64,000 bases of DNA from Macrostomum lignano. Lineage: Eukaryota. Below the pieces are notes generated by a model. It was given only the letters and a program-made list of their open reading frames with translations. It was not told the origin of the DNA and did not search any database. Positions 1 to 64,000 of the stretch are shown one piece after another (position 1 is the first letter of the stretch; every line of letters begins with the position of its first letter). The translations under genes were made by a program, and so were the position numbers. The stretch covers positions 331,426-395,425 of the forward strand of contig NIVC01000716.1 of the NCBI GenBank assembly GCA_002269645.1. Reading direction: 5' to 3'.

Positions 1-1
1 C

Positions 2-125
2 CTGCGGTCAAAGGAGTATGCTTTCACTACAGTTTCAGGGGAGTGTGTTACGATCAAGGGGGTTGATAAAAGCAGTACAAATATAAAGTTTGAAACATTT
101 AAAAACATACTATTGACAGATTACA
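2..125 (+). pseudogene. C-terminal fragment of a divergent protein-primed PolB (outer relic element), truncated at a junction near 115-125
   Basis: Frame from nt 2 reads LRSKEYAFTTVSGECVTIKGVDKSSTNIKFETFKNILLTD, matching the pPolB LRxKxY...KxKG(V/I)...IxFxxY/F motifs (compare LRAKSY...KSKGIPK in Polinton 1). Not in the ORF track. Confidence 0.7.
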
Positions 126-957
126 ATTTCATTGTTAGTAAACCTCTCTTTGAACAAAGTAGTTACCTGTTTGAGTTTGTTGGCTCTTTGTATTGAATTT
201 ATATTCTTCATTGTACTCTGTAGTTTCTTTTCAAGTGCTTTTAACTTCTCTTTATCATCAGCCGCCTTCTTAATTGCAATTTCGAGTCTAGTCTTTCGGT
301 GGTTTAACTCACTGCTAACAAGATTTGATATTTTAAGAAATATGTCATTTATACTACTTAGTTCTCTCCACTTATCATCATCAAAATAGTAAATACCATC
401 GCTATTGTAAATTATATTATTCTTCTTATATTCATAAACAAAGTTGGTTATGTTAACGTCAGTGAAATTATCATCAAGATACTCAATCCTACCATAGTAA
501 TCATATTTGCTTTTCCATTCCTTATATTTGTTATAGTTTTCTTTACTTGCCCATTTCTTTAGTGTACCGATAGTAAGTCTGTCCTGTGCATCAGCAGAGC
601 TGGCACTGGTGCTATTCCACTCCTTTTTACATGATTCGGAATCGAACTTATCATCATAATTTACTTTTGACCAATCAGTGAATACTTTGTACATTTCATC
701 ACCACTGCCTATGTCGCGGAGTATAAGTGCTACCTTGTACCAAGAATCATAGTCTTGGTTTTTGTGTTGTATTATACTTAACAACTTTGAAACTCCTTCA
801 CAAGTGGGTGGTGGAACGGTGCTTTTTAGTGCCTGTTTATCGGGTTCTTGGTTTTCTTTTTTATCCTGTGGCTCAATTAATCTATTTATCTCTTCAAGAA
901 CTACAACTGGCATGTCTATTAACCTTTCGGGCTTTATACGTTTGTATTCCCTAATTT
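110..957 (-). pseudogene. 3' part of D5-like primase gene (PriCT-2 plus D5-N region), split by Polinton 1 and truncated before the SF3 helicase
   Basis: DYDSWYKVALIL...FTDWSK...KF...C..EW...LTIGTLKKWASKEN is a PriCT-2 pattern; IIYNSDGIYYFDDDKW is D5-N-like. It joins in frame with 17135-17681 when the Polinton and one TSD copy are removed. Confidence 0.8.
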
Positions 958-963
958 CACCAT
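958..963. repeat. Left target-site duplication of Polinton 1 (CACCAT)
   Basis: CACCAT lies directly before AGTAG at 964 and recurs directly after CTACT at 17135-17140; 6-bp TSDs are typical of Polintons. Confidence 0.95.
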
Positions 964-1310
964 AGTAGAAGGCGTGAGGGGGCTTTTGGGACAAAATTTT
1001 TCACATCCTCCATAATCCCATTAAATCCATCTATATTATCCCCGACAGAATCAGAAAAAAGGGGGGTCGCACTCGCTCACAAAACATCCTCCATAATCCC
1101 ATTAAATCCATCCATATTATCCCTGACAGAATCAGAGCATAACAGGTGTCCTACTGTTATGCTCTGAGGGTTTATGCTCTGAGCATAATCCACTAACATC
1201 CACCCATAGCATCTTCGAAACAATCAGAAAAGAATCTGCATTCTTCTCCCCACATTCAATCCGCAATGTGCTACCACATCCCAAAGACTTTAAATCATCA
1301 GAGCAGGGTC
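964..1310 (+). repeat. Left TIR of Polinton 1
   Basis: Reverse complement of ~16787-17134; near-identical for ~300 bp, then degenerate. Contains one full and one partial 81-bp unit. Confidence 0.93.
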
Positions 1311-1760
1311 CTTACCCTTTGAAAAAATATAAATAATTTTATTATTCATTAGTAAGAATGATATATTTATTAACGGTTGCACAACTGATAGGATATGTAT
1401 CAACTATTACAAGATTATCAAAAATGGTAGAAAAAACAGACACTATGTAGGATCTGCGTTAGAATTCTTCAACAACATACAGAGCCAGCCTAGCGTTCCT
1501 TTGAGCCAGCAGCTAGATTCTCTAACGCCGTTAGAATTTTCTATGTGAAAATTTGGTGTGCCCAAGCTTATCTTGCGGGAAACTTTTCACATAGAAATTT
1601 CTAACAGCGTTAGAATTTCAAACCCACCGACTGAGTTGCACACAGTACTGAGAAAATTGCTACCCTCCTCTACTTAACCAATCGGCTGTCTCCAGTTGTT
1701 GAATCTACTCTTTGAAATTCTAACGCGTTAGAAAAATTCTAAATGAACTGAATTTAAAAA

Positions 1761-2438
1761 TTACACAACTTTCCACGCAGGATCACTGGCCAAAATTTCT
1801 TCTAGAAACTTCATCTTAGAGTTTAGTTCCCTAATTGGCATTGACACCTGTCTCAAGCCTGGGTAGGTAACAGACAGTTTGTACAGACGAATGTACAAAT
1901 AGCCAGTTGATTCCTGGATGTTTACATTTTTACACAAATGGGCGAACCGCACTTTAACATCTTGTCCAAAGTTCTCGGTGCGATAAGTTTTTAGCAGCCG
2001 CCCAACTTCGAGAATCCAATGTAGACCTCCAATTTGAGTCTTCTTGTATTTTGCTAGAGCCGCCTTCACCCTAGTGATGATGTTCTGCTCGCCAGATGGA
2101 AGCTGGTGATCAACAGCGTTTATCAGCTGATCAGCTAGTGTTACGCGGGATGCGTACAACTTCTCCCTGAATATCTGCAGATCCGCCATCTTCTTCTGCA
2201 GAGCCGCCGCCTTCTTCTCTTCGCTACTCACATTTTGCGCTTCATTCGCTGCGGCGATATCATCAGGGGCCATGGCGAAAAACTCGATTGGTAGGTCGCC
2301 AGTTTCTAGACCGAAAAAGGTGGTTAGTTCCTCTCTTCTTCTTGCTTGTAGATGTGACGGAATATCCTGTAAAACTCTTTGTAGCATGGCACAAAGGCCT
2401 TGCTTATCTGTCAAATGAAGATTCCACTCGACTTCCAT
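1761..2438 (-). CDS. Accessory protein of unknown function, 225 aa (Polinton 1 left arm only)
   Basis: Intact ATG-initiated ORF with a predicted helical character; absent from Polinton 2. Confidence 0.7.
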   Translation of the reverse strand: MEVEWNLHLTDKQGLCAMLQRVLQDIPSHLQARRREELTTFFGLETGDLPIEFFAMAPDDIAAANEAQNVSSEEKKAAALQKKMADLQIFREKLYASRVTLADQLINAVDHQLPSGEQNIITRVKAALAKYKKTQIGGLHWILEVGRLLKTYRTENFGQDVKVRFAHLCKNVNIQESTGYLYIRLYKLSVTYPGLRQVSMPIRELNSKMKFLEEILASDPAWKVV

Positions 2439-3276
2439 TTTCTAAATCTTCTTGTCTTCTAATCTTCTAGTTTGGCGGACAATTTCTTAGATCACTTTCA
2501 GCGTGCTTAAGTTCCTGCAGTCGTCGTTTCTCAGTCGCAGTTGATGGCATATGCGGGGAGAATCAACCCGAGTGTTTCTGCATTTGCTTAAATACAGCTA
2601 TACAGCTAAAAAATTCCAGAAAATTCTTAGACTGTACAATCTTGGAGTCAAGCAGGGAAAAAAATAATCGATATAGCTCAGTGAACGATAGAACATGAGG
2701 CGTGTGAATGTGAGGGTGCTTTAACTAGCTTCTAAGCGATCGATTCCCTCCACCCGTTTGAAGTCCCTGTACATTTCCTTGGTTGATTGGGTTTGTCAAA
2801 GCGGAAAGGAAAGCACGCGTGGAACTTGTACATTCGCAAAATCGATTAGAGGGCTGCGCTCCCTCAGCAAATAGGAGTTACCCCACCCCCTTCTGCTTCT
2901 CAACTTTTCAAAATGCAGCTGTTGCGCTTGGTTAGGGCTGAGAATAATAGTTAACCCTTCCCGACTCAAGCGCCTCTCTCTACCCCGCCCCATATCTTCA
3001 TACCGTATAGACCAACAAGGCGGGCCACATTCCGAGGCCAAATCGGCGGGCCGAGGCCAACTCGGCGGGCCAACTGGCCTCGCAATTTGGCCAATAATCA
3101 ATATCAATCAAGGAATCCCAAGCAGTCCATGCATGCCAATGGCGGTGAAGCGGTTGACTTTTTTTCATTTTCTGCTCTTAGCTCTCTGGAGAATGAGAAT
3201 CTCTCTTGTGCGCAACTCTTTAGGGAATAAAAAACTGTACTTACTCAAATCCACACTTGCTCATGCCCTTCCCGAT

Positions 3277-3777
3277 TCAAGCGCCCCTTTCTACCCCCAG
3301 CTCTTTCAGCAGTCTTCCCAATTTCTTGTTAGGAGCGCACAAAATAAACCCTACTCCCAAGCCTCCGCCCTCTCTTTCCGCACACCCGCCCTCTCTCCCC
3401 AAACACCCACCCTCGGCGCCGACCCCCAACCCCAATTTTGTCTTACTAAAAATAACAGCTTTAACTAGCTTCCGAGCGATCGACTCACGAAATCCGCTTG
3501 AAGCCCCAATATTGTCTAGTCTCTTAAGCATTTCTTTGTCCCACCGATTCTTCTCCTCAGGAAAATCTCTATACTTAACGTCGTGCCACATGCAGACAGA
3601 GTCTAGCTCATTCACAGGCTCATGCCCAGGATTTGGATTATTGTTTTTATCTAACTGTATTTCAAGTGGATTCAAAGGCCCGCAATATTTATAGCCGGGA
3701 AGTGTCCAGCCTTTGTTTGGATGAGGAAGCTTTTCTATCAGTCCATGTGAATCTATTTTACCACCAGAGCGCTGCAT
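3277..3777 (-). CDS. Parvovirus VP1u-like phospholipase A2 protein
   Basis: LPGYKYCGPLN (Ca-binding loop), CMWHDVKY (catalytic HD) and WDKEML. The likely start is ATG 3777, as in the copy at 40323. Confidence 0.88.
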   Translation of the reverse strand: MQRSGGKIDSHGLIEKLPHPNKGWTLPGYKYCGPLNPLEIQLDKNNNPNPGHEPVNELDSVCMWHDVKYRDFPEEKNRWDKEMLKRLDNIGASSGFRESIARKLVKAVIFSKTKLGLGVGAEGGCLGREGGCAEREGGGLGVGFILCAPNKKLGRLLKELGVERGA

Positions 3778-3807
3778 TATTTTATTTAAAATTTTCTTTT
3801 TAAATAA

Positions 3808-4833
3808 ATGACAGATCAGAAACTTAAAAAACTCTACTACAGCGACAAAGGATTCTTTGTAGGCAAAAATGCCGTTAGTAAACTCATGAAGCTGAGTAAG
3901 GAGCCAAAAGCTACAGTAGAAAAATGGCTCTCTAAGCAGGCTGTCTTTCAAGTCTATTTCCCACCAGTAAAATTTGAAAGGCCCCATTTCAGTATTTATA
4001 AACCTAATGAAGCGCACCAAGCAGATCTTTTGTTTCTCCCCAACGACTCAGGCTACAAGTATGCTCTTAAAATTATTGACATTGCTTCCAGATATAAGGA
4101 AGCTCGCCCACTCAAGACGAAGAAGTCAGAGGTTGTTGCCAGCGCACTGCAAGATATTTATAAAAACTCTCCGCTCACATACCCCCAAATCTTTATGACC
4201 GACCCGGGTAAGGAATTCATGGGTGTAGTGAAATCCCTTATGGAAAAGAAAAACACAGAGATTCGCTATGGCAGAACAAACTTGCACAGAGACCAGGCTT
4301 TTGTGGAAAGATTCAATCTAATTCTAGCCAAGAGACTATTCACTAAGCAGACAGCGCAAGAACTCAAACTGAGTGCGGGGCAGTACTATACCAAGTGGAC
4401 AGAAAGACTCCCCACTGTTATAGAGCAACTGAACAATGAAGTCACACGCATGACTGGATTGAAACCATCCCATGCAATTAAACAAGACACTGTCGAACTT
4501 AAGGCATCTCATAGAACACACAACACACACAACACACACAACACAAAACACACCTCAAACTACCCTAAGCTTCCAGGAGTTGAATCACCATACATACTGA
4601 CAAACTCTGAGTTTCTACGCTTTTTATATCTACCGGGAGAGCTAGAGAAAGACACCAAAAGAAGAGCTACAGATCCATACTTCAGCCTTGATGTACATAA
4701 AATAGACAGACATTTTACCTCCGACTCCGGTGACTATTACTTTTTATCTCAAGCCTTTAACCCTAAATCCCCCACGCGGTCATTCACTAGAGCTGAACTC
4801 CTAGTGATACCAGCTGACACAGAAATTAATTAA
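3808..4833 (+). CDS. Retroviral-type (rve) integrase
   Basis: HQADLL / MTDPGKEF / VERFN DDE triad; intact 341-aa ORF. Confidence 0.93.
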   Translation: MTDQKLKKLYYSDKGFFVGKNAVSKLMKLSKEPKATVEKWLSKQAVFQVYFPPVKFERPHFSIYKPNEAHQADLLFLPNDSGYKYALKIIDIASRYKEARPLKTKKSEVVASALQDIYKNSPLTYPQIFMTDPGKEFMGVVKSLMEKKNTEIRYGRTNLHRDQAFVERFNLILAKRLFTKQTAQELKLSAGQYYTKWTERLPTVIEQLNNEVTRMTGLKPSHAIKQDTVELKASHRTHNTHNTHNTKHTSNYPKLPGVESPYILTNSEFLRFLYLPGELEKDTKRRATDPYFSLDVHKIDRHFTSDSGDYYFLSQAFNPKSPTRSFTRAELLVIPADTEIN

Positions 4834-4849
4834 AATATTAAAATAAAAA

Positions 4850-5296
4850 ATGACAAAGATTGAAACCAGAACCATCAATAAACTCAATAAAATCATTGAA
4901 TCAAAGAAACCAGGTATTATATCAATTAAATGTGCCAAAGTAAAAATCGATCCCACGCAGCAAATACTTCAGTGTAATGAGCAAAGACACAGTATCACAG
5001 ATGAAAAGTCAGGAGGAATCCTACCATTAGCAGCTCTTATTCCGATCATTGCAGGCGCTGTAAGTGCCGCAGGTGGTGTAGCTGGAGGTGTAGCAACTGC
5101 TGTTAAAGCTGGGAATGATAGAGCCCACCAGCTGGAATTGCAAAAGATTGCAAGAGACAAAGGTATAACAATTAAGGCAGGAGAGGGCTGCCCCGATCGT
5201 GATGATTGTGAGAATGAAAATTCTATAAGCAAGTCTGACATTGTCAAAGCCATCATGACACTGCACAATGCTGGGTTTACAATAATGCGCATGTGA
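4850..5296 (+). CDS. Small core protein with adenovirus pX-like hydrophobic segment
   Basis: SGGILPLAALIPIIAGAVSAAGGVAGG resembles adenoviral pX (GGILPLLIPLIAAAIGA); conserved at 41386-41853. Confidence 0.7.
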   Translation: MTKIETRTINKLNKIIESKKPGIISIKCAKVKIDPTQQILQCNEQRHSITDEKSGGILPLAALIPIIAGAVSAAGGVAGGVATAVKAGNDRAHQLELQKIARDKGITIKAGEGCPDRDDCENENSISKSDIVKAIMTLHNAGFTIMRM

Positions 5297-5419
5297 TGAG
5301 GTTTAAAACCCCACTTTATCCAGCTTCATAAACCTAACGCTACTGATAGGATGTAGAAACAGTTCAACTTTTCTATCAGGGTAGTAACCCTCAAAAAATT
5401 TTTTATTTTAGAGAAAAAA

Positions 5420-8400
5420 ATGCCAAAAGCTAATCCAGCAAAAGATTTAGTCAACAAACATTTTTCAAAAGGCGTCTCATTTCAAGACAAAAGTAATTCA
5501 CTAAGAGAAGCATGCAAACAAAAGTTCAACACCGACCCTGGTCACCTGGGAAGCTATGAAAAACAGTTGGAAATCATCCAACAATTAGAATCCAACCAGT
5601 ATGCGCCTATACGAGTACAAAATCCTGCAAAGGAACACCAAGAGAGGAGTCGCAACTTAGTTAACAAATATGAAACTCTCACTGGTGAAAAAGCAAAGTA
5701 CCCACAAAATAAGCAGGAACAAGAGAAATTAGAGCAATTAATCCATTTAAAAGAGTCGGAGCTTGCCACTGAAGAGATTAATTTTGCACAGAGGAAGTTT
5801 ACAGAACATTACATAGAGTACACAATCCCAATTAACGGCACCACGGCACCACCGCAAACATCTACGACTATAAAGACAGCATCCAATCAGTTGTTGATCA
5901 CACACTCAAAACACGCAAGACCTTTAAACTACAGATATCATTCAAGATTGCGTTTTATATGCCTGCAAAACCTACTGAGCATCTCGAGTATTACATGACA
6001 ACAAAGGCAAAGCCATTCACCCCTACAGACACACTGGATCCTTTCCTTCAAGATGTCACTAAGAAAATTGAAGCGTTTACATCCAGAGGTTCCGGATGGG
6101 TCGTAGGGGGGATTCAAAGAGCGACTATCATGGTCATGAAATATGACCCACTTAAAGCCTCCCTTATCTAGAGCTCCCGCATAAGCTAGCCGGCAAAAAA
6201 GCTTGCATAAATGTTAAAAATAAAGACAATTGCTGTGCTCTATGGGCAGTTCTTCTGCACTTCTTTATGATAGTGTCCTCACCACCCCGAAAGAACCTCA
6301 AATTATCAAAATTATTTCAACTACTATCTCATCGAATGCGAAAAGAAGGGAATCAGGTTTGACAAAGGAGGCTTGGCGATCTCTCAGATCCCAAAGCTAG
6401 AAGAAGTGTTTAATAACAAAATTAGAATCACAGTCTTTGAGTGGAGTGAAAAAACTGAGAAAGTTCAACCGGTCAGATGTAGCAAAGACGTTTTAGATCC
6501 TGAGGGGAAAAGGCGGACTGAAGTGGATCTTCTAGTGATTGGTAATTTACTAGAGGAGGCTCACTATGTTTGGATTAAAGACTCATTCACAAGCAGTTGA
6601 ATAATCATCACGAGGCTGTTGCCATCTGCCGCTTGTGCCTTAAGCATTACAGTGGACCTGAGCGCTTTGAAAAACTAGCAGAGCATGAATTATCATGCGA
6701 GGATCACCCGACAAACTGCTCTCTTCCTTCAGCTGAAGAGAAGTATCTCCGGTTTAAGAACTATCACAAGATGGAGAAGCTCCCATTTGTTGTATATGCT
6801 GATTTCGAATGCTCAATCGTGCCAAAAACTCAAAAACAAACTCCAACTCAAAAACAAACTCAAACTCAAAAACATGTCCCCAATTCAGTAGCATATGCCT
6901 TTATTAATACAAAAGGACTTGTTGAGTATAATTTTTTCTTTGGAGAGCAGTGTGTGGAGCAGTTTATTGCCAGAATGTTAGAGTTGCAAAAAGTTATTAG
7001 CACCCTTCAACCTGTTCCAATAATGATGACTGAGGAGGATGAAAGCAATTTCCTATCAGCAACTCATTGTCACATCTGCAGGAAACAGTTAACTTGCACT
7101 AATATTAAAAACCTGACCGTTAGAGACCACTGCCACTATACTAGGAAATTTAGAGGTGCAGCGCATAACACCTGTAATCTAAAGCTAAAATCGAACATTC
7201 ATGATCTAACGATATTTTGTCACAACGCAAAGAACTATGACATGCATTTAATAGTTGAAAAAATCGGCATGATTCCAGACATACACCTTGATTGCATCGC
7301 AGAGAACAAGGAGAAGTTTAAGTGTGTTGATATTAAACAGGATAATTCAGGTAAAGGTAAAATAAGACTGAAGGATTCATATCAATTTCTAGCTGCCAGT
7401 CTAGACGAACTAAGCAAGAATCTAAAAGATGAACAATGTACATATACAAAGATGTTTGCAAGTAAAATTAACAATACTGATGAATCATTTAAACTTTTAA
7501 GAAAGAAATGCTTCTACCCCTATGAGAATATTACTGGGTATCACGTATTTGAAGAAGGTTTACCACCACAGGAGAAGTTCTTTTCAAAGCTAACAGACTC
7601 TGGAATCTCTGACAAAGACTATGAGCACGCGAAGCATGTTATAATTACTTTAATTGTCAAAACTTCTTCCAGTATCACCTGCTTTACCTCTTCACAGATG
7701 TGTTTCTGCTGGCCGATGTGTTTGAAACCTTCAGATATACCTGGTACACAGCATATGGCCTCGATCCAGCACATTATGTGTCTCTGCCTGCCACTAGCTG
7801 GGAATCTTTGCTTAAAATGAAATGGGATCAAGATCCAGATTGGTACATTGAACTTCTTACAGACATTGACATGTACAATTTTGTCGAATCGTCAAAGCGA
7901 GGGGGGATCTCAATTTGCGTTAACAGGTATGCAAAAGCAAACAATCCCTACATTGAATCTTACAATAAGGAGCAGCCCTCAAACTACATTACTTACTTGG
8001 ACGCTAATAATCTCTACGGGTGGGCGATGAGTCAAGATCTTCCAGTTAGAGATTTTCGATGGCTACCCTCATCAGAATTTAAACGGGACTTTTCATTGGC
8101 TGCCATTTATGAAGTTGATGTTTACATTCCACCAGAGCTTCACGACTATTTCTCTGACTTTCCACCCTTCCCAGAGAACATCAAGTGCCCGAAAATAATC
8201 GAAACTCCCAATGATAATAATGGAACTTGGCACCTGTCAGGAACAGAAAAAGAACATACAGAGAAACTAACACAGAATCTAAACAACAAGACACGTTACA
8301 AAATCCATTACAAACTGCTTCAATATTTTATCTCACTTGGTTGCAGGGTCACCAAAGTTCACAGGGCTCTTACATTTACAGAGGAAGCGTGGATGAAACC

Positions 8401-9278
8401 CTACATTGATAAGAACACCCAGTTTAGGACCAAAGCAACCAACGACTTTGACAAGAACCTCTTTAAGTTAGCCAACAACTCTGTCTATGGCAAGACTCTT
8501 GAGAATGAGCGGAAAAGAACAAACTGAAACTTGTTACCTCATCAGAGCCTGTGTTATTCAGGCAAATATGTCAAAGCCAACATTCAAAGAACTCCATATC
8601 TTTAATAGCTACTTAGGTGTGATCATATTTTACAAAACCAAGGTGACGCTGCGCAAGCCGATCTATACAGGTGTCACTGTTCTCGACGAATCAAAACGTC
8701 TGATGTACCAGTTCTTCTATGGCATGAAGCAGCAGTACAAGGATAAAATGAAACTCTTGTACACTGACACAGACAGTTTTATTATGGACATTCAAACAGA
8801 AGACATTTATCAGGACATGCTGCAGCAAAAAGATTTGTTTGACTTGTCTGAGTATGATGAATCTTGCAGGACACAGAATGGCGATCAAGTGTTTGACGCC
8901 ACTAACAAGAAAGTGATTGGGAAAATGAAGGACGAGATTGCTGGTGACATAATCACTGAATTCATTGGGTTGAGAGCAAAGTCCTATTTTATAAAATGTG
9001 AGTCGTCAGACCCAATTAAAAAATCAAAGGGAATTCCGAAACGTGTGGTTAGGAAGGAAATTAATGAAGCTGAATACAGAGACGCCTTGAATTGCAACAA
9101 AAAGACATCACATGAGTTCTCAAAGCTACAATCCAAAAACCATATTATTCACACAATTCAGCAAAAGAAGATTGGGCTGTCAGGTGCAGATAACAAGAGA
9201 TTCATTTTTGATGACAATATCAACAGTCTATCGTTCGGGCATTGGAGGTTAGGTTTAGGTTTAGGAGGTGGAGGTTAG
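5420..9278 (+). pseudogene. Protein-primed family B DNA polymerase, several frameshifts
   Basis: VYADFEC (Exo I), RDHCH...AHNTCN endonuclease VII-like insert, HNAKNYD, LDANNLYGWAM, KLANNSVYGK, YTDTDS and LRAKSY motifs, spread over ORFs 5420, 5959, 6373, 6597, 7700 and 8487. Confidence 0.95.
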
Positions 9279-9330
9279 GTTTAGGAGGTGGAGGTTAGGT
9301 TTAGGAGGTGGATATTGGGTTTAGGTTTGA
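9244..9330 (+). repeat. G-rich ~21-bp minisatellite containing TTAGG at the pPolB 3' end
   Basis: ggaggttaggtttaggaggt repeated about 3-4 times; a degenerate equivalent lies at 45804-45895. Confidence 0.8.
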
Positions 9331-9357
9331 GAGAAAGTTTAATAAACCTCACAAAAA

Positions 9358-9759
9358 ATGACGACAAATAACTCTCTTGAAGATTTGGCTAATGAACTGG
9401 AAATCCCAAACTTTAGAGGAATATTTATGAGGGACACTCTGCCTGATTTTCCTCTAAGAAAGGAATGCGGCATCATGAACTTTGACACCACTGATAAGCC
9501 AGGATCTCATTGGGTTTGCTGGGTGATTGATCCCGATCGCAAGCACAAGTGTTATTACTTCGATAGCTATGGGACGGCAGTACCAGAAGAGCTAAGAAAT
9601 TATATGAAGGGGAAAAATAATAAAAAAATTTACCACTCAGACTTTATTCTCCAAGGTCTTAGCAGTGATATTTGCGGTGAGTTGTGCATGACTGTTTTGT
9701 ATGCAATGACCAAAACACGAAAGACCTACAAGGAAATTATTCTTGGCTGTGTTTCATAA
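9358..9759 (+). CDS. Adenain-type cysteine protease
   Basis: GSHWVC (His), YFDSYG (Asp), LQ...SDICG (Gln, Cys); intact 133 aa. Confidence 0.92.
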   Translation: MTTNNSLEDLANELEIPNFRGIFMRDTLPDFPLRKECGIMNFDTTDKPGSHWVCWVIDPDRKHKCYYFDSYGTAVPEELRNYMKGKNNKKIYHSDFILQGLSSDICGELCMTVLYAMTKTRKTYKEIILGCVS

Positions 9760-9802
9760 GGGTTCATTGTGCATTTCTCGTTGTCCTTCTTTCCACATAA
9801 TG

Positions 9803-10495
9803 TTAAAGAACTTTCTCGAGTTCATTTCTCAGCTGACTCATGTCATCAGTACCGACCATGTTCAAGTTCATTCGAATTGATTGTTCATAAAGATCCTGAA
9901 TGGTTTTGAACTCATCCTCTGAAATGAACTTATCCTCTATTGCCCTTGAAATGTACCCTATGATTGATGTGTGCACCCCTTTCTCTTTTACTTGCTTCTC
10001 CTGTAGCTGCTTTAGCTTTTTTCGCCTGTTTCGCGCTAATGCTCCAGTAATTGCTGAAATAAGTCCACATGCAGCACCCACAGAGCCGAGAGGGATTGCG
10101 ATTGGGGCTGTGATGACTGGCAACGTTGAGACAGCTGCAGCAGATCCAGATAGAACAGACACAGATCCTAGAATCATATTTAAATAAAGGTAAATATCAA
10201 CATGAAGTATTATTTGAGTATTGCTGAATCATATTGCTGTAGAATCATATTGCTGTAGAATCATATTGCTGTAGTCAAAAAATTTACAGTGGCTGTCATA
10301 GCGCTTAATTTTCTTTGTGTTGTGGAAAATATTTTTTTCAAGATCATCGCGCATTTTTTGAATCTCCACCAGTCGAAACTGTTGAGAGTTACAAGTAATA
10401 ACAGGGTAGAGTTTTTGTTGCTCATATTGGGGTGCACTAGGTGCACTAGGTGTTGTGGGAGCGTTCGGATCATAAAGAGAATTTTGAGCATCCAT
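9803..10495 (-). pseudogene. Membrane protein with N-terminal PSAP and LYPVI motifs, disrupted
   Basis: ORFs 10229-10495 and 9803-10177 together match 46344-47053. It is broken by a triplicated 16-mer (aatcatattgctgtag) and a short AT-rich insert. Confidence 0.8.
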
Positions 10496-10526
10496 TTTTT
10501 AGGGAATTTTTTAAAAAAATCGGCAA

Positions 10527-10965
10527 CTAGTTGGTGGTGGTTAGATTTGTTTTACGGTTGATTGCTTCGTCTGCAGTGACGGCAACAGGTCTCTGAATCT
10601 GCCTATTCATTATCTGTGAGCTCCATTCTACGCATGATCTCAAACAAGTCGGTTGGATCACTTGTTTCCCTTGTGGTCTGTGGTGCCTCTTCAGCGTCAA
10701 TGTTTTTGAGATTATGCAAGCGTTCAAGACGACCGATTCTTCTCACCGATTTCTGCCATTCGGTAAAAACTAAATCTACAAAGACTTTATTTGCAGTAAT
10801 TATTACTTTGATTTGATCATGCAACGCTGTTGACTGAGTCATGAACTCTTCTAAATTCCTCACTTTACCTGTGTTGGTTGCGACGTTTTCTTTAATTCTA
10901 TCATGCAACGCTGTTGACCGAGTCATGAACTCTTCTAAATTATTTACTTTAGCTGTGTTTGTGAA
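10527..10965 (-). pseudogene. 5'-truncated paralog of the coiled-coil gene, specific to Polinton 1
   Basis: FTNTAKVNNLEEFMTRSTALHDRIK... matches the C-terminal half of 11001-11735; the segment is absent from Polinton 2. Confidence 0.7.
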
Positions 10966-11000
10966 AAAAATCCCTAGAAAAAAATAAAAAAATTATAAAA

Positions 11001-11735
11001 CTACCCAGTTGAAAGATCTGTTTTCTTTTTGATAATTTCATCTGCAGAAATGACCGGACGAGCAGCAGATTCTGCTTCATCAATAGCAATGTCACGAAGA
11101 TTGAGTGTTCTCTCCAGACGATTAAGCCTCCTTATTATTTTACCCCAAGAGCTATACATTCCGTTTAGATAGCTACTGTGTGATACATCGTTTCTCTTTA
11201 GTGCTTCAAGTTTTTCTTTAATTCTATCATGCAACGCTGTTGACTGGTTCATGAACTCTTCTAAATTCCTCACTTTAACTGTGTTGGTTGCGACGTTTTC
11301 TTTAATTCTATCATGCAATGCTGTTGACTGGTTCATGAACTCTTCTAAATTATTGACTTTAGCTGTGTTTGTGAAAACTCCTCCTTCAAGAATACGCATC
11401 CGTCTATCAATGGAATTTCCCAGAAGATTAACTGATGATCTCAAGCCGTTGATTAGCGAGACTATCGAAGTTATTTCTGACCTTAGTTCATTAGTTGCGT
11501 TTAACAACGGCACATAAAGCTTATCACTTTCAAACTTCTGTCTAGCTACTTTAAGCCTGAGATCTTCCATGTTTATTTGCAACTGGTGCATGGAGCGCTC
11601 TAGGGTTTTCAGTCTGTTTTTATTCAGTTTGATATCTGGGATCTCCTCATCAGTGTTAATGTAGCGCTTATCAAGGAAGGAAGTTGTGAGAGTGCTGTTG
11701 CTTGTAGTTGACTCACCTGCAAAATTAATAGACAT
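11001..11735 (-). CDS. Coiled-coil protein with an internal 29-aa (87-bp) duplication
   Basis: Intact 244-aa ORF with NLEEFMNQSTALHDRIKE twice; ortholog at 53818-54504. Confidence 0.8.
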   Translation of the reverse strand: MSINFAGESTTSNSTLTTSFLDKRYINTDEEIPDIKLNKNRLKTLERSMHQLQINMEDLRLKVARQKFESDKLYVPLLNATNELRSEITSIVSLINGLRSSVNLLGNSIDRRMRILEGGVFTNTAKVNNLEEFMNQSTALHDRIKENVATNTVKVRNLEEFMNQSTALHDRIKEKLEALKRNDVSHSSYLNGMYSSWGKIIRRLNRLERTLNLRDIAIDEAESAARPVISADEIIKKKTDLSTG

Positions 11736-12552
11736 TTTTTAAATGAAAAATTAAAGGTAAAATTCTTTTCTCCTTATTAATCATGACAAACTGATAAGGT
11801 TGGTTCCACTTTTCATAGCATATGTTAACAAATTCCTCCTGTGATATTGTTCTGTTAGAGTTCTTAGCTGGATATGTAATGTGAGCTGGGGCAATTACCT
11901 CATTATAAAATCGTTTCAGTCGATCCTGTGGTATGGTTGGGAAAAGGAGAATCAAATTACAGTTACCTCTAATTGTTTTATTTAGCAGTTCAAACCAGTT
12001 TTGGGCAATGTAAATAACATTGCAATTATTATGTCTACCCCGGGTGAAATAATTTTCTATCTGTTTCTGGGGACCGGTCATGCAGTCATCGAAGACAATC
12101 AGGTGCTTTCTCCCCTTTTCTAGTTCATCAGGTTGAGGTAAGAGTTTAGTTTTAGGATCTATCTGTGGATCTCCATAAGTGAAAACTTTAATGTTTTGCC
12201 ATTTTTCATTGTCTGGGATGTGCTTTGCGTATTCAGTGGCTACAACTTCCGGGTTGCTGTTGAGGTCTTTTTGATGTCTAAAACATTGAATAATATCTTC
12301 CTTGTTGAGTTTGTTCTGTAGGCCCGCTACTAGCATTTTATACTCATCTTGATACAGAGTGGGTGAATAGATATGTAGTGTGTCATAATCGAGGAATCCA
12401 GGTCTGAGGAGCATGTTAAAAACTCTGAAGGTTTTCCCTGACCCAGATGAGCCAACAACAATGCATCGGAAGTGCCCTGGAATTATCTCGTTGTGAGCAA
12501 ATTTTATCTGATTGCGTGTCCAGTGGGGATGAAAGTCGTTTGTGAAGTCCAT
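11725..12552 (-). CDS. A32/FtsK-like genome packaging ATPase
   Basis: Walker A GSSGSGKT, Walker B LIVFDDC, and TRGRH motif; intact 275 aa. Confidence 0.93.
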   Translation of the reverse strand: MDFTNDFHPHWTRNQIKFAHNEIIPGHFRCIVVGSSGSGKTFRVFNMLLRPGFLDYDTLHIYSPTLYQDEYKMLVAGLQNKLNKEDIIQCFRHQKDLNSNPEVVATEYAKHIPDNEKWQNIKVFTYGDPQIDPKTKLLPQPDELEKGRKHLIVFDDCMTGPQKQIENYFTRGRHNNCNVIYIAQNWFELLNKTIRGNCNLILLFPTIPQDRLKRFYNEVIAPAHITYPAKNSNRTISQEEFVNICYEKWNQPYQFVMINKEKRILPLIFHLKNVY

Positions 12553-12699
12553 TTTTTATGTAAAAAACTTTTTCTTTTTAAACTTGTGTATTTAAGACGC
12601 GTGTGTCTTTTTTCGGGTTGTGTGTGTCTTTTTTCGACTAGTCCTACATCCGACTAGTCCTACACCCTCACACCTCTTTTACCGTCAGGGTGCACCAAA

Positions 12700-13079
12700 T
12701 TAGTCAAATTTAAAACCGCCTCCTTTCTTATATTCAGCTCTCATCTTTGCGTAGATGGCTGGATCGACACTATCTGCACTCGGTGCAAGGGGTTGAATAT
12801 CTGGTATTGATTTCCGGGTTTCATTAACCGTATCTTTAATCTTTTTGGCTGCTGTGGCTACACTGCCAGCCGCTTCGGCAACGTTCTTGATGTTCTCTTT
12901 GTTCTCTCCAATGACCTTAAAAATCTTGGCCCCTGAGCGATCAAATCGGCAAGGCCATTCCCAGAGCGTTCTTTTCTTGGATAGTGGCCTGCAGGGAAAA
13001 GTCCAGATCCACGTTTAATGAGATTAAGTTCCTCTTTGTCATAGTATTTGTCAATGTCTTTTTCGAAAATAATTGGCAT
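12700..13079 (-). pseudogene. Amphipathic-helix core protein (pVI/cupiennin-like), one frameshift
   Basis: MPIIFEK...RGSGL...SGNGLADLIAQG, then a shifted frame ending KKGGGFKFD*; ortholog at 55516-55923. Confidence 0.65.
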
Positions 13080-13095
13080 CTTTTTAAATAGAAAT

Positions 13096-14309
13096 TTATT
13101 TTTTGTTGAACCGCGAAAGCAGAAGCTCTCTCGCCCTCTTATCGATGTATTTTCTCTCAAGCATTTCATTGAGGATGTTGACAAATTCTTTTCTATTCTC
13201 GTCTTTCATTCCGGTCTTTGCCGCTCCTAGAAGAACAGCTAACCGCTTGTAGAATTCAGGCATGCCTTTTCCGGAAGAGCTTGGAGGTGATTCGAATGAT
13301 TGGTCAGAGGAGGAACTGTCATGTGGCGCTTGTCTTTGCTGAGGTGTGAATACTCTGTCATTGATTCGCTTCATTCGTTCTGGGGAGAGCCGCTCTAATT
13401 GTCGCCATTCATCTGGGCGCTGGTTTCTGTACTGGGAAATCTCATTTAACCCTGCTTTTTCAAGCGCTTCTAGTACTTGTTCGGGTGTGATTTGTTGCTG
13501 TGGCGGTGGAGGTTGTTGTGGTTGTGGTTGTGTTTGTGGTTGCTGCTGTTGTGGTTGTTGTAGTTGTTGTTTTGGTTGCTGCTGTTGTGGTTGCTGCTGT
13601 TGTGGCTGTGGTTGTTGTGGTTGTTGTCTTATGACCTCTTCTTGATCTGGCAAACCAAACCATTGTTGAAAGTATTTGTATTTTTTAAACCTGTTCAAGA
13701 CAATCCCGTTTTCATGTGAAATTTTCAAAACACCGTCGTTCTTGAGCATATCTATATCCCTCTCTAAAGCGAAGGTAACAAGATCTTTGTAATTTTCGAA
13801 CTGCTTTTTAGACGTTTTCTCTAGATTTTTAGTCATGTAGTCGAGTAAACTTTGAGTGAAGGGGATTCGTTTAGTTTCTGCGCCTTTATTGATTAAAATA
13901 TTTCCTTTGTCACTTCAATGTTGTAATCCGCCGGTTCCCCGGTAATATTTTTTCGCCAGGCGCTAATTCCAAAAATATATTTTCCATCATCCAATACGGG
14001 GCCAAAAAAGTTATCCGTCACTTTCATCTGCACTGGTTGTCCTGGTTCCTGAGCCTGTGGTTGTCCCGGTGAAGATGGTATTTTACCCAATGTGTTTTGC
14101 AAGTGGCTCTCTTGAATATCATCAACTGCTTCCTTCACAGTGTCGAGGTTTTTCTTCGCTTCTGTGTATCCGGGTTTGTGAAATTCAGTGGCTGCTTGGA
14201 CGAATTCATTGTAGGATTGTTGTTCCTTATTTATTAGCCCGGTAACTCGTTTCTCTGCTTTTGCTAGCTTCTCCAATTCAGATATCTGCTGTGTACTTTT
14301 TCGCTTCAT
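13096..14309 (-). pseudogene. Q-rich Polinton protein, frameshift near 13890
   Basis: ORFs 13893-14309 and 13096-13836 equal the single 418-aa ORF at 55907-57163. The C-terminal RLAVLLGAAKTG...EFVNIL..ML segment resembles a motif common in Mavericks. Confidence 0.78.
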
Positions 14310-14339
14310 TTCTTATTTTATTTTATTTTTAGTTAAAAA

Positions 14340-15623
14340 ATGAACGACCCACTGACACCAGTTTTCTACAAAATTAACAAGCCTATTTTGAGTGATGATA
14401 GCACAACCAAAGCGCCTCAGGTAAGAATTCCCAGTCAGGAAAATCAGAATGAAACTAATCTTGGTCCTGGCCAAACACTGACATTCACATACAATGGATG
14501 TTCGTCTTTGGTTAGTGTGCACAGTTTTAAGAGCGGCTTCCATATGACATTTCAATTCAAGACAAAAGGTGGTGCGGATGCGGCTCGTGCTAACGTTGAC
14601 AAGCATGATGCGGATGTGGCTCTGATTAGTAACTTTTGGGCGTACATGTTCAAGGAGTTTTGTGTATCGAATGGGAGCACTGAGTTGGAGCGAATCGCCA
14701 ACTTTGGAATTGTCTATGACGCTCATTGTTTGATCGAGAATCCTGATTTTATTCAATTGGGAAGTGGTGCGGGTTTTATTGCAGATGAAAAAGAATGAGA
14801 TATCAATGACAGTGGCTATAAAAATAGGAAGAAGAGATACAACTATGCATTGCAAGGTGCTGATGATGCTGCTAAAACCCGCTGTATCGGTCTGTTGATG
14901 TATTTGTACCACTGAGATTCATGAGTGGATTCTGTAATACATTTAATCGACTGACTAGCAACTTTAGCTACACATTTAGACTGACTAGAGATGATCGCAG
15001 TAGAGTGTTGTGGACTGGGGCGGACCACACTGGGATGGCTGTGAAGCTAACCGGAATCGAGCTGTATTTGGAAGTCATTGAGCCGAAGACCGCACTAAAA
15101 GCGGACTATCTTAAGGCAATAGAGAAGGACATTGATGTTGCATACACGGCCTACATGTGTCGAGATGAGCGAAACGAAACTAGAACAAACATCTGCATTA
15201 AAGAGGGATCATGCAGCAATCCAAGGTATATCATTATTAATGAGAAACCCAAATAGCATTATACGCTACATGCATGGAGACGTGCGGTCCATTCAGCATG
15301 AAATCAGTGATAATCTTTACCCTGCACTGCCACAAAATGGAGATTTCAGTCAGAACAAGATTAGCAAATTTTACAGCGAGTTGGTCGACTTGGCTGTGAA
15401 AGAGAACAATGGAATTGCTATCACTGCTCTTCAATATGGAACTCTATATCCGATGTTTGGCGCTGATGTGTCTGCCAGACAAATGCCTACTGATAACAGC
15501 CCTGTGAATATCGTGACTAACATTGAGAGGACTACCGCAACACCCGTGGACCTGTACATTATCTATGCATTTGAGAGGAAGGTGAAGCTTAACATGATCA
15601 ACAATTCATCCAGTAAAGTTTAA
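14340..15623 (+). pseudogene. Major capsid protein (probable double jelly-roll), nonsense codon at 14796 and a frameshift
   Basis: Colinear with the intact 428-aa ORF at 57194-58480; size and position beside the minor capsid gene fit the MCP. Confidence 0.8.
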
Positions 15624-15646
15624 ATATTTTTTTTGTGGGTGAAAAA

Positions 15647-16510
15647 ATGGAAGCGATTGCTGAAAGACTAAACAACATTGTTTCACACTCTAAGGAGAGC
15701 ATTCCTGTTACAATAACTGGGCGAATTAATGACTCAAACGGGATATTTGTTGAAAAATTAGAGCAGGCGATTCGCCTGGATCCAGGTGCTAATTACCATG
15801 TCTATCTTAACGACTTCACTGGTTGGTCAAACGTTCCCAATGTGATAGCAGCAAATAATAAGTTTTATTACAAATGGAAAGGTGCAGCAGCAGACCCTGT
15901 GGTATTCCATGTGAGCACGCAAAGTGTGGATACCTACAATAACTTCCTAGAAAATGTCTTTACTAAGAGAGGCCATTTTGAGACACCTGATGCGAGTAAG
16001 CCAGAGAAGAAACTGTTCCCTGTCAAACTAACCTATGATCTCACTGTAATGAGAGTGGTCATGCAAGTTCACAAAGATGCGGAGGTTGAGTTTAAAGATG
16101 ACACTTGGTATAGGGAACTGGGATTCGAGAAGAAAGTTTATAAGGCAGAATCCGCGGCGCGGACCGCCACTCAAGCATCGGGGACCGTTAAAATGGCCCG
16201 GGAAAATGTAAGCGGTTTGTTCTTAGCACCCAATATTGCAGACATTGTAAAGGGTTTAAATATTCTAATCAGAAGCAATCTCAGTCTTGATTGGGTATTT
16301 AAGGGAAAGCGAACGAATATTTTGTACAATATCTCCAACTCTGTAGCTGGAGGACAGATGGTGGTAGAGAAACCAAATCCAGTGAAAAGAGTTGTATTGA
16401 GTAATAAGGAGATTCACGAGATTGTGCTACAGTTTGAGACTGAAGATGGGGTAGGTGTTGATTTCAACGGTGAAGAGTTTGTATTGACGTTAATCATTGA
16501 GAGAATGTAA
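15647..16510 (+). CDS. Minor capsid protein (penton-like)
   Basis: Intact ~287 aa; LEQAIRLD..NYHVYL.DF and C-terminal EIVLQFETEDG.GVDFNGEEF pattern typical of Polinton mCP; directly follows the MCP. Confidence 0.8.
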   Translation: MEAIAERLNNIVSHSKESIPVTITGRINDSNGIFVEKLEQAIRLDPGANYHVYLNDFTGWSNVPNVIAANNKFYYKWKGAAADPVVFHVSTQSVDTYNNFLENVFTKRGHFETPDASKPEKKLFPVKLTYDLTVMRVVMQVHKDAEVEFKDDTWYRELGFEKKVYKAESAARTATQASGTVKMARENVSGLFLAPNIADIVKGLNILIRSNLSLDWVFKGKRTNILYNISNSVAGGQMVVEKPNPVKRVVLSNKEIHEIVLQFETEDGVGVDFNGEEFVLTLIIERM

Positions 16511-16514
16511 GAAA

Positions 16515-16751
16515 TCACAATTGCTTAATGATTTCTGCAAAGTTATAATAGCTGTCGTAATCGTTAATGACTACTCCATACTTATGAAACCAGTGTCTTT
16601 GAAGAGCTAGATTAATATTAGGGACATTGATATCAACGTTGGGCCAATATTTTCTCATGTACTCGCTGCATTCCTTCTTGCATTGGTACTTGCTCTTGTA
16701 ATTAGGCTCGTGCGCTTTGTAATAAGAACCTGGAGAGATGATTGGAAGCAT
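16515..16751 (-). CDS. Conserved 78-aa subterminal protein of unknown function
   Basis: Clear orthologs at 37813-38055 and 59905-60147 with the frame retained despite nucleotide divergence. Confidence 0.7.
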   Translation of the reverse strand: MLPIISPGSYYKAHEPNYKSKYQCKKECSEYMRKYWPNVDINVPNINLALQRHWFHKYGVVINDYDSYYNFAEIIKQL

Positions 16752-16786
16752 TTTTATTGAAAATTTAATTTTTTTCGGAGGATGAG

Positions 16787-17134
16787 CACCCTGCGCTGAT
16801 AATTTAAAGTTTTTGGGATCTGGTTTCGCCGCTTCGGATTGAATGTGGGGAGAAGAATGCAGATTTTTTTCTGATTGTTTCGAAGATGCTATGGGTGGAT
16901 GTCAGTGGATTATGCTCAGAGCATAAACCCTCAGAGCATAACAGTAGGACACCTGTTATGCTCTGATTCTGTCGGGGATAATATGGATGGATTTAATGGG
17001 ATTATGGAGGATGTTTTGTGAGCGAGTGCGACCCCCCTTTTTTCTGATTCTGTCGGGGATAATATAGATGGATTTAATGGGATTATGGAGGATGTGAAAA
17101 ATTTTGTCCCAAAAGCCCCCTCATGCCTTCTACT
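16787..17134 (-). repeat. Right TIR of Polinton 1
   Basis: Ends ...ctcatgccttctact; inverse of 964-1310. Confidence 0.93.
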
Positions 17135-17681
17135 CACCATCGACATAATAGAAACCTGGTGGAGCAAATACTAAGGCGGGAATATCAAAACCCACACTTT
17201 GTTGAATCGTTACTTTTAATCTATCTACCTTGTTAAAGTAAAAGTGATGACCCTTGTTTGTCTGAACAATCCAATCACAATGAGTCATACACAGTTCATT
17301 CAACCCAGGGCATAGGTCAGCATTATCAATATCGATTACGGTTATATTTGAGTTTCTAGTATCTATCCAAATAATGTTGTCTACATCTGGTCGAAATGGT
17401 GGTGAGGTTGAATTCCTATCTGCTTTGGTTGGCATTCCTGACGGTATTTTTTTCTTTGTTTTACTATTCCATGTTACACTGCAACTTCCGAATTTAAAAT
17501 TGCGTTCTCCATAGAGATTAATTAGTTTATCGTACGATTTTGTTTGTTTTAAATTTGTCAATCTTAGTGGTGGGGCATCATGGTTTTGAAGCGGATCCTG
17601 TACGATCACAGGAGAGAAACTTGAATCGTTTTGATTTTTTCTTTCCATTTTATTTAAAATAAATTTAACAATATAATTCAT
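17135..17681 (-). pseudogene. 5' part of D5-like primase (AEP Prim-Pol domain); includes right TSD CACCAT at 17135-17140
   Basis: VIDIDN (motif I DxD), QTNKGHHFYF (motif II) and GFDI (motif III); continues ...YVDG|EIREYKR into 957. Confidence 0.82.
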
Positions 17682-18006
17682 CAGTTTCTATGTACTTCTC
17701 AAGGGTTATGGGGAGTTTGAAAATGTTCAACTTAAGCATGACGAAAAATTCATCATTCCTTATGTGCTGTCTCGAAATCAATGCCCATTTATCAACATGT
17801 GCAAGATATACTCTGAATGAATACAAATATGGGGGGCATTTACAATCGCTGTGTTTTAATATTTCTGCTTTATATTCATCGTAAGCTTTATCAATTTCTT
17901 CAATTAGTCGAGCCTTTCGAGTGGGTGTTTTTATTTGAGAGAAATTTATAATAGAATCATAATACTTTTGTGGCAGTGCATTTCGTACATTTGGGTTAGC
18001 TTCCAT
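17665..18006 (-). CDS. 113-aa protein of unknown function, outer relic element
   Basis: Intact ORF overlapping the primase start, with the same A-run start context as the Polinton genes. Confidence 0.5.
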   Translation of the reverse strand: MEANPNVRNALPQKYYDSIINFSQIKTPTRKARLIEEIDKAYDEYKAEILKHSDCKCPPYLYSFRVYLAHVDKWALISRQHIRNDEFFVMLKLNIFKLPITLEKYIETDELYC

Positions 18007-18113
18007 TTTTCTAGGAAAATTTTTGCCATGTAGTTTTTATTTTTAGTCACAACTTATTTGGCATGCAGACAATGTCTGATTTACTACCTAAAGTAAACGA
18101 AGAGCGTTTTAAG

Positions 18114-18277
18114 GCGACAAATATCTGACAGTTTTCCGACAGTTGTCAGAAACTTGCAAAATTTTTAAAACTGTCAGAAAGGGGTAATAGATTTTGAGTA
18201 CATATAGTAAGCTCTCTTTCATGAGCGCATTTTTTCATACCACTCTATTCTCAGCAAGCATACTTAAAGGGGAACGT
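18114..18277. repeat. Polinton-family subterminal non-coding block in the outer relic
   Basis: Matches 39517-39585, 39720-39750 and the reverse complement of ~59363-59460. Confidence 0.75.
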
Positions 18278-18434
18278 CGTTTACTCAAAGGTTTTTATTT
18301 TGGGTATGCCCTTAAATGCTGTCTAAAATGTCTTATGCCAGCCGCTAATTGGTTGCCACTGCCCTGCCACTGCCCTGCCACTGCCTTGCCACTGCCCTGT
18401 GGCAGTGACAGATTTTTTCTCTCTAGAGTGAGTG

Positions 18435-18513
18435 AGTAGCAGTGTGTTATACGGGGCTGAGTCATCCAGCGGCAGCGAGCTGGCGCGCAATGCGCCCGAG
18501 CAATAAGTGTGGC
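18435..18513 (+). repeat. Degenerate partial copy of the 99-bp mini-element
   Basis: agtagcagtgtgttatacggggctgagtcatccagc...ataagtgtggc aligns to 19365-19438. Confidence 0.75.
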
Positions 18514-19364
18514 ATTGAAGTGGGTTGCAAATGCATGCTGTAGCAGCTTGGAGGGGAGTTGATGAATGGCTGTTCGCAGCTAATCTAAACCTTTAATTCT
18601 TTGCATGATGCTGGAGGGTTTTTGAGTGAGTCAGAGAGAATAGAAGACAGAGGTGATGAAGATATGGAAGAAGCCATGATTCTTAGTCATCGTGATAACA
18701 ATGCTGTCTACAATTCGAATACATTCAGTCCCACAGGGTGAAGGAGAATTTTTTTGCAATTCAGAAGTAATTCTATTGTGCAAAATCTGCATCAGAATTT
18801 ATTCATGTTTCAGCAAGCCAATAGAAATGTTGAGTGCTGCTTTTCATTGTTGCAGAGTTGACAAGTGGCAGTTTTGTTATAGCTGACTGAATATCTAAAG
18901 CATTTCCTAGAAATAATGGTTTACTGAAGGCCATTTTATATATATATATATATTACTATCGTTGAATTGGATGACACTTTCATATTGTATATACCTGAAA
19001 TTGCATTAAATTGACCCGTGAATCCAACCTTTCTCATGGTTTTAGAGCTGGAATCGTGAAAATTGCACTTTTTCAAAATATTTGAAAATTACAAAAAATC
19101 GCTGTTTTCAGACCATTTTCACCTGTTTTTAGTCATTTTCACCTGTTTTTAGTGATTTTCAAAATGAGTGAGGGCATGAGGGCGAGGGCACCCCCCTTTT
19201 TAAAAAGTATAAAAATTCCGGAAAATCTGTGTTCTGTGAAATATACCACAGGCCAATGCCCCCCACATGCCCTCACCCTCAACACCCTCACTCACAGATA
19301 TATGTATATTTATATATTTTTATATTTATCACACACACACTTGCAACTCTGACCTCCCGGTAGT

Positions 19365-19463
19365 AGTAGTAGTATGTTATAAGGGGCTGACTCATCCAGC
19401 GAGCTGGCGCGTAATGCGCCCGAGCGATAAGTGTGGCGCAGCCCCTTATAACATACTACTACT
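19365..19463. mobile_element. 99-bp MITE-like element with 25-bp perfect TIRs beginning AGTAGTAGTA
   Basis: agtagtagtatgttataaggggctg ... cagccccttataacatactactact. Confidence 0.75.
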
Positions 19464-21400
19464 GCCGCTCTATTACCTCCTAAAGAAAGGGGTTCAGTGG
19501 AAATGGACTGTCGTTCACTCAAGTGCGTTCTCCCAACTGAAAGCTGCTGAAACGGAAGGTCGAATCGTTTCTTATGATATAAAAAGGCCGTTGTTTCTAA
19601 CCTGCGACGCTTCTCAGAGTGGAGTCGGATTTGTGCTGTCCCACGACACGAACCAAAAAGAATTTGTATGGCTGGGAAGCAGAGTTTTGACCAAGGCTGA
19701 GGCCAACTACGCCAACATTGAGCGGGAGGCTCTTGCAATTATCGAGGGTGTAAAATATTTTCATCAATTTCTGGCAGGCCGTCATTTTACAATCATCTCT
19801 GATCACAGACCTTTGCAGTACATCTTCTCTACAACGAAAGTTCCTGACCGAGTTTCTGCGAGACTCCAGAGATGGGCATTGCTGCTCAGATCCTATGACT
19901 ACACTGTCACTTATTCAAAAGGAGACACCATGCTCGCAGCAGATACTCTGTCCAGAATTCCTTCAACAAACGCTTCTACTTCGTTTTCAAATTTTGATGT
20001 CAATCTGCTAGAGGTAAACTCTCTCGTAGAATTTTCTTCTTCTGGGACAATTCTTCGGCGTGTCGCCAACACCAGAGACCCTGAAATTGATACTATCAAG
20101 AAGTTTGTTACTCAAGGTTGGCCAAGCTACATTTCTAAACAGCTGCTTCCGTACACCAAATCCAAGGCGGAATACTCCATTCAAAACGGGATTCTGTTCA
20201 AAGGGATCCGAATCGTGCCTCCAAAGTCCATGCGCAGAGAAATTCTTCAAATTCTTCACGAGAATCATCCGGGCATTGTGCGCATGATCAGACTAGCTCG
20301 AGAGTACTTCTGGTGGCCTTACATTGACGCCCAGATCAATAGCTTCGTTCAAAGGTGTCCTTCCTGCCAACTAAATTCGAGAAAGCGAACAAATGCAAAT
20401 CTGCATTCATGGGAAGATGCAAAGTTCTTCTTCGAACGTGTTCATCTGGACATAGCATATTTCAAGGAGAAACACTTCTTGGTTCTCATCGACTCCTTCT
20501 CTCGGTGGATTGATGTACATCAGCTGTCCAATCTCACAGCCAACTCTCTTATTCCAGCATGCAGACGAACATTTAAGTACATGGGACTTCCAACGTGCAT
20601 TGTGACTGACAATGGAACCAATTTTCGATCAAAAGAGTTCGCAGAATTTCTCAAGAAGAATCTAATTAACCATGTCCTAACACCACCTGGTCATCACCAG
20701 TCAAATGGGATTGTGAAGAGAGCTATCCAAGAGTTGAAAGTGACTCTGAAGCAGAACAGTAATGACATAGGTTCCGAATGTGAGAAGGTGTTGATATCAT
20801 TCTGCCTTTCGAAGAACACTACACCGAATTCCGAAGGAGCGATTACTGCTGCACAACTGTTTATGCAACGCCCAAGAACGCGCCTCACTGCAACCTTTAC
20901 AGAATGGGACAAACCGCTAACTACCCCAATTCCTGTCTACATCAACGTAGAAGGAAAGTCAGACAAGGTCCCAGAAGAAATCCAAGGACTTCATGGATCA
21001 AATACCTACTTGGACAGCAAAGGACGGGTTGTCCATGCATCTGATGCAACGCCAAGGACTACAGAGAACTCACAAGAGATTACCTCGCCTGGACCTGCCA
21101 ATGTTGGCAGCAGCAATGATAAGGAAATGGAAACTACGACTCCTGCTGAAGTGGAGACAACCAGCGATCAAAGTCCCGAGTACCAAGTTTCTCGTCGAAG
21201 TCAGAGGCTCCGAAAAGCCACTGATCGGCTGACCTATTCCTGATTTATTTGATCGTTAGACAAAATAGAAAACAGTCATTTATTTCTCTCCAGGTTAATT
21301 GCTAAAATGTGGGGGTGTTGTGTATGAACTTAAGTTCTATGGTTTATGGGTGAAGCCTTATTCATATTTTAAGTATAGCAGCTAGCTACTTCGCTGCGAA
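19464..21400 (+). mobile_element. Gypsy A, 5'-truncated: RNase H and integrase, then PPT and start of 3' LTR at 21316
   Basis: LTCDASQSGVG, YANIEREALA, DHRPL, HxxHPG...CxxC, RVHLD, TDNG and SNG motifs; ggggg|tgttgtg after the ORF. The right boundary is approximate. Confidence 0.85.
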
Positions 21401-21625
21401 AAATATACGCGCTGCATGCATCTGCGATCTCTTCCTAACTCGGCATCTTGCATTCGTCTTCGTTACTACGAAAAGTACAACAGACGGCAAAAACAGGGTG
21501 ATTCCTATTAGCATGAAAGGGAAAGAAGACGTTACGAACAATGCAACAAGCAGGAAAATTGAACAACTCATCAGAAAAATTGCAAAAATCAGACAAAGAC
21601 TAATTCTCTAACAAAAGTTTGCAAA

Positions 21626-24600
21626 CTAACCTGACGATATTGGACACAACTTTGACATTGGTCTCGTCATTGTGCGATCACCGACTCTGATTGTGGCGAC
21701 TCTCACGTGCCCGTCAGGACCGCGCATGACGTCCAGCACGCGAGCCAGCGGCCAGTGACCCCGAGGCGAGTCCGGGCTCACCAGCAGCGCCACGTCTCCA
21801 GGTTGTAGGTCAGGCAGCTCGCGGCGCCAATTGCTCCGCGGTGCGAGTCCCGGCAGCCACTCGTGCCACCACCGGCGCCAGATCTGCGACACCAGCTGCT
21901 GAACGTGACGCCATCTTCTTGAAGGACTGCGGGCGATGGCAGCGTCGACCTTCGGTGCAAACTTCCCGCCGACTTGCCCGATGAGGAAGTGATTCGGCGT
22001 CAGCGGCACATCATCAGCCGGATGCGCTGTCTGGTACGTCAGCGGCCTTGAATTAAGAAGTGCCTCCCCTCCAGCAAACGCGCTTAGCAGCTCCTCATCG
22101 GTGACGTCCGTCTCCCTCAGAATTGACCAGATTGACTGCCAAAGCTCCTGCATCAGAATCTTCGCCTGCACGACAAACGGGGAGATCAATCCAAGTGGAT
22201 CAAAGACACTCGCTAGCTTTGTCAGCAAACTCCTTCTTGTGGTCACCTGATACGACTCGTTTTCGTCTTTAAAAGTAAATTCGTCCTGCTCACTCTGCCA
22301 CGTGATACCCAGTGTCTTGGTGCTTGGTAGTTCTTTGCTGTCCACATTAACTTCTGCTGCACGGTCTTCAGGTGGGATTCTATCGAGCACAGCTCTCGAG
22401 TTCGAGACCCACTTGCGCGCGTGCATGCCGGCGCGCCTCAAGAGCTCACTGAGTTGATCGTACAGCCTGCAGGCGGCTGCCTCGGTGGGCGCAGAGTCCA
22501 GGCTGTCATCCATATAGGTAGAGTGCAGTACTGTCTCGGCCGCCTCTGGAAGATCACCTTTTAACTTTTCAGCATGGCAGCGGGTAACGAGCTGTGCCAA
22601 GAAAGGAGAACTGGTGACGCCGAACACCACTCTGTTGAACTCGTAGACATCCGGCTGCTTTGAAGGATCGGCGTCCCGCCAAAGGAAACTGTGCAGCGGC
22701 CTGTCCTTCGGGTCCATCTCAATTTGGAGATACATTTCCGCTACATCGCATGCGATCGCAATCCGGTGTCGGCGGAACCGAAGCAGCACGTCAACCAAAT
22801 CCCTCTGCAGTTTGGGGACCTGGAGGATCTGGTCGTTCAATCTGGCAGCCGATGCATCAAAGACTATCCGCACTTTTGTTGTAGCCTTGTCTGGCCGCAG
22901 CACTGGGAAGAAGTGCGGCAGGAAACAGCGGCCTTCAGTCTCAGCTTGCGACACTTTTCGGATATAACCTTGCTGTTCATACTTTTTAAGAATCTCCTGA
23001 TACTGCTTGCCAACGTGCATATCCTTAATCAGCCGCTGTTCGGTGTTCTTTAGTCGCTTCAAGGCCATTGAGAAAGTGCCTGCTAGAGCCAGCCGATCCT
23101 TTTTCCATGGAATCCCGATCTGGTAACGGCCCTTCGTGTACTTTAGCGACGACTTGGCTTGCTGGACGGCTCTCTCCTCATCAGCGGTCAGCGGACTTCG
23201 ATTGGCACCTTCTGAGACGTTCTCGATCTCCCAAAACTGCCGCAGGATCTTAGCTACCTGACCAGATTCGGAATCACAGCTGAAGAAAGTGGCAGCGAAA
23301 TGGGCGTTCTGCATCTCAGAATTGTCCTGCTCTGTGCCACCGATGCACGTCCAACCCAGGGGAGTCAGGCGCGCCTTTGGCTCCAGCGGCTGTCCGACGA
23401 TTTCCTTGAGAGATACGTGAAGGTCCGGTTGATCAGCACAAATCAGCAAGTCCACTACTGCAGGCTCACACAGCTTCGGAAACGGCACATTTCTCAGATG
23501 AGGCCACTGCTGCGCTTCTTCGTGCCAGTCGACGCCTTTGAGGGACCCGGTCACGTGATCAGCGGTGAAGGCGCCGATCATTGAGCTGGTCTGACCATCC
23601 AGACTTTCCAAGCTAAAGCAGACTGGGGCTGTCATGAAGGTCTCTGTTTGGCCATTGATGACTCCGACTTTCACCTTTTCGAGCGCTCCATGCACTCCAA
23701 GCGCTTCTGCTATCCCGATGTTGACGTAGCTCCTGGTACTGGCATCGTCGAGCAAGGCGTTCACCTTCAGCTTCCGGGACCCGTTCCGTAAGACTACAGG
23801 CACAGTTCGTAACGAGATTGCCATTTCACCAGCCGACAGAAGCGTCACCGGTCCAGTCTTTCCTGAACTAGAAGCGGATTTAGCGTCCTTGGATGCAGTC
23901 TGCTTCGCTTCACCAGACTTGGCCAACGCTTTTTCTGCATGAAGCAAGCGATGGTGGAACTTTATGCAGCTGTTGATGCCGCACCGACGACCGCGCCGAC
24001 ATTGGCTGCCAAGATGTCCTTAGCCCAAGCACCGGAAACAACAAACACTTCGCGCTCTGCGCCGCGTCCCAGCGTTTTTCCACCGGAAGCTCCTTGAACT
24101 CACTGCAGGACCACAGCTCGTGATCACCTTGACAAACAATGCAAATCTTTCGCTGTACCTTCTTGTCACTGTCCGTAGTAACGAAAGTCTTTGGTCGCTG
24201 CTCTCGCTTTTGACGCTCCTGCTGCATGGTGGCAACGCCCTGCACAATCTCTGACGCTTCAGTCTGAAACTCTGCTTCTTGCAGCACCCAAATTCTCAGA
24301 TTTCTAACACTCTCCGGCTTCCGCTGCTCAAAGATCCACCTCCGGTAGCTGGCAACCATCTGCTCAGGCAACTTTTTCTGCAGCCTCACATACAACATCC
24401 CATCTTGAAGCTCTGCCTCTTTACCCGCATCCTCAAGGTTAACGACAGCCACATCCAGTAGATTAGCAAAGCTTTTCAGATCCTTGGCGTTTCCATTTCG
24501 CACGATCAGGAAGCTGTCCAGCTCTTCCAAGTGCAGAGCAAGTTGCCTACGCTGTCCACCAAATTCTCTCTCTAGTCTCTCTTTTGCAGCCTCATATGCA

Positions 24601-25400
24601 GCAGCGGAGTGTCCTAGATGTTCTATGACCTTTAAAGCTTCATCGCTGAGGTACTGCCTAAGCTGCAGCAACTTGAATTCTGGTGTTGCAGGGGCGCTGT
24701 CGATGCACGCAACAAAGGCTGCCTTCCAGTTTTCATACTTCTGCTTTTCTCCACTAAACGTTGGGATTTCAACACGCTTCAGCATCTTCCACAAATCTTT
24801 TGAAAGCTCCTTCGGGTTGGATCCTTTGCTGGACGCAGCACTGCCAGAAAGTTTGTCTAACTCACCAGCTGCTTCTTCTTGGTCACCCGCAGCGTTCTCA
24901 CCGCTTGAACTCGCGGCAGGAGGGGCTTCTTGGGCGCGCTGCAATCCCCGGTTTCTGGAACTTTCGACGCGCTGAATGGCAGCTTGGTAGTCGCGCTCAG
25001 TCTCCTCCATCTCTTCTAGTAGGCGCTGTCGCCTCTCGCTGTCCTTGGCGTCGGCGTAGCCTTGATGCAGTTCTTCCTGGGTGGCGCTGACCAGGTCCTG
25101 CAGGTCGGATAGAGCATCGCAGGTAGCTTGCACTTCGTCATCAGAGGCGCGCGTCTTTAGCAGCCAAGACAGCTTGTTTTTGCAACGAGTGAACGCTGCT
25201 TTTTTTCGGGATTTCTCGAAGCGCAGCTTCTCTAAACGCAGCGCGCCGGCATCGTCTTGGGCTCGTTCATTGGCGTCGTCACTGTCCATCTTGGTCCTTC
25301 GTTTCACAGTAGGATTCTATTGCTTGCCACGTCAGTGGTAATTTAGGCTTGTCCAACCACGCTCTGCTACCAAAATGTACTGTAGAAATGAAAAGACCGA
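21626..25400 (-). mobile_element. BEL/Pao LTR retrotransposon with internal deletion
   Basis: Gag 23910-25307 (IPTFSGE...W.AF, CxxC..H), protease LLDDAS, RT YMDD, integrase C-terminus NSRPL/GPDG. PBS TGGTAGCAGAGC (tRNA-iMet-like) at 25361-25372; 5' LTR begins at 25376, its far boundary not defined. Confidence 0.88.
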
Positions 25401-26214
25401 TGGTCCGCCAAACTATTTTGGAGCTGAGGCTCAAGCGAGACGCTAACAAAACGAAAAGCGTAAACCGTACACAGGGCTAATAAGCTCTCTCGATGATATA
25501 TATATTGCAGTCAGTCAGAATCAGCCAGCGTGGAGGGGGGTGGGTGAGATGGGCCTGGGCTAAATCAGCGTACATAGAAAATTGAATAATAAACACGTAC
25601 GTACATTAAATCACGCAGTGGAATTGGAAAGAAAATCAAGCTACTAATCTACCTCCCAAACAATATATATTCTGTGAATATTCATGAAAATATTTTTCCA
25701 TGGGTATTTATTTACGCAGAGGGTCGATTGAGCATTCTGGTGTATTCCATGGTACAAAACCTGTCTTCATGTCTTCGATCGGCAGATTGCACTCGGTTTT
25801 CGACTGCTGAAGCCAACTGTTAAACACCAACAGCCCACTTGCTTCACTTAAGAGTATCCGGCGACTTCGAGCTCTTAATTGTTTAGATCTCGAATGTCGT
25901 CTAAGTTTCCGCGGATTTCTCGTAGTTGTTACTTAGCATTTGGTTTACACTGATCTAGTCCTTTTCGAAAAATTTCTTCCACATCTTCTACCGAAAGTCT
26001 CCAACATAATCTCCAGCAAAGTCTCTACTGAAGTCAGCTAGTACGTGGGTCTAACGTGTAGCTTTCTTCCTATTTTCCTTACGTTCGTATTAATAAGCTT
26101 ATATCTTTGCTTCAAGATCAGTCACTGCATCGAAAGAGCAGTTGCACAGTGAAATAAACCGTTTATTTGCACCGATGCAAATAAATGAAATTTACACTGA
26201 GACCATAGACGTTC

Positions 26215-26362
26215 GCCCGGGGCAAGTGGGGGATACTTTTCTGGAGATTATGGTGGCAGTTGTCTATGTTTTTAAGCTTTTAATTTATTTGCACTAGTGC
26301 AATAAATTATTTATTTCACTTTGCATCGATGCAAATAAATGCCCGGGGCAAGTGGGGGATAC
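26215..26362. repeat. Two direct copies of gcccggggcaagtgggggatac with AT-rich palindromic flanks; probable DNA transposon end remnants
   Basis: Copies at 26215-26236 and 26341-26362. Confidence 0.45.
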
Positions 26363-28549
26363 ATATAAAAGCTAAACGTAGTCAAGCAGACATTGGCAAA
26401 AGAAAGGCCGAAGGTATTACGGCGAATATTCAGGGCATTAAGCCCAGTGTTTCAGTACAAACTTGTAACAGTGGCGTCGCAAGCACTCCGGATTTAAATG
26501 AAGAGCAGCGAGCACCAGCAATCGGCAGCAGCAAAGTCTGCGGGCTCACCGTGTCTCAAGCATGCCAAGGTTGTGATAGAAGCGCCAGCTCATCAACAAC
26601 AGGCAAAACTGGCAGCATCGCCGTCTCGCCAGCAGGCCAAAGTGGTCTTGGGAGCAGATGCAGAAGCCACAAGTCAACCGACGAGGAGTGCAAATGGACC
26701 AACGCGCCCCATGGCAAGTGCCATGGAAATCGAGCGCTTGGAGGTAGGAAGCAACTTCTCCAGATGGTTCGACAGATTTTCAATCGTTGCGCAGTTCTAT
26801 GCATGGGATGCGACAGCGATGGCCCAGATGCTTTTGATGCGTCTTTCCACGGCCCTGTATGACTCACTGGCCCACCAGGCCTCGCCCAAGAAGCCTAGTG
26901 AACTGTCATTCACAGAAATAGAGCAGAGTCTGCGTGGTATCTTGGTTCCAGCCACATTCGTCTTGCCGGAAAGATATTCTTTCCAGCAGTGCTCTCGGAA
27001 GTCTGGGGAGGACGTTCGCGCACACAGAAAGAGTCCTAAAGGCTGCCGAGAAGTGCCAATTCAAGGATAAAGATGAACGGCTAAGAGACCAGTTCATCTG
27101 CGGACTGGCTGACCAAAATATGATCGGCAAGCTGCTGGTTAAGGACCATCTCGAGCTCAGCTTCAAGGATGCAGTTTCTGAGGCCGAGGCACTTTCAGCA
27201 CTCATATCTACAGATATTATGAAAAGCGCGCCGAGATCCGAGAGAGCCGCGGTCATGAAAATAGGGATGTTCAAGCCCAAGTCCAGATCGCAGCCCAAAG
27301 GAGCAAACAGGCAGCAGTCACAAAGCCAAAGTCCAGCGTGTTTGCGCTGCGGAACTATCCATGGAAAGGAATCGTATCCAGCCTACGGAAAGACGTGCCG
27401 TAAGTGTGGAAAGCAAAATCATTTCCAGAAAATGTGCCGTTTAAAAAGTAATGTCACCAGCCAAAAAAGGAATGCTTCGGTTCAACACCTAAGCGAGCAG
27501 TCAGACACTGTCTTCATGATTGGAGCAGTTTCAAAAGAAGCTGTCTCTCAGGATGCCATTACAGTGACACTGGATTTCTTGTCATCAAATGACAAAACAT
27601 CAATTCCATGCCAAGTGGACACCGGGGCAGCAGTGTCTGTCATGTCAGATCGAGTCTGGAGGCAAATCGGTAGTCCAGAACTGCAGCCTAGTGGCATCAA
27701 ACTAACGGGATACACGGATGCGCATCAGTTCAAAATTTTGGGCCATTTCATCGGCAAAGTTAGCTATCAAGGAAAAGTGCATCGATTACCTTTTAAAGTT
27801 GTTCGATCTGATCGCTTGTTCGCACTACTCGGTAGGATGTTTTAACCATAGAGATTGACTTCGTGAAGGCATGTGCAAGCGATGTGGCCAATGGCAATGC
27901 CGAGTTTCAAGCGAGGCTACAACTCATTCCGGATGCACAGCCTAAATATATCAAGGCGCGGCCCATACCGTTTGCTTACAAGGATCGCTTAAAGGAGGAG
28001 ATTGACAACTACAAGCAGATGGAATCATTGAGCCTGTGACTTTTTCTCAGTGGGCATCACCAATAGTTACCGTCTCCAAGGCTGATGGCAGGCTAAGACT
28101 CTGTGTGGATTACAAGCAACGTTAAACCCACAGTTAATGAAGGATAGTCACCCCACACCGACTCCTGAAGAGGCTTTTAGTACAGTGGCAGGATGCCGGC
28201 TTTACACGATATTGGATTTGAAAGCCGCGTACAATCAAGTTGAACTTGATGAGGATTCCAAACCTCTCACTGTCATGTCTACGCCCTTTGGGAATTATCA
28301 GTACAACCGTCTGGTGCTTGGGATTCGGACAGCTCCAAGCATATTCCAACGCTACATCAGCCATGTAATCCAGGGTATTGAAGGTTCAATTGCCTACGTT
28401 AATGATATTCTGATTGGTGGTGAATCAGAATAGCAACTTAAATATCGCGAGGATCAAGTGAGAGAACGTCTTGAGCAGCATGGCCTTAAGGTTAACGAAG
28501 AGAAATGCCGGATTTGTCAGTCTCGTGTGCGTTTCTTAGAGTTTATCTT

Positions 28550-28894
28550 TTTTTTAGAGGCAGGAGGGTTGTGTGCACCCTGGCGCACTTTAAGCGACAT
28601 AGGCACACAACTGGCGAGAGGCATTACTGCCCATTCCGCCGACTCCCCTGAGCAGGCATACAAGCGCGCGGATACGTACGCAGGCACACGCTCACACAGG
28701 AGTGTACAGCGGCCCTAACTTTATATTATCGTTAGGCATGTACACTTCACTGCGCCTTGGGGGGTTGGCTCTCAAGGCCGTTAATTGCACGAGCAGAGCC
28801 AAGCCAAGATTCCAATTCAGCCTTAAATTAATGTGACTGCACTTAGAATCGAGCCTGGGTCGCTGGCACACCAGAGCAGCTGCGCTACCGCTGG
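28550..28894 (-). mobile_element. tRNA-derived SINE, 345 bp
   Basis: 11-bp TSD gagtttatctt (28539-28549 and 28895-28905), poly(A) tail on the minus strand, and A-box-like (cggtagcgc) and B-box-like (ggctcgattc) head. Confidence 0.8.
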
Positions 28895-29023
28895 GAGTTT
28901 ATCTTGGACAGTGGCTTGATTCGACCGGATCCTAAGAAAGTGAGAGCTCTTCGAGAGATGGAAGTCCCAGAGTCGATGGCAGAACTGGAATCATTCATTG
29001 GGCTCGTCCGGTTTAGTGGACGA

Positions 29024-32000
29024 TGTAAAGACTGCGATAGTGAAGGCGGTAGTGTGAGCGCGAAACGAAAGGCTTAAGGCCCCATATGGCCGTGGGCCCA
29101 ATATATATATATTTGTTAGGCGACAGTGAACGATGCGTACATTCATGAACATGTACATTGCTACGCTATTGATGCTATTGATTAGGACAGAGCGGGCGAG
29201 AGAGAGACAGAGCGCTGGCAACAGGCACCGCCCTGCTAGGCTAATTCAACTAGGTGGAAATAGCACTTCTCCCAAAGCAGAAAGAAACAAAGAGGGGATA
29301 AAAGCTCGAATGACAGTCATCGAAGTACTCGTACAATAGTTCCAATCCTTAATCAGCCCCAACCCCAAATCAGTCCTTGTAGCTGATTGGCTTGTCTTTG
29401 GCCGCGCGGGGATGCGGCCGCTGGGCAATGCCGCATTCTGGCGGCGTCGGTTCCGCGTTCGCCGCAGCGCCCTCTGCCGCCACCAGCAGGCGGATGTGCG
29501 TCAGGTGTCGAGTGCAGGTGCGGTCGCCCTGTTGTAGCACGTAGGAGTCACCCCGACTGTCCACGACGGTCCAGGGCTCGACCTCGAAGGGTGTCTGAGT
29601 CTTTGTTCGCTGATTCCGCCTCCGTAGCACCGCAGTACCCGGCCTCACGCTGCAGGCCTTGGCCCTCCCGGAACGGTTGAAGTCCCTGGCCATCGCTCTG
29701 GTGTAGGCCGAGTGTCGCTGGGTCAGCTGTGTGCGATGATGGTACACGGGCTGCGAGGGGCGCGCCGACGGGACGGTGTCGTTGAAGGTCCGGCCCATTA
29801 GCAATTCGGCCGGCGCGACTCCGGTTGCCGAATGAGGAGTGACGCGGTATGCGAGGAGCCAGTCGTCTAGGGCACTGCGCCAGCTGCGGCCTTCGGCGAT
29901 GGCCGCCCTGACGACCTTGTTGACGCATCGGTTGACGCGCTCGGTCGCTCCGTTGGCCTCCGGGTGCAGCACAGATGCGGCGGTGCTTGACGCCGTGCTC
30001 AGCGAGAAAGTTGTGGAACTCTGCAGAGTTGAAGGGTGGGCCGTTGTCGCTGATGATTTTTTGTGGGATGCCGTACCTGCTAAAGAGAGTTTTCAGGTGT
30101 GGCAGCACAGCCTCTGCGGAGGTCGAACTGACGATGTTGATCTCTGGAAACTGTGAGTAAAGGTCTGTTGTCAATAGCAGCATTTTGTCCTGCACCGGAC
30201 CGTAGAAGTCCATGCCGAGGACGAGTCAGGCTCCGTCGGGGAGCTGCGAGGGCTCAAGAGTTGGCGGATTGGTCGTTTTAGGCGACGTTGCTTGGCAGGC
30301 GAGGCAGCTTTGCACGAAGACCTGGCAGTCGCCCCTCATGCCTGGCCACCACACCTTCGTTTGAAGCCGGTCTAGAGTTTTCCGCCAGCACTGATGGCCT
30401 TTGTGCGCCAGCTGGAGTACTACTCGCCGAAGATTCGCTGGCACGATGATCGAAGAACTGCGAAGCAGAACGCCGTCGTGGGCCGACAGTTCTTGCCGGA
30501 TGCAGGCAAGTGCACGGAGCTCATGGTCGTTGCTGGTCCACTGGTTGGTCTGTAGTGCCGAGATGGCTGCCTGAGTGACACCGTCGAGTCTGGCCGCCTG
30601 CTTGATTGACTCGAAGCTGAGACCTTGTGGCGTCGATCCGAGGGCGATGGCGTTGATGAACTGCCGATCGAGCACTTCGCCGGGTTTGTCGGTTGTCTGC
30701 ATTTGCGGCTGCCTGCTGAGCACGTCGGCTGGGTTTTGCGGCCCGGGCTGGTAGATGATGTTGAAGCTGAGGTGCTGCACTCTCAGTGCCATACGCTCGA
30801 TTCTGGGCGGCGGCCGAGACCCCGGCTGGAAGAGTGGTACCAGCGGGCGGTGGTCTGTCACGATGGTGAACCTTGGGCAGTCGCTGAGGTAGTGCTCGAA
30901 TCGGAGGCAGCCAAACTTCACAGCAAGTGCCTCCCGCTCTATCTGAGCATACCGTTGCTCGACGGCCGTCAGCGATCTGCTTGCGAAGGCGATAGGTCTG
31001 CGGACTCCTCTCTTGTCCGTCTGGCTCAGGATAGCGCCAAGGCCGACCGGCGAGGCGTCCACGTGCACCTCCGTCTCCATGTTGACGTCGAAGAAGGCCA
31101 GAATGTTTTCTGAACAAATGGCGGTCCTAGTTTGTTTGAAGGCTTCTTGCTGCTTGTCCGTCCAGCTCCAGACGTGGCCCTTCTTGAGCAGCTCTCGCAT
31201 CGGTTGAGTCAGATCGGAGAAGTTAGGAATGAACCTTGACAGGTAGGTTGCCAGCCCAAGGAATGAGCGTAGCTCCGATGTGTTCGTGGGCTCCTTGAAG
31301 GCCTTGAGCGCCTTTATTTTCTCCTCTGTTGGCTGGACGCCGCTGGCGCTGATGCGCATTCCGAGAAATTCGATGGAAGGTTGGGCGAGACGGCACTTAT
31401 CGGGGTTAAGGGTGATCCCGTGGTCTCTGAGGCGCTGGAGGCACGCCTTCAAACGGCTGTTGTGTTCGGCCATGTTGCGCCCGAAGATCGTGATATCGTT
31501 GTGGGCCCGCCTGACACCATTTAGGCCGCTGAGGACTCCCGTCATGACTCTCTGCAGCACCTCCGACGCGTTGGTGAAACCCATGCTGAGCCTGGTGAGT
31601 CGCATGAGGCCCAGCGGGGTGCTGAAGGTGAAGAGGTGGCGGGACTCCGGGCTCACGGGGATCTGGTGAAAGGCTTTCGTGATGTCTAACTCGCTAAATA
31701 CGGTCGAGCCCGCCATGTCGTCAGTGATTTCCTCGAAGGTCGGGATCGGCTGCTTTTCCGGCACGGCAAAAGAGTTTACATTGCGAAGATCCTGGCAAAT
31801 GCGAATGCCGCCAGACTCCTTTGGCACGACAACCATCCGGGAGACCCACGGTGAAGGCCCATGCACGCGCTCGATGATGCCTTCATCTAGCAGGAGCTGT
31901 AGCTCGTCGATGACGGCCTGTCGCTGGTGGACGGGTATCCTGGACGGTGGATGGCACACTGGCACGGCTTCGGGGCGCAGCCGAACGTCGACCTCAACGT

Positions 32001-33643
32001 CCTTGACCCGGCCAAGGCCTTCAAAAACTGGCTGGAACTCGCGAAGTAACCGTAAGTCCGGTTGTAGGTCGTTGTCCAGATTTTGATCGTGTTTGGCGAG
32101 TAGCTTCTTCAATGTCGAGGATTCGGCGCTGTCACGAGGTTTCACAGCGTTGATCTGTCGGGCCGGCTGCTGGATGTGTAGGATTCCAATGTCGAAGGCG
32201 GTGTTGCGCCCAAGCAGAGTGATGCCACTGCCCTTGGTGATGAAGAACGGGGCTTGTAGCTCATCTGAGTTGGTGCGGAGAGCTAGATCGGCAAGGCCAA
32301 GCACTTGCAGGGGTGTTGATGAGCCATAGCTGAAGATCTGCTGGGTGGCGCCACGCAGGGGAACGTGCTGTAGGTGTTGGAAGTTCTGCTCGCTCATGAC
32401 ATTGCAGCTCGCGCCGCTGTCGACCAGCACGTTGAATTCTTTCCCTTCGATCTGCAGGCGCATGTTGGCCGATCTCTGCCCTGACGACGCAGCCGGCGTC
32501 TGTATCGTGAATGCTTCTTCGGTGAGGTTGTCGGGCGAGACATAGATTGAGCTGCCGTCCGTGTTGTTTGCAACCACGTTGATGCTGGAAGAGTTCTGCT
32601 GCCGGCGTTGCCTGCAGGCCTTTGCGAGGTGTTTGGGCTTGCCGCATGACGAGCAGGTCTTCCCTTTCGCGGTGCCGCAGCTGCTGTGGCCGCGCTCTCC
32701 ACAGCGGTAGCAGGTGGTGTTGGAGGCGAATGTCGGCCTCTGGCCGTTTGGCTGTGGCTGGTCTCTGCGCTGGTTTGATGCCGACTTGTGAATGGCCGCG
32801 ATGCTGCTGCTGCTGCTCTCCATGGCTGTGGCCTGCTCTTCCGCGGCTTCTAGTGCGCGAGCCTGTCTGAGAGCATCGTTCAATGCGATGTTGCTCTCCT
32901 GGAGCAGTCGCCGTCTGAGCTTGTCGGAGCAGCAAGTTGCGACGATCTGGTCTCTAATGAGAGAATCCTTCAGGGTGGAGAACTCGCAGGCTTCAGCAGC
33001 TGCCTTTAGTCTAGCGTACCAGGCGTCCACTGGCTCTCCAGTCTGCTGCACGCAAAGTCTGAACTGGTAGCGGGCGAAGACGATACTCTTGCGTTTGTCA
33101 AAGTGTGCTGTAAGAGCGGCCAGCAAGTTGCTGAGGCTGTCTTTCTTGTCGTCCGGCAGGTCCTTGACGATTTGGGCGATCTCCCTGCCTGCCGTGTAGG
33201 ATAGCAGTTTGCACTTCTGAGTTTCGGCCGTAATTCCGGATGCGTCGATAAAGTCGCGGAAGCGATCGGCCCACACGGTCCACCGTTTAGAGATGTTTTG
33301 TTGATCAGTGTTTGTGCTGAATTGCTCAGGCGGTGGCAGGGAGATGAAATGCGCCATTGTGGCTAACCGAAGGGGTAAGCTCTGCTTGCGATGCCACTGT
33401 AAAGACTGCGATAGTGAAGGCGGCAGTGTGAGCCCGAAACGAAAGGCTTAAGGCCCCATATGGCCGTGGGCCCAATATATATATATATATTTGTTAGGCG
33501 ACAGTGAACGATGCGTACATTCATGAACATGTACATTGCTACGCTATTGATGCTATTGATTAGGACAGAGCGGGCGAGAGAGAGAGAGAGCGCTGGCAAC
33601 AGGCACCGCCCTGCTAGGCTAATTCAACTAGGTGGCAATAACA
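29024..33643 (-). mobile_element. Gypsy C, near full-length, 4620 bp
   Basis: LTRs 29024-29265 and 33398-33643 (TG...CA, near-identical), 5-bp TSD GACGA, and PBS tggcatcgcaagc. Confidence 0.95.
29370..33357 (-). CDS. Gypsy C gag-pol polyprotein (1043-aa ORF plus frameshifted integrase)
   Basis: Two CCHC knuckles, LVDSGAS, RT (AHND), VHVDAS, H-H-C-C, MDF/SDNG/NGATER. Frame breaks near 30220 and 29975. Confidence 0.88.
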
Positions 33644-34003
33644 GACGATTTGTGCCTAATCTTGCACACTACCTTGAACCGCTAACTAGATTAATGTGCA
33701 AAAGAAATGATTTTCAATGGGGATCTGAGCAAGATGAAGCATTCATGCGGATCAAGTCCATGCTGTCGGAAAATACGGCTCTGGCAAATTACGACCCGAA
33801 GAAACCTGTGACGTTGGAGTGTGACGCTTCCCAAAAAGGACTGGGCGGAGTTCTGATTCAAGACAACATGCCCGTTTTGTACATCAGCAAGAGACTGTCA
33901 GAAGCTGAGAAAAAATATTCTCAGATCGAGAGGGAGGCTCTAGCAACTATCTGGTCAACGCAAAGGGCCATCGGTTTCTTGCAGGGCGTCACTTCATTCT
34001 AAT

Positions 34004-34278
34004 TGTTGTGTCTGGTAACTGATGTATTTGTCTTGTTGCAGATTATCTCTTATGGCTGATATTGCTTTTTATTTGTCATGCGATTACGAAAGCTTTGGGC
34101 CGAAGAAAAACTTAGAGAGTAGACGCGCTCGGGGGGAGGCAATACGAGGGTTTTAAGGTCGTGGTCATAGACATAAGTAAATGGGGACTACTACAGTTAT
34201 CACGTAACAAAAAGGGGACGAAACTTGCAAAGTACGAGTATGGGCTACAATAATTAAGTGCATTTGCCATGCACTTCA
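34004..34278. mobile_element. Solo LTR, 275 bp, in Gypsy B RNase H
   Basis: TG...CA ends with 5-bp TSD CTAAT; removal restores HFILI-TDHRP. Confidence 0.85.
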
Positions 34279-37242
34279 CTAATCACGGATCACAGACCGC
34301 TTACGTACATTTTTGGTCCAAACGAAGGCTTGCCTATGCGCGTGTCAGCACGACTGCAGAGGTGGGCGATATCGTTGATGGCTTTTGACTTTACTATCGA
34401 ATATCAGAGGTCAAAATTTATGAAAGCAGATGCCTTGTCACGATTGTTAAGGGATGATACAGTGCAGACATTCACCGTCGGGAGTATCGAACTACCTTCA
34501 ACAATCATACCTGCTGAGGAGGTAAAAAAACAATCAATGGATTGCCCAGAAAATTTTCTGCTGAAAGAAGCTATTCGGTCCGGTAACTTCAACCACCCGA
34601 TTCGTCCTTTTAAGGCAGTTGCGGATGAACTAACGATTGAGTCAGACATTGTCATCAGGGATACGCGAATCGTTCTGCCGAAGAGTCTGAGGTTTTCTGC
34701 AGTTCAGACAGCACACAGCACCCATTTGGGCATAGATCGAACTTTGTTACTTTTGAGATCCCAGTTCTGGTGGCCCGGTTTGGATAAAGACGTGAAACAG
34801 CACATCGGAAGCTGCGTAACCTGTAAGATAGTTAAGCCACGCAATCGAAGCTTCTTGACATCTTGGCCAACCGCCACGGAGCCAGGCGAGCGTGTACATG
34901 CTGATTTTGCAGGTCCTATAGATGGCCAGTACTTGCTAATATTTGTGGATGCAATGTCCAACTACCCAGAAGTACATTTGACAACCAATATGGAATCGTC
35001 GACAGTAATTTCCAGATTTCGAAGGACGTTTTCGCAGTGGGGCGTACCAAAGACTCTTGTGACTGATAATGGGTCCAGCTTCGTCTCAGCGGAGACAACG
35101 CAATGGTTGAAAGCTATTGGTTGCAACCATGTAACAACACCTCCGTACCACCCTCAGAGTAATGGGGTAGCTGAACGACTTGTCCGTACTGTGAAAGAAT
35201 CCGTATCAGCATTGGGTTTGACCGTTTGAGTCAACAAAACGTCGACAGATTCCTGCTGTTTTATCGATCATCAAAGGGAAATGATGGCCGTACACCGTCG
35301 GAGAAGTTTTTAGGTCGAAACATTCGGACTCCTTTGATGTCGAATTTTTCTGGAGATGACGAGGTCGTGTAAAAGACAGAGAGAGCTACGTCGTTGGCTA
35401 GAGTCGTCTTACCGACTGGTCGAAACACGGCTATTATCAAGCTCGACAACGGCGTGTACAAAAAGGCACACTGGGACCAGATGCAAAGTTTCCAGTCTGG
35501 TGGCGGCAAGAGCACTGACTCGGAACAACTGGTTGCTGATGGTGCTAGTGAGGTGAATCAACCTCCAGATACGTTCCCTGGAGAACCAGAGCCGGTGCAG
35601 GGGCCAGAGCAGCAGCAACCGCAACCTCGGAGAAATGAAAGACTGTTGACTAAGCCAAGAGTGCATTACAAAGAATGAACTGTAAACTTTTGAAGTGGGG
35701 AGGTGCTGCGGGCTGGCTTTTGCCCGAGCAGATTTAAGTTTATTTTTAAGTGAAGTACGCTCGTATGATCATAGACTATTTCATTTGCCTGCATTGAGCA
35801 CAAGAGCATAACTAAAGGCAAACCGCTTGGAAATAAGTAAAATAAATATAAAAGCTAAACGTGGCCAAGCAGACATTGGCAAAAGAAAGGCCGAAGGTAT
35901 TACGGCGAATATTCAGGGCATTAAGCCCAGTGTCGAGGTCGCGTTCTGTGCCAAACCGAAAGCACCTATCTAAACCGCGCTTGCCGACGACAAACTCAAA
36001 CGAAGTCGCCGCGAATGTTACGGCTACTGTGGTTGGGCAGCGGGAGAAAGAAATAGACCGGGGCTCGACTCAAGAAGCGCCTTAAGGCGCGGCAAATGGC
36101 AAAGCGGCCGTAAAATGGAAGCGCGGACAGGAAAGAATGAAAGAAAGAACGAGATCCGACTGCCAAAACATACTTTCATATATAGTCACCCGATCCCCCC
36201 TCAAGCCGGGTGGTTGGGTGTCTGGCTGGCCGGTCAATAATTCCATTCGCATTGAGCCCGCAGCGCGCTCTCAGGCCGGATAGATCTCGCTCTGTCACGT
36301 GCCAGGGGTCAAGGTCGATCCTGATTGGCTGGCCGTGCAAAGCCGGGGTACATTGCTGCACTTTGCGCACGATATTTGCACTCCCGTTACGTCGAGAAGT
36401 TTTGTTCATTAGCTATTTGTTTTTTTCTTCTGTTATATAAATTAGTTTTCCTCAAATTCTATATCACAAAATATAAAAATCAATATTTTGAAAAAGAAAA
36501 ACCGCTTGGCGCGTGCATTTAATGATATTAATATAATAATAAAGCCATAGCGCACAATGTACATAAAAAGGCGCTACGCTATGAAATGTAACTGTAACAC
36601 ATCAGTTTCGAATGGCGGCTCGCGAGACTCGCCAACATGGGGAGGCGAGGCGCGCAAACGTACAAAAAGCCGCCACGAATAAAACGAGTTTATCTCGACG
36701 CATAAAAATTTGATTACAAAGAATCAAGGGAAAGGAGTAGGAATAGTGAACAAGGATAAAGGAGACCACAGAAAAATGAAAAATGACTACGGCAGAAGCG
36801 GAGAAGGCGAGCAAAGTCAACGCCTGAAGGCTTTAAAACCAAAGCGGAGGAGGCAGGTGCGGGGCAGCGAGACGGAGAGGGAGGGGCGAGGCGCAGAGAA
36901 AACGAGGCGGCGAACGAACAGGCATAAACTAGCTTAAACTTCATTTCAGTTTTGGCACGCTTGTGGCTAATTCACTTGCCAAATTTTTAATATCAGCGCC
37001 AAAACGCAGATGATCGCCTTTTAGGCTTGGATTGTCCCTTCGCTTGATTGCAGCTTGATTGGATCTGTAAGCTTTAAACAGTTAAACGTAGTGTTTAATG
37101 GGCTTTCTCGCCTTCAACACAAACGCTAGGCAGATCCATCTGACCCTGGTGATTAGAGCCTGTTATAGTTGGCTGGTAAAACGAATCTATTTTAACAAAA
37201 GTAGAAGGCATGAGGGGGCTTCTGGGACAAAATTTTTCACCT

Positions 37243-37625
37243 CCTCCATAATCCACCTAAATCCATCCATATTATCCCTGACAGAATCAGAAAAAAAGGG
37301 GGTCGCACTCGCTCACAAAACATCCTCCATAATCCCATTAAATCCATCCATATTATCCCTGACAGAATCAGAAAAAAAGGGGGGTCGCACTCGCTCACAA
37401 AACCTCCTCCATAATCCACCTAAATCCATCCATATTATCCCTGACAGAATCAGAAAAAAGGGGGGTCGCACTCGCTCACAAAACATCCTCCATAATCCAC
37501 CTAAATCCATCCATATTATCCCTGACAGAATCAGAAAAAGGGGGGTCGCACTCGCTCACAAAACATCCTCCATAATCCACCTAAATCCATCTATATTATC
37601 CCTGACAGAATCAGAGCATAACAGG
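37243..37625 (+). repeat. 81-bp tandem repeat in TIR (4 full units plus 1 partial)
   Basis: Unit ctccataatcc...gacagaatcagaaaaaaaggggggtcgcactcgctcacaaaacatc; 3 plus partial at 60340-60640; 1 plus partial in element 1. Confidence 0.9.
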
Positions 37626-37812
37626 TGTCCACTGACACCTGTTATGCTCACTGACACTGACATAATCCACTAACATCCACCCAGAAACAATCAGAAAATA
37701 ATCTGCATTCTTCTCCCCACATTCAATTTGCAACGCGAAACCAGATCCCAAAGACTTTAAATTATCAGCGCAGGGTCCTCACCCTTTGAAAAAAAATTAA
37801 TTCTCAATAAAA

Positions 37813-38055
37813 ATGTTTCCAGTTGTCTCTCCAGGTTCTTATTATACTCAGCCTAATCCATTGTACAAATCCAAGTACCAATGCAAACTAGAATGTAGCG
37901 AGTACATGAGAAAATATTGGCCCGACGTTGAAATCAATGTCCCTAATATTAATCTAGCTCTCCAAAGACACTGGTTTCATAAGTATGGAGTAACCTACGT
38001 AAAAGATTACGACAGCTACTATAACTTTGCAGAAATCATTAGACAATTGCGTTAA
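37813..38055 (+). CDS. Conserved 80-aa subterminal protein (left copy)
   Basis: Same translation as 59905-60147; ortholog of 16515-16751. Confidence 0.68.
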   Translation: MFPVVSPGSYYTQPNPLYKSKYQCKLECSEYMRKYWPDVEINVPNINLALQRHWFHKYGVTYVKDYDSYYNFAEIIRQLR

Positions 38056-38253
38056 AAATCTCAAGCTGAAAGTCAGTAGTTGTTAGTAGTGGCAATACTT
38101 ACAACACTCATCTAAGGGGGATAACATCAGTCTACCACCCCCCCCTCCCTAGGACAGCAAAAAAATCAACATAATCTAAGGGTGAAAAGTAGCGGTATTC
38201 TCACTTAAGTTACAGGACTTATAATTAATAGTATGCAGCCAAAAAAACTGAAA

Positions 38254-38440
38254 GGCCAAAATCGTTTTCATTTTGGCCTCGCCCGAGGCCGAAATCGTTT
38301 TCATTTTGGCCTCGCCCGAGGCCGAAATCGTTTTCATTTTGGCCTCGCCCGAGGCCGAAATCGTTTTCATTTTGGCCTCGCCCGAGGCCGAAATCGTTTT
38401 CATTTTGGCCTTGCGCGAGGCCGAAATCCTTTGCATTCTG
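38254..38440 (+). repeat. 33-bp tandem repeat containing palindrome GGCCTCG-CC-CGAGGCC
   Basis: About 5 units here and about 3 units inverted at 59581-59710. Confidence 0.9.
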
Positions 38441-38741
38441 GCCTTCACTCGAGACGGAATTCTTCCTCGGCTGGGCTCAGTTAAAGTGAAAATCTCTCTC
38501 CCCCCAACGCGCGCTGCGCCCATACACATACACTCCCCTCTCCCCCGCGCACGCGCGCCTCCATAATCCCATAAGATTACAGAATCAACTCCCAAAATCT
38601 ATCGATTTGGGAGACGCGCGATTTGGGAGACGCGATAGATTTTTTCTTTGCGGATCGTACATTCTAGAAACTTCTAGAAACCCCCACCCCAGCTGGTTAT
38701 ATTAAACCAGAAGCATAAACAACCCAGTCCTCTTCACTTCC

Positions 38742-39017
38742 ATGTCATCGTTTGCGACAGACCAAAAACGTTTAAAAGAACTTGAAGCAAAGTTAAAGCA
38801 GGAAAAGAAAAGGGCAAACATATTACACCGCAATAGTGATTTAGCTAGCTTCAACATTGAAGAAATATTTAGAAATTGGAAGAGAACTTCCTTAAAAAGC
38901 AACAGTGACTTCTTCAAGTCAGTAGAGGTAAGGCTCAAATCTGTGTACTTTTATATGTGCATTTGTCTGGTACTTTTTATTGTTATTTATAGCATTGTCT
39001 CATTTCTTACAATTTGA
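38742..39017 (+). CDS. 91-aa tail-anchored membrane protein (N-terminal coiled coil, C-terminal TM)
   Basis: KRLKELEAKLKQEKKR and terminal VYFYMCICLVLFIVIYSIVSFLTI. Confidence 0.5.
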   Translation: MSSFATDQKRLKELEAKLKQEKKRANILHRNSDLASFNIEEIFRNWKRTSLKSNSDFFKSVEVRLKSVYFYMCICLVLFIVIYSIVSFLTI

Positions 39018-39063
39018 AGGCTGTATTCCATCTGCAAGAAAAAATTAACTTAAAAAACAAGAT

Positions 39064-39321
39064 TTGAAGAACAGAGAAACTATCCCCGACGGGCTTGACT
39101 GCAATGTTTGCCTTGGCTGGCTCACCAACCCCCGGCTGCTCGGCTGCGGCCACACTTTCTGTCTCAACTGCCTGCAGCGGATTCACAGTGCCGAGAGAAA
39201 TGCCACCGACTGTCCTTTATGTCGGGCTGTGACACCTGGACCGGTGGAAGAACTGCCACGAAACTATGCTGTCGAAACGTTGATTGAACGCTTCGATCAA
39301 CAAGGCAAAAATGAATATTAA
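39064..39321 (+). CDS. C3HC4 RING finger (TRIM-like) protein; no in-frame ATG
   Basis: CNVC...PRLLGCGHTFCLNC...CPLCR...LPRNYAVETLIE; in-frame stop at 39046 with no ATG after it. Confidence 0.75.
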   Translation: MKNRETIPDGLDCNVCLGWLTNPRLLGCGHTFCLNCLQRIHSAERNATDCPLCRAVTPGPVEELPRNYAVETLIERFDQQGKNEY

Positions 39322-39867
39322 TGAACTCTTTTCCTGCTTCAACAGATGCTTCAACAGAAAGATGGAATAACATCTTGAACAATAAAAAATAATATTGATT
39401 GATGAGTCAAAATGATGAGTCTTCTTTGTTTCTTTGCTTTAAAAAAAACCTTAATCCCTAGAATAATTTCTTTGTAACTCTAGTAGTTCTCTTCAGTAAA
39501 TAAGTAAGTTCAATAGTAAGTTCTCTTCATGCGCGCATTTTCTCATACCACTCTATTCTCTGCAAGCATACTTAAAAGGGAACGCATTTTCTCACATTCT
39601 CTCAATGATCAACGTCAATACAAACTCTTCACCGTTGAAATCAAACCCACTACTATAAGGAGTACTATATAGGAGTACTATATGCTAGGACTACTATTAG
39701 TAGATAACGGGTTTTTGTTTGCGACAAATATCCGACAAACTGTCGGATTTTTTTTGCTCAACAAAAACTGTCGGAAAACTGCCGGAAAACTGTCGGAATA
39801 CAACCCCCCCCCCGGTTCTCTCTTCTCCCAAACACCCGCCCAATCCAGCCGAATTTTCTTGCTTGAA

Positions 39868-40323
39868 TCATTCTGCTCTCTTAACCCCCAGCTCTTTCAG
39901 CAGTCTTCCAAGTTCTTTACGTGGCGCGTGCAATATAAAGCCCACCCCTTCTCTCAAACAACCGCCCACCCCCAACCCCAACTTTGTCTTACTAAAAATA
40001 ACCGCCTTGACTAATTTCCTAGCAATCGACTCACGAAATCCGCTTGAAATCCCCATATTGTCGAGTCTCCTGAGCATTTCTTTGTCCCAGCGATTCTTCT
40101 CCTCTGGATAATCCCTATACTTAACATCGTGCCACATGCAGACAGAATCTAATTCGTTCACAGGCTCATGCCCAGGATTTGGATTATTGTTTTTATCTAA
40201 CTGTATTTCAAGTGGATTCAAAGGCCCGCAATATTTATAGCCGGGAAGTGTCCAGCCTTTGTTTGGATGAGGAAGCTTTTCTATCAGTCCATGTGAATCT
40301 ATTTTACCACTAGAGCGCTGCAT
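39868..40323 (-). CDS. Parvovirus VP1u-like phospholipase A2 protein
   Basis: Same YCGP and HDVKY motifs as 3277-3777; intact 151 aa. Confidence 0.88.
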   Translation of the reverse strand: MQRSSGKIDSHGLIEKLPHPNKGWTLPGYKYCGPLNPLEIQLDKNNNPNPGHEPVNELDSVCMWHDVKYRDYPEEKNRWDKEMLRRLDNMGISSGFRESIARKLVKAVIFSKTKLGLGVGGCLREGVGFILHAPRKELGRLLKELGVKRAE

Positions 40324-40353
40324 TATTTTATTTAAAATTTTCTTTTTTTAAAA

Positions 40354-41369
40354 ATGACAGATCAGAAACTTAAAAAACTCTACTACAGCGACAAAGGGTT
40401 CTTTGTAGGCCAAATGCCGTTAGTAAACTCATGGAGCTGAGTAAAGAGCCAAAAGCTACAGTAGAAAAGTGGCTCTCTAAGCAGGCTGTCTTTCAAGTCT
40501 ATTTCAAACCAGTAAAATTTGAAAGGCCCCATTTCAGTATTTATAAACCTAATGAGGCGCACCAAGCAGATCTTCTGTTTCTCCCCAATGACTCAGGCTA
40601 CAAGTATGCTCTCACAATTATAGACATTGCTTCCAGATATAAGGAAGCTCGCCCACTCAAGACGAAGAAGTCAGAGGTTGTTGCCAGCGCACTGCAAGAT
40701 ATTTATAAAAACTCTCCGCTCACATACCCCCAAACCTTTATGACCGACCCGGGTAAGGAATTCATGGGTGCAGTCAAATCCCTTATGGAAAAGAAAAATA
40801 CGAAGATTCGCTACGGAAGAACTGAGCTCCACAGAGACCAGGCTTTTGTGGAAAGATTCAATCTAATTCTAGCCAAGAGACTATTCACTAAGCAGACAGC
40901 GCAAGAACTCAAACTGAGTGCGGGGCAATACTATACCAAGTGGACAGAAAGACTCCCTACTGTTATAGAGCAACTGAACAATGAAGTCACACGCATGACT
41001 GGATTGAAACCGTCCCATGCAATTAAACAAGACATTGTCAAACTTAAGGCATCTCATAGAACAGACAACACACACAACACAAAACACACCTCAAACTACC
41101 CTAAGCTTCCAGGAGTTGAATCACCATACATACTGACAAACTCTGAGTTTCTACGCTTTTTATATCTACCTGGAGAGTTAGAGAAGGACACTAAAAGAAG
41201 AGCTACAGATCCATACTTCAGCCTTGATGTACATAAAATAGACAGACATTTTACCTCCGACTCCGGTGACTATTACTTTTTATCTCAGGCCTTTAGCCCT
41301 AAATCCCCCACGCGGTCATTCACTAGAGCTGAACTCCTAGTGATACCAGCTGACACAGAAATTAATTAA
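40354..41369 (+). pseudogene. rve integrase, 1-bp frameshift near 40412
   Basis: Colinear with 3808-4833; DDE retained. Confidence 0.9.
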
Positions 41370-41385
41370 AATATTAAAATAAAAA

Positions 41386-41853
41386 ATGACAAAGATCGAA
41401 ACCAGAACCATCAATAAACTCAATAAAATCATTGAATCAAAGAAACCAGTTCTTATATCAATTAAAGGTGCCAAAGTAAAAATCGATCCCGTGCAGCAAA
41501 TAGTTCAATGCAATGAACTAAGACACAGCATCACAGACGAAAAGTCAGGAGGAATCCTACCATTAGCAGCTCTTATCCCAATCATTGCAGGCGCTGTAAG
41601 TGCCGCAGGTGGTGTAGCTGGAGGTGTAGCAACTGCTGTTAAAGCTGGGAATGATAGAGCCCACCAGCTAGAATTACAAAAGATTGCAAGAGACAAAGGT
41701 ATAACAATTAAGGCAGGAGAGGGCTACCCTGAGGGCTGCACCGATTGTGATGATCATGATGATTGTGAGCATGAAAATTCTGTAAGCAAGTCTGACATTG
41801 TCAAAGCCATCATGACACTGCACAATGCTGGGTTTACAATAATGCGCATGTGA
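41386..41853 (+). CDS. pX-like core protein
   Basis: Ortholog of 4850-5296; intact 155 aa. Confidence 0.7.
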   Translation: MTKIETRTINKLNKIIESKKPVLISIKGAKVKIDPVQQIVQCNELRHSITDEKSGGILPLAALIPIIAGAVSAAGGVAGGVATAVKAGNDRAHQLELQKIARDKGITIKAGEGYPEGCTDCDDHDDCEHENSVSKSDIVKAIMTLHNAGFTIMRM

Positions 41854-41976
41854 TGAGGTTTAAAACCCCACTTTATCCAGCTTCATAAACCTAAAGCTAT
41901 TGATAGGATGTAGAAACAGTTCAACTTTTCTATCAGGGTGGTCACCCTCAAAATTTTTTTTATATTTTCGAGAAAA

Positions 41977-44900
41977 ATGCCAAAAGCCAATCCAGCAAGA
42001 GATTTAGTCAACAAATATTTTTCGTCTCATTTACCCTACCCTACAACCTTACAAGGCGTCTCATTTCAAGACAAAAGTAATTTACTAAGAGAAGCATGTA
42101 AAAAAAGTTTAACACCGACCCTGGTCACCTGGGAAGCTATGAAAAACAGTTGGAAATCATCAATCAATTAGAATCCAATCAGTATGCGCCTATACAAAAT
42201 CCTGCAAAGGAACACCAAGAGAGGAGTCGCAACTTAGTTAACAAATACGAAACTCTCACTGGTGAAAAAGCAAAGTACCCACAAAATAAGCAGGAACAAG
42301 TGAAATTAGAGCAATTAATCCATTTAAAAGAGTCGGAGCTTGCCATTGAAGAGATAAATTTTGCACAGAGGAAGTTTACAGAACATTAAATAGAGTACAC
42401 AATCCCAATAAACGGCACCACCGCAAACATCTACGACTATAAAGACAGCATCCAATCAGTTGTTGATCACACACTCAAAACACGCAAGACCTTTAAACTA
42501 CAGATATCATTCAAGATTGCGTTTTATATGCCTGCAAAACCTACTGAGCATCTCGAGTATTACATGACAACAAAGGCAAAGCCATTCACCCCTACAGACA
42601 CACTGGATCCTTTCCTTCAAGATGTCACTAAGAAAATTGAAGCGTTTACATCCAGAGGTTCCGGATGGGTCGTAGGGGGGATTCAAAGAGCGACTATCAT
42701 GGTCATGAAATATGACCCACTTAAAGCCTCCCCTTATCTAGAGCTCCCGCATAAGCTAGCCGGCAAAAAAGCTTGCATAAATGTTAAAAATAAAGACAAT
42801 TGCTGTGCTCTATGGGCAGTTCTCTCTGCACTTCTTTATGATAGTGTCCTTCACCACCCCGAAAGAACCTCAAATTATCAAAATTATTTCAACTACTATC
42901 TCATCGAATGCGAAAAGAAGGGAATCAGGTTTGACAAAGGAGGCTTGGCGATCTCTCAGATCCCAAAGCTAGAAGAAGTGTTTAATAACAAAATTAGAAT
43001 CACAGTCTTTGAATGGAGTGAAAAAACTGAGAAAGTTCAACCGGTCAGATGTAGCAAAGACGTTTTAGATCCTGAGGGGAAAAGGCGGACTGAAGTGGAT
43101 CTTCTAGTGATTGGTAATTTACTAGAGGAGGCTCACTATGTTTGGATTAAAGATCTTTCAAGACTCATTCACAAGCAGTTGAATAACCATCACGAGGCTG
43201 TTGCCATCTGCCGCTTGTGCCTTAAGCATTACAGTGGACCTGAACGCTTTGAAAAGCTAACAGAGCATTAATTATCATGCGAGGATCACCCGACAAACTG
43301 CTCTCTTCCTTCAGCTGAAGAGAAGTATCTCCGGTTTAAGAACTATCACAAGATGGAGAAGCTCCCATTTGTTGTATATGCTGATTTCGAATGCTCAATC
43401 ATGCCGGAAACTCAAAAACAAACTCAAACACAAAAACATGTCCCCAATTCAGTAGCATATGCCTTTATTAATACAAAAGGACTTGTTGAGTATAATTATT
43501 TCTTTGGAGAGCAGTGTGTGGAGCAGTTTATTGCCAGAATGTTAGAGTTGCAAAAAGTGATTAGCACCCTTCAACCTGTTCCAATAAGTATGTCTGAGGA
43601 GGATGAAAGCAATTTCCTATCAGCAACTCATTGTCACATCTGCAGGAAACAGTTAACTAGCACTGATATTAAAAACCCGACCGTTAGAGACCACTGCCAC
43701 TTTACTGGGAAATTTAGAGATGCAGCGCATAACACCTGTAATCTAAAGCTAAAATCGAACATTCATGATCTAACAATATTTTGTCACAACGCAAAGAACT
43801 ATGACATGCATTTAATAGTTGAAAAAATCGGCATGATTCCAGACATACACCTTGATTGCATCGCAGAGAACAAGGAGAATTTTAAGTGTGTTGATATTGA
43901 TCAGGATAATTCAGGTAAAGGTAAAATAAGACTGAAGGATTCATATCAATTTCTAGCTGCCAGTCTAGACGAACTAAGCAAGAATCTAAAAGATGAACAA
44001 TGTACATTTACAAAGACGTTTGCAAGTAAAATTTACAACAGTGATGAATCATTTAAACTCCTGAGAACCAAAGGCTTCTACCCCTATGAAAATATTACTG
44101 GGTATCACGTATTTGAAGAAGGTTTACCACCACAGGAGAAGTTCTTTTCAAAGCTAACATACTCTGGAATCTCTGACGAAGACTATGAACACGCGAAACA
44201 TGTTTATAATTACTTTAATTGTCAAAACTTCTTCCAGTATCACCTGCTTTACCTCTACACAGATGTGTTTCTGCTGGCTGATGTGTTTGAAACCTTCAGA
44301 TACACCTGGTACACAGCATATGGCCTCGATCCAGCACATTATGTGTCTCTGCCTGCCACTAGCTGGGAATCTTTGCTTAAAATGAAATAGGATCAAGATC
44401 CAGATTGGTACATTGAACTTCTTACAGACATTGACATGTACAATTTTGTCGAATCGTCAAAGCGAGGGGGATCTCAATTTGCGTTAACAGGTATGCAAAA
44501 GCAAACAATCCCTACATTGAATCTTACAATAAGGAGCAGCCCTCAAACTACATTACTTACTTGGACGCTAATAATCTCTACGGGTGGGCGATGAGTCAAG
44601 ATCTTCCAGTTAGAGATTTTCGATGGCTACCCTCATCAGAATTCAAATGGGACTTTTCATTGGCTGCCATTTAAGAGGTTGATGTTTACATTCCACCAGA
44701 GCTTCACGACTATTTCTCTGACTTTCCACCCTTCCCAGAGAACATCAAGTGCCCGAAAATAATCGAAACTCCCTATGGAACTTGGCACCTGTCAGGAACA
44801 GAAAAAGAACATACAGAGAAACTAACACAGAATCTAAACAACAAGACACGTTACAAAATCCATTACAAACTGCTTCAGTATTTTATCTCACTTGGTTGCA

Positions 44901-45832
44901 GGGTCACCAAAGTTCACAGGGCTCTTACATTTACAGAGGAAGCGTGGATGAAACCCTACATTGATAAGAACACCCAGTTTAGGACCAAAGCAACCAACGA
45001 TTTTGACAAGAACCTCTTTAAGTTGGCCAACAACTCTGTCTATGGCAAGACTCTTGAGAATGAGAGGAAAAGAACAAACCTGAAACTTGTTACCTCATCA
45101 GAGCCTGCTGTTATTCAGCAGATCAAAGCCAACATTCAAAGAACTCGATATCTTTAATAGCTACTTGGGTGTGATCATATTTTACAAAACCAAGGTGACG
45201 CTGCGCAAGCCGATCTATACAGGTGTCACTGTTCTCGACGAATCAAAACGTCTGATGTAAGATACCAGTTCTTCTATGGCATGAAGCAGCAGTACAAGGA
45301 TAAAATGAAACTCTTGTACACTGACACAGACAGTTTTATTATGGACATTCAAACAGAAGACATTTATCAGGACATGCTGCAGCAAAAAGATTTGTTTGAC
45401 TTGTCTGAGTATGATGAATCTTTCAGGACACAGAATGGCGATCAAGTGTTTGACGCCACTAACAAGAAAGTGATTGGGAAAATGAAGGACGAGATTGCTG
45501 GTGACATAATCACTGAATTCATTGGGTTGAGAGCAAAGTCCTACTATTTTGTAAAATGTGAGTCGTCAGACCCAATTAAAAAATCAAAGGGAATTCCGAA
45601 ACGTGTGGTTAGGAAGGAACTTAATGAAGCTGAATACAGAGACGCCTTGAATTGTAACAAAAAGACATCACATGAGTTCTCAAAGCTACAATCTAAAAAC
45701 CATATTATTCACACAATTCGGCAAAAGAAGATTGGGCTGTCAGGTGCAGATAACAAGAGATTCATTTTTGATGACAACATTAACAGTCTACCGTTCGGGC
45801 ACTGGAGATTAGGTTTAGGAGATTGGGTTTAG
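41977..45832 (+). pseudogene. Protein-primed PolB, multiple stops and frameshifts
   Basis: Same motifs as 5420-9278, with lesions mostly at different positions. Confidence 0.93.
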
Positions 45833-45937
45833 GAGGTGGAGATTAGGTTCGTGCACTGGAGATTAGGTTTAGAAGGTTGAGATTAGGTTTAGTTTTAAGA
45901 GAAAGTTTAATAAACCTCATAAAAAATGACATAAAAA

Positions 45938-46339
45938 ATGACGACAAATAACTTTCTTGAAGATTTGGCTAACGAACTGGAAATCCCAAACTTTAGAGGA
46001 ATATTTATGAGGGACACTCTGCCTGATTTTCCTCTAAGAAAGGAATGCGGCATCATGAACTTTGACACCACCGATAAGCCAGGATCTCATTGGGTTTGCT
46101 GGGTGATTGATCCCGATCGCAAGCACAAGTGTTATTACTTCGATAGCTATGGGACGGCAGTACCAGAAGAGCTAAGAAATTATATGAAGGGAAAAAATAA
46201 TAAAAAAATTTACCACTCAGACTTTATTCTCCAAGGTCTTAGCAGTGATATTTGCGGTGAGCTGTACATGACTGTTTTGTATGCAATGACCAAAACACGA
46301 AAGACCTACAAGGAAATTATTCTAGGCTGTGTTTCATAA
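45938..46339 (+). CDS. Adenain-type cysteine protease
   Basis: H, D, Q and catalytic C retained; 133 aa. Confidence 0.92.
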   Translation: MTTNNFLEDLANELEIPNFRGIFMRDTLPDFPLRKECGIMNFDTTDKPGSHWVCWVIDPDRKHKCYYFDSYGTAVPEELRNYMKGKNNKKIYHSDFILQGLSSDICGELYMTVLYAMTKTRKTYKEIILGCVS

Positions 46340-46343
46340 GGGC

Positions 46344-47053
46344 TCATTGTGCATTTCTCGCCGTCCTTCTTGCCGAATTTCTTGCCGACTTTCTTTCCAC
46401 ATAATGTTGAAGAACTTTCTCGAGTTCATTTCTCAGCTGACTCATGTCATCAGTACCGACCATGTTCAAGTTCATTCGAATTGTTTGTTCATAAAGATCC
46501 TGAATGGTTTTGAACTCATCCTCTGAAATGAACTTATCCTCGATTGCCCTTGAAATGTACCCTATGATTGAAGTGTGCACACTTTCTCTTTTACTTGCTT
46601 CTCCTGTAGCTGTTTTAGTTTTTTTCGCCTGTTTCGCGCTAATGCTCCAGTAATTGCTGAAATAAGTCCACATGCAGCACCCACAGAGCCGAGCGGGATT
46701 GCGATTGGGGCTGTGATGACTGGCAACGTTGAGACAGCTGCAGCAGATCCAGATAGAACAGACACAGATCCTAGAATCATATTGCTGTAGTCGAAAAATT
46801 TACAGTGGCTGTCATAGCGCTTAATTTTCTTTGTGTTGTGGAAAATATTTTTTTCAAGATCATCTCGCATTTTTTGAATCTCCACTAGTCGAAACTGCTG
46901 AGAGTTACAAGTAATGACGGGGTAGAGTTTTTGTTGCTCATATTGAGGTGCACTAGGTGCTGTGGGTGCTGTGGGAGCATTCGGTGCCATTGGGTTTGGT
47001 GCTGTCGGTATTTTAGGTTCAGACTGATCGTATAGAGAATTTTGTTGGGCCAT
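46344..47053 (-). pseudogene. Membrane protein with PTAP/PSAP and LYPVI motifs, one frameshift near 46580
   Basis: IPTAP...APTAPTAPSAP...KLYPVI followed by a long hydrophobic Gly/Ala-rich stretch and a basic tail. Confidence 0.8.
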
Positions 47054-48039
47054 TTTTTTCCCTAGAAAAAATAAAAAAATTATAAAACTATCCGGTTTGA
47101 AGATCTATTGTTTTGAAAAAAGATCTGTTTTCTTTTGATTTGATTAGATTTTGATGAAATTTGATAATTTCATCTGTAGACATGACCGGACGAGCAGTAC
47201 ACTGTAATTCCTAAAGGTCCGAAGAAGGGTCCGGGAAAGGTCCATTGTGGAGGGTCCGGAGCGTCGAAATAACGGACCATGAAAGGTCCGTATTTTGATG
47301 GGTCCGTATTGTAAAGTCCGTATTGCAAGGTCCGTATTTTGAAAGGTCCGTATTTTGAAAGGTCCCTATTGCAAAGTCCATATTTTTCAGATGTCCGCAT
47401 TATGGGTCCGAAATATAAAAACGATTACACCCCAAAATGTATTCACTTGATCTGCAAGACACAAAATACCCACTATTATAGGTATGAATTTTATGAATTT
47501 CCTTACCTGTAAAATTGTTCCCAATTACATTATGTGAGGCATACAATGTTGTCAGTCATTGCTCAATTTAAGAAAAGTAAGAAGTGAAGCATTCGTAATC
47601 AACAATTGCATGTTTATGAAGGATGTTAACCAATTTAAAGTATTTTTATGGTATATAAAGATTGATCCTAAAATATTTATTGTTGTAGTACAAAAACAGT
47701 GGTAATAATAATATTTAGTAATTATTTGTTGCACATTACACATTGCGAATAAGTGTTTGCTTTGGTCACTCAAAGAGTGAAGTTGAATATACAGACTAAA
47801 AAGCACAAACTAAATACACAGGGCAATAAATAAGCAGCCAACATCGCCGTGACCCTATGATGACAGATAACACTCTATGATTATGATTGTGAATATGAAA
47901 ATAAATATTGTGATTGTGATTAGGCTTGTGATTACGATTAATTCACAGTCATATTCAATCGTACTAACATGAAAATGAATATAATTATTATAAAAATGAA
48001 AATGATTACAATAGTCATGTCTAGGCGTTATAAAATCAT

Positions 48040-49698
48040 CTAACGAAGTGCATCCAAAATAGCTACTGCAGCCTTGCGGACGGCTTTCTTGCGAAGGCCC
48101 GACAGCACTTCGATTACCTCCAGAAACGCCTCTAGGGCAGGGAGGTGCTGGAGGTTGAACGCGATGAAGACAATTACAAATGCAATTATCGAGTCAGTAA
48201 CACTGTCGAATGGGATGCTCGCACCGTTGACGAAAACGCCGCACCATTTTCCATCCTCTGTCAGAATTCTGACTGGCAGTGCGTCGCGAAGAATAATAGA
48301 CGGGTCGACTCGCAACCGACCGAGAAGAAGAAAGACAGCCACAGGCAGCTTGTCCTCCTCTGAAACAACTGGCAATTCCACATAATCCTTGCACAGCTTG
48401 AAATTTTTTAGCAACTGCCTTTTACTGTACACAAGCAACAAGGCGTTAATAATCCTGCTTCTCATTTCCGATGGACTTGGTGGAAGTACATAGTCAGTTT
48501 TGCTTCTGTTGTATGTCTGGATCATGAGATACGCCTCCTGCTGCAGTACTGCGATGTTTACCAGTGGCGCATATAAGGCAATTTCGTCACTAACCGTCAA
48601 ATCTTGGCACCGCAATATTCGAATCGGAAACAGAGCCTGCATTTCGTTGAGAACGTCTGATATTGAAGAGTCATGATGAGTCTCGTTCAATCTCGTTCGA
48701 CGAGCTTCGTGTGACGGTGGTACATCGGTATCGAACTCGCCGAAGTCAACGCTCTTCGCCATTGCACTGCCAGCATCGTCTGCATCACTATCATCATCGC
48801 CTTCTTCTTCGATCAGATCTTCGTCGTCGTTGATACGCTGCTTGTTGGCTCTTTTAGCACGTGAAGCTATAATTTCATTGTCGTCATCATCTTCCTGGCC
48901 TTCAACTTCCTTGTACTGCCGTTTATGCCTTTGGCTCACAGTAACCGCACTTGGGCCTGCAGCAGCTGCAGCAGCATTTGGTAGAATTATATGCCGATGA
49001 CCAAGTCGACCATGCTTCCGTCGCATCTCCTGAACCGTTGGGCTGCTCTTGTCGACAAAGTCGCCAACGAACCGGAGCTCTTTGAAACGCCGAATAAGCT
49101 TTTGGCGCCAAAAGCTTGAGCTCCCACTTAATGAGGTGTCCTTCAGTCCAGGATACGAAGTTACTATGGAAGTGCACACATCTGTTATCTGGCTAGATGA
49201 CAGGTATGGTTCATTTGGCGACAGATAGTTCAAACAGATGTGATCGACGATGAATTTAAGGAACTTGTTGACAAACGTCGCGTTCATTTTTAAATCGGAA
49301 CCCTTTTCGGGGTGCATTCGTAGATCACGAAGGGCGTTGGCGAGATCGTCCATTCGTGGAAGCGAGTACACTTCGGGCCATGGAAGTGTAGTTGCAGCCG
49401 TAGCTGCTACAGCTGGATTTGGACTCAGAGCCTGTGTGCCTCGACTCGGTGTTGTGGCAATCTCGACATTGCGTATTTCGCTTTGCTGCTTTGGTGTAGT
49501 TGAAGGTTCTACAGGGCATGCACCGCAGCTTGGAAGCAACTCTCCAGAAAGAAGGAAGTACACAGTTCTACATTCCTTTGCCACCTCCGATATTAAATCA
49601 TCGTCGTCGATTTCGAAACCGTCAGAAGTGACAATGCGAACATTTTCAACATCTGCAATGTCCAATTTTAAACAACCTTTGATGCGAAGGTCCGCCAA
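48040..49698 (-). CDS. EnSpm second (TNPA-like) ORF, 552 aa; N-terminus weakly CIDE-N/PB1-like
   Basis: Long intact ORF inside the element; IVTSDGFEIDDDDLISEV...VYFLLSGE; true 5' end may be upstream. Confidence 0.7.
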   Translation of the reverse strand: MADLRIKGCLKLDIADVENVRIVTSDGFEIDDDDLISEVAKECRTVYFLLSGELLPSCGACPVEPSTTPKQQSEIRNVEIATTPSRGTQALSPNPAVAATAATTLPWPEVYSLPRMDDLANALRDLRMHPEKGSDLKMNATFVNKFLKFIVDHICLNYLSPNEPYLSSSQITDVCTSIVTSYPGLKDTSLSGSSSFWRQKLIRRFKELRFVGDFVDKSSPTVQEMRRKHGRLGHRHIILPNAAAAAAGPSAVTVSQRHKRQYKEVEGQEDDDDNEIIASRAKRANKQRINDDEDLIEEEGDDDSDADDAGSAMAKSVDFGEFDTDVPPSHEARRTRLNETHHDSSISDVLNEMQALFPIRILRCQDLTVSDEIALYAPLVNIAVLQQEAYLMIQTYNRSKTDYVLPPSPSEMRSRIINALLLVYSKRQLLKNFKLCKDYVELPVVSEEDKLPVAVFLLLGRLRVDPSIILRDALPVRILTEDGKWCGVFVNGASIPFDSVTDSIIAFVIVFIAFNLQHLPALEAFLEVIEVLSGLRKKAVRKAAVAILDALR

Positions 49699-49889
49699 GG
49701 TCAGGCCAGAAGCTGGAAGGAGCTTCTTGCGCTCCTCTGAGCCGTTGCAGATTCGAAGCTGAAATGAGGTATGATGTGCACAACCTCAATCAGAATACAT
49801 CTGGTAAGACACAGATAAAATGAATTTATAAAGCCAAGGAATTCTTGTTCATTATGATTTTTCGGCTTTTGTCCTTGGCTTGACTTAAT

Positions 49890-49921
<32 letters not shown>

Positions 49922-50440
49922 TAATTGGCTTGGGCAAGTAGTGCCCGTTATGTTAATAGAGTGTATTTAATTAGATATGAATAACTTAGTGTTAACAAAA
50001 GTTGTCAATAATGGACAATACAATTTAAACAGTAGAAGTTTTTGCATTAGATCAATGCCTTTAAGTTGCTGTGAGATGGCTTTCTTCCAAGGATCAATTG
50101 GATTGTCATTGTTGTTAAAGAGACTAGTGGTAGTAGAGTTAGCTTTAAATAAGTTTTAACCAGAAAAGGAGGTACCTTTTCTTAATGATTTCAGAAATAG
50201 GAAGAATGTTGAGTTCATTGAGTATGACTTTATTGCTTGTATGTATGCTCTGGTAGATTAAGAATTTAAGGAGAGACTTATAGAATTTCAATTGAATATT
50301 ATCCAGATCCTTAATTTTTGATTGCCTGGCCAGTGGACCCCATACCTTGCAGCCATAAGTAATGACTGTGACAACAAAATGTTTAGTGTTTTTATGATGT
50401 TTTTGTTTTTTTGTTGCTTTTTTCTGAACAATCTTCACTC
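49890..50440 (-). mobile_element. 3' fragment of a non-LTR retrotransposon with (TAC)n tail
   Basis: ITYGCKVW...LDNIQLKFYKSLL...SNKVILNELNILPI...RYLLFWLKL is a LINE ORF2 C-terminal pattern; tail at 49890-49920. Confidence 0.7.
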
Positions 50441-50743
50441 TTCAATACTAAAAGCTGAAGCTTCAACAAGCTTAGACAGAGGATGAACCCATTTTAGGCA
50501 AGAAATGGTTCGAAAACCTGCACCATCTACATAGAACTAGCCTAGTCAAGGAAGGGCAAGCCGACCTATCATAAAAAGGTTAGACACCTATAGGCCAGAA
50601 ATCTATGTAAGGTGGAGAGCACAGTTCCTTGTGCTAGAGGCAAGGTGGCCCTTGTAATAATTTGTTATTTTATGAAGTGCAAGTGTATGCCATATTGTTA
50701 TATGCTTAAATTTATCTAAAATGATACCCACTAAGATTGTAGA

Positions 50744-53308
50744 TTATTGATCAATGTTTTGGCAATGTAGCATTGGATAATATTTTAAAGAAAGAAAAAG
50801 TTTCCCTTGATACATTAAAAATGGAATTGGCTGATGAAAAAAGTGCTGAGTAGGTTCAATAAATACTAAATGGTCATTATTCACAGTGCATATAAAACTG
50901 CTATAATGACAAGAAAATTTAGCATTCACTTTTTTACAAATAATTATCCACTTGTTGGAAAGTTGAATAATATGGCTAATTAATGCTAAAGCAATTCCAG
51001 TTGGTTCTAAAATTGGCAAACAATAACGGTAATTTAATGTTGGAGTCCGATATACAAACCCCTGATATTTTAGTTCATTAGTAGAAAGACAAATAGTGCC
51101 AATAATTGAGTCTGTATCTAAATTCATGTTGTTGCATAACTCAGTTTGTTCATCTATTGTCAATAGCATATTTAAGCTAATAGGATTTATATTATGGCTC
51201 TTAATTGTACCTGGTTCATAGTGCTTAATGATAAGTGCCTTTTGAATTTGATATTGTTTTGCACATGTATAGGCAGGATTTTTGAAATTTCTTGCATGCC
51301 TGTTTATATTCTTAAGCAATTGATGATGAGCTTCACCTCGCATACACCATAAGTATTTAAGACCACTATAATAATGATAAAATTCAGGATAGTGACATAT
51401 ATAATGCAATTTACATTTATATTTAGGATTGAAGCCCGTGTTTCTATATATTAATTCTAATTGGCCAGAAATAAGAGATTGAAAATATTCTAAGTTTATG
51501 CTACTATCATATGGGGACAAAATTATGTCAAGAAACTGCCTGTGACAATTAAATAATATCCAAATATCATCATCCAACTCAAACAAATGTCCAAATAAAA
51601 GTCCAAAGTATTGTAGAATAACAATTATTTGATTAGAAGTACATGGTAGATGATAATTTTGTAAGTGATATTTATTTATTGTAGGAATACTGACTTCTTT
51701 AATCAAATTTAGTTGTTTGTTTATATAGTCTATACTAATATTATGATTTTGAATAACACTTAATAGAATAATACATATAACAACATGAGAAAACCCTTCA
51801 AACACATCATGCATTATATCAGGGGGGAAAAATATTGAAAGTTAATATATGCTACACTTCTAAACACAGATGGTGAAATTAAACCATTACTTAAGGATTT
51901 AAAATCTTCAATATATGATGAATTATCTCGATATTCAAATAGGAATAATGTACTTAATTCTTCTACTCTAATGCTACAAAGCTGTTTATAACCTATAAAA
52001 CAAAATCTACAAATATAACCACTTGAAAACCAAGTTTGCATACCTAACATTCTATGTATTGATAAATTATCCCCAGTCATGAAAGCAGCAATAACAGGCA
52101 TTTTTATCAAATTACTTATTTGAAATTTTTCAAAGTAAAGCTCATTCAGCTCTCTAATTAATGGAAATAAACAAAACTGTAAACCTTTCTTTTTAACATT
52201 TGAATCATTAAATACTGTTAAAAGAAAATATAAGTCTGAAGATGAACTAAGATATTCAGGGAAATTAAGAATAGTAAAGTATACTACACATAATTTATGT
52301 TTTGTTTTGGCAGACCCAATAGGATTACATATTTCAATTTCATCTGAATAAAGTTTTATGAATATACCATTCTTATTTGTTAACAATGGACTAATATGTT
52401 CTTCAAAATAAGTAGACTTGAAAAAAAAATTTTCTTTGTTGGTTGCATTTAAATAAGAATTTGTAATAATATAGGGCCTACTTAAGCAATGTCTCATTTT
52501 TTATAATAGAACTAAGTGTTTCTTTTATTGGAATATATAGAATTTTTAATTTTGATTCTTCATCTATGATTTCAATGGGCTCAACAAAATTAAACTTGTT
52601 TTGTAAAATTTCAAATATTTTTTTATTACTTAATAGTCTATGCTCTAATGAAAGGTCAATCATTTCTTGCAAATTTAATTTATTTTTATAAGAATTATAG
52701 CTGTTAACTATTGAAGGACATTCTTCTTTTAAAAATTGCTCAAATAACAAAAAATAGTCATCAGCAAACTTCAATACTATTTCCTTAACAAGTTCACATA
52801 ATTGATTAGATTTGCTTTTAGGAATTAAAAAGAAATGTCTAGACTTTAGATAAAAGTAAACAAAATTTTCAGCAAGATGTTTTCTTGTATTTTCACATAA
52901 AAAATCACTAGACATTTCAAATTCAGGGTCTTTTTTTTCATTTTCAACATGGTTACAAATAGTAGATAATATGGCTATATCTATAGGCACAGCTTGCAAT
53001 TCATTTTCTAAAGGGTTTCCTAATAAGTCTAGAGTAGGGTTATTATGAACACAATTTGGCTGTAGAACTTGGTCTTGGGAAAAATTATCAACAACACTGT
53101 TTTTGTGCATACGATAGGCATGTGCTTGTAATCCTTCAATTGTAACACTAATATGGTAACATCCCCTAACTGGACATAAAAAATTGCTATTCCCAAAAGA
53201 ATGGTATAGTTTTATATGACTTATAAGCTTAAATAAATCCTTGTGTGTATGAAGACATATACTACATTGAAATAGTTTTGAAATTACATTTTCATCTCCA
53301 TTTAACAT
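50744..53308 (-). pseudogene. EnSpm transposase, two frameshifts
   Basis: N-terminal C2H2 fingers, LYSDE..CNPIGS...HK, GDNL...CRFC, (PPDI)MHDVFEG and WCMRGEAHH motifs. Confidence 0.88.
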
Positions 53309-53825
53309 ATCCTGGACAGTGGATAAGCCTACTAAATTCGTCGTTGTGGAATGGACAACGCGTAAAAACGTTTAAAAAGCACTAATTTTTAGGTTTGATC
53401 AGAACGAATTGCACGCAACAATCTAAATGTTCGAAGTTAGTAGAGTGAAACAAAAGTTCCCAACATATTTTTGATCTGTGTTAGAAATGCGCTTGTACCT
53501 GTTAAAAGGAATACAATATATAATTCCTTTAATTTAAGGCATTTAGAGCTTTCGATTGATGCAATTACATTTGACGGATAATTTTATTTGTGTTTTTATG
53601 CGGCAAAAAATACGGTGGTATAAAACCTAAATTTATTTCCAGTCCGATTTTCTCTATAAAATCTCGCGTGTGCTTAAAAAAATATCATTTGAGGGCACTT
53701 GAAAAAATTTCATTCGTTTTCTCTGACCAAAAAAATCGGACCTTCAGACATGAAGGTCCGCCTTCAGGCATGAAGGTCCGCATTATGCAATTCGGACCTT
53801 ATCCGGACCCATAAGATTTACAGTG

Positions 53826-54504
53826 TAGATTCTGCTTCATCAATAGCAATGTCACGAAGATTGAGTGTTCTCTCCAGACGATCAAGCCTCCTTATTATTT
53901 TACCCCAAGAGCTATACATTCCGTTTAGATAGCTACTGTGTGATACATCCTTTCTCTTTAATGCTTCAAGTCTTTCTTTGATTCGATCATGCAACGATGT
54001 TGACTGAGTCATGAACTCTTCTAAATTCCTCACTTTACCTGTGTTGGTTGCGACGTTTTCTTTAATTCTATCATGCAATGCTGTTGACTGGTTCATGAAC
54101 TCTTCTAAATTATTGACTTTAGCTGTGTTTGTGAAAACTCCTCTTTCAAGAATACGCATCCGTCTATCAGTGGAATTTACCAGAAGATTAACTGTCGATC
54201 TTAAGCTGTTGATTTGCGAGACTGCCGAAGTTATTTCTGACCTAAGTTCATTAGTTGCGTTTAACAACGGCACATAAAGCTTATCACTTTCAAACTTCTG
54301 CCTAGCTACTTTAAGCCTGAGATCTTCCATGTTCATTTGCAACTGGTGCATGGAGCGCTCCAGGGCTTTCAGTCTGTTTTTATTCAGTTTGATCTCTGGG
54401 ATCTTTTCGTCGCTGTTGATATATCGCCTGTCAAGGATGGATATTTGAGCTGATGTAAGAGCGCTGTTGCCAGAAATGGATTCACCTGCAAAATTAATCG
54501 ACAT
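53826..54504 (-). pseudogene. Coiled-coil gene interrupted near its 3' end by EnSpm
   Basis: Ortholog of 11001-11735; the remainder continues leftward from 47199. Confidence 0.8.
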
Positions 54505-54520
54505 CTTTTATTAGCAAATT

Positions 54521-55317
54521 TTAAATTACAGTTCTTTTTTCCTTGTTGATCATGACAAACTGATAGGGTTGGTTCCACTTGTCATAGCAAAGATTAACGA
54601 ATTCCTCTTGTGAAATCTTTCTGCTTGAGTTTTTTGTTGGATTTATAAAATAGGCAGGCGCAATGACCTCATTGTAAAATCTTTTTAGCCTATCCTGTGG
54701 AATGGTTGGAAACAGGAGAATCAGATTGCAGTTCCCACGAATTGTTTTGTTCGGGAGCTCGAACCAGTTCTGTGCAATGTAAATTACATTACAATTGTTA
54801 TGTCGTCCTCTTGTAAAATAGTTTTCTATCTGCTTCTGTGGGCCTGTCATACAATCATCAAAGACGATCAAATGCTTTCTCCCTTTTTCTAGCTCATCTG
54901 TTGGGGTAGAAGTTTGGTCTTTGGATCAGCCTGCGGATCTCCATAGGTGAACACTTTAATGTTCTGCCATTTTTCATTGTCTTTGAGGTGCTTTGCATAT
55001 TCAGCAGCTACAATTTCAGGGTTACTGGGAAGGCTCATTTGGTTATTAAAACATTGAATAATGTCCTCTTTGTTCAGTTTGTTTTGCAATCCAGAAATCA
55101 GCATTTTATACTCATCTTGATACAGTGTGGGAGAGTAGATGTGCAGAGTGTCATAGTCGATAAAGCCAGGTCTAAGAAGCATGTTAAAGACTCTGAATAT
55201 TTTACCTGAACCTGATGAACCAACAACAATGCATCTGAAGTGACTCGGGATTGACTCGTGGTGAGAAAACTTAATCTGATTACGCGTCCAGTGAGGATTG
55301 AAGTCGTTTGAAAAGTC
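54521..55317 (-). pseudogene. A32/FtsK ATPase, start codon lost and one frameshift
   Basis: GSSGSGK, IVFDDC and TRGRH retained; ATG replaced within an A-run; break near 54890. Confidence 0.85.
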
Positions 55318-55370
55318 TTTTTTTTCTATGATAAAAAAATTTTAAAATAATAAATCATTTAGAAGATGTG

Positions 55371-55495
55371 TCATTTCGGGACTTGAATGTGTCGTTTTGG
55401 GACTTAGATGTTTCATTTTGGGACTTAGATGTGTCATTCTGGGACTTAGATGTGTCATTTTGGGACTTAGATGTGTCATTTCGGGACTAGTCTTG
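55371..55495. repeat. 21-bp tandem repeat, about 6 units
   Basis: cattttgggacttagatgtgt units upstream of the ATPase. Confidence 0.85.
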
Positions 55496-55515
55496 TACCC
55501 TCGGAAAGTACCCTT

Positions 55516-55923
55516 TAGTCAAATTTGAAACCACTTCCTTTTTTAATGCTAAAAAAGCCTCCTTTTTAGGCATTAGCTCATCTTCTCATAGACTGCAGGG
55601 TCCACACTGTCTGGATTTGGGGCCAGTGGAGCCAGCGGGGCCGGCGGTTGAATCTCTTGTTTAGGTGTTACAGTATCCTTTATCTTTTTGGCTGCTGTGG
55701 CTACACTGCCAGCCGCTTCGGCAACGTTCTTGATGTTCTCTTTGTTCTCTCCAATGACCTTAAAAATCTTGGCCCCCTGAGCGATCAAATCAGCAAGGCC
55801 ATTCCCAGAGCGTTCTTTTCTTGGATAGTGGCCTGCAGGGAAAAGTCCAGATCCGCGTTTAATAAGATTAAGTTCCTCTTTGTCATAGTATTTGTCCACG
55901 TCTTTCTCAAAAATAATAGGCAT
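55516..55923 (-). CDS. Amphipathic-helix core protein (pVI/cupiennin-like); 3' end probably frameshifted
   Basis: GNG|LADLIAQGAKIFKVIGENKENIKNVAEAAGSVATAAKKIKD; a shifted-frame KKGSGFKFD* end as in element 1. Confidence 0.65.
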
Positions 55924-57163
55924 TTTTACTTGAAATAAATTTTTTTTTGTTGAACCGCGAAAGCAGAAGCTCTCTCGCCCTCTTATCGATGTATTTTCTC
56001 TCAAGCATTTTGTCCAGGATGTTGACAAATTCTTTTCTATTCTCGTCTTTCATTCCAGTCTTTGCCGCTCCTAGAAGAACCGCTACTCGCTTGTAGATTT
56101 CAGAAATTCCTTTTCCAGTTGAGGGCGGTTGGTCTTGAGGTTGTGGAGTTTGTTGGGCTTGTAGCTGCTGGGGAGGTGATGCAAAAGACTGCTCACTTTC
56201 AGAGATGGAACTGTCATGCGGTGCCTGTCTTTGTTGAGGTGTGAAAACTCTTTGATTGATTCTGTTCATTCGATCTGGAGAGTGTTGTTCTAAGCGTTGC
56301 CAGGCATCTGGGTGATCATTTTTATATTTAGCTACTTGAGTCGGATCTACATTTTCCAGTTGCCTGAGTACTTCTGTAAAATGTTGCTGCTGTGGTTGTG
56401 GTTGCTGTTGTTGCTGTTGTTGTTGTTCTAGATATTTTATGACTTCCGCCTGATCTGGCAAACCGAACCATACTTTGATGTGCTTGTACTTTTTGAATTT
56501 AGTCAGGTTGACACCGCTATCGTACATGTGTTTCAGAACTTCTGGGACCTTTAGTATTTCTATATCTCTAACAAGAGAAAAAGTCACTAGATTTCTGTAG
56601 TTCTTTAGCTGCTTCTCGGAGATTTTCTCTTGGTTCTTGGTCATAAAAGTCAGTAAGGTGTCTGTGAAAGGAATTTTCATAGTTTCAGAGCCTTTGACAA
56701 CAGAAATATTTTCCTTATTTATGTCGATATAATATTCCACTGGTTCATTATAAATGTTTTTTCTCCACATACTTATTCCAAATACATATTTCCCATCATG
56801 TTCTACACGCTCTACTGGTCCAAAAATGTTATCTGTCACTTTTAGTTGCTGTTGTTGTGGTTGTGATTGTTGTTGTGATTGTTGTGGTTGCGGTTGTGTC
56901 TGTGGTTGCGGCTGTATCTGTGGTGCTTCTGGAATTTTGCCCAAAGCCTTTTGCACCTGGGATTCCTGTACGTCGTCGATAGTTTCTTTGACCTGATCAA
57001 TATTTTTCTTAGCTTCTCCATACCCGGGCTTATGAAACTCTGTGGCTGCTTGGACAAACTCATTGTAGGATTGTTGCTCCTTATTTATTAGCCCGGTAAC
57101 TCGTTTCTCTGCTTGTGCTAGCTTCTCCAATTCAGATATCTGCTGTGTACTTTTTCGCTTCAT
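55907..57163 (-). CDS. Q-rich Polinton protein, 418 aa
   Basis: Intact ORF; ortholog of 13096-14309. Confidence 0.8.
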   Translation of the reverse strand: MKRKSTQQISELEKLAQAEKRVTGLINKEQQSYNEFVQAATEFHKPGYGEAKKNIDQVKETIDDVQESQVQKALGKIPEAPQIQPQPQTQPQPQQSQQQSQPQQQQLKVTDNIFGPVERVEHDGKYVFGISMWRKNIYNEPVEYYIDINKENISVVKGSETMKIPFTDTLLTFMTKNQEKISEKQLKNYRNLVTFSLVRDIEILKVPEVLKHMYDSGVNLTKFKKYKHIKVWFGLPDQAEVIKYLEQQQQQQQQPQPQQQHFTEVLRQLENVDPTQVAKYKNDHPDAWQRLEQHSPDRMNRINQRVFTPQQRQAPHDSSISESEQSFASPPQQLQAQQTPQPQDQPPSTGKGISEIYKRVAVLLGAAKTGMKDENRKEFVNILDKMLERKYIDKRARELLLSRFNKKKFISSKNAYYF

Positions 57164-57193
57164 TTCTTATTTTATTTTATTTTTAGTTAAAAA

Positions 57194-58480
57194 ATGAACG
57201 ACCCACTGACACCAGTTTTCTACAAAATTAACAAGCCTATTTTGAGTGATGATAGCACAATCAAAGCGACTCAGGTAAGAGTTCCCAGTCAGGAAAATCA
57301 GAATGAAACTAATCTTGGTCCTGGCCAAACACTGACATTTACATACAATGGATGTTCGTCTTTGGTTAGTGTGCACAGTCTTAAGAGCGGCTTCCATATG
57401 ACATTTCAATTCAAGACAAAGGGTGGTGCGGATGCGGCTCGTGCTAACGTTGACAAGCATGATGCGGATGTGGCTCTGATTAGTAACTTTTGGGCGTACA
57501 TGTTCAAGGAGTTTATGGTATCAAATGGGAGCACAGAGTTGGAGCGAATCGCCAACTTTGGAATTGTCTATGACGCTCATTGTTTGATCGAGAATCCTGA
57601 TTTTATTCAATTGGGAAGTGGTGCGGGTTTTATTGCAGACGAAAAAGAAGGAGATATCAATGACAGTGGCTATAAAAATAGGAAGAAGAGATACAACTAT
57701 GCATTGCAAGGTGCTGATGATGCTGCTAAGAACCCGCTGTATCGGTCTGTTGATGTATTTGTACCATTGAGATTCATGAGTGGATTCTGTAATACATTTA
57801 ATCGACTGACTAGTAACTTTAGCTACACATTTAGACTGACTAGAGATGATCGCAGTAGAGTGTTGTGGACTGGGGCGGACCACACTGGGATGGCTGTGAA
57901 GCTAACCGGAATCGAGCTGTATTTGGAAGTCATTGAGCCAAAGACTGCACTAAAAGCTGATTATCTCAAGGCAATAGAGAAGGACATTGATGTTGCATAC
58001 ACGGCCTACATGTGTCGAGATGAGCGAAACGAAACTAGAACAAACATCTGCATTAAAGAGGGATCATGCAGCAATCCAAGGTATATTATTATTAACATGA
58101 GAAACCCAAATAGCATTATACGCTACATGCATGGAGACGTGCGGTCCATTCAGCATGAAATCAGTGATAATCTTTACCCTGCACTGCCACAAAATGGAGA
58201 TTTCAGTCAGAACAAGATTAGCAAATTTTACAGCGAGTTGGTCGACTTGGCTGTGAAAGAGAACAATGGAATTGCTATCACTGCTCTTCAATATGGAACT
58301 CTATATCCGATGTTTGGCGCTGATGTGTCTGCCAGACAAATGCCTACTGATAACAGCCCTGTGAATATCGTGACTAACATTGAGAGGACTGTCGCAACAC
58401 CCGTGGACTTGTACATTATCTATGCATTTGAGAGGAAGGTGAAGCTTAACATGATCAACAATTCATCCAGTAAAGTTTAA
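57194..58480 (+). CDS. Major capsid protein (probable double jelly-roll), intact 428 aa
   Basis: Size, beta-rich composition, C-terminal IIYAFERKVKL and adjacency to the mCP. Confidence 0.82.
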   Translation: MNDPLTPVFYKINKPILSDDSTIKATQVRVPSQENQNETNLGPGQTLTFTYNGCSSLVSVHSLKSGFHMTFQFKTKGGADAARANVDKHDADVALISNFWAYMFKEFMVSNGSTELERIANFGIVYDAHCLIENPDFIQLGSGAGFIADEKEGDINDSGYKNRKKRYNYALQGADDAAKNPLYRSVDVFVPLRFMSGFCNTFNRLTSNFSYTFRLTRDDRSRVLWTGADHTGMAVKLTGIELYLEVIEPKTALKADYLKAIEKDIDVAYTAYMCRDERNETRTNICIKEGSCSNPRYIIINMRNPNSIIRYMHGDVRSIQHEISDNLYPALPQNGDFSQNKISKFYSELVDLAVKENNGIAITALQYGTLYPMFGADVSARQMPTDNSPVNIVTNIERTVATPVDLYIIYAFERKVKLNMINNSSSKV

Positions 58481-58499
58481 ATATTTTTTAGGACAAAAA

Positions 58500-59358
58500 A
58501 TGGAAGCGATTTCTGAAAGACTAAATAATATTGTTTCTCACTCCAAGGAGAGCATTCCTATTACAATAACTGGGCGAATTAATGACTCAAACGGGATATT
58601 TGTTGAAAAATTAGAGCAGGCGATTCGCCTGGATCCAGGTGCTAATTACCATGTCTATCTTAACGACTTCACTGGTTGGTCAAACGTTCCCAATGTGATG
58701 GCAGCAAATAATAAGTTTTATTACAAATGGAAAGGTGCAGCAGCAGAACCTGTGGTATTCCATGTGAGCACGCAAAGCGTGGATACCTACAATTACTTTC
58801 TAGAAAATGTCTTTACTAAGAGAGGCCATTTTGAGACACCTGAGTAAGCCAGAGAAGAAACTGTTCCCTGTCAAACTAACCTATGATCTCACTGTAATGA
58901 GAGTGGTCATGCAAGTTCACAAAGATGCGGAGGTTGAGTTTAAAGATGACACTTGGTATAGGGAACTGGGATTCGAGAAGAAAGTTTATAAGACAGAATC
59001 CGCGGCGCGGACCGCCACTCAAGCATCGGGGACTGTTAGAATGGTCCGGGAAAGTGTAAGCGGTTTGTTCTTAGCACCCAATATTGCAGACATTGTAAAG
59101 GGTTTAAATATTCTAATCTGAAGTAATCTTAGTCTTGATTGGGTATTTAAGGGAAAGCGAACTAATATTTTGTACAACATCTCCAACTCTGTAGCTGGAG
59201 GACAGATGGTGGTAGAGAAACCAAATCCAGTGAAAAGAGTTGTATTGAGTAATAAGGAGATTCACGAGATTGTGCTACAGTTTGAGACTGAAGATGGGAT
59301 GGGTGTTGATTTCAACGGTGAAGAGTTTGTATTGACGTTGATCATTGAGAGAATGTAA
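58500..59358 (+). pseudogene. Minor capsid protein, frameshift near 58845 and nonsense near 59119
   Basis: Colinear with 15647-16510. Confidence 0.8.
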
Positions 59359-59470
59359 GAAAATGCGTTCCCTTTAAGTATGCTTGCCGAGAATAGAGTG
59401 GTTTGAAAAAATGCGCGCATGTGTACTCAAAATCTCTTACCCCATTCTGGCAGTTTGTGGGCACGGGCGT

Positions 59471-61248
59471 CGCGTGCGCGGGGGAGAGGGGAGTGTATGT
59501 GTATGGGCGCAGCGCGCGTTGGGGGGAGAGAGATTTTCACTTTAACTGAGCCCAGCCGAGGAAGAATTCCGTCTCGAGTGAAGGCCAGAATGCAAAGGAT
59601 TTCGGCCTCGCGCAAGGCCAAAATGAAAACGATTTCGGCCTCGGGCGAGGCCAGAATGAAAAGGATTTTGGCCTCGGGCGAGGCCAAAATGAAAACGATT
59701 TTGGCCTTTCAGTTTTTTTGGCTGCATACTATTAATTATAAGTCCTGTAACTTAAGTGAGAATACCGCTACTTTTCACCCTTAGATTATGTTGATTTTTT
59801 TGCTGTCCTAGGGAGGGGGGGGTGGTAGACTGATGTTATCCCCCTTAGATGAGTGTTGTAAGTATTGCCACTACTGACAACTACTGACTTTCAGCTTGAG
59901 ATTTTTAACGCAATTGTCTAATGATTTCTGCAAAGTTATAGTAGCTGTCGTAATCTTTTACGTAGGTTACTCCATACTTATGAAACCAGTGTCTTTGGAG
60001 AGCTAGATTAATATTAGGGACATTGATTTCAACGTCGGGCCAATATTTTCTCATGTACTCGCTACATTCTAGTTTGCATTGGTACTTGGATTTGTACAAT
60101 GGATTAGGCTGAGTATAATAAGAACCTGGAGAGACAACTGGAAACATTTTTATTGAGAATTAATTTTTTTTCAAAGGGTGAGGACCCTGCGCTGATAATT
60201 TAAAGTCTTTGGGATCTGGTTTCGCGTTGCAAATTGAATGTGGGGAGAAGAATGCAGATTATTTTCTGATTGTTTCTGGGTGGATGTTAGTGGATTATGT
60301 CAGTGTCAGTGAGCATAACAGGTGTCAGTGGACACCTGTTATGCTCTGATTCTGTCAGGGATAATATGGATGGATTTAGGTGGATTATGGAGGATGTTTT
60401 GTGAGCGAGTGCGACCCCCCTTTTTTCTGATTCTGTCAGGGATAATATGGATGGATTTAGGTGGATTATGGAGGATGTTTTGTGAGCGAGTGCGACCCCC
60501 CTTTTTTCTGATTCTGTCAGGGATAATATGGATGGATTTAATGGGATTATGGAGGATGTTTTGTGAGCGAGTGCGACCCCCCTTTTTTCTGATTCTGTCA
60601 GGGATAATATGGATGGATTTAGGTGGATTATGGAGGAGGTGAAAAATTTTGTCCCAGAAGCCCCCTCATGCCTTCTACTTTTGTTAAAATAGATTCGTTT
60701 TACCAGCCAACTATAACAGGCTCTAATCACCAGGGTCAGATGGATCTGCCTAGCGTTTGTGTTGAAGGCGAGAAAGCCCATTTAACACTACGTTTAACTG
60801 TTTAAAGCTTACAGATCCAATCAAGCTGCAATCAAGCGAAGGGACAATCCAAGCCTAAAAGGCGATCATCTGCGTTTTGGCGCTGATATTAAAAATTTGG
60901 CAAGTGAATTAGCCACAAGCGTGCCAAAACTGAAATGAAGTTTAAGCTAGTTTATGCCTGTTCGTTCGCCGCCTCGTTTTCTCTGCGCCTCGCCCCTCCC
61001 TCTCCGTCTCGCTGCCCCGCACCTGCCTCCTCCGCTTTGGTTTTAAAGCCTTCAGGCGTTGACTTTGCTCGCCTTCTCCGCTTCTGCCGTAGTCATTTTT
61101 CATTTTTCTGTGGTCTCCTTTATCCTTGTTCACTATTCCTACTCCTTTCCTTGATTCTTTGTAATCAAATTTTTATGCGTCGAGATAAACTCGTTTTATT
61201 CGTGGCGGCTTTTTGTACGTTTGCGCGCCTCGCCTCCCCATGTTGGCG
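59471..61248 (-). repeat. Right arm of long inverted repeat
   Basis: Inverse of 36630-38555; Polinton terminus at 60679. Confidence 0.93.
59905..60147 (-). CDS. Conserved 80-aa subterminal protein (right copy)
   Basis: Positional ortholog of 16515-16751. Confidence 0.68.
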   Translation of the reverse strand: MFPVVSPGSYYTQPNPLYKSKYQCKLECSEYMRKYWPDVEINVPNINLALQRHWFHKYGVTYVKDYDSYYNFAEIIRQLR

Positions 61249-61523
61249 TCCGCGTCTGGCTTCTTTCGTGCTCCGACCGTAAAATTAATCACAATAAAGT
61301 CCTCACTATGAATTTTTGGGCAAAGAAAGTTAACCAACATCTTTTAACTTGCAGAAGGTCGGTAGAAACCAAATTGGACAAATTATATAGGCGGAAATAT
61401 ATTCGAAAGCTGCTGAACGATTTCGCGTTAGCTAATAAAACCTGCGATTCCATGCCATAACCCATGCCAGAAAAAGCGCAACACGAGCTGTAAAACACCT
61501 GGCGGCTTCGCACTGCAACTTCA

Positions 61524-63807
61524 TCATTTGTCCAGCCGCCGCCGCAAGCTTCTCCTCTCTCGATGGAACTCTCGACTCATCTGTCGAAACTTCTCTTGGA
61601 GCTGGTCCTCTGACAGGCCGACAATGAGGTCGTCGCTCATGTAGGAAGGCTCCTTCTGCATTTTGGGTAGCGGGGCATGAATCAACAAAAGCTACACATT
61701 AAACAAGGGCGTTTTATATTCATTTTGCCCAGAACAGATGTCAGTATTCCAAACTTATTTAATGCTAATGCAATCCACCTCTATAATAGGTAGTAGGTAT
61801 TTACCCTGATTGGGACACTGCTGTTCAATTCCACAGGCTCTTCAGCGTCTTCGCTGTCATTAACCGCGTTTCCCGATGTGGCTACAGCTGTCGCAATGGG
61901 GATGGCGCTGGCGATGCTCGCTGCATTTGAAAATTTGCCGTCCAGCTGATCTGCGTGCTTCAAGATGACGCGTATCGCCCGGTTCACGTCAGCCTCGACG
62001 GCCCGCTCGCGCACGATGGCGTAGCGAATAATGTAGCGGTCGCGCACGCTGGCGGGCATGAGGTGCAGGTCACGTGATTGGTTAATCCGGCACACCAGCA
62101 GCCGGCTGAGGGCGTCACTGTCCTGCAGGAGTATTATTTCATACGTATAGATGGAAGCCAACTGAGAATCCCACAAGTTAAAATGCGCAAATAAGTAGAA
62201 ATAAGTAGTAGATTCCCACCCGAAATCGGAAGCACACTAGCGAGAAGCGAGTCTTGGCGGCCAGCTGAAATCTCCCATCCTTCAGAAGCTGGGACTCAAA
62301 GCTCTGTGCAAGTCGGCAGTGCTGGAAGGAAGAGATAAAGAACAGCGACTTTAAAAGCTAATTAGCTATTGTTTGTGCATGCATGCCACCATGAACAGTC
62401 ATTTGTGTTCATGGTAGCATACCACTAGGCTCACCAGTCTGATGTGCCGCTGCAGCCCCTCGACACCGTACAGTCGAATCACAAACCAGAGCTTGAGTGA
62501 GCGAAATCGTCGACTTAACGGGATGCCCCAGTCTTTAAGGTCGCAGATCTGCTCTGAGAAATCCGCAAGTCTATGCATGGTTAGTTCAAGCTAAAAACCC
62601 AAGTATGACTTTAATTATATATTTTTCTTTTAAAATATATACTTTAGACTCATGAAAAATTTTAAGTTAGCTCTAAAGCTGTAGTATCCATAAGCCGGAA
62701 GGCATATTATTAGCATATAAAGCACGCATGGAAAAATGACAGCGAGGACTGTATTAATCCGAGTGTAGAAGGTTTAACACTAGGAATCAAAAACCAGGGG
62801 AGATTCCTCCCTGACAATTTTTGCTTCACCAGAACGGAGCAACGCAGGTACACGAAATTCAAGAACGACTAATTGGCTAATTGGCTAATTGGCGCACAGG
62901 GGTGAATTGAAGACACCAGCGCTTATGGTAAAAGTCGGAGCTTCTGGCAGAGTTGTTGAATTTCTCCCACGGTTTGAAAGTCTGGCGACTTGATTCTTGT
63001 TCGCGAAGGTGCGCAACAAAACAATTAGTCTGTGTTCTTAAATTTCGCGTGCCTGCATGGCTGCGCTGCTCCGTTCTGGCGCAGCAAATTTTCAGGGGTC
63101 AAGGTGCTAGATTTACTGTTACGAGCATAAAATGCATTCCTTTTAACAATAAAATCAGAAATATTAAAGGACTCTCAAAGAAACCAGTCAATGATGTTTT
63201 ATGCATGCAGTTTTATGTTGTTGTCCAGCATGGCTTTTCAGTCTCACCTTAATGAGCAAAAACTCACCCAGTGGATTCGAAATCGGAGCGTCATCGACCG
63301 GAATCGATGCCCGAGGACCGGAAACAAAGGCGTCCTTCAGCTTGGATTGACTTTTAACCCTGTGAGTGTGTGCAGAAGTGGTGCTGTCTATTAGATAGTT
63401 ACTCTACAGATCGCATATTACTGGTTACTCTTATTTTTTACTACAAAAAATTGGTTTCCCACTCACCAGAGTACGCTGGCGTCGAAAGTGCACAGCAGCC
63501 ATTTGCTCGGATTGAAGTTGAACGAGTCGACTAACTGGAATGCCGAAAATAGATTCATAATATTCAAGCTGCTGGGTTTATAGTGCAACATCTGATCATA
63601 TGTTATGAATGGCTACTATGCTCATAAAATACAAATATCAAAAACCTCAATGCCTTGTAAGAGCGGACGGAACTCCGGGCACACCAGGGCGCCACCGGAG
63701 TACGCGGCGTCAACGTGGCACCAGAGCTGCTCGCGATGACAAACTGCGCCGACATCGCTCAGGTTGTCGCAAGAAGCGCAGGCTGTGGTGCCGAGGACAG
63801 CGCATAC
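61524..63807 (-). CDS. Host group II PLP-dependent aromatic amino acid decarboxylase (TDC/HDC/DDC family), 3' exons only
   Basis: GT-AG exons 63646-63807 (LGTT...HVDAAY), 63467-63534 (SFNFNPSKW), 63268-63359, 62435-62553 ([15 protein letters not shown]), 62220-62321 (LVCFR), 61805-62122 and 61524-61655; intron phases are consistent. Confidence 0.9.
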
Positions 63808-64000
63808 CTGAGAAAGCATGGATAGCGTGGGTGTGAAGATGCCATGTTGGAATGCGTGAGTTGCCTAGTTGCTCTTTTAGTGTGGTCGCTACTCAATTAA
63901 GTCGTTGAGTAATCAAAAGTCAATATGTCTAGATTCTGAGTACTTTATGACATTTTTCATTGTTAATTAGGGCTCAATTGATCTCGCATAAAATTTAAAT

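Follow-up and report, generated by a model that had tools for sequence, protein, structure and literature searches.

A Macrostomum lignano Polinton family with an eroded pPolB exonuclease and a D5-type primase-helicase, interrupted at one locus by another Polinton

Polintons (Mavericks) typically encode a pPolB with the motifs ExoI–III in a TP-vOTU-EXO-PALM order, a typical and not a defining trait, and exonuclease motifs were reported as conserved in the Polinton pPolBs surveyed by Jeong et al. (PMC10748475). The exonuclease domain is described as forming part of the strand-displacement tunnel of the phi29 polymerase (PMC4974454). In the protist virophage mavirus and in Tlr1-like elements, exonuclease loss accompanies helicase gain, a pattern for which the account in PMC11161782 invokes fidelity rather than strand displacement. 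A helicase can also be acquired with the exonuclease left in place, as in a described pPolB that has its complete exonuclease and is fused to a helicase (PMC12721341). The combination of pPolB with a primase-helicase was termed uncommon (Yutin 2013, PMC3671162). Group 2 Maverick-Polintons are reported often to have, in place of pPolB, an SF1/SF3 helicase joined to a polymerase or AEP domain (bioRxiv 10.64898/2026.06.19.733378), and second replicases were reported as rare and from single contigs in a preprint arguing that AEP-SF3 genes can be self-mobile (bioRxiv 10.64898/2026.10.13.758929). Among the element maps of PMC8502044, one legend lists an SF3 helicase, and PMC11131425 deals with helicase distribution in corals; both may be relevant to this pairing. 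An animal Polinton with both an exonuclease-less pPolB and an AEP-SF3 gene was not found in the main texts of the largely open-access literature searched.

The window analyzed here is a 64,000-nucleotide stretch of Macrostomum lignano DNA (contig NIVC01000716.1, positions 331,426 to 395,425; features are numbered from its first letter). It contains Polinton 1 (964–17134), which is inserted into another element, hereafter B. Polinton 1 has TIRs of ~370 nt with the ends AGTAGA...TCTACT, the inverted arms being 99% identical over 300 nt, and encodes a PLA2-like ORF, an rve integrase, pX/mu, a protease and an A32 ATPase; the pPolB and MCP genes of this copy are fragmented, and no primase is present. 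Its assignment to the Polintons/Mavericks was based on TIRs, 6-bp duplication, INT, pPolB, ATPase and MCP, with several matches below the Pfam cut-off; the protease matched Peptidase_C5 just under the cut-off.

The initial annotation had described the interrupted element as an older, different, Polinton-like one reaching to 18006. The distinct lineage stood, but B was not a fragment and the label was too weak: by its INT, pPolB, ATPase, MCP, TIRs and 6-bp duplication it is a genuine Polinton, complete, TIR-bounded and multi-copy, extending from G000:C716:319322 to position 19463 of the window. The suggested leftward extension recovered the remainder, ~12 kb. The right TIR (18865–19463, ~590 nt, ending CTACTACT) shares 93% identity with its left counterpart at G000:C716:319322, and the target-site duplication GCCGCT (19464–19469) follows it, the same hexamer preceding the left end. 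A Ty3/Gypsy-type pol fragment (RNase H, integrase; 19470–21243, + strand) makes up the right flank. Pfam matches were obtained for the rve integrase (PF00665, E 4.5e-10, above cut-off), the double jelly-roll MCP (PF21738, E 1.9e-13) and the A32 packaging ATPase (PF04665, E 6.9e-06), while the protease and minor capsid candidates had no Pfam match but resembled their Polinton-1 counterparts in BLAST (E 1.5e-7 and 4e-7). A 113-aa ORF with no family assigned (17665–18006, − strand) immediately precedes the primase gene, both in copies of B and in a diverged relative.

Polinton 1 splits the primase gene of B into a 5′ piece (17141–17681, − strand) and a 3′ piece (110–963, − strand), as initially proposed. 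CACCAT flanks it at 958–963 and 17135–17140 as a 6-bp target-site duplication, and the hexamer is in an identical reading phase in both pieces. The joined pieces (541 + 854 nt, or 465 codons) fit the 464-aa ORF claimed for them, by arithmetic only; natural uninterrupted copies read across the insertion site in a single frame, and uninterrupted primase genes of 829–833 aa were found in four other B copies. Profile matches were obtained, and these homologs were linked to pPolB; as they were intronless and bordered by Polinton genes, a host-gene origin of the primase was rejected. B is shown to be older only in the order of insertion at this locus. Its copy here differs from another B copy by 0.6% in the capsid module and 2–3% in the primase gene, whereas the Polinton-1 copies at hand differ by 3–6%. 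Proteins of B and Polinton 1 were 20–36% identical, and the insertion of one virus-like element into a distinct lineage having pPolB and a D5-type primase-helicase was supported. The nesting is real, but by itself ordinary and incidental, a chance event that killed one gene copy. None of the listed public contig pieces bridges the insertion joint, nor do contigs of four public runs bridge the deletion joint described below; as such contigs show presence only, neither absence counts as evidence. No RNA run was among those listed, which speaks neither for nor against expression. Among other Polinton-1 ends, one has a B TIR ~1 kb off and a few share flanks.

The left part of the window holds the C-terminal part of the pPolB of B (1–126, + strand, with bases 2–126 confirming the tail reported at 2–125), truncated by a deletion. 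Comparison with copies holding both sides placed the joint, with a 3-nt microhomology, at 124–126, which corrects the position of the deletion predicted near 115–125 and supports its removal of the helicase and pPolB end. Relative to five B copies retaining both sides, 1277–1294 nt are apparently missing, which took away the SF3 helicase region of the primase gene together with ~50 codons at the end of pPolB; the last few codons of the 3′ primase piece are antisense pPolB sequence. The joint was present in only one of 40 scored matches, the window copy itself, and a shared deletion derivative was therefore rejected.

Of the domains attributed to the joined ORF, PriCT_2 was recovered on the 3′ piece (E 1.2e-11), whereas the Prim-Pol match on the 5′ piece was weak (E 0.0022, within an overall range of 0.002–0.005, below the Pfam cut-off). 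D5_N went undetected in the window because only its first part survives there, and gave E 5.2e-12 on an uninterrupted copy. The 5′ piece has the DxD, His and Asp motifs of a putative Prim-Pol-type AEP domain, in an alignment where 16 of 24 members match Prim-Pol (best 3.7e-14). The complete gene is ordered AEP-PriCT2-D5N-SF3 and matches D5/E5 and C962R in both profile and fold. Its SF3 part has the Walker A, Walker B, motif C and arginine-finger elements. The predicted model aligned with vaccinia D5 (Z 33.8, 406 residues aligned, rmsd 6.1) and also matched ASFV PrimPol, in searches that were dominated by the helicase part and barely probed the AEP domain; residues 15–103 had pLDDT < 50, and folding the N-terminal 297 aa from one sequence yielded no usable structure (pLDDT 38).

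The best database relatives of the primase-helicase were 37–45% identical, and the nearest metagenomic relatives (37%) were on two contigs ~3 kb long without pPolB. In a metagenome scan, none of 11 loci had a match to pPolB with the B protein as query, and IMG/VR gave no locus with either the primase alignment or pPolB; a further IMG/VR scan gave two PLV-like loci (31–32% identity) with no pPolB within the fetched stretch. A tyrosine-recombinase-like look of the L182 neighbor was not backed by any Pfam match. Within the genome, all 72 helicase matches fell in B-type contigs.

The pPolB of B retains polymerase motifs A, B and C and the vOTU Cys/His (motif names from PMC4974454 and PMC11161782), and a terminal-protein domain is predicted from alignment. 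ExoI was YAILD or HAILD in all 23 covering copies, compared to YADFE in family C, in B′ and in Polinton 1, whose family has intact exonuclease motifs; the ExoIII block was missing in 23 of 23 B copies and the ExoII Tyr was replaced in 22 of 22. The ExoII-to-end span was 82 aa in B, 170 in C and 158 in B′, a crude measure since one of 98 intact homologs spans just 80 aa. These 98 were the homologs that kept all four carboxylates among the 112 assessable of the 120 best database matches, and the pattern of B was seen in none. The pPolB and primase-helicase genes lie tail-to-tail, with 300 nt across both stop codons contiguous in 23 contigs, and this adjacency holds in both element arrangements, i.e., also with the block inverted.

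Phylogenetic analysis placed the pPolB of B as sister to that of family C (~51% identical; FastTree support 0.997, 121 sequences), nested among exonuclease-intact animal Polinton pPolBs of 50–53% identity in a tree holding no mavirus sequence, a position which argues against membership of B in the mavirus-type pPolB/MCP lineage. Because family C is without a helicase and its exonuclease is intact, the loss of the exonuclease and the acquisition of the helicase fall on the same branch; as they occurred once on it, the correlation is one event and not a series. B′, too, keeps its exonuclease intact and lacks a helicase, and it shares ~98.5% nucleotide identity with B in the capsid-integrase module. 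TIRs, pPolB, pPolB orientation and primase-helicase all differ together between the two, a module swap in which B′ is without the primase and the eroded pPolB and with an intact pPolB. In G000:C1874, a B′ end abuts B sequence, on one side only. The diverged relative, a single broken copy (G000:C2974; pPolB 57–65% and primase 37–54% identical to B), has the same exonuclease erosion and gene order as B.

Among the differences that copies share, amino-acid changes were depleted, with omega expectations taken from site counts that ignore transition bias, and copies that are not independent. Omega was lowest in the polymerase part of pPolB (0.12; 26 N/50 S), followed by the TP+vOTU part (0.16), the helicase part (0.19; 43 N/54 S) and the exonuclease remnant (0.20), which, being conserved, may still act as a structural wedge. 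Over the whole primase gene, shared differences gave 0.28 and private ones 0.59 (Fisher p 7.5e-4), with 0 shared stops compared to 14 private ones. The N-terminal AEP+PriCT part gave 0.48 versus 0.55 (Fisher p 0.76) and the AEP core 0.37 versus 0.92 (p 0.087). These patterns indicate purifying selection on the polymerase and helicase, with weaker evidence for the AEP domain.

It is probable, judging from the gene sequences, that the helicase of B replaces the lost strand displacement of a pPolB without proofreading, making B an independent animal case of the mavirus/Tlr1 pattern. The terminal-protein domain would prime at the TIRs and pPolB would elongate. In phi29-type polymerases strand displacement is enforced by a tunnel, which the exonuclease domain of B, being shortened, would leave open, so that opening the duplex would fall to a hexameric SF3 helicase; as the weakest step, the AEP domain might re-prime stalled or displaced strands. 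The fuller reading, in which B abandoned proofreading and autonomous strand displacement along an independent mavirus route and relies for genome copying on a giant-virus-type primase-helicase that it captured, perhaps with primed displaced-strand synthesis, is offered tentatively, at somewhat under an even chance.

Alternatively, the AEP-SF3 protein could be the main replicase, while pPolB shrinks to a terminal-protein/priming function, a stage before the pPolB-less condition of group 2 Mavericks and PLVs. Group 2 elements are indeed reported often to substitute pPolB (bioRxiv 10.64898/2026.06.19.733378), the AEP motifs of B are intact and the nearest metagenomic relatives lack pPolB; yet those two contigs are only ~3 kb, the polymerase part is the most constrained region tested and the AEP part the least, and the two-gene state is common to a relative at 57–65% identity, which leaves such a replacement in progress unlikely. 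It is also quite unlikely that the two traits are unrelated, the primase-helicase being a carried mobile replicase cassette (or a repair or integration aid) and the exonuclease having decayed otherwise, e.g., through mutation tolerance. The second replicases and self-moving AEP-SF3 genes of bioRxiv 10.64898/2026.10.13.758929 would fit, as would a B′ capsid module that works without primase, but the helicase occurs in this genome only alongside an eroded pPolB, is under purifying selection and adjoins pPolB even in the inverted block, and B′ lost the primase along with the eroded pPolB while acquiring an intact one. Finally, Polinton 1 might home in on B elements, or on the primase gene in them. 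Three more Polinton-1 copies lie within ~60 kb of the locus, and the one-sided B′ junction in G000:C1874 would point the same way; however, none of 28 other Polinton-1 ends was directly in B (40 of 637 candidates scored), and the other large insertions in B primase genes had no match to Polinton 1, making such targeting very improbable.

That helicases are gained where exonucleases are lost was earlier proposed on the basis of two old and highly divergent cases (PMC11161782), whereas B shows the association at shallow depth. The enzymes of B, C and B′, directly comparable and from one genome, would offer a natural three-way test of the compensation rule. A stable stage with both genes may also lie between pPolB and AEP-SF3 in the switches reported across Polintons and PLVs. 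Nested insertions like that of Polinton 1 in B would be raw material for module swaps.

Compared with known systems, B resembles Polintons/Mavericks (adintoviruses; class Polintoviricetes; PMC8502044, PMC11161782) in its AG...CT TIRs, 6-bp duplication, rve integrase, pPolB with vOTU Cys/His and an endonuclease VII insertion, A32 ATPase, double jelly-roll MCP and PLA2-like domain, and differs from them in a pPolB without ExoI and ExoIII and in a separate AEP-PriCT2-D5N-SF3 gene. The domain order and fold of that gene are those of the AEP-SF3 replicases of PLVs and group 2 Mavericks, poxvirus D5 and ASFV C962R, although B retains both pPolB and primase-helicase in a multi-copy family. The B/B′ pair recalls the nematode pPolB1/pPolB2 exchange, described in PMC10748475, in having near-identical virion and integrase genes with two different pPolBs in one genome, except that in the nematode case pPolB alone was swapped and the TIRs were conserved. 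Mavirus-type virophages and Tlr1-like PLVs/transpovirons (PMC11161782; PMC13215967) share with B an exonuclease-less pPolB plus a helicase, and mavirus also has its SF3 helicase as a separate gene and an rve integrase. Unlike these, B probably has a separate origin, as sister to an exonuclease-intact Polinton family in the same genome, and combines a persisting, shortened exonuclease domain with an AEP domain on the helicase, in an animal host with no known giant-virus partner.

Polinton 1 occupies window positions 964–17134, starting with AGTAGA and ending with TCTACT, and is flanked by a CACCAT target-site duplication (958–963 and 17135–17140). Its inverted arms were 300 nt long and 99% identical, and its ORFs matched PLA2-like, rve integrase, pX, DNA_pol_B_2, adenain-type protease and A32 ATPase domains, several below the cut-off; by its sequence it is classed as a decayed Polinton. 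On either side lie the minus-strand pieces of a primase gene, the 5′ piece at 17141–17681 (180 aa) with a weak Prim-Pol match (E 0.0022) and the 3′ piece at 110–963 with a PriCT_2 match (E 1.2e-11). CACCAT has the same phase in both pieces, which total 465 codons. The duplication in one phase and the uninterrupted copies spanning the insertion site bear out the initial annotation, which had Polinton 1 interrupting a primase gene. Of the domains it assigned, PriCT-2 held and Prim-Pol was weak, while D5-N was not detected by domain search in the window's primase piece but was found on an uninterrupted copy. Overall, its observation stood with small corrections, and its interpretation was supported in part.

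The two primase halves gave 91 and 87 matches in the same genome (all 94 candidates scored). The uninterrupted copies that had been proposed as a check were found in four cases, as intronless ORFs of 829–833 aa unbroken across the insertion site; one such protein matched Prim-Pol (E 0.005, below the cut-off), PriCT_2, D5_N (E 5e-12) and DUF5906. A profile of 24 relatives matched ASFV C962R and poxvirus D5/E5 (E about 1e-40 to 1e-43), which were also the fold matches of a structure model built on 96 sequences (pLDDT 82.8 on average, under 50 for residues 15–103), vaccinia D5 at Z 33.8 (406 aligned, rmsd 6.1). In the AEP domain, the DxD, His and Asp motifs aligned with those of relatives, 16 of the 24 matching Prim-Pol.

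Leftward extension revealed that the interrupted element, B, is a whole Polinton running from G000:C716:319322 to window position 19463, with ∼590-nt TIRs, its own target duplication GCCGCT, and a Gypsy-type pol fragment on its right flank. The distinct lineage with pPolB and D5 primase that had been postulated is this complete, TIR-bounded element. Its genes are, in order, a PLA2-like/rve integrase, two small ORFs, MCP (PF21738, E 1.9e-13), A32 ATPase, a 243-aa ORF, a probable minor capsid protein and protease, a 469-aa F5/8-type ORF, a 246-aa SLATT-like ORF and pPolB; after pPolB, the primase-helicase and a 113-aa ORF lie on the opposite strand. B and Polinton-1 proteins were 20–36% identical. 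The 469-aa ORF contains an F5/8 type C carbohydrate-binding domain (L041:5300-6706) and is a candidate fibre or attachment protein. Near the integrase end, an Eco47II-like restriction endonuclease ORF was seen (L045:9604-9999, E 2e-6), with a homolog 62% identical in family C. B occurs in two arrangements (L053/L054, L099/L180, L102, L103, L105, L111 and L112 versus L041, L044/L045 and L100), the block from the 246-aa to the 113-aa ORF being inverted relative to the capsid module.

As the initial annotation had supposed, this B copy carries a deletion: 1277–1294 nt are missing relative to five copies with both sides, at a joint at 124–126 with 3-nt microhomology. The joint was present in 1 of 40 scored matches, and no contig spanned it in four public sequencing runs. 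B also preceded Polinton 1 at the site, but is not the older family by divergence, differing from another B copy by 0.6% in the capsid module and 2–3% in the primase gene, against 3–6% among the Polinton-1 copies compared.

In the pPolB alignment, the B protein has kept the Cys and His of vOTU as well as polymerase motifs A to C; its ExoI reads YAILD versus YADFE, the ExoII Tyr is substituted, and the KGxYPY block and ExoIII are gone through two in-frame deletions. This erosion was found in 23 of 23 B copies covering the ExoI and ExoIII region (two further rows lacked cover). Among the best 120 of 1730 database matches, 8 were too partial, and none of the 112 assessable showed the B pattern: 98 kept all four exonuclease carboxylates, 11 lacked ExoI purely through a later start, one had a single D-to-N change, and two had large gaps reaching the polymerase too. 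A midpoint-rooted FastTree phylogeny covering 482 columns of the polymerase region in 121 sequences of ≥380 aa made family C from the same genome the sister of B (support 0.997). Family C is abundant in the genome, and its pPolB is about 51% identical to that of B and intact in its exonuclease motifs; the two C copies that were mapped showed no primase.

In 23 contigs a 300-nt stretch reaching over the stop codons of pPolB and primase was unbroken, with partial continuity in 4 others; the block of 113-aa ORF, primase, pPolB and 246-aa ORF stayed together in both arrangements, and 72 of 72 helicase matches in the genome fell in B-type contigs (77/77 candidates scored). One broken, diverged relative on C2974 (pPolB 57–65%, primase 37–54% identical) has the same erosion and gene order, and the pairing is therefore not recent.

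Constraint was assessed by comparing differences shared by at least two copies with private ones, near-duplicates being dropped and transition bias and shared ancestry ignored. Across the whole primase gene (20 copies), shared differences numbered 88 N/76 S (omega 0.28) and private ones 147/60 (0.59; Fisher p 7.5e-4), with 0 stops among the shared versus 14 among the private. Shared versus private omega was 0.19 versus 0.62 for the helicase part (p 3e-5), 0.48 versus 0.55 for AEP+PriCT (p 0.76), 0.37 versus 0.92 for the AEP core (p 0.087) and 0.12 versus 0.44 for the B polymerase; elsewhere in pPolB, shared omega was 0.16 for TP+vOTU and 0.20 for the exonuclease remnant, and the endonuclease VII insertion had 4 N/1 S. 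Judged by these ratios, helicase and polymerase are both maintained, with a faint indication of the same for the AEP domain.

Family B′ (G000:C2071, C25/C176, C4675, C781, C1449; L149-L151, L163-L175) has 8.4 kb in common with B, running from the 246-aa ORF through to the integrase and 98.4–98.7% identical. Its TIRs differ (902 nt), its 1275-aa pPolB is in opposite orientation, 44% identical and complete in exonuclease motifs, and it has two ORFs of unknown family (211 and 163 aa). No primase was present in the six B′ contigs mapped; where the primase is absent, so is the eroded pPolB. The module–pPolB joint occurred at 15 places in 14 contigs, and divergence was 0.1–0.5% among B′ copies, 0.6–2.7% among B copies and 0.9–2.9% between them, which fits a young burst of B′. 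The B′ joint also occurs in a 5%-diverged remnant (C12), so the swap may have run in either direction. On C1874 (L207:3934-6368), B sequence lies immediately next to a B′ terminal repeat, the contig covering one side of what may be a second Polinton-in-Polinton insertion.

Polintons cluster around the locus, with at least five within about 100 kb. A second Polinton-1 copy spans window positions 36630–61248 (AGTAGA end at 37200, other end 60679); its inverted repeats extend about 570 nt past the usual ends, which show no direct duplication, and it carries a ∼7-kb insertion (about 47050–53830) with a Transposase_21-like ORF. Between both copies (19470–35229) lie stacked LTR retrotransposon fragments, Gypsy-type and, judged from ORFs, BEL/Pao-like. 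Just left of B (G000:C716:291601-316700; L201, L043, L042) lie one more Polinton-1 copy and a relative of greater divergence. Elsewhere (L159:1457-3095, G000:C1884), a region with pPolB and protease of a diverged Polinton-1 type (71–74% nt) is joined to a decayed B copy. Another 28 Polinton-1 ends were checked, taken from 30 loci (40 of 637 candidates scored) and including a few with common flanks: one had a B TIR about 1 kb away and none lay directly inside B, making it very improbable that Polinton 1 seeks out B. The further insertions seen in B primase genes lacked a Polinton-1 match. Chance is the best reading of the nesting.

The anatomy of B, its motif loss, the pPolB–primase linkage and the constraint were shown here. 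Phi29-type pPolBs work without helicase or primase, their exonuclease domain, TPR2, palm and fingers forming a duplex-splitting tunnel (PMC4974454), and in mavirus and Tlr1-like elements helicase gain goes with exonuclease loss (PMC11161782). For B, it is probable that the terminal protein still primes at the TIRs and that the SF3 helicase separates the strands in front of a pPolB that would be unable to proofread and may displace poorly; the AEP may re-prime. That AEP-SF3 is taking over as the replicase appears unlikely, the polymerase remaining under constraint, and slightly less likely still is that exonuclease loss and helicase gain are unrelated.

The nest itself is ordinary; its host family B is a new Polinton variant with a testable mechanism. 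No animal Polinton combining an exonuclease-less pPolB with AEP-SF3 was found in the article texts searched. Nematode Polintons have exchanged pPolB with exonuclease motifs and TIRs conserved (PMC10748475), adintovirus lineages show virion-module transfer, with an SF3 helicase named in one figure legend (PMC8502044), and helicases are scattered among coral elements (PMC11131425). Primase-helicases are reported in insect-associated PLVs (PMC11296320), SF3 with mavirus-related pPolBs (PMC13215967), and a fusion of a helicase with a pPolB whose exonuclease is intact (PMC12721341). Each ingredient of B is therefore already known.

What the first reader, a model, noticed from the sequence alone, without database searches (positions are those of the whole stretch)
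9803..10495. Polinton membrane protein carries tandem retrovirus-type late-domain motifs (element 1 copy)
Seen: N-terminus ...PTTPSAPSAPQYEQQKLYPVI (two PSAP plus LYPxI), then a charged helix, a ~45-aa Gly/Ala-rich hydrophobic segment and a basic RNRRKK stretch. Known: P(T/S)AP binds TSG101 (ESCRT-I) and (L)YPxnL binds ALIX in enveloped-virus budding. Inference: an ESCRT-recruiting membrane protein in a virus group regarded as non-enveloped, pointing to vesicle-cloaked egress or membrane remodelling. I do not know of a published description of this for Polintons, but could not check.
Basis: partly seen in the sequence, partly recalled or inferred. Interest (0 to 1): 0.72.

Follow-up and report, generated by a model that had tools for sequence, protein, structure and literature searches.

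The report
Polinton membrane protein with budding signals
This is a broken copy of a small gene of a virus-like jumping element, and across its very divergent family the predicted membrane protein keeps the two short peptide signals that HIV-type viruses use to bud, so these elements likely borrow the cell's budding machinery to leave cells wrapped in membrane.

Summary
The motifs are real (PSAPSAP, LYPVI), but 9803-10495 is not one open frame. An in-frame stop (10229-10231) lies in an 87-bp stretch that other copies lack, so this copy is a pseudogene. The gene sits in a Polinton between adenain and the packaging ATPase, the published position of adintovirus 'GasderminX' (matched by position only). 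In this genome 59 of 70 copies examined are open through the core, with pN/pS 0.21. Among 123 of 150 distant relatives with a readable N-terminal tail (median core identity 28%), YPx[L/I/V] occurs in 111 (shuffles 3.9) and P[S/T]AP in 55 (shuffles 0.8). Where both occur, either order is seen; reversed motifs are absent. The model is a disordered tail plus a helical hairpin with a hydrophobic tip. The motifs therefore very likely bind ALIX and TSG101; binding is untested. Membrane-cloaked egress, as for orbivirus NS3, is the best reading (0.55); a role in entry is the main rival. My literature searches found no description of this for Polintons. This scan noted the same idea earlier in another genome (e1-7768978).

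The parts
9803..10495 (-). Interrupted gene for a Polinton hairpin membrane protein (GasderminX-like by position)
   Evidence: family
10430..10450 (-). PSAPSAP: two overlapping P(S/T)AP motifs (TSG101-type), on a 9-bp tandem repeat
   Evidence: enrichment
10397..10411 (-). LYPVI: LYPx(L/I) motif (ALIX-type); Y and P are the only invariant columns of the 117-row alignment A3
10229..10231 (-). In-frame TGA that ends the 88-aa N-terminal ORF
10169..10255 (.). 87-bp stretch peculiar to this copy: 3x16-bp tandem repeat plus a 39-bp piece (10181-10219) resembling a DNA-transposon terminal repeat; edges uncertain by 12 bp
10034..10177 (-). 48-codon uncharged Gly/Ala/Ser-rich segment, predicted as the tip of a helical hairpin with a Pro-containing turn
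10016..10033 (-). Basic RNRRKK stretch after the hairpin
   Evidence: net charge of +3 or more after the segment in 107 of 117 family members
9908..9949 (-). Conserved C-terminal helix-loop-helix (S-x4-D-x2-I-S-x2-E-F)
9358..9759 (+). Neighbour: adenain-like protease
   Evidence: Pfam Peptidase_C5 E 3.6e-4; beside the gene in 29 of 29 other copies
11725..12552 (-). Neighbour: A32/FtsK-like packaging ATPase
   Evidence: Pfam Pox_A32 E 2.3e-6; within 1.5 kb in 27 of 29 copies
964..17134 (.). Polinton element 1 between inverted repeats 964-1263 and 16835-17134 (integrase, PolB pieces, adenain, ATPase, capsid region, PLA2-like and pX-like ORFs)
46344..47053 (-). Second copy in Polinton element 2: four overlapping-count P(S/T)AP plus LYPVI; frameshifted near codon 157

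Best explanation
This is a pseudogene copy of a Polinton gene whose intact product is predicted to sit in a host membrane by a hydrophobic hairpin and likely recruits ALIX and TSG101 through its N-terminal YPx(L/I) and P(S/T)AP motifs, which would let ESCRT wrap and pinch off particles in host membrane. Shown: the break in this copy; Polinton context; purifying selection on the core; family-wide motif enrichment in an otherwise unalignable tail. Predicted: disordered tail (1-50), long helical hairpin (51-173), both ends cytosolic (no hydrophobic N-terminal signal visible, basic residues on both sides of the tip). Inferred from established late-domain biology: binding to the ALIX V domain and TSG101 UEV domain, then ESCRT-III/VPS4 scission. 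Inferred by analogy to orbivirus NS3 only: that the C-terminal part contacts capsids and that the outcome is non-lytic, vesicle-cloaked release. I put ESCRT-adaptor binding at about 0.85 and egress as its purpose at about 0.55.
For: YPx[LIV] in 111 of 123 tails (2000 shuffles: mean 3.9, max 11); [LIV]YPx[LIV] 102; YPxL 85; P[TS]AP 55 (mean 0.76, max 5); both 50 (mean 0.02); reversed P[TS]AP and reversed YPx[LIV] 0; near-misses P[^TS]AP 5 vs 3.9 and P[TS]A[^P] 3 vs 4.4. Plain YxxPhi without Pro is not enriched (14 vs 23). The order of the two motifs is 25/25 with spacing -54 to +17 and changes 11 times on a core-only tree (47 rows), as short linear motifs do. In the rest of the same proteins PSAP occurs 2 times and YPx[LIV] 0. 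In this genome LYP[VI]I is in 70 of 70 copies and P[TS]AP in 67 of 70; core pN/pS is 0.21 over 50 distinct sequences. The host encodes UEV and ALIX V-domain matches over Pfam cut-offs. YPXL/I is named as an ALIX motif in a cited title (reference-list entry only). AF2 model: mean pLDDT 85.6, no secondary structure in 1-50. The same element has PLA2-like and pX-like ORFs that could serve entry. Precedents: BTV NS3 (passages), HAV VP2 (passages), iridovirus TFV (abstract). The best viral fold matches are invertebrate iridovirus proteins (E 4e-6 to 4e-5).
Against: No binding or egress data exist. The hairpin is small-residue rich (42% G/A/S) and weakly resembles pore-former and translocator hairpins (AopB E 2.7e-4; RTX N-terminal family in 30 of 117 at E up to 0.1), which suits an entry or pore role. 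The published proposal lists GasderminX among virion core proteins (passage). No fusogen family was hit among the 20 element-1 ORFs scanned, so re-entry of a cloaked particle is unexplained. 27 of 150 representatives were dropped for tails under 10 aa, core fragments or weak core score, and none of them has either motif before the core (111 and 55 of 150); some may be real losses. 7 of 123 with tails have neither motif. This lineage has Ile, not the commoner Leu. Retrieval used a profile that included tail columns and only the top 150 of 541 hits were seen, though a core-only E<=1e-9 subset gives 78 of 85 and 34 of 85. The 70 genome copies came from hits ranked by likeness to a motif-bearing query. 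In Toxoplasma GRA14 the same motif pair proved dispensable for its main function (passages).
Confidence: 0.55

Rival explanations
1. Entry protein. It is packaged in the capsid, released in the endosome, inserts its hairpin to breach the membrane, and uses the motifs to steer or blunt ESCRT-dependent sorting and membrane repair, as adenovirus protein VI uses PPxY.
For: Pore-former-like hairpin. GasderminX was proposed as a membrane-active core protein. PPxY in adenovirus pVI acts at entry (start of abstracts). The gene lies in the virion-protein block beside adenain.
Against: This element also carries PLA2-like and pX-like ORFs. Recruiting TSG101 and ALIX to a breached endosome would favour repair, not escape (inference). 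PPxY is not enriched (6 of 123 vs 3.1).
Confidence: 0.22
2. Non-structural viroporin or host modulator. It oligomerises in membranes of the producing cell; ESCRT binding controls its turnover, its shedding in capsid-free vesicles, nuclear-envelope remodelling or the timing of lysis.
For: Two-helix hairpin like SLATT/2TM effectors (fold rows E 4e-4 to 0.09; SLATT_5 best E 3e-6 in 2 of 117). NS3 itself is described as a possible viroporin. GRA14 shows the motifs can serve purposes other than budding.
Against: Two different late-domain types kept across a family at 28% identity is the pattern of budding proteins. Cargo turnover does not need both (inference).
Confidence: 0.15
3. The motifs bind something else: YPx[LIV] as an AP-complex YxxPhi sorting signal and PSAP as a generic PxxP/SH3 site.
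For: YPxL formally fits YxxPhi and PSAP fits PxxP (established consensus, recalled). P[TS][^A]P is slightly enriched (14 vs 8.3).
Against: YxxPhi without Pro is under-represented (14 vs 23). Pro at +1 and a hydrophobic residue at -1 are kept (112 of 123). P[^TS]AP is at background.
Confidence: 0.06
4. Chance matches in a Pro-rich low-complexity tail amplified by repeat slippage.
For: The PSAP copies here arise from a 9-bp repeat and vary 1-4 between copies.
Against: Composition-preserving shuffles never approach the observed counts; reversed motifs score 0.
Confidence: 0.02

Closest known systems
Adintovirus GasderminX / 'Macc' class (Starrett et al. 2021, PMC8502044; Buck et al., PMC11071296)
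   Same: Small predicted membrane-active Polinton gene. The Fig. S2 label row places GasderminX beside Adenain (text of a PDF figure), as here.
   Different: Identity was not checked against a named sequence. No gasdermin family or fold surfaced in the listed rows. The papers' main texts contain no 'late domain' and treat the class as core or entry proteins. Here the gene co-occurs with a PLA2-like gene, which the paper assigns to the other module class.
Orbivirus NS3/NS3A (bluetongue virus)
   Same: N-terminal late domains, coiled coil, two membrane segments, polybasic motifs; serves a non-enveloped capsid. Similar size is recalled, not from a call.
   Different: NS3 uses PSAP plus PPxY and has a glycosylated lumenal loop; this family uses YPx[LIV] plus P[ST]AP with a short Pro turn. 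NS3 belongs to a cytoplasmic dsRNA virus. The Pfam match is weak (3 of 117, best E 0.002), so this is analogy, not shown homology.
Retroviral Gag late domains (HIV-1 p6 PTAP + YPXnL, EIAV p9 YPXL, MLV PSAP/LYPAL)
   Same: The same two motif classes, position-independent and combined.
   Different: There they lie on the capsid polyprotein; here they lie on a separate small hairpin membrane protein.
Iridovirus ESCRT budding (tiger frog virus, PMC4880917) and uncharacterised invertebrate iridovirus proteins (S6DF61, A0A5B8RH66, A0A068QKD3)
   Same: A DNA virus of the same capsid lineage (lineage recalled) that buds through ALIX, TSG101 and NEDD4 (abstract); best structural matches to this protein.
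   Different: TFV spreads the three interactions over three proteins. I could not see whether the iridovirus fold matches carry the motifs; identity is 15-19% with high rmsd.
Nematode Maverick fusogen MFUS-1 (Widen et al., 10.1101/2022.07.12.499685)
   Same: Also points to membrane-wrapped Polinton particles.
   Different: A class III fusogen for entry, described for nematodes; it says nothing on how the envelope is acquired (no 'budding', 'ESCRT' or 'egress' in that text).

Membership tests
Polinton/Maverick (adintovirus) gene | Lies in an element with integrase, protein-primed PolB, adenain, packaging ATPase, double-jelly-roll capsid and terminal inverted repeats | tested here: met
   (capsid hit is in the element-2 counterpart, E 1.6e-4; homologous region)
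Adintovirus GasderminX | Position beside adenain in the virion module | tested here: met
   (figure labels as text; layout may be off)
Adintovirus GasderminX | Sequence homology to a protein annotated GasderminX | not testable with these tools
   No named sequence retrieved; the supplement's GenBank maps and slides were cut or unreadable
Adintovirus GasderminX | Similarity to the gasdermin C-terminal domain | tested here: inconclusive
   Not among listed rows; lists are truncated
Adintovirus GasderminX | pX-like basic C-terminal segment ('typically') | tested here: inconclusive
   Net basic tail in 19 of 117; some genome copies end in Arg-rich tails; no Adeno_PX hit for this gene
Viral late-domain (ESCRT-recruiting) protein | P(S/T)AP and/or YPXnL consensus, conserved beyond chance in a disordered region | tested here: met
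Viral late-domain (ESCRT-recruiting) protein | Motif faces the cytosol | tested here: inconclusive
   Predicted from lack of an N-terminal hydrophobic stretch and basic flanks; no topology program or experiment
Viral late-domain (ESCRT-recruiting) protein | Direct binding to TSG101/ALIX and motif-dependent particle release | not testable with these tools
   Needs experiments
Orbivirus NS3 | Homology (Pfam PF01616 above cut-off) | tested here: not met
   3 of 117 members, best E 0.0022; 2 of 8, best E 0.053

The most novel reading that the evidence does not exclude
Animal Polintons carry a dedicated, NS3-like budding protein that recruits ALIX and TSG101 to export capsids inside host membrane without lysis. 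This would make quasi-enveloped release a widespread Polinton trait, give a route for soma-to-germline and between-species transfer, and recast 'GasderminX' as an egress factor with possible relatives in iridoviruses.
Probability: 0.45. Interest if true: 0.85.

Novelty: new variant of a known kind. Interest (0 to 1): 0.66.

Why it matters
How Polintons leave cells is unknown. A recent paper states that whether envelopment extends beyond nematode Polintons 'remains to be investigated' (PMC10748475, passage). Two consensus ESCRT motifs on a conserved accessory gene make that question testable with peptides and a single expressed protein. They also tell virion hunters to look in vesicle fractions rather than only among detergent-resistant capsids. 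The principle itself (late domains serving non-enveloped capsids) is known from orbiviruses and hepatitis A virus, and the gene is probably already named.

Tried and rejected
Complex prediction of the host TSG101 UEV exon with the window's first 40 residues gave 'no answer' (score 0.00); not used either way. The ALIX V domain was not modelled because it is split over three exons. Gene neighbourhoods of distant homologs could not be fetched: viral contigs and metagenome contigs returned nothing, so Polinton context is shown only for this genome. Atlas clusters point to molluscs and to Preplasmiviricota and Nucleocytoviricota viruses (leads only). Cluster look-ups of 20 proteins gave only generic names, including one Hydractinia protein. 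Solved-structure searches gave generic helical matches (BAR, coiled coils; best Z 11.9, below the helical-bundle caution level); no gasdermin row was listed. Expression: no RNA holder listed; runs guessed as RNA hold contigs over the gene, which does not show transcription. Intron reading of the 87-bp stretch rejected (ends TA..TG, also skipped in a run of unrecorded kind and in genomic sister copies). Literature searches without a relevant hit: polinton+ESCRT (2 unrelated reviews), polinton+TSG101 (0), adintovirus+ALIX (0), Maverick/Polinton/'late domain' (0 occurrences of the phrase in the 25 listed of 228); term look-ups in PMC8502044, PMC11071296, PMC8097293, PMC10748475, PMC11161782, PMC13348255 and two preprints. 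Subscription papers, bioRxiv supplements and the cut part of Starrett's supplement (annotation slides, GenBank maps) were not seen and could mention the motifs.

Full report
Observation. The minus-strand frame starting at 10495 contains PSAPSAP (10430-10450) and LYPVI (10397-10411), a charged helix, a 48-residue uncharged segment and RNRRKK. It is not one ORF: a TGA at 10229-10231 separates an 88-aa from a 124-aa piece. The stop lies in an 87-bp stretch absent from the second copy in the window. Of the scored matches in the genome, only the window matches the stretch over its whole length. Contigs of 3 of 4 runs skip it, depth falls there in all four, and one contig covers 65 bp of it exactly, so it is likely a real, copy-specific insertion and not an intron. 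The element-2 copy is frameshifted near codon 157.

Context. The gene lies in a Polinton bounded by inverted repeats, with integrase, PolB pieces, adenain, an A32 ATPase, and PLA2-like and pX-like ORFs; the capsid hit is in the homologous part of element 2. The genome (764 Mb, likely an animal; inferred) gave 150 scored matches of 541 candidates. I read 70 of them: the top 30 and 40 picked from lower ranks. 59 are open through the core, all 70 have LYP[VI]I, and 67 have 1-4 P[TS]AP; the three without are copies whose start I could not read in frame. Core pN/pS is 0.21 over 50 distinct sequences. Adenain and PolB flank the gene in 29 of 29 loci checked.

Family. Word-based searches gave 5, 16 and 7 relatives. 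A full profile scan gave 541 representatives at E<=0.001, of which the best 150 were returned. I rescored them with a core-only profile and kept 123 with a tail of at least 10 residues; 27 were dropped as short-tailed, fragmentary or weak, and none of these has a motif before the core. In the 123 tails (median 26 aa; median core identity 28%) YPx[LIV] occurs in 111, YPxL in 85, P[TS]AP in 55 and both in 50, against shuffle means of 3.9, 1.9, 0.76 and 0.02. Reversed motifs score 0, PPxY is at background, and most near-miss variants are at or near background. Plain YxxPhi is not enriched. Order is 25/25 and spacing is free. PSAP presence changes 32 times and order 11 times on a core tree (no shuffled-label control was run). 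Y and P of the motif are the only invariant columns in a 117-row alignment, which I built from members with tails. A possible retrieval bias remains, but the core-only E<=1e-9 subset gives 78 of 85 and 34 of 85.

Structure. AlphaFold2 on a naturally open copy gives an unstructured tail (1-50), a hairpin of two long helices (51-108, 118-173) with the hydrophobic segment at its tip, and two short C-terminal helices (pLDDT 85.6, pTM 0.67). Across 117 members the best 45-residue window has median hydropathy 1.58, no charges, 42% G/A/S, a central Pro in 108, and basic flanks. The best viral fold matches are uncharacterised invertebrate iridovirus proteins (E 4e-6 to 4e-5), then SLATT-like two-helix proteins of giant viruses. 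Solved structures give only generic helical matches. Weak sequence resemblance to AopB and RTX hairpins shows a pore-former-like character.

Mechanism. P(S/T)AP binds TSG101 and YPXnL binds ALIX; such motifs are combined and exchangeable (PMC8402826, passages). YPXL/I is given as an ALIX motif in a cited title (reference entry only). The host has UEV and ALIX V-domain genes. Binding of these adaptors is therefore very likely (about 0.85) but untested. The purpose is less sure. The layout matches bluetongue NS3, which bridges a non-enveloped capsid to ESCRT (PMC6949946, passages), and an iridovirus buds through the same adaptors (PMC4880917, abstract); I give egress 0.55. Entry (0.22) rests on the pore-like hairpin, the published core-protein proposal and adenovirus pVI (abstract openings). 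The separate PLA2-like and pX-like genes in the same element weaken it. A viroporin or modulator role takes 0.15. GRA14 (PMC8700025, passages) warns that such motifs can bind yet be dispensable. No fusogen was found among the ORFs scanned, which leaves re-entry of cloaked particles open.

Known versus new. The gene is probably the published GasderminX (PMC8502044, passages and Fig. S2 text), matched by position only; similarity to gasdermin did not surface here. Enveloped Mavericks were proposed for nematodes, with envelopment elsewhere stated as open. My searches (and the term look-ups listed under Tried and rejected) found no report of late domains or ESCRT use in Polintons; subscription papers and some supplements were not seen. 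I had formed and tested the reading, including the NS3 analogy, before seeing it, and it is not independent support.

Verdict. The feature is real at family level and broken in this copy. It is a new variant of a known kind: a late-domain membrane adaptor, here in an integrating DNA virus lineage. Interest 0.66.

Noticed in passing
window 3277-3987 (-) and 39868-40323 (-); 4850-5296 (+): Both elements carry a parvovirus-type PLA2-like ORF (Pfam E 1e-13) and a pX-like ORF together with the GasderminX-like gene, although PLA2X and GasderminX were described as hallmarks of different virion modules.
   Followed up: partly
window 10181-10219: A 39-bp piece matches a repeat found as inverted pairs 130-1800 bp apart at many places in the genome, like the terminal repeat of a small DNA transposon; its remnant lies in the stretch that breaks this gene.
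   Followed up: partly
window 47000-53800: Element 2 is about 6 kb longer than element 1 here, with low-GC ORFs (48040-49353, 50744-53308; one weak Transposase_21 hit) that look like nested DNA transposon insertions.
   Followed up: no
window 10603-11735 (-): Coiled-coil ORF with 84-bp internal repeats between this gene and the ATPase, present in 29 of 29 other copies; a fibre or cement protein candidate.
   Followed up: no
window 19267-33357: LTR retrotransposon ORFs (gypsy-like and Bel/Pao-like) lie between the two Polintons.
   Followed up: no
G000: The family has at least 150 scored copies (541 candidates), many with open frames; host TSG101-like and ALIX-like loci each appear on three contigs, suggesting uncollapsed haplotypes or duplication.
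   Followed up: no
P0110, P0121: Two related family members with tails but neither motif form their own branch; a natural control for motif function.
   Followed up: no
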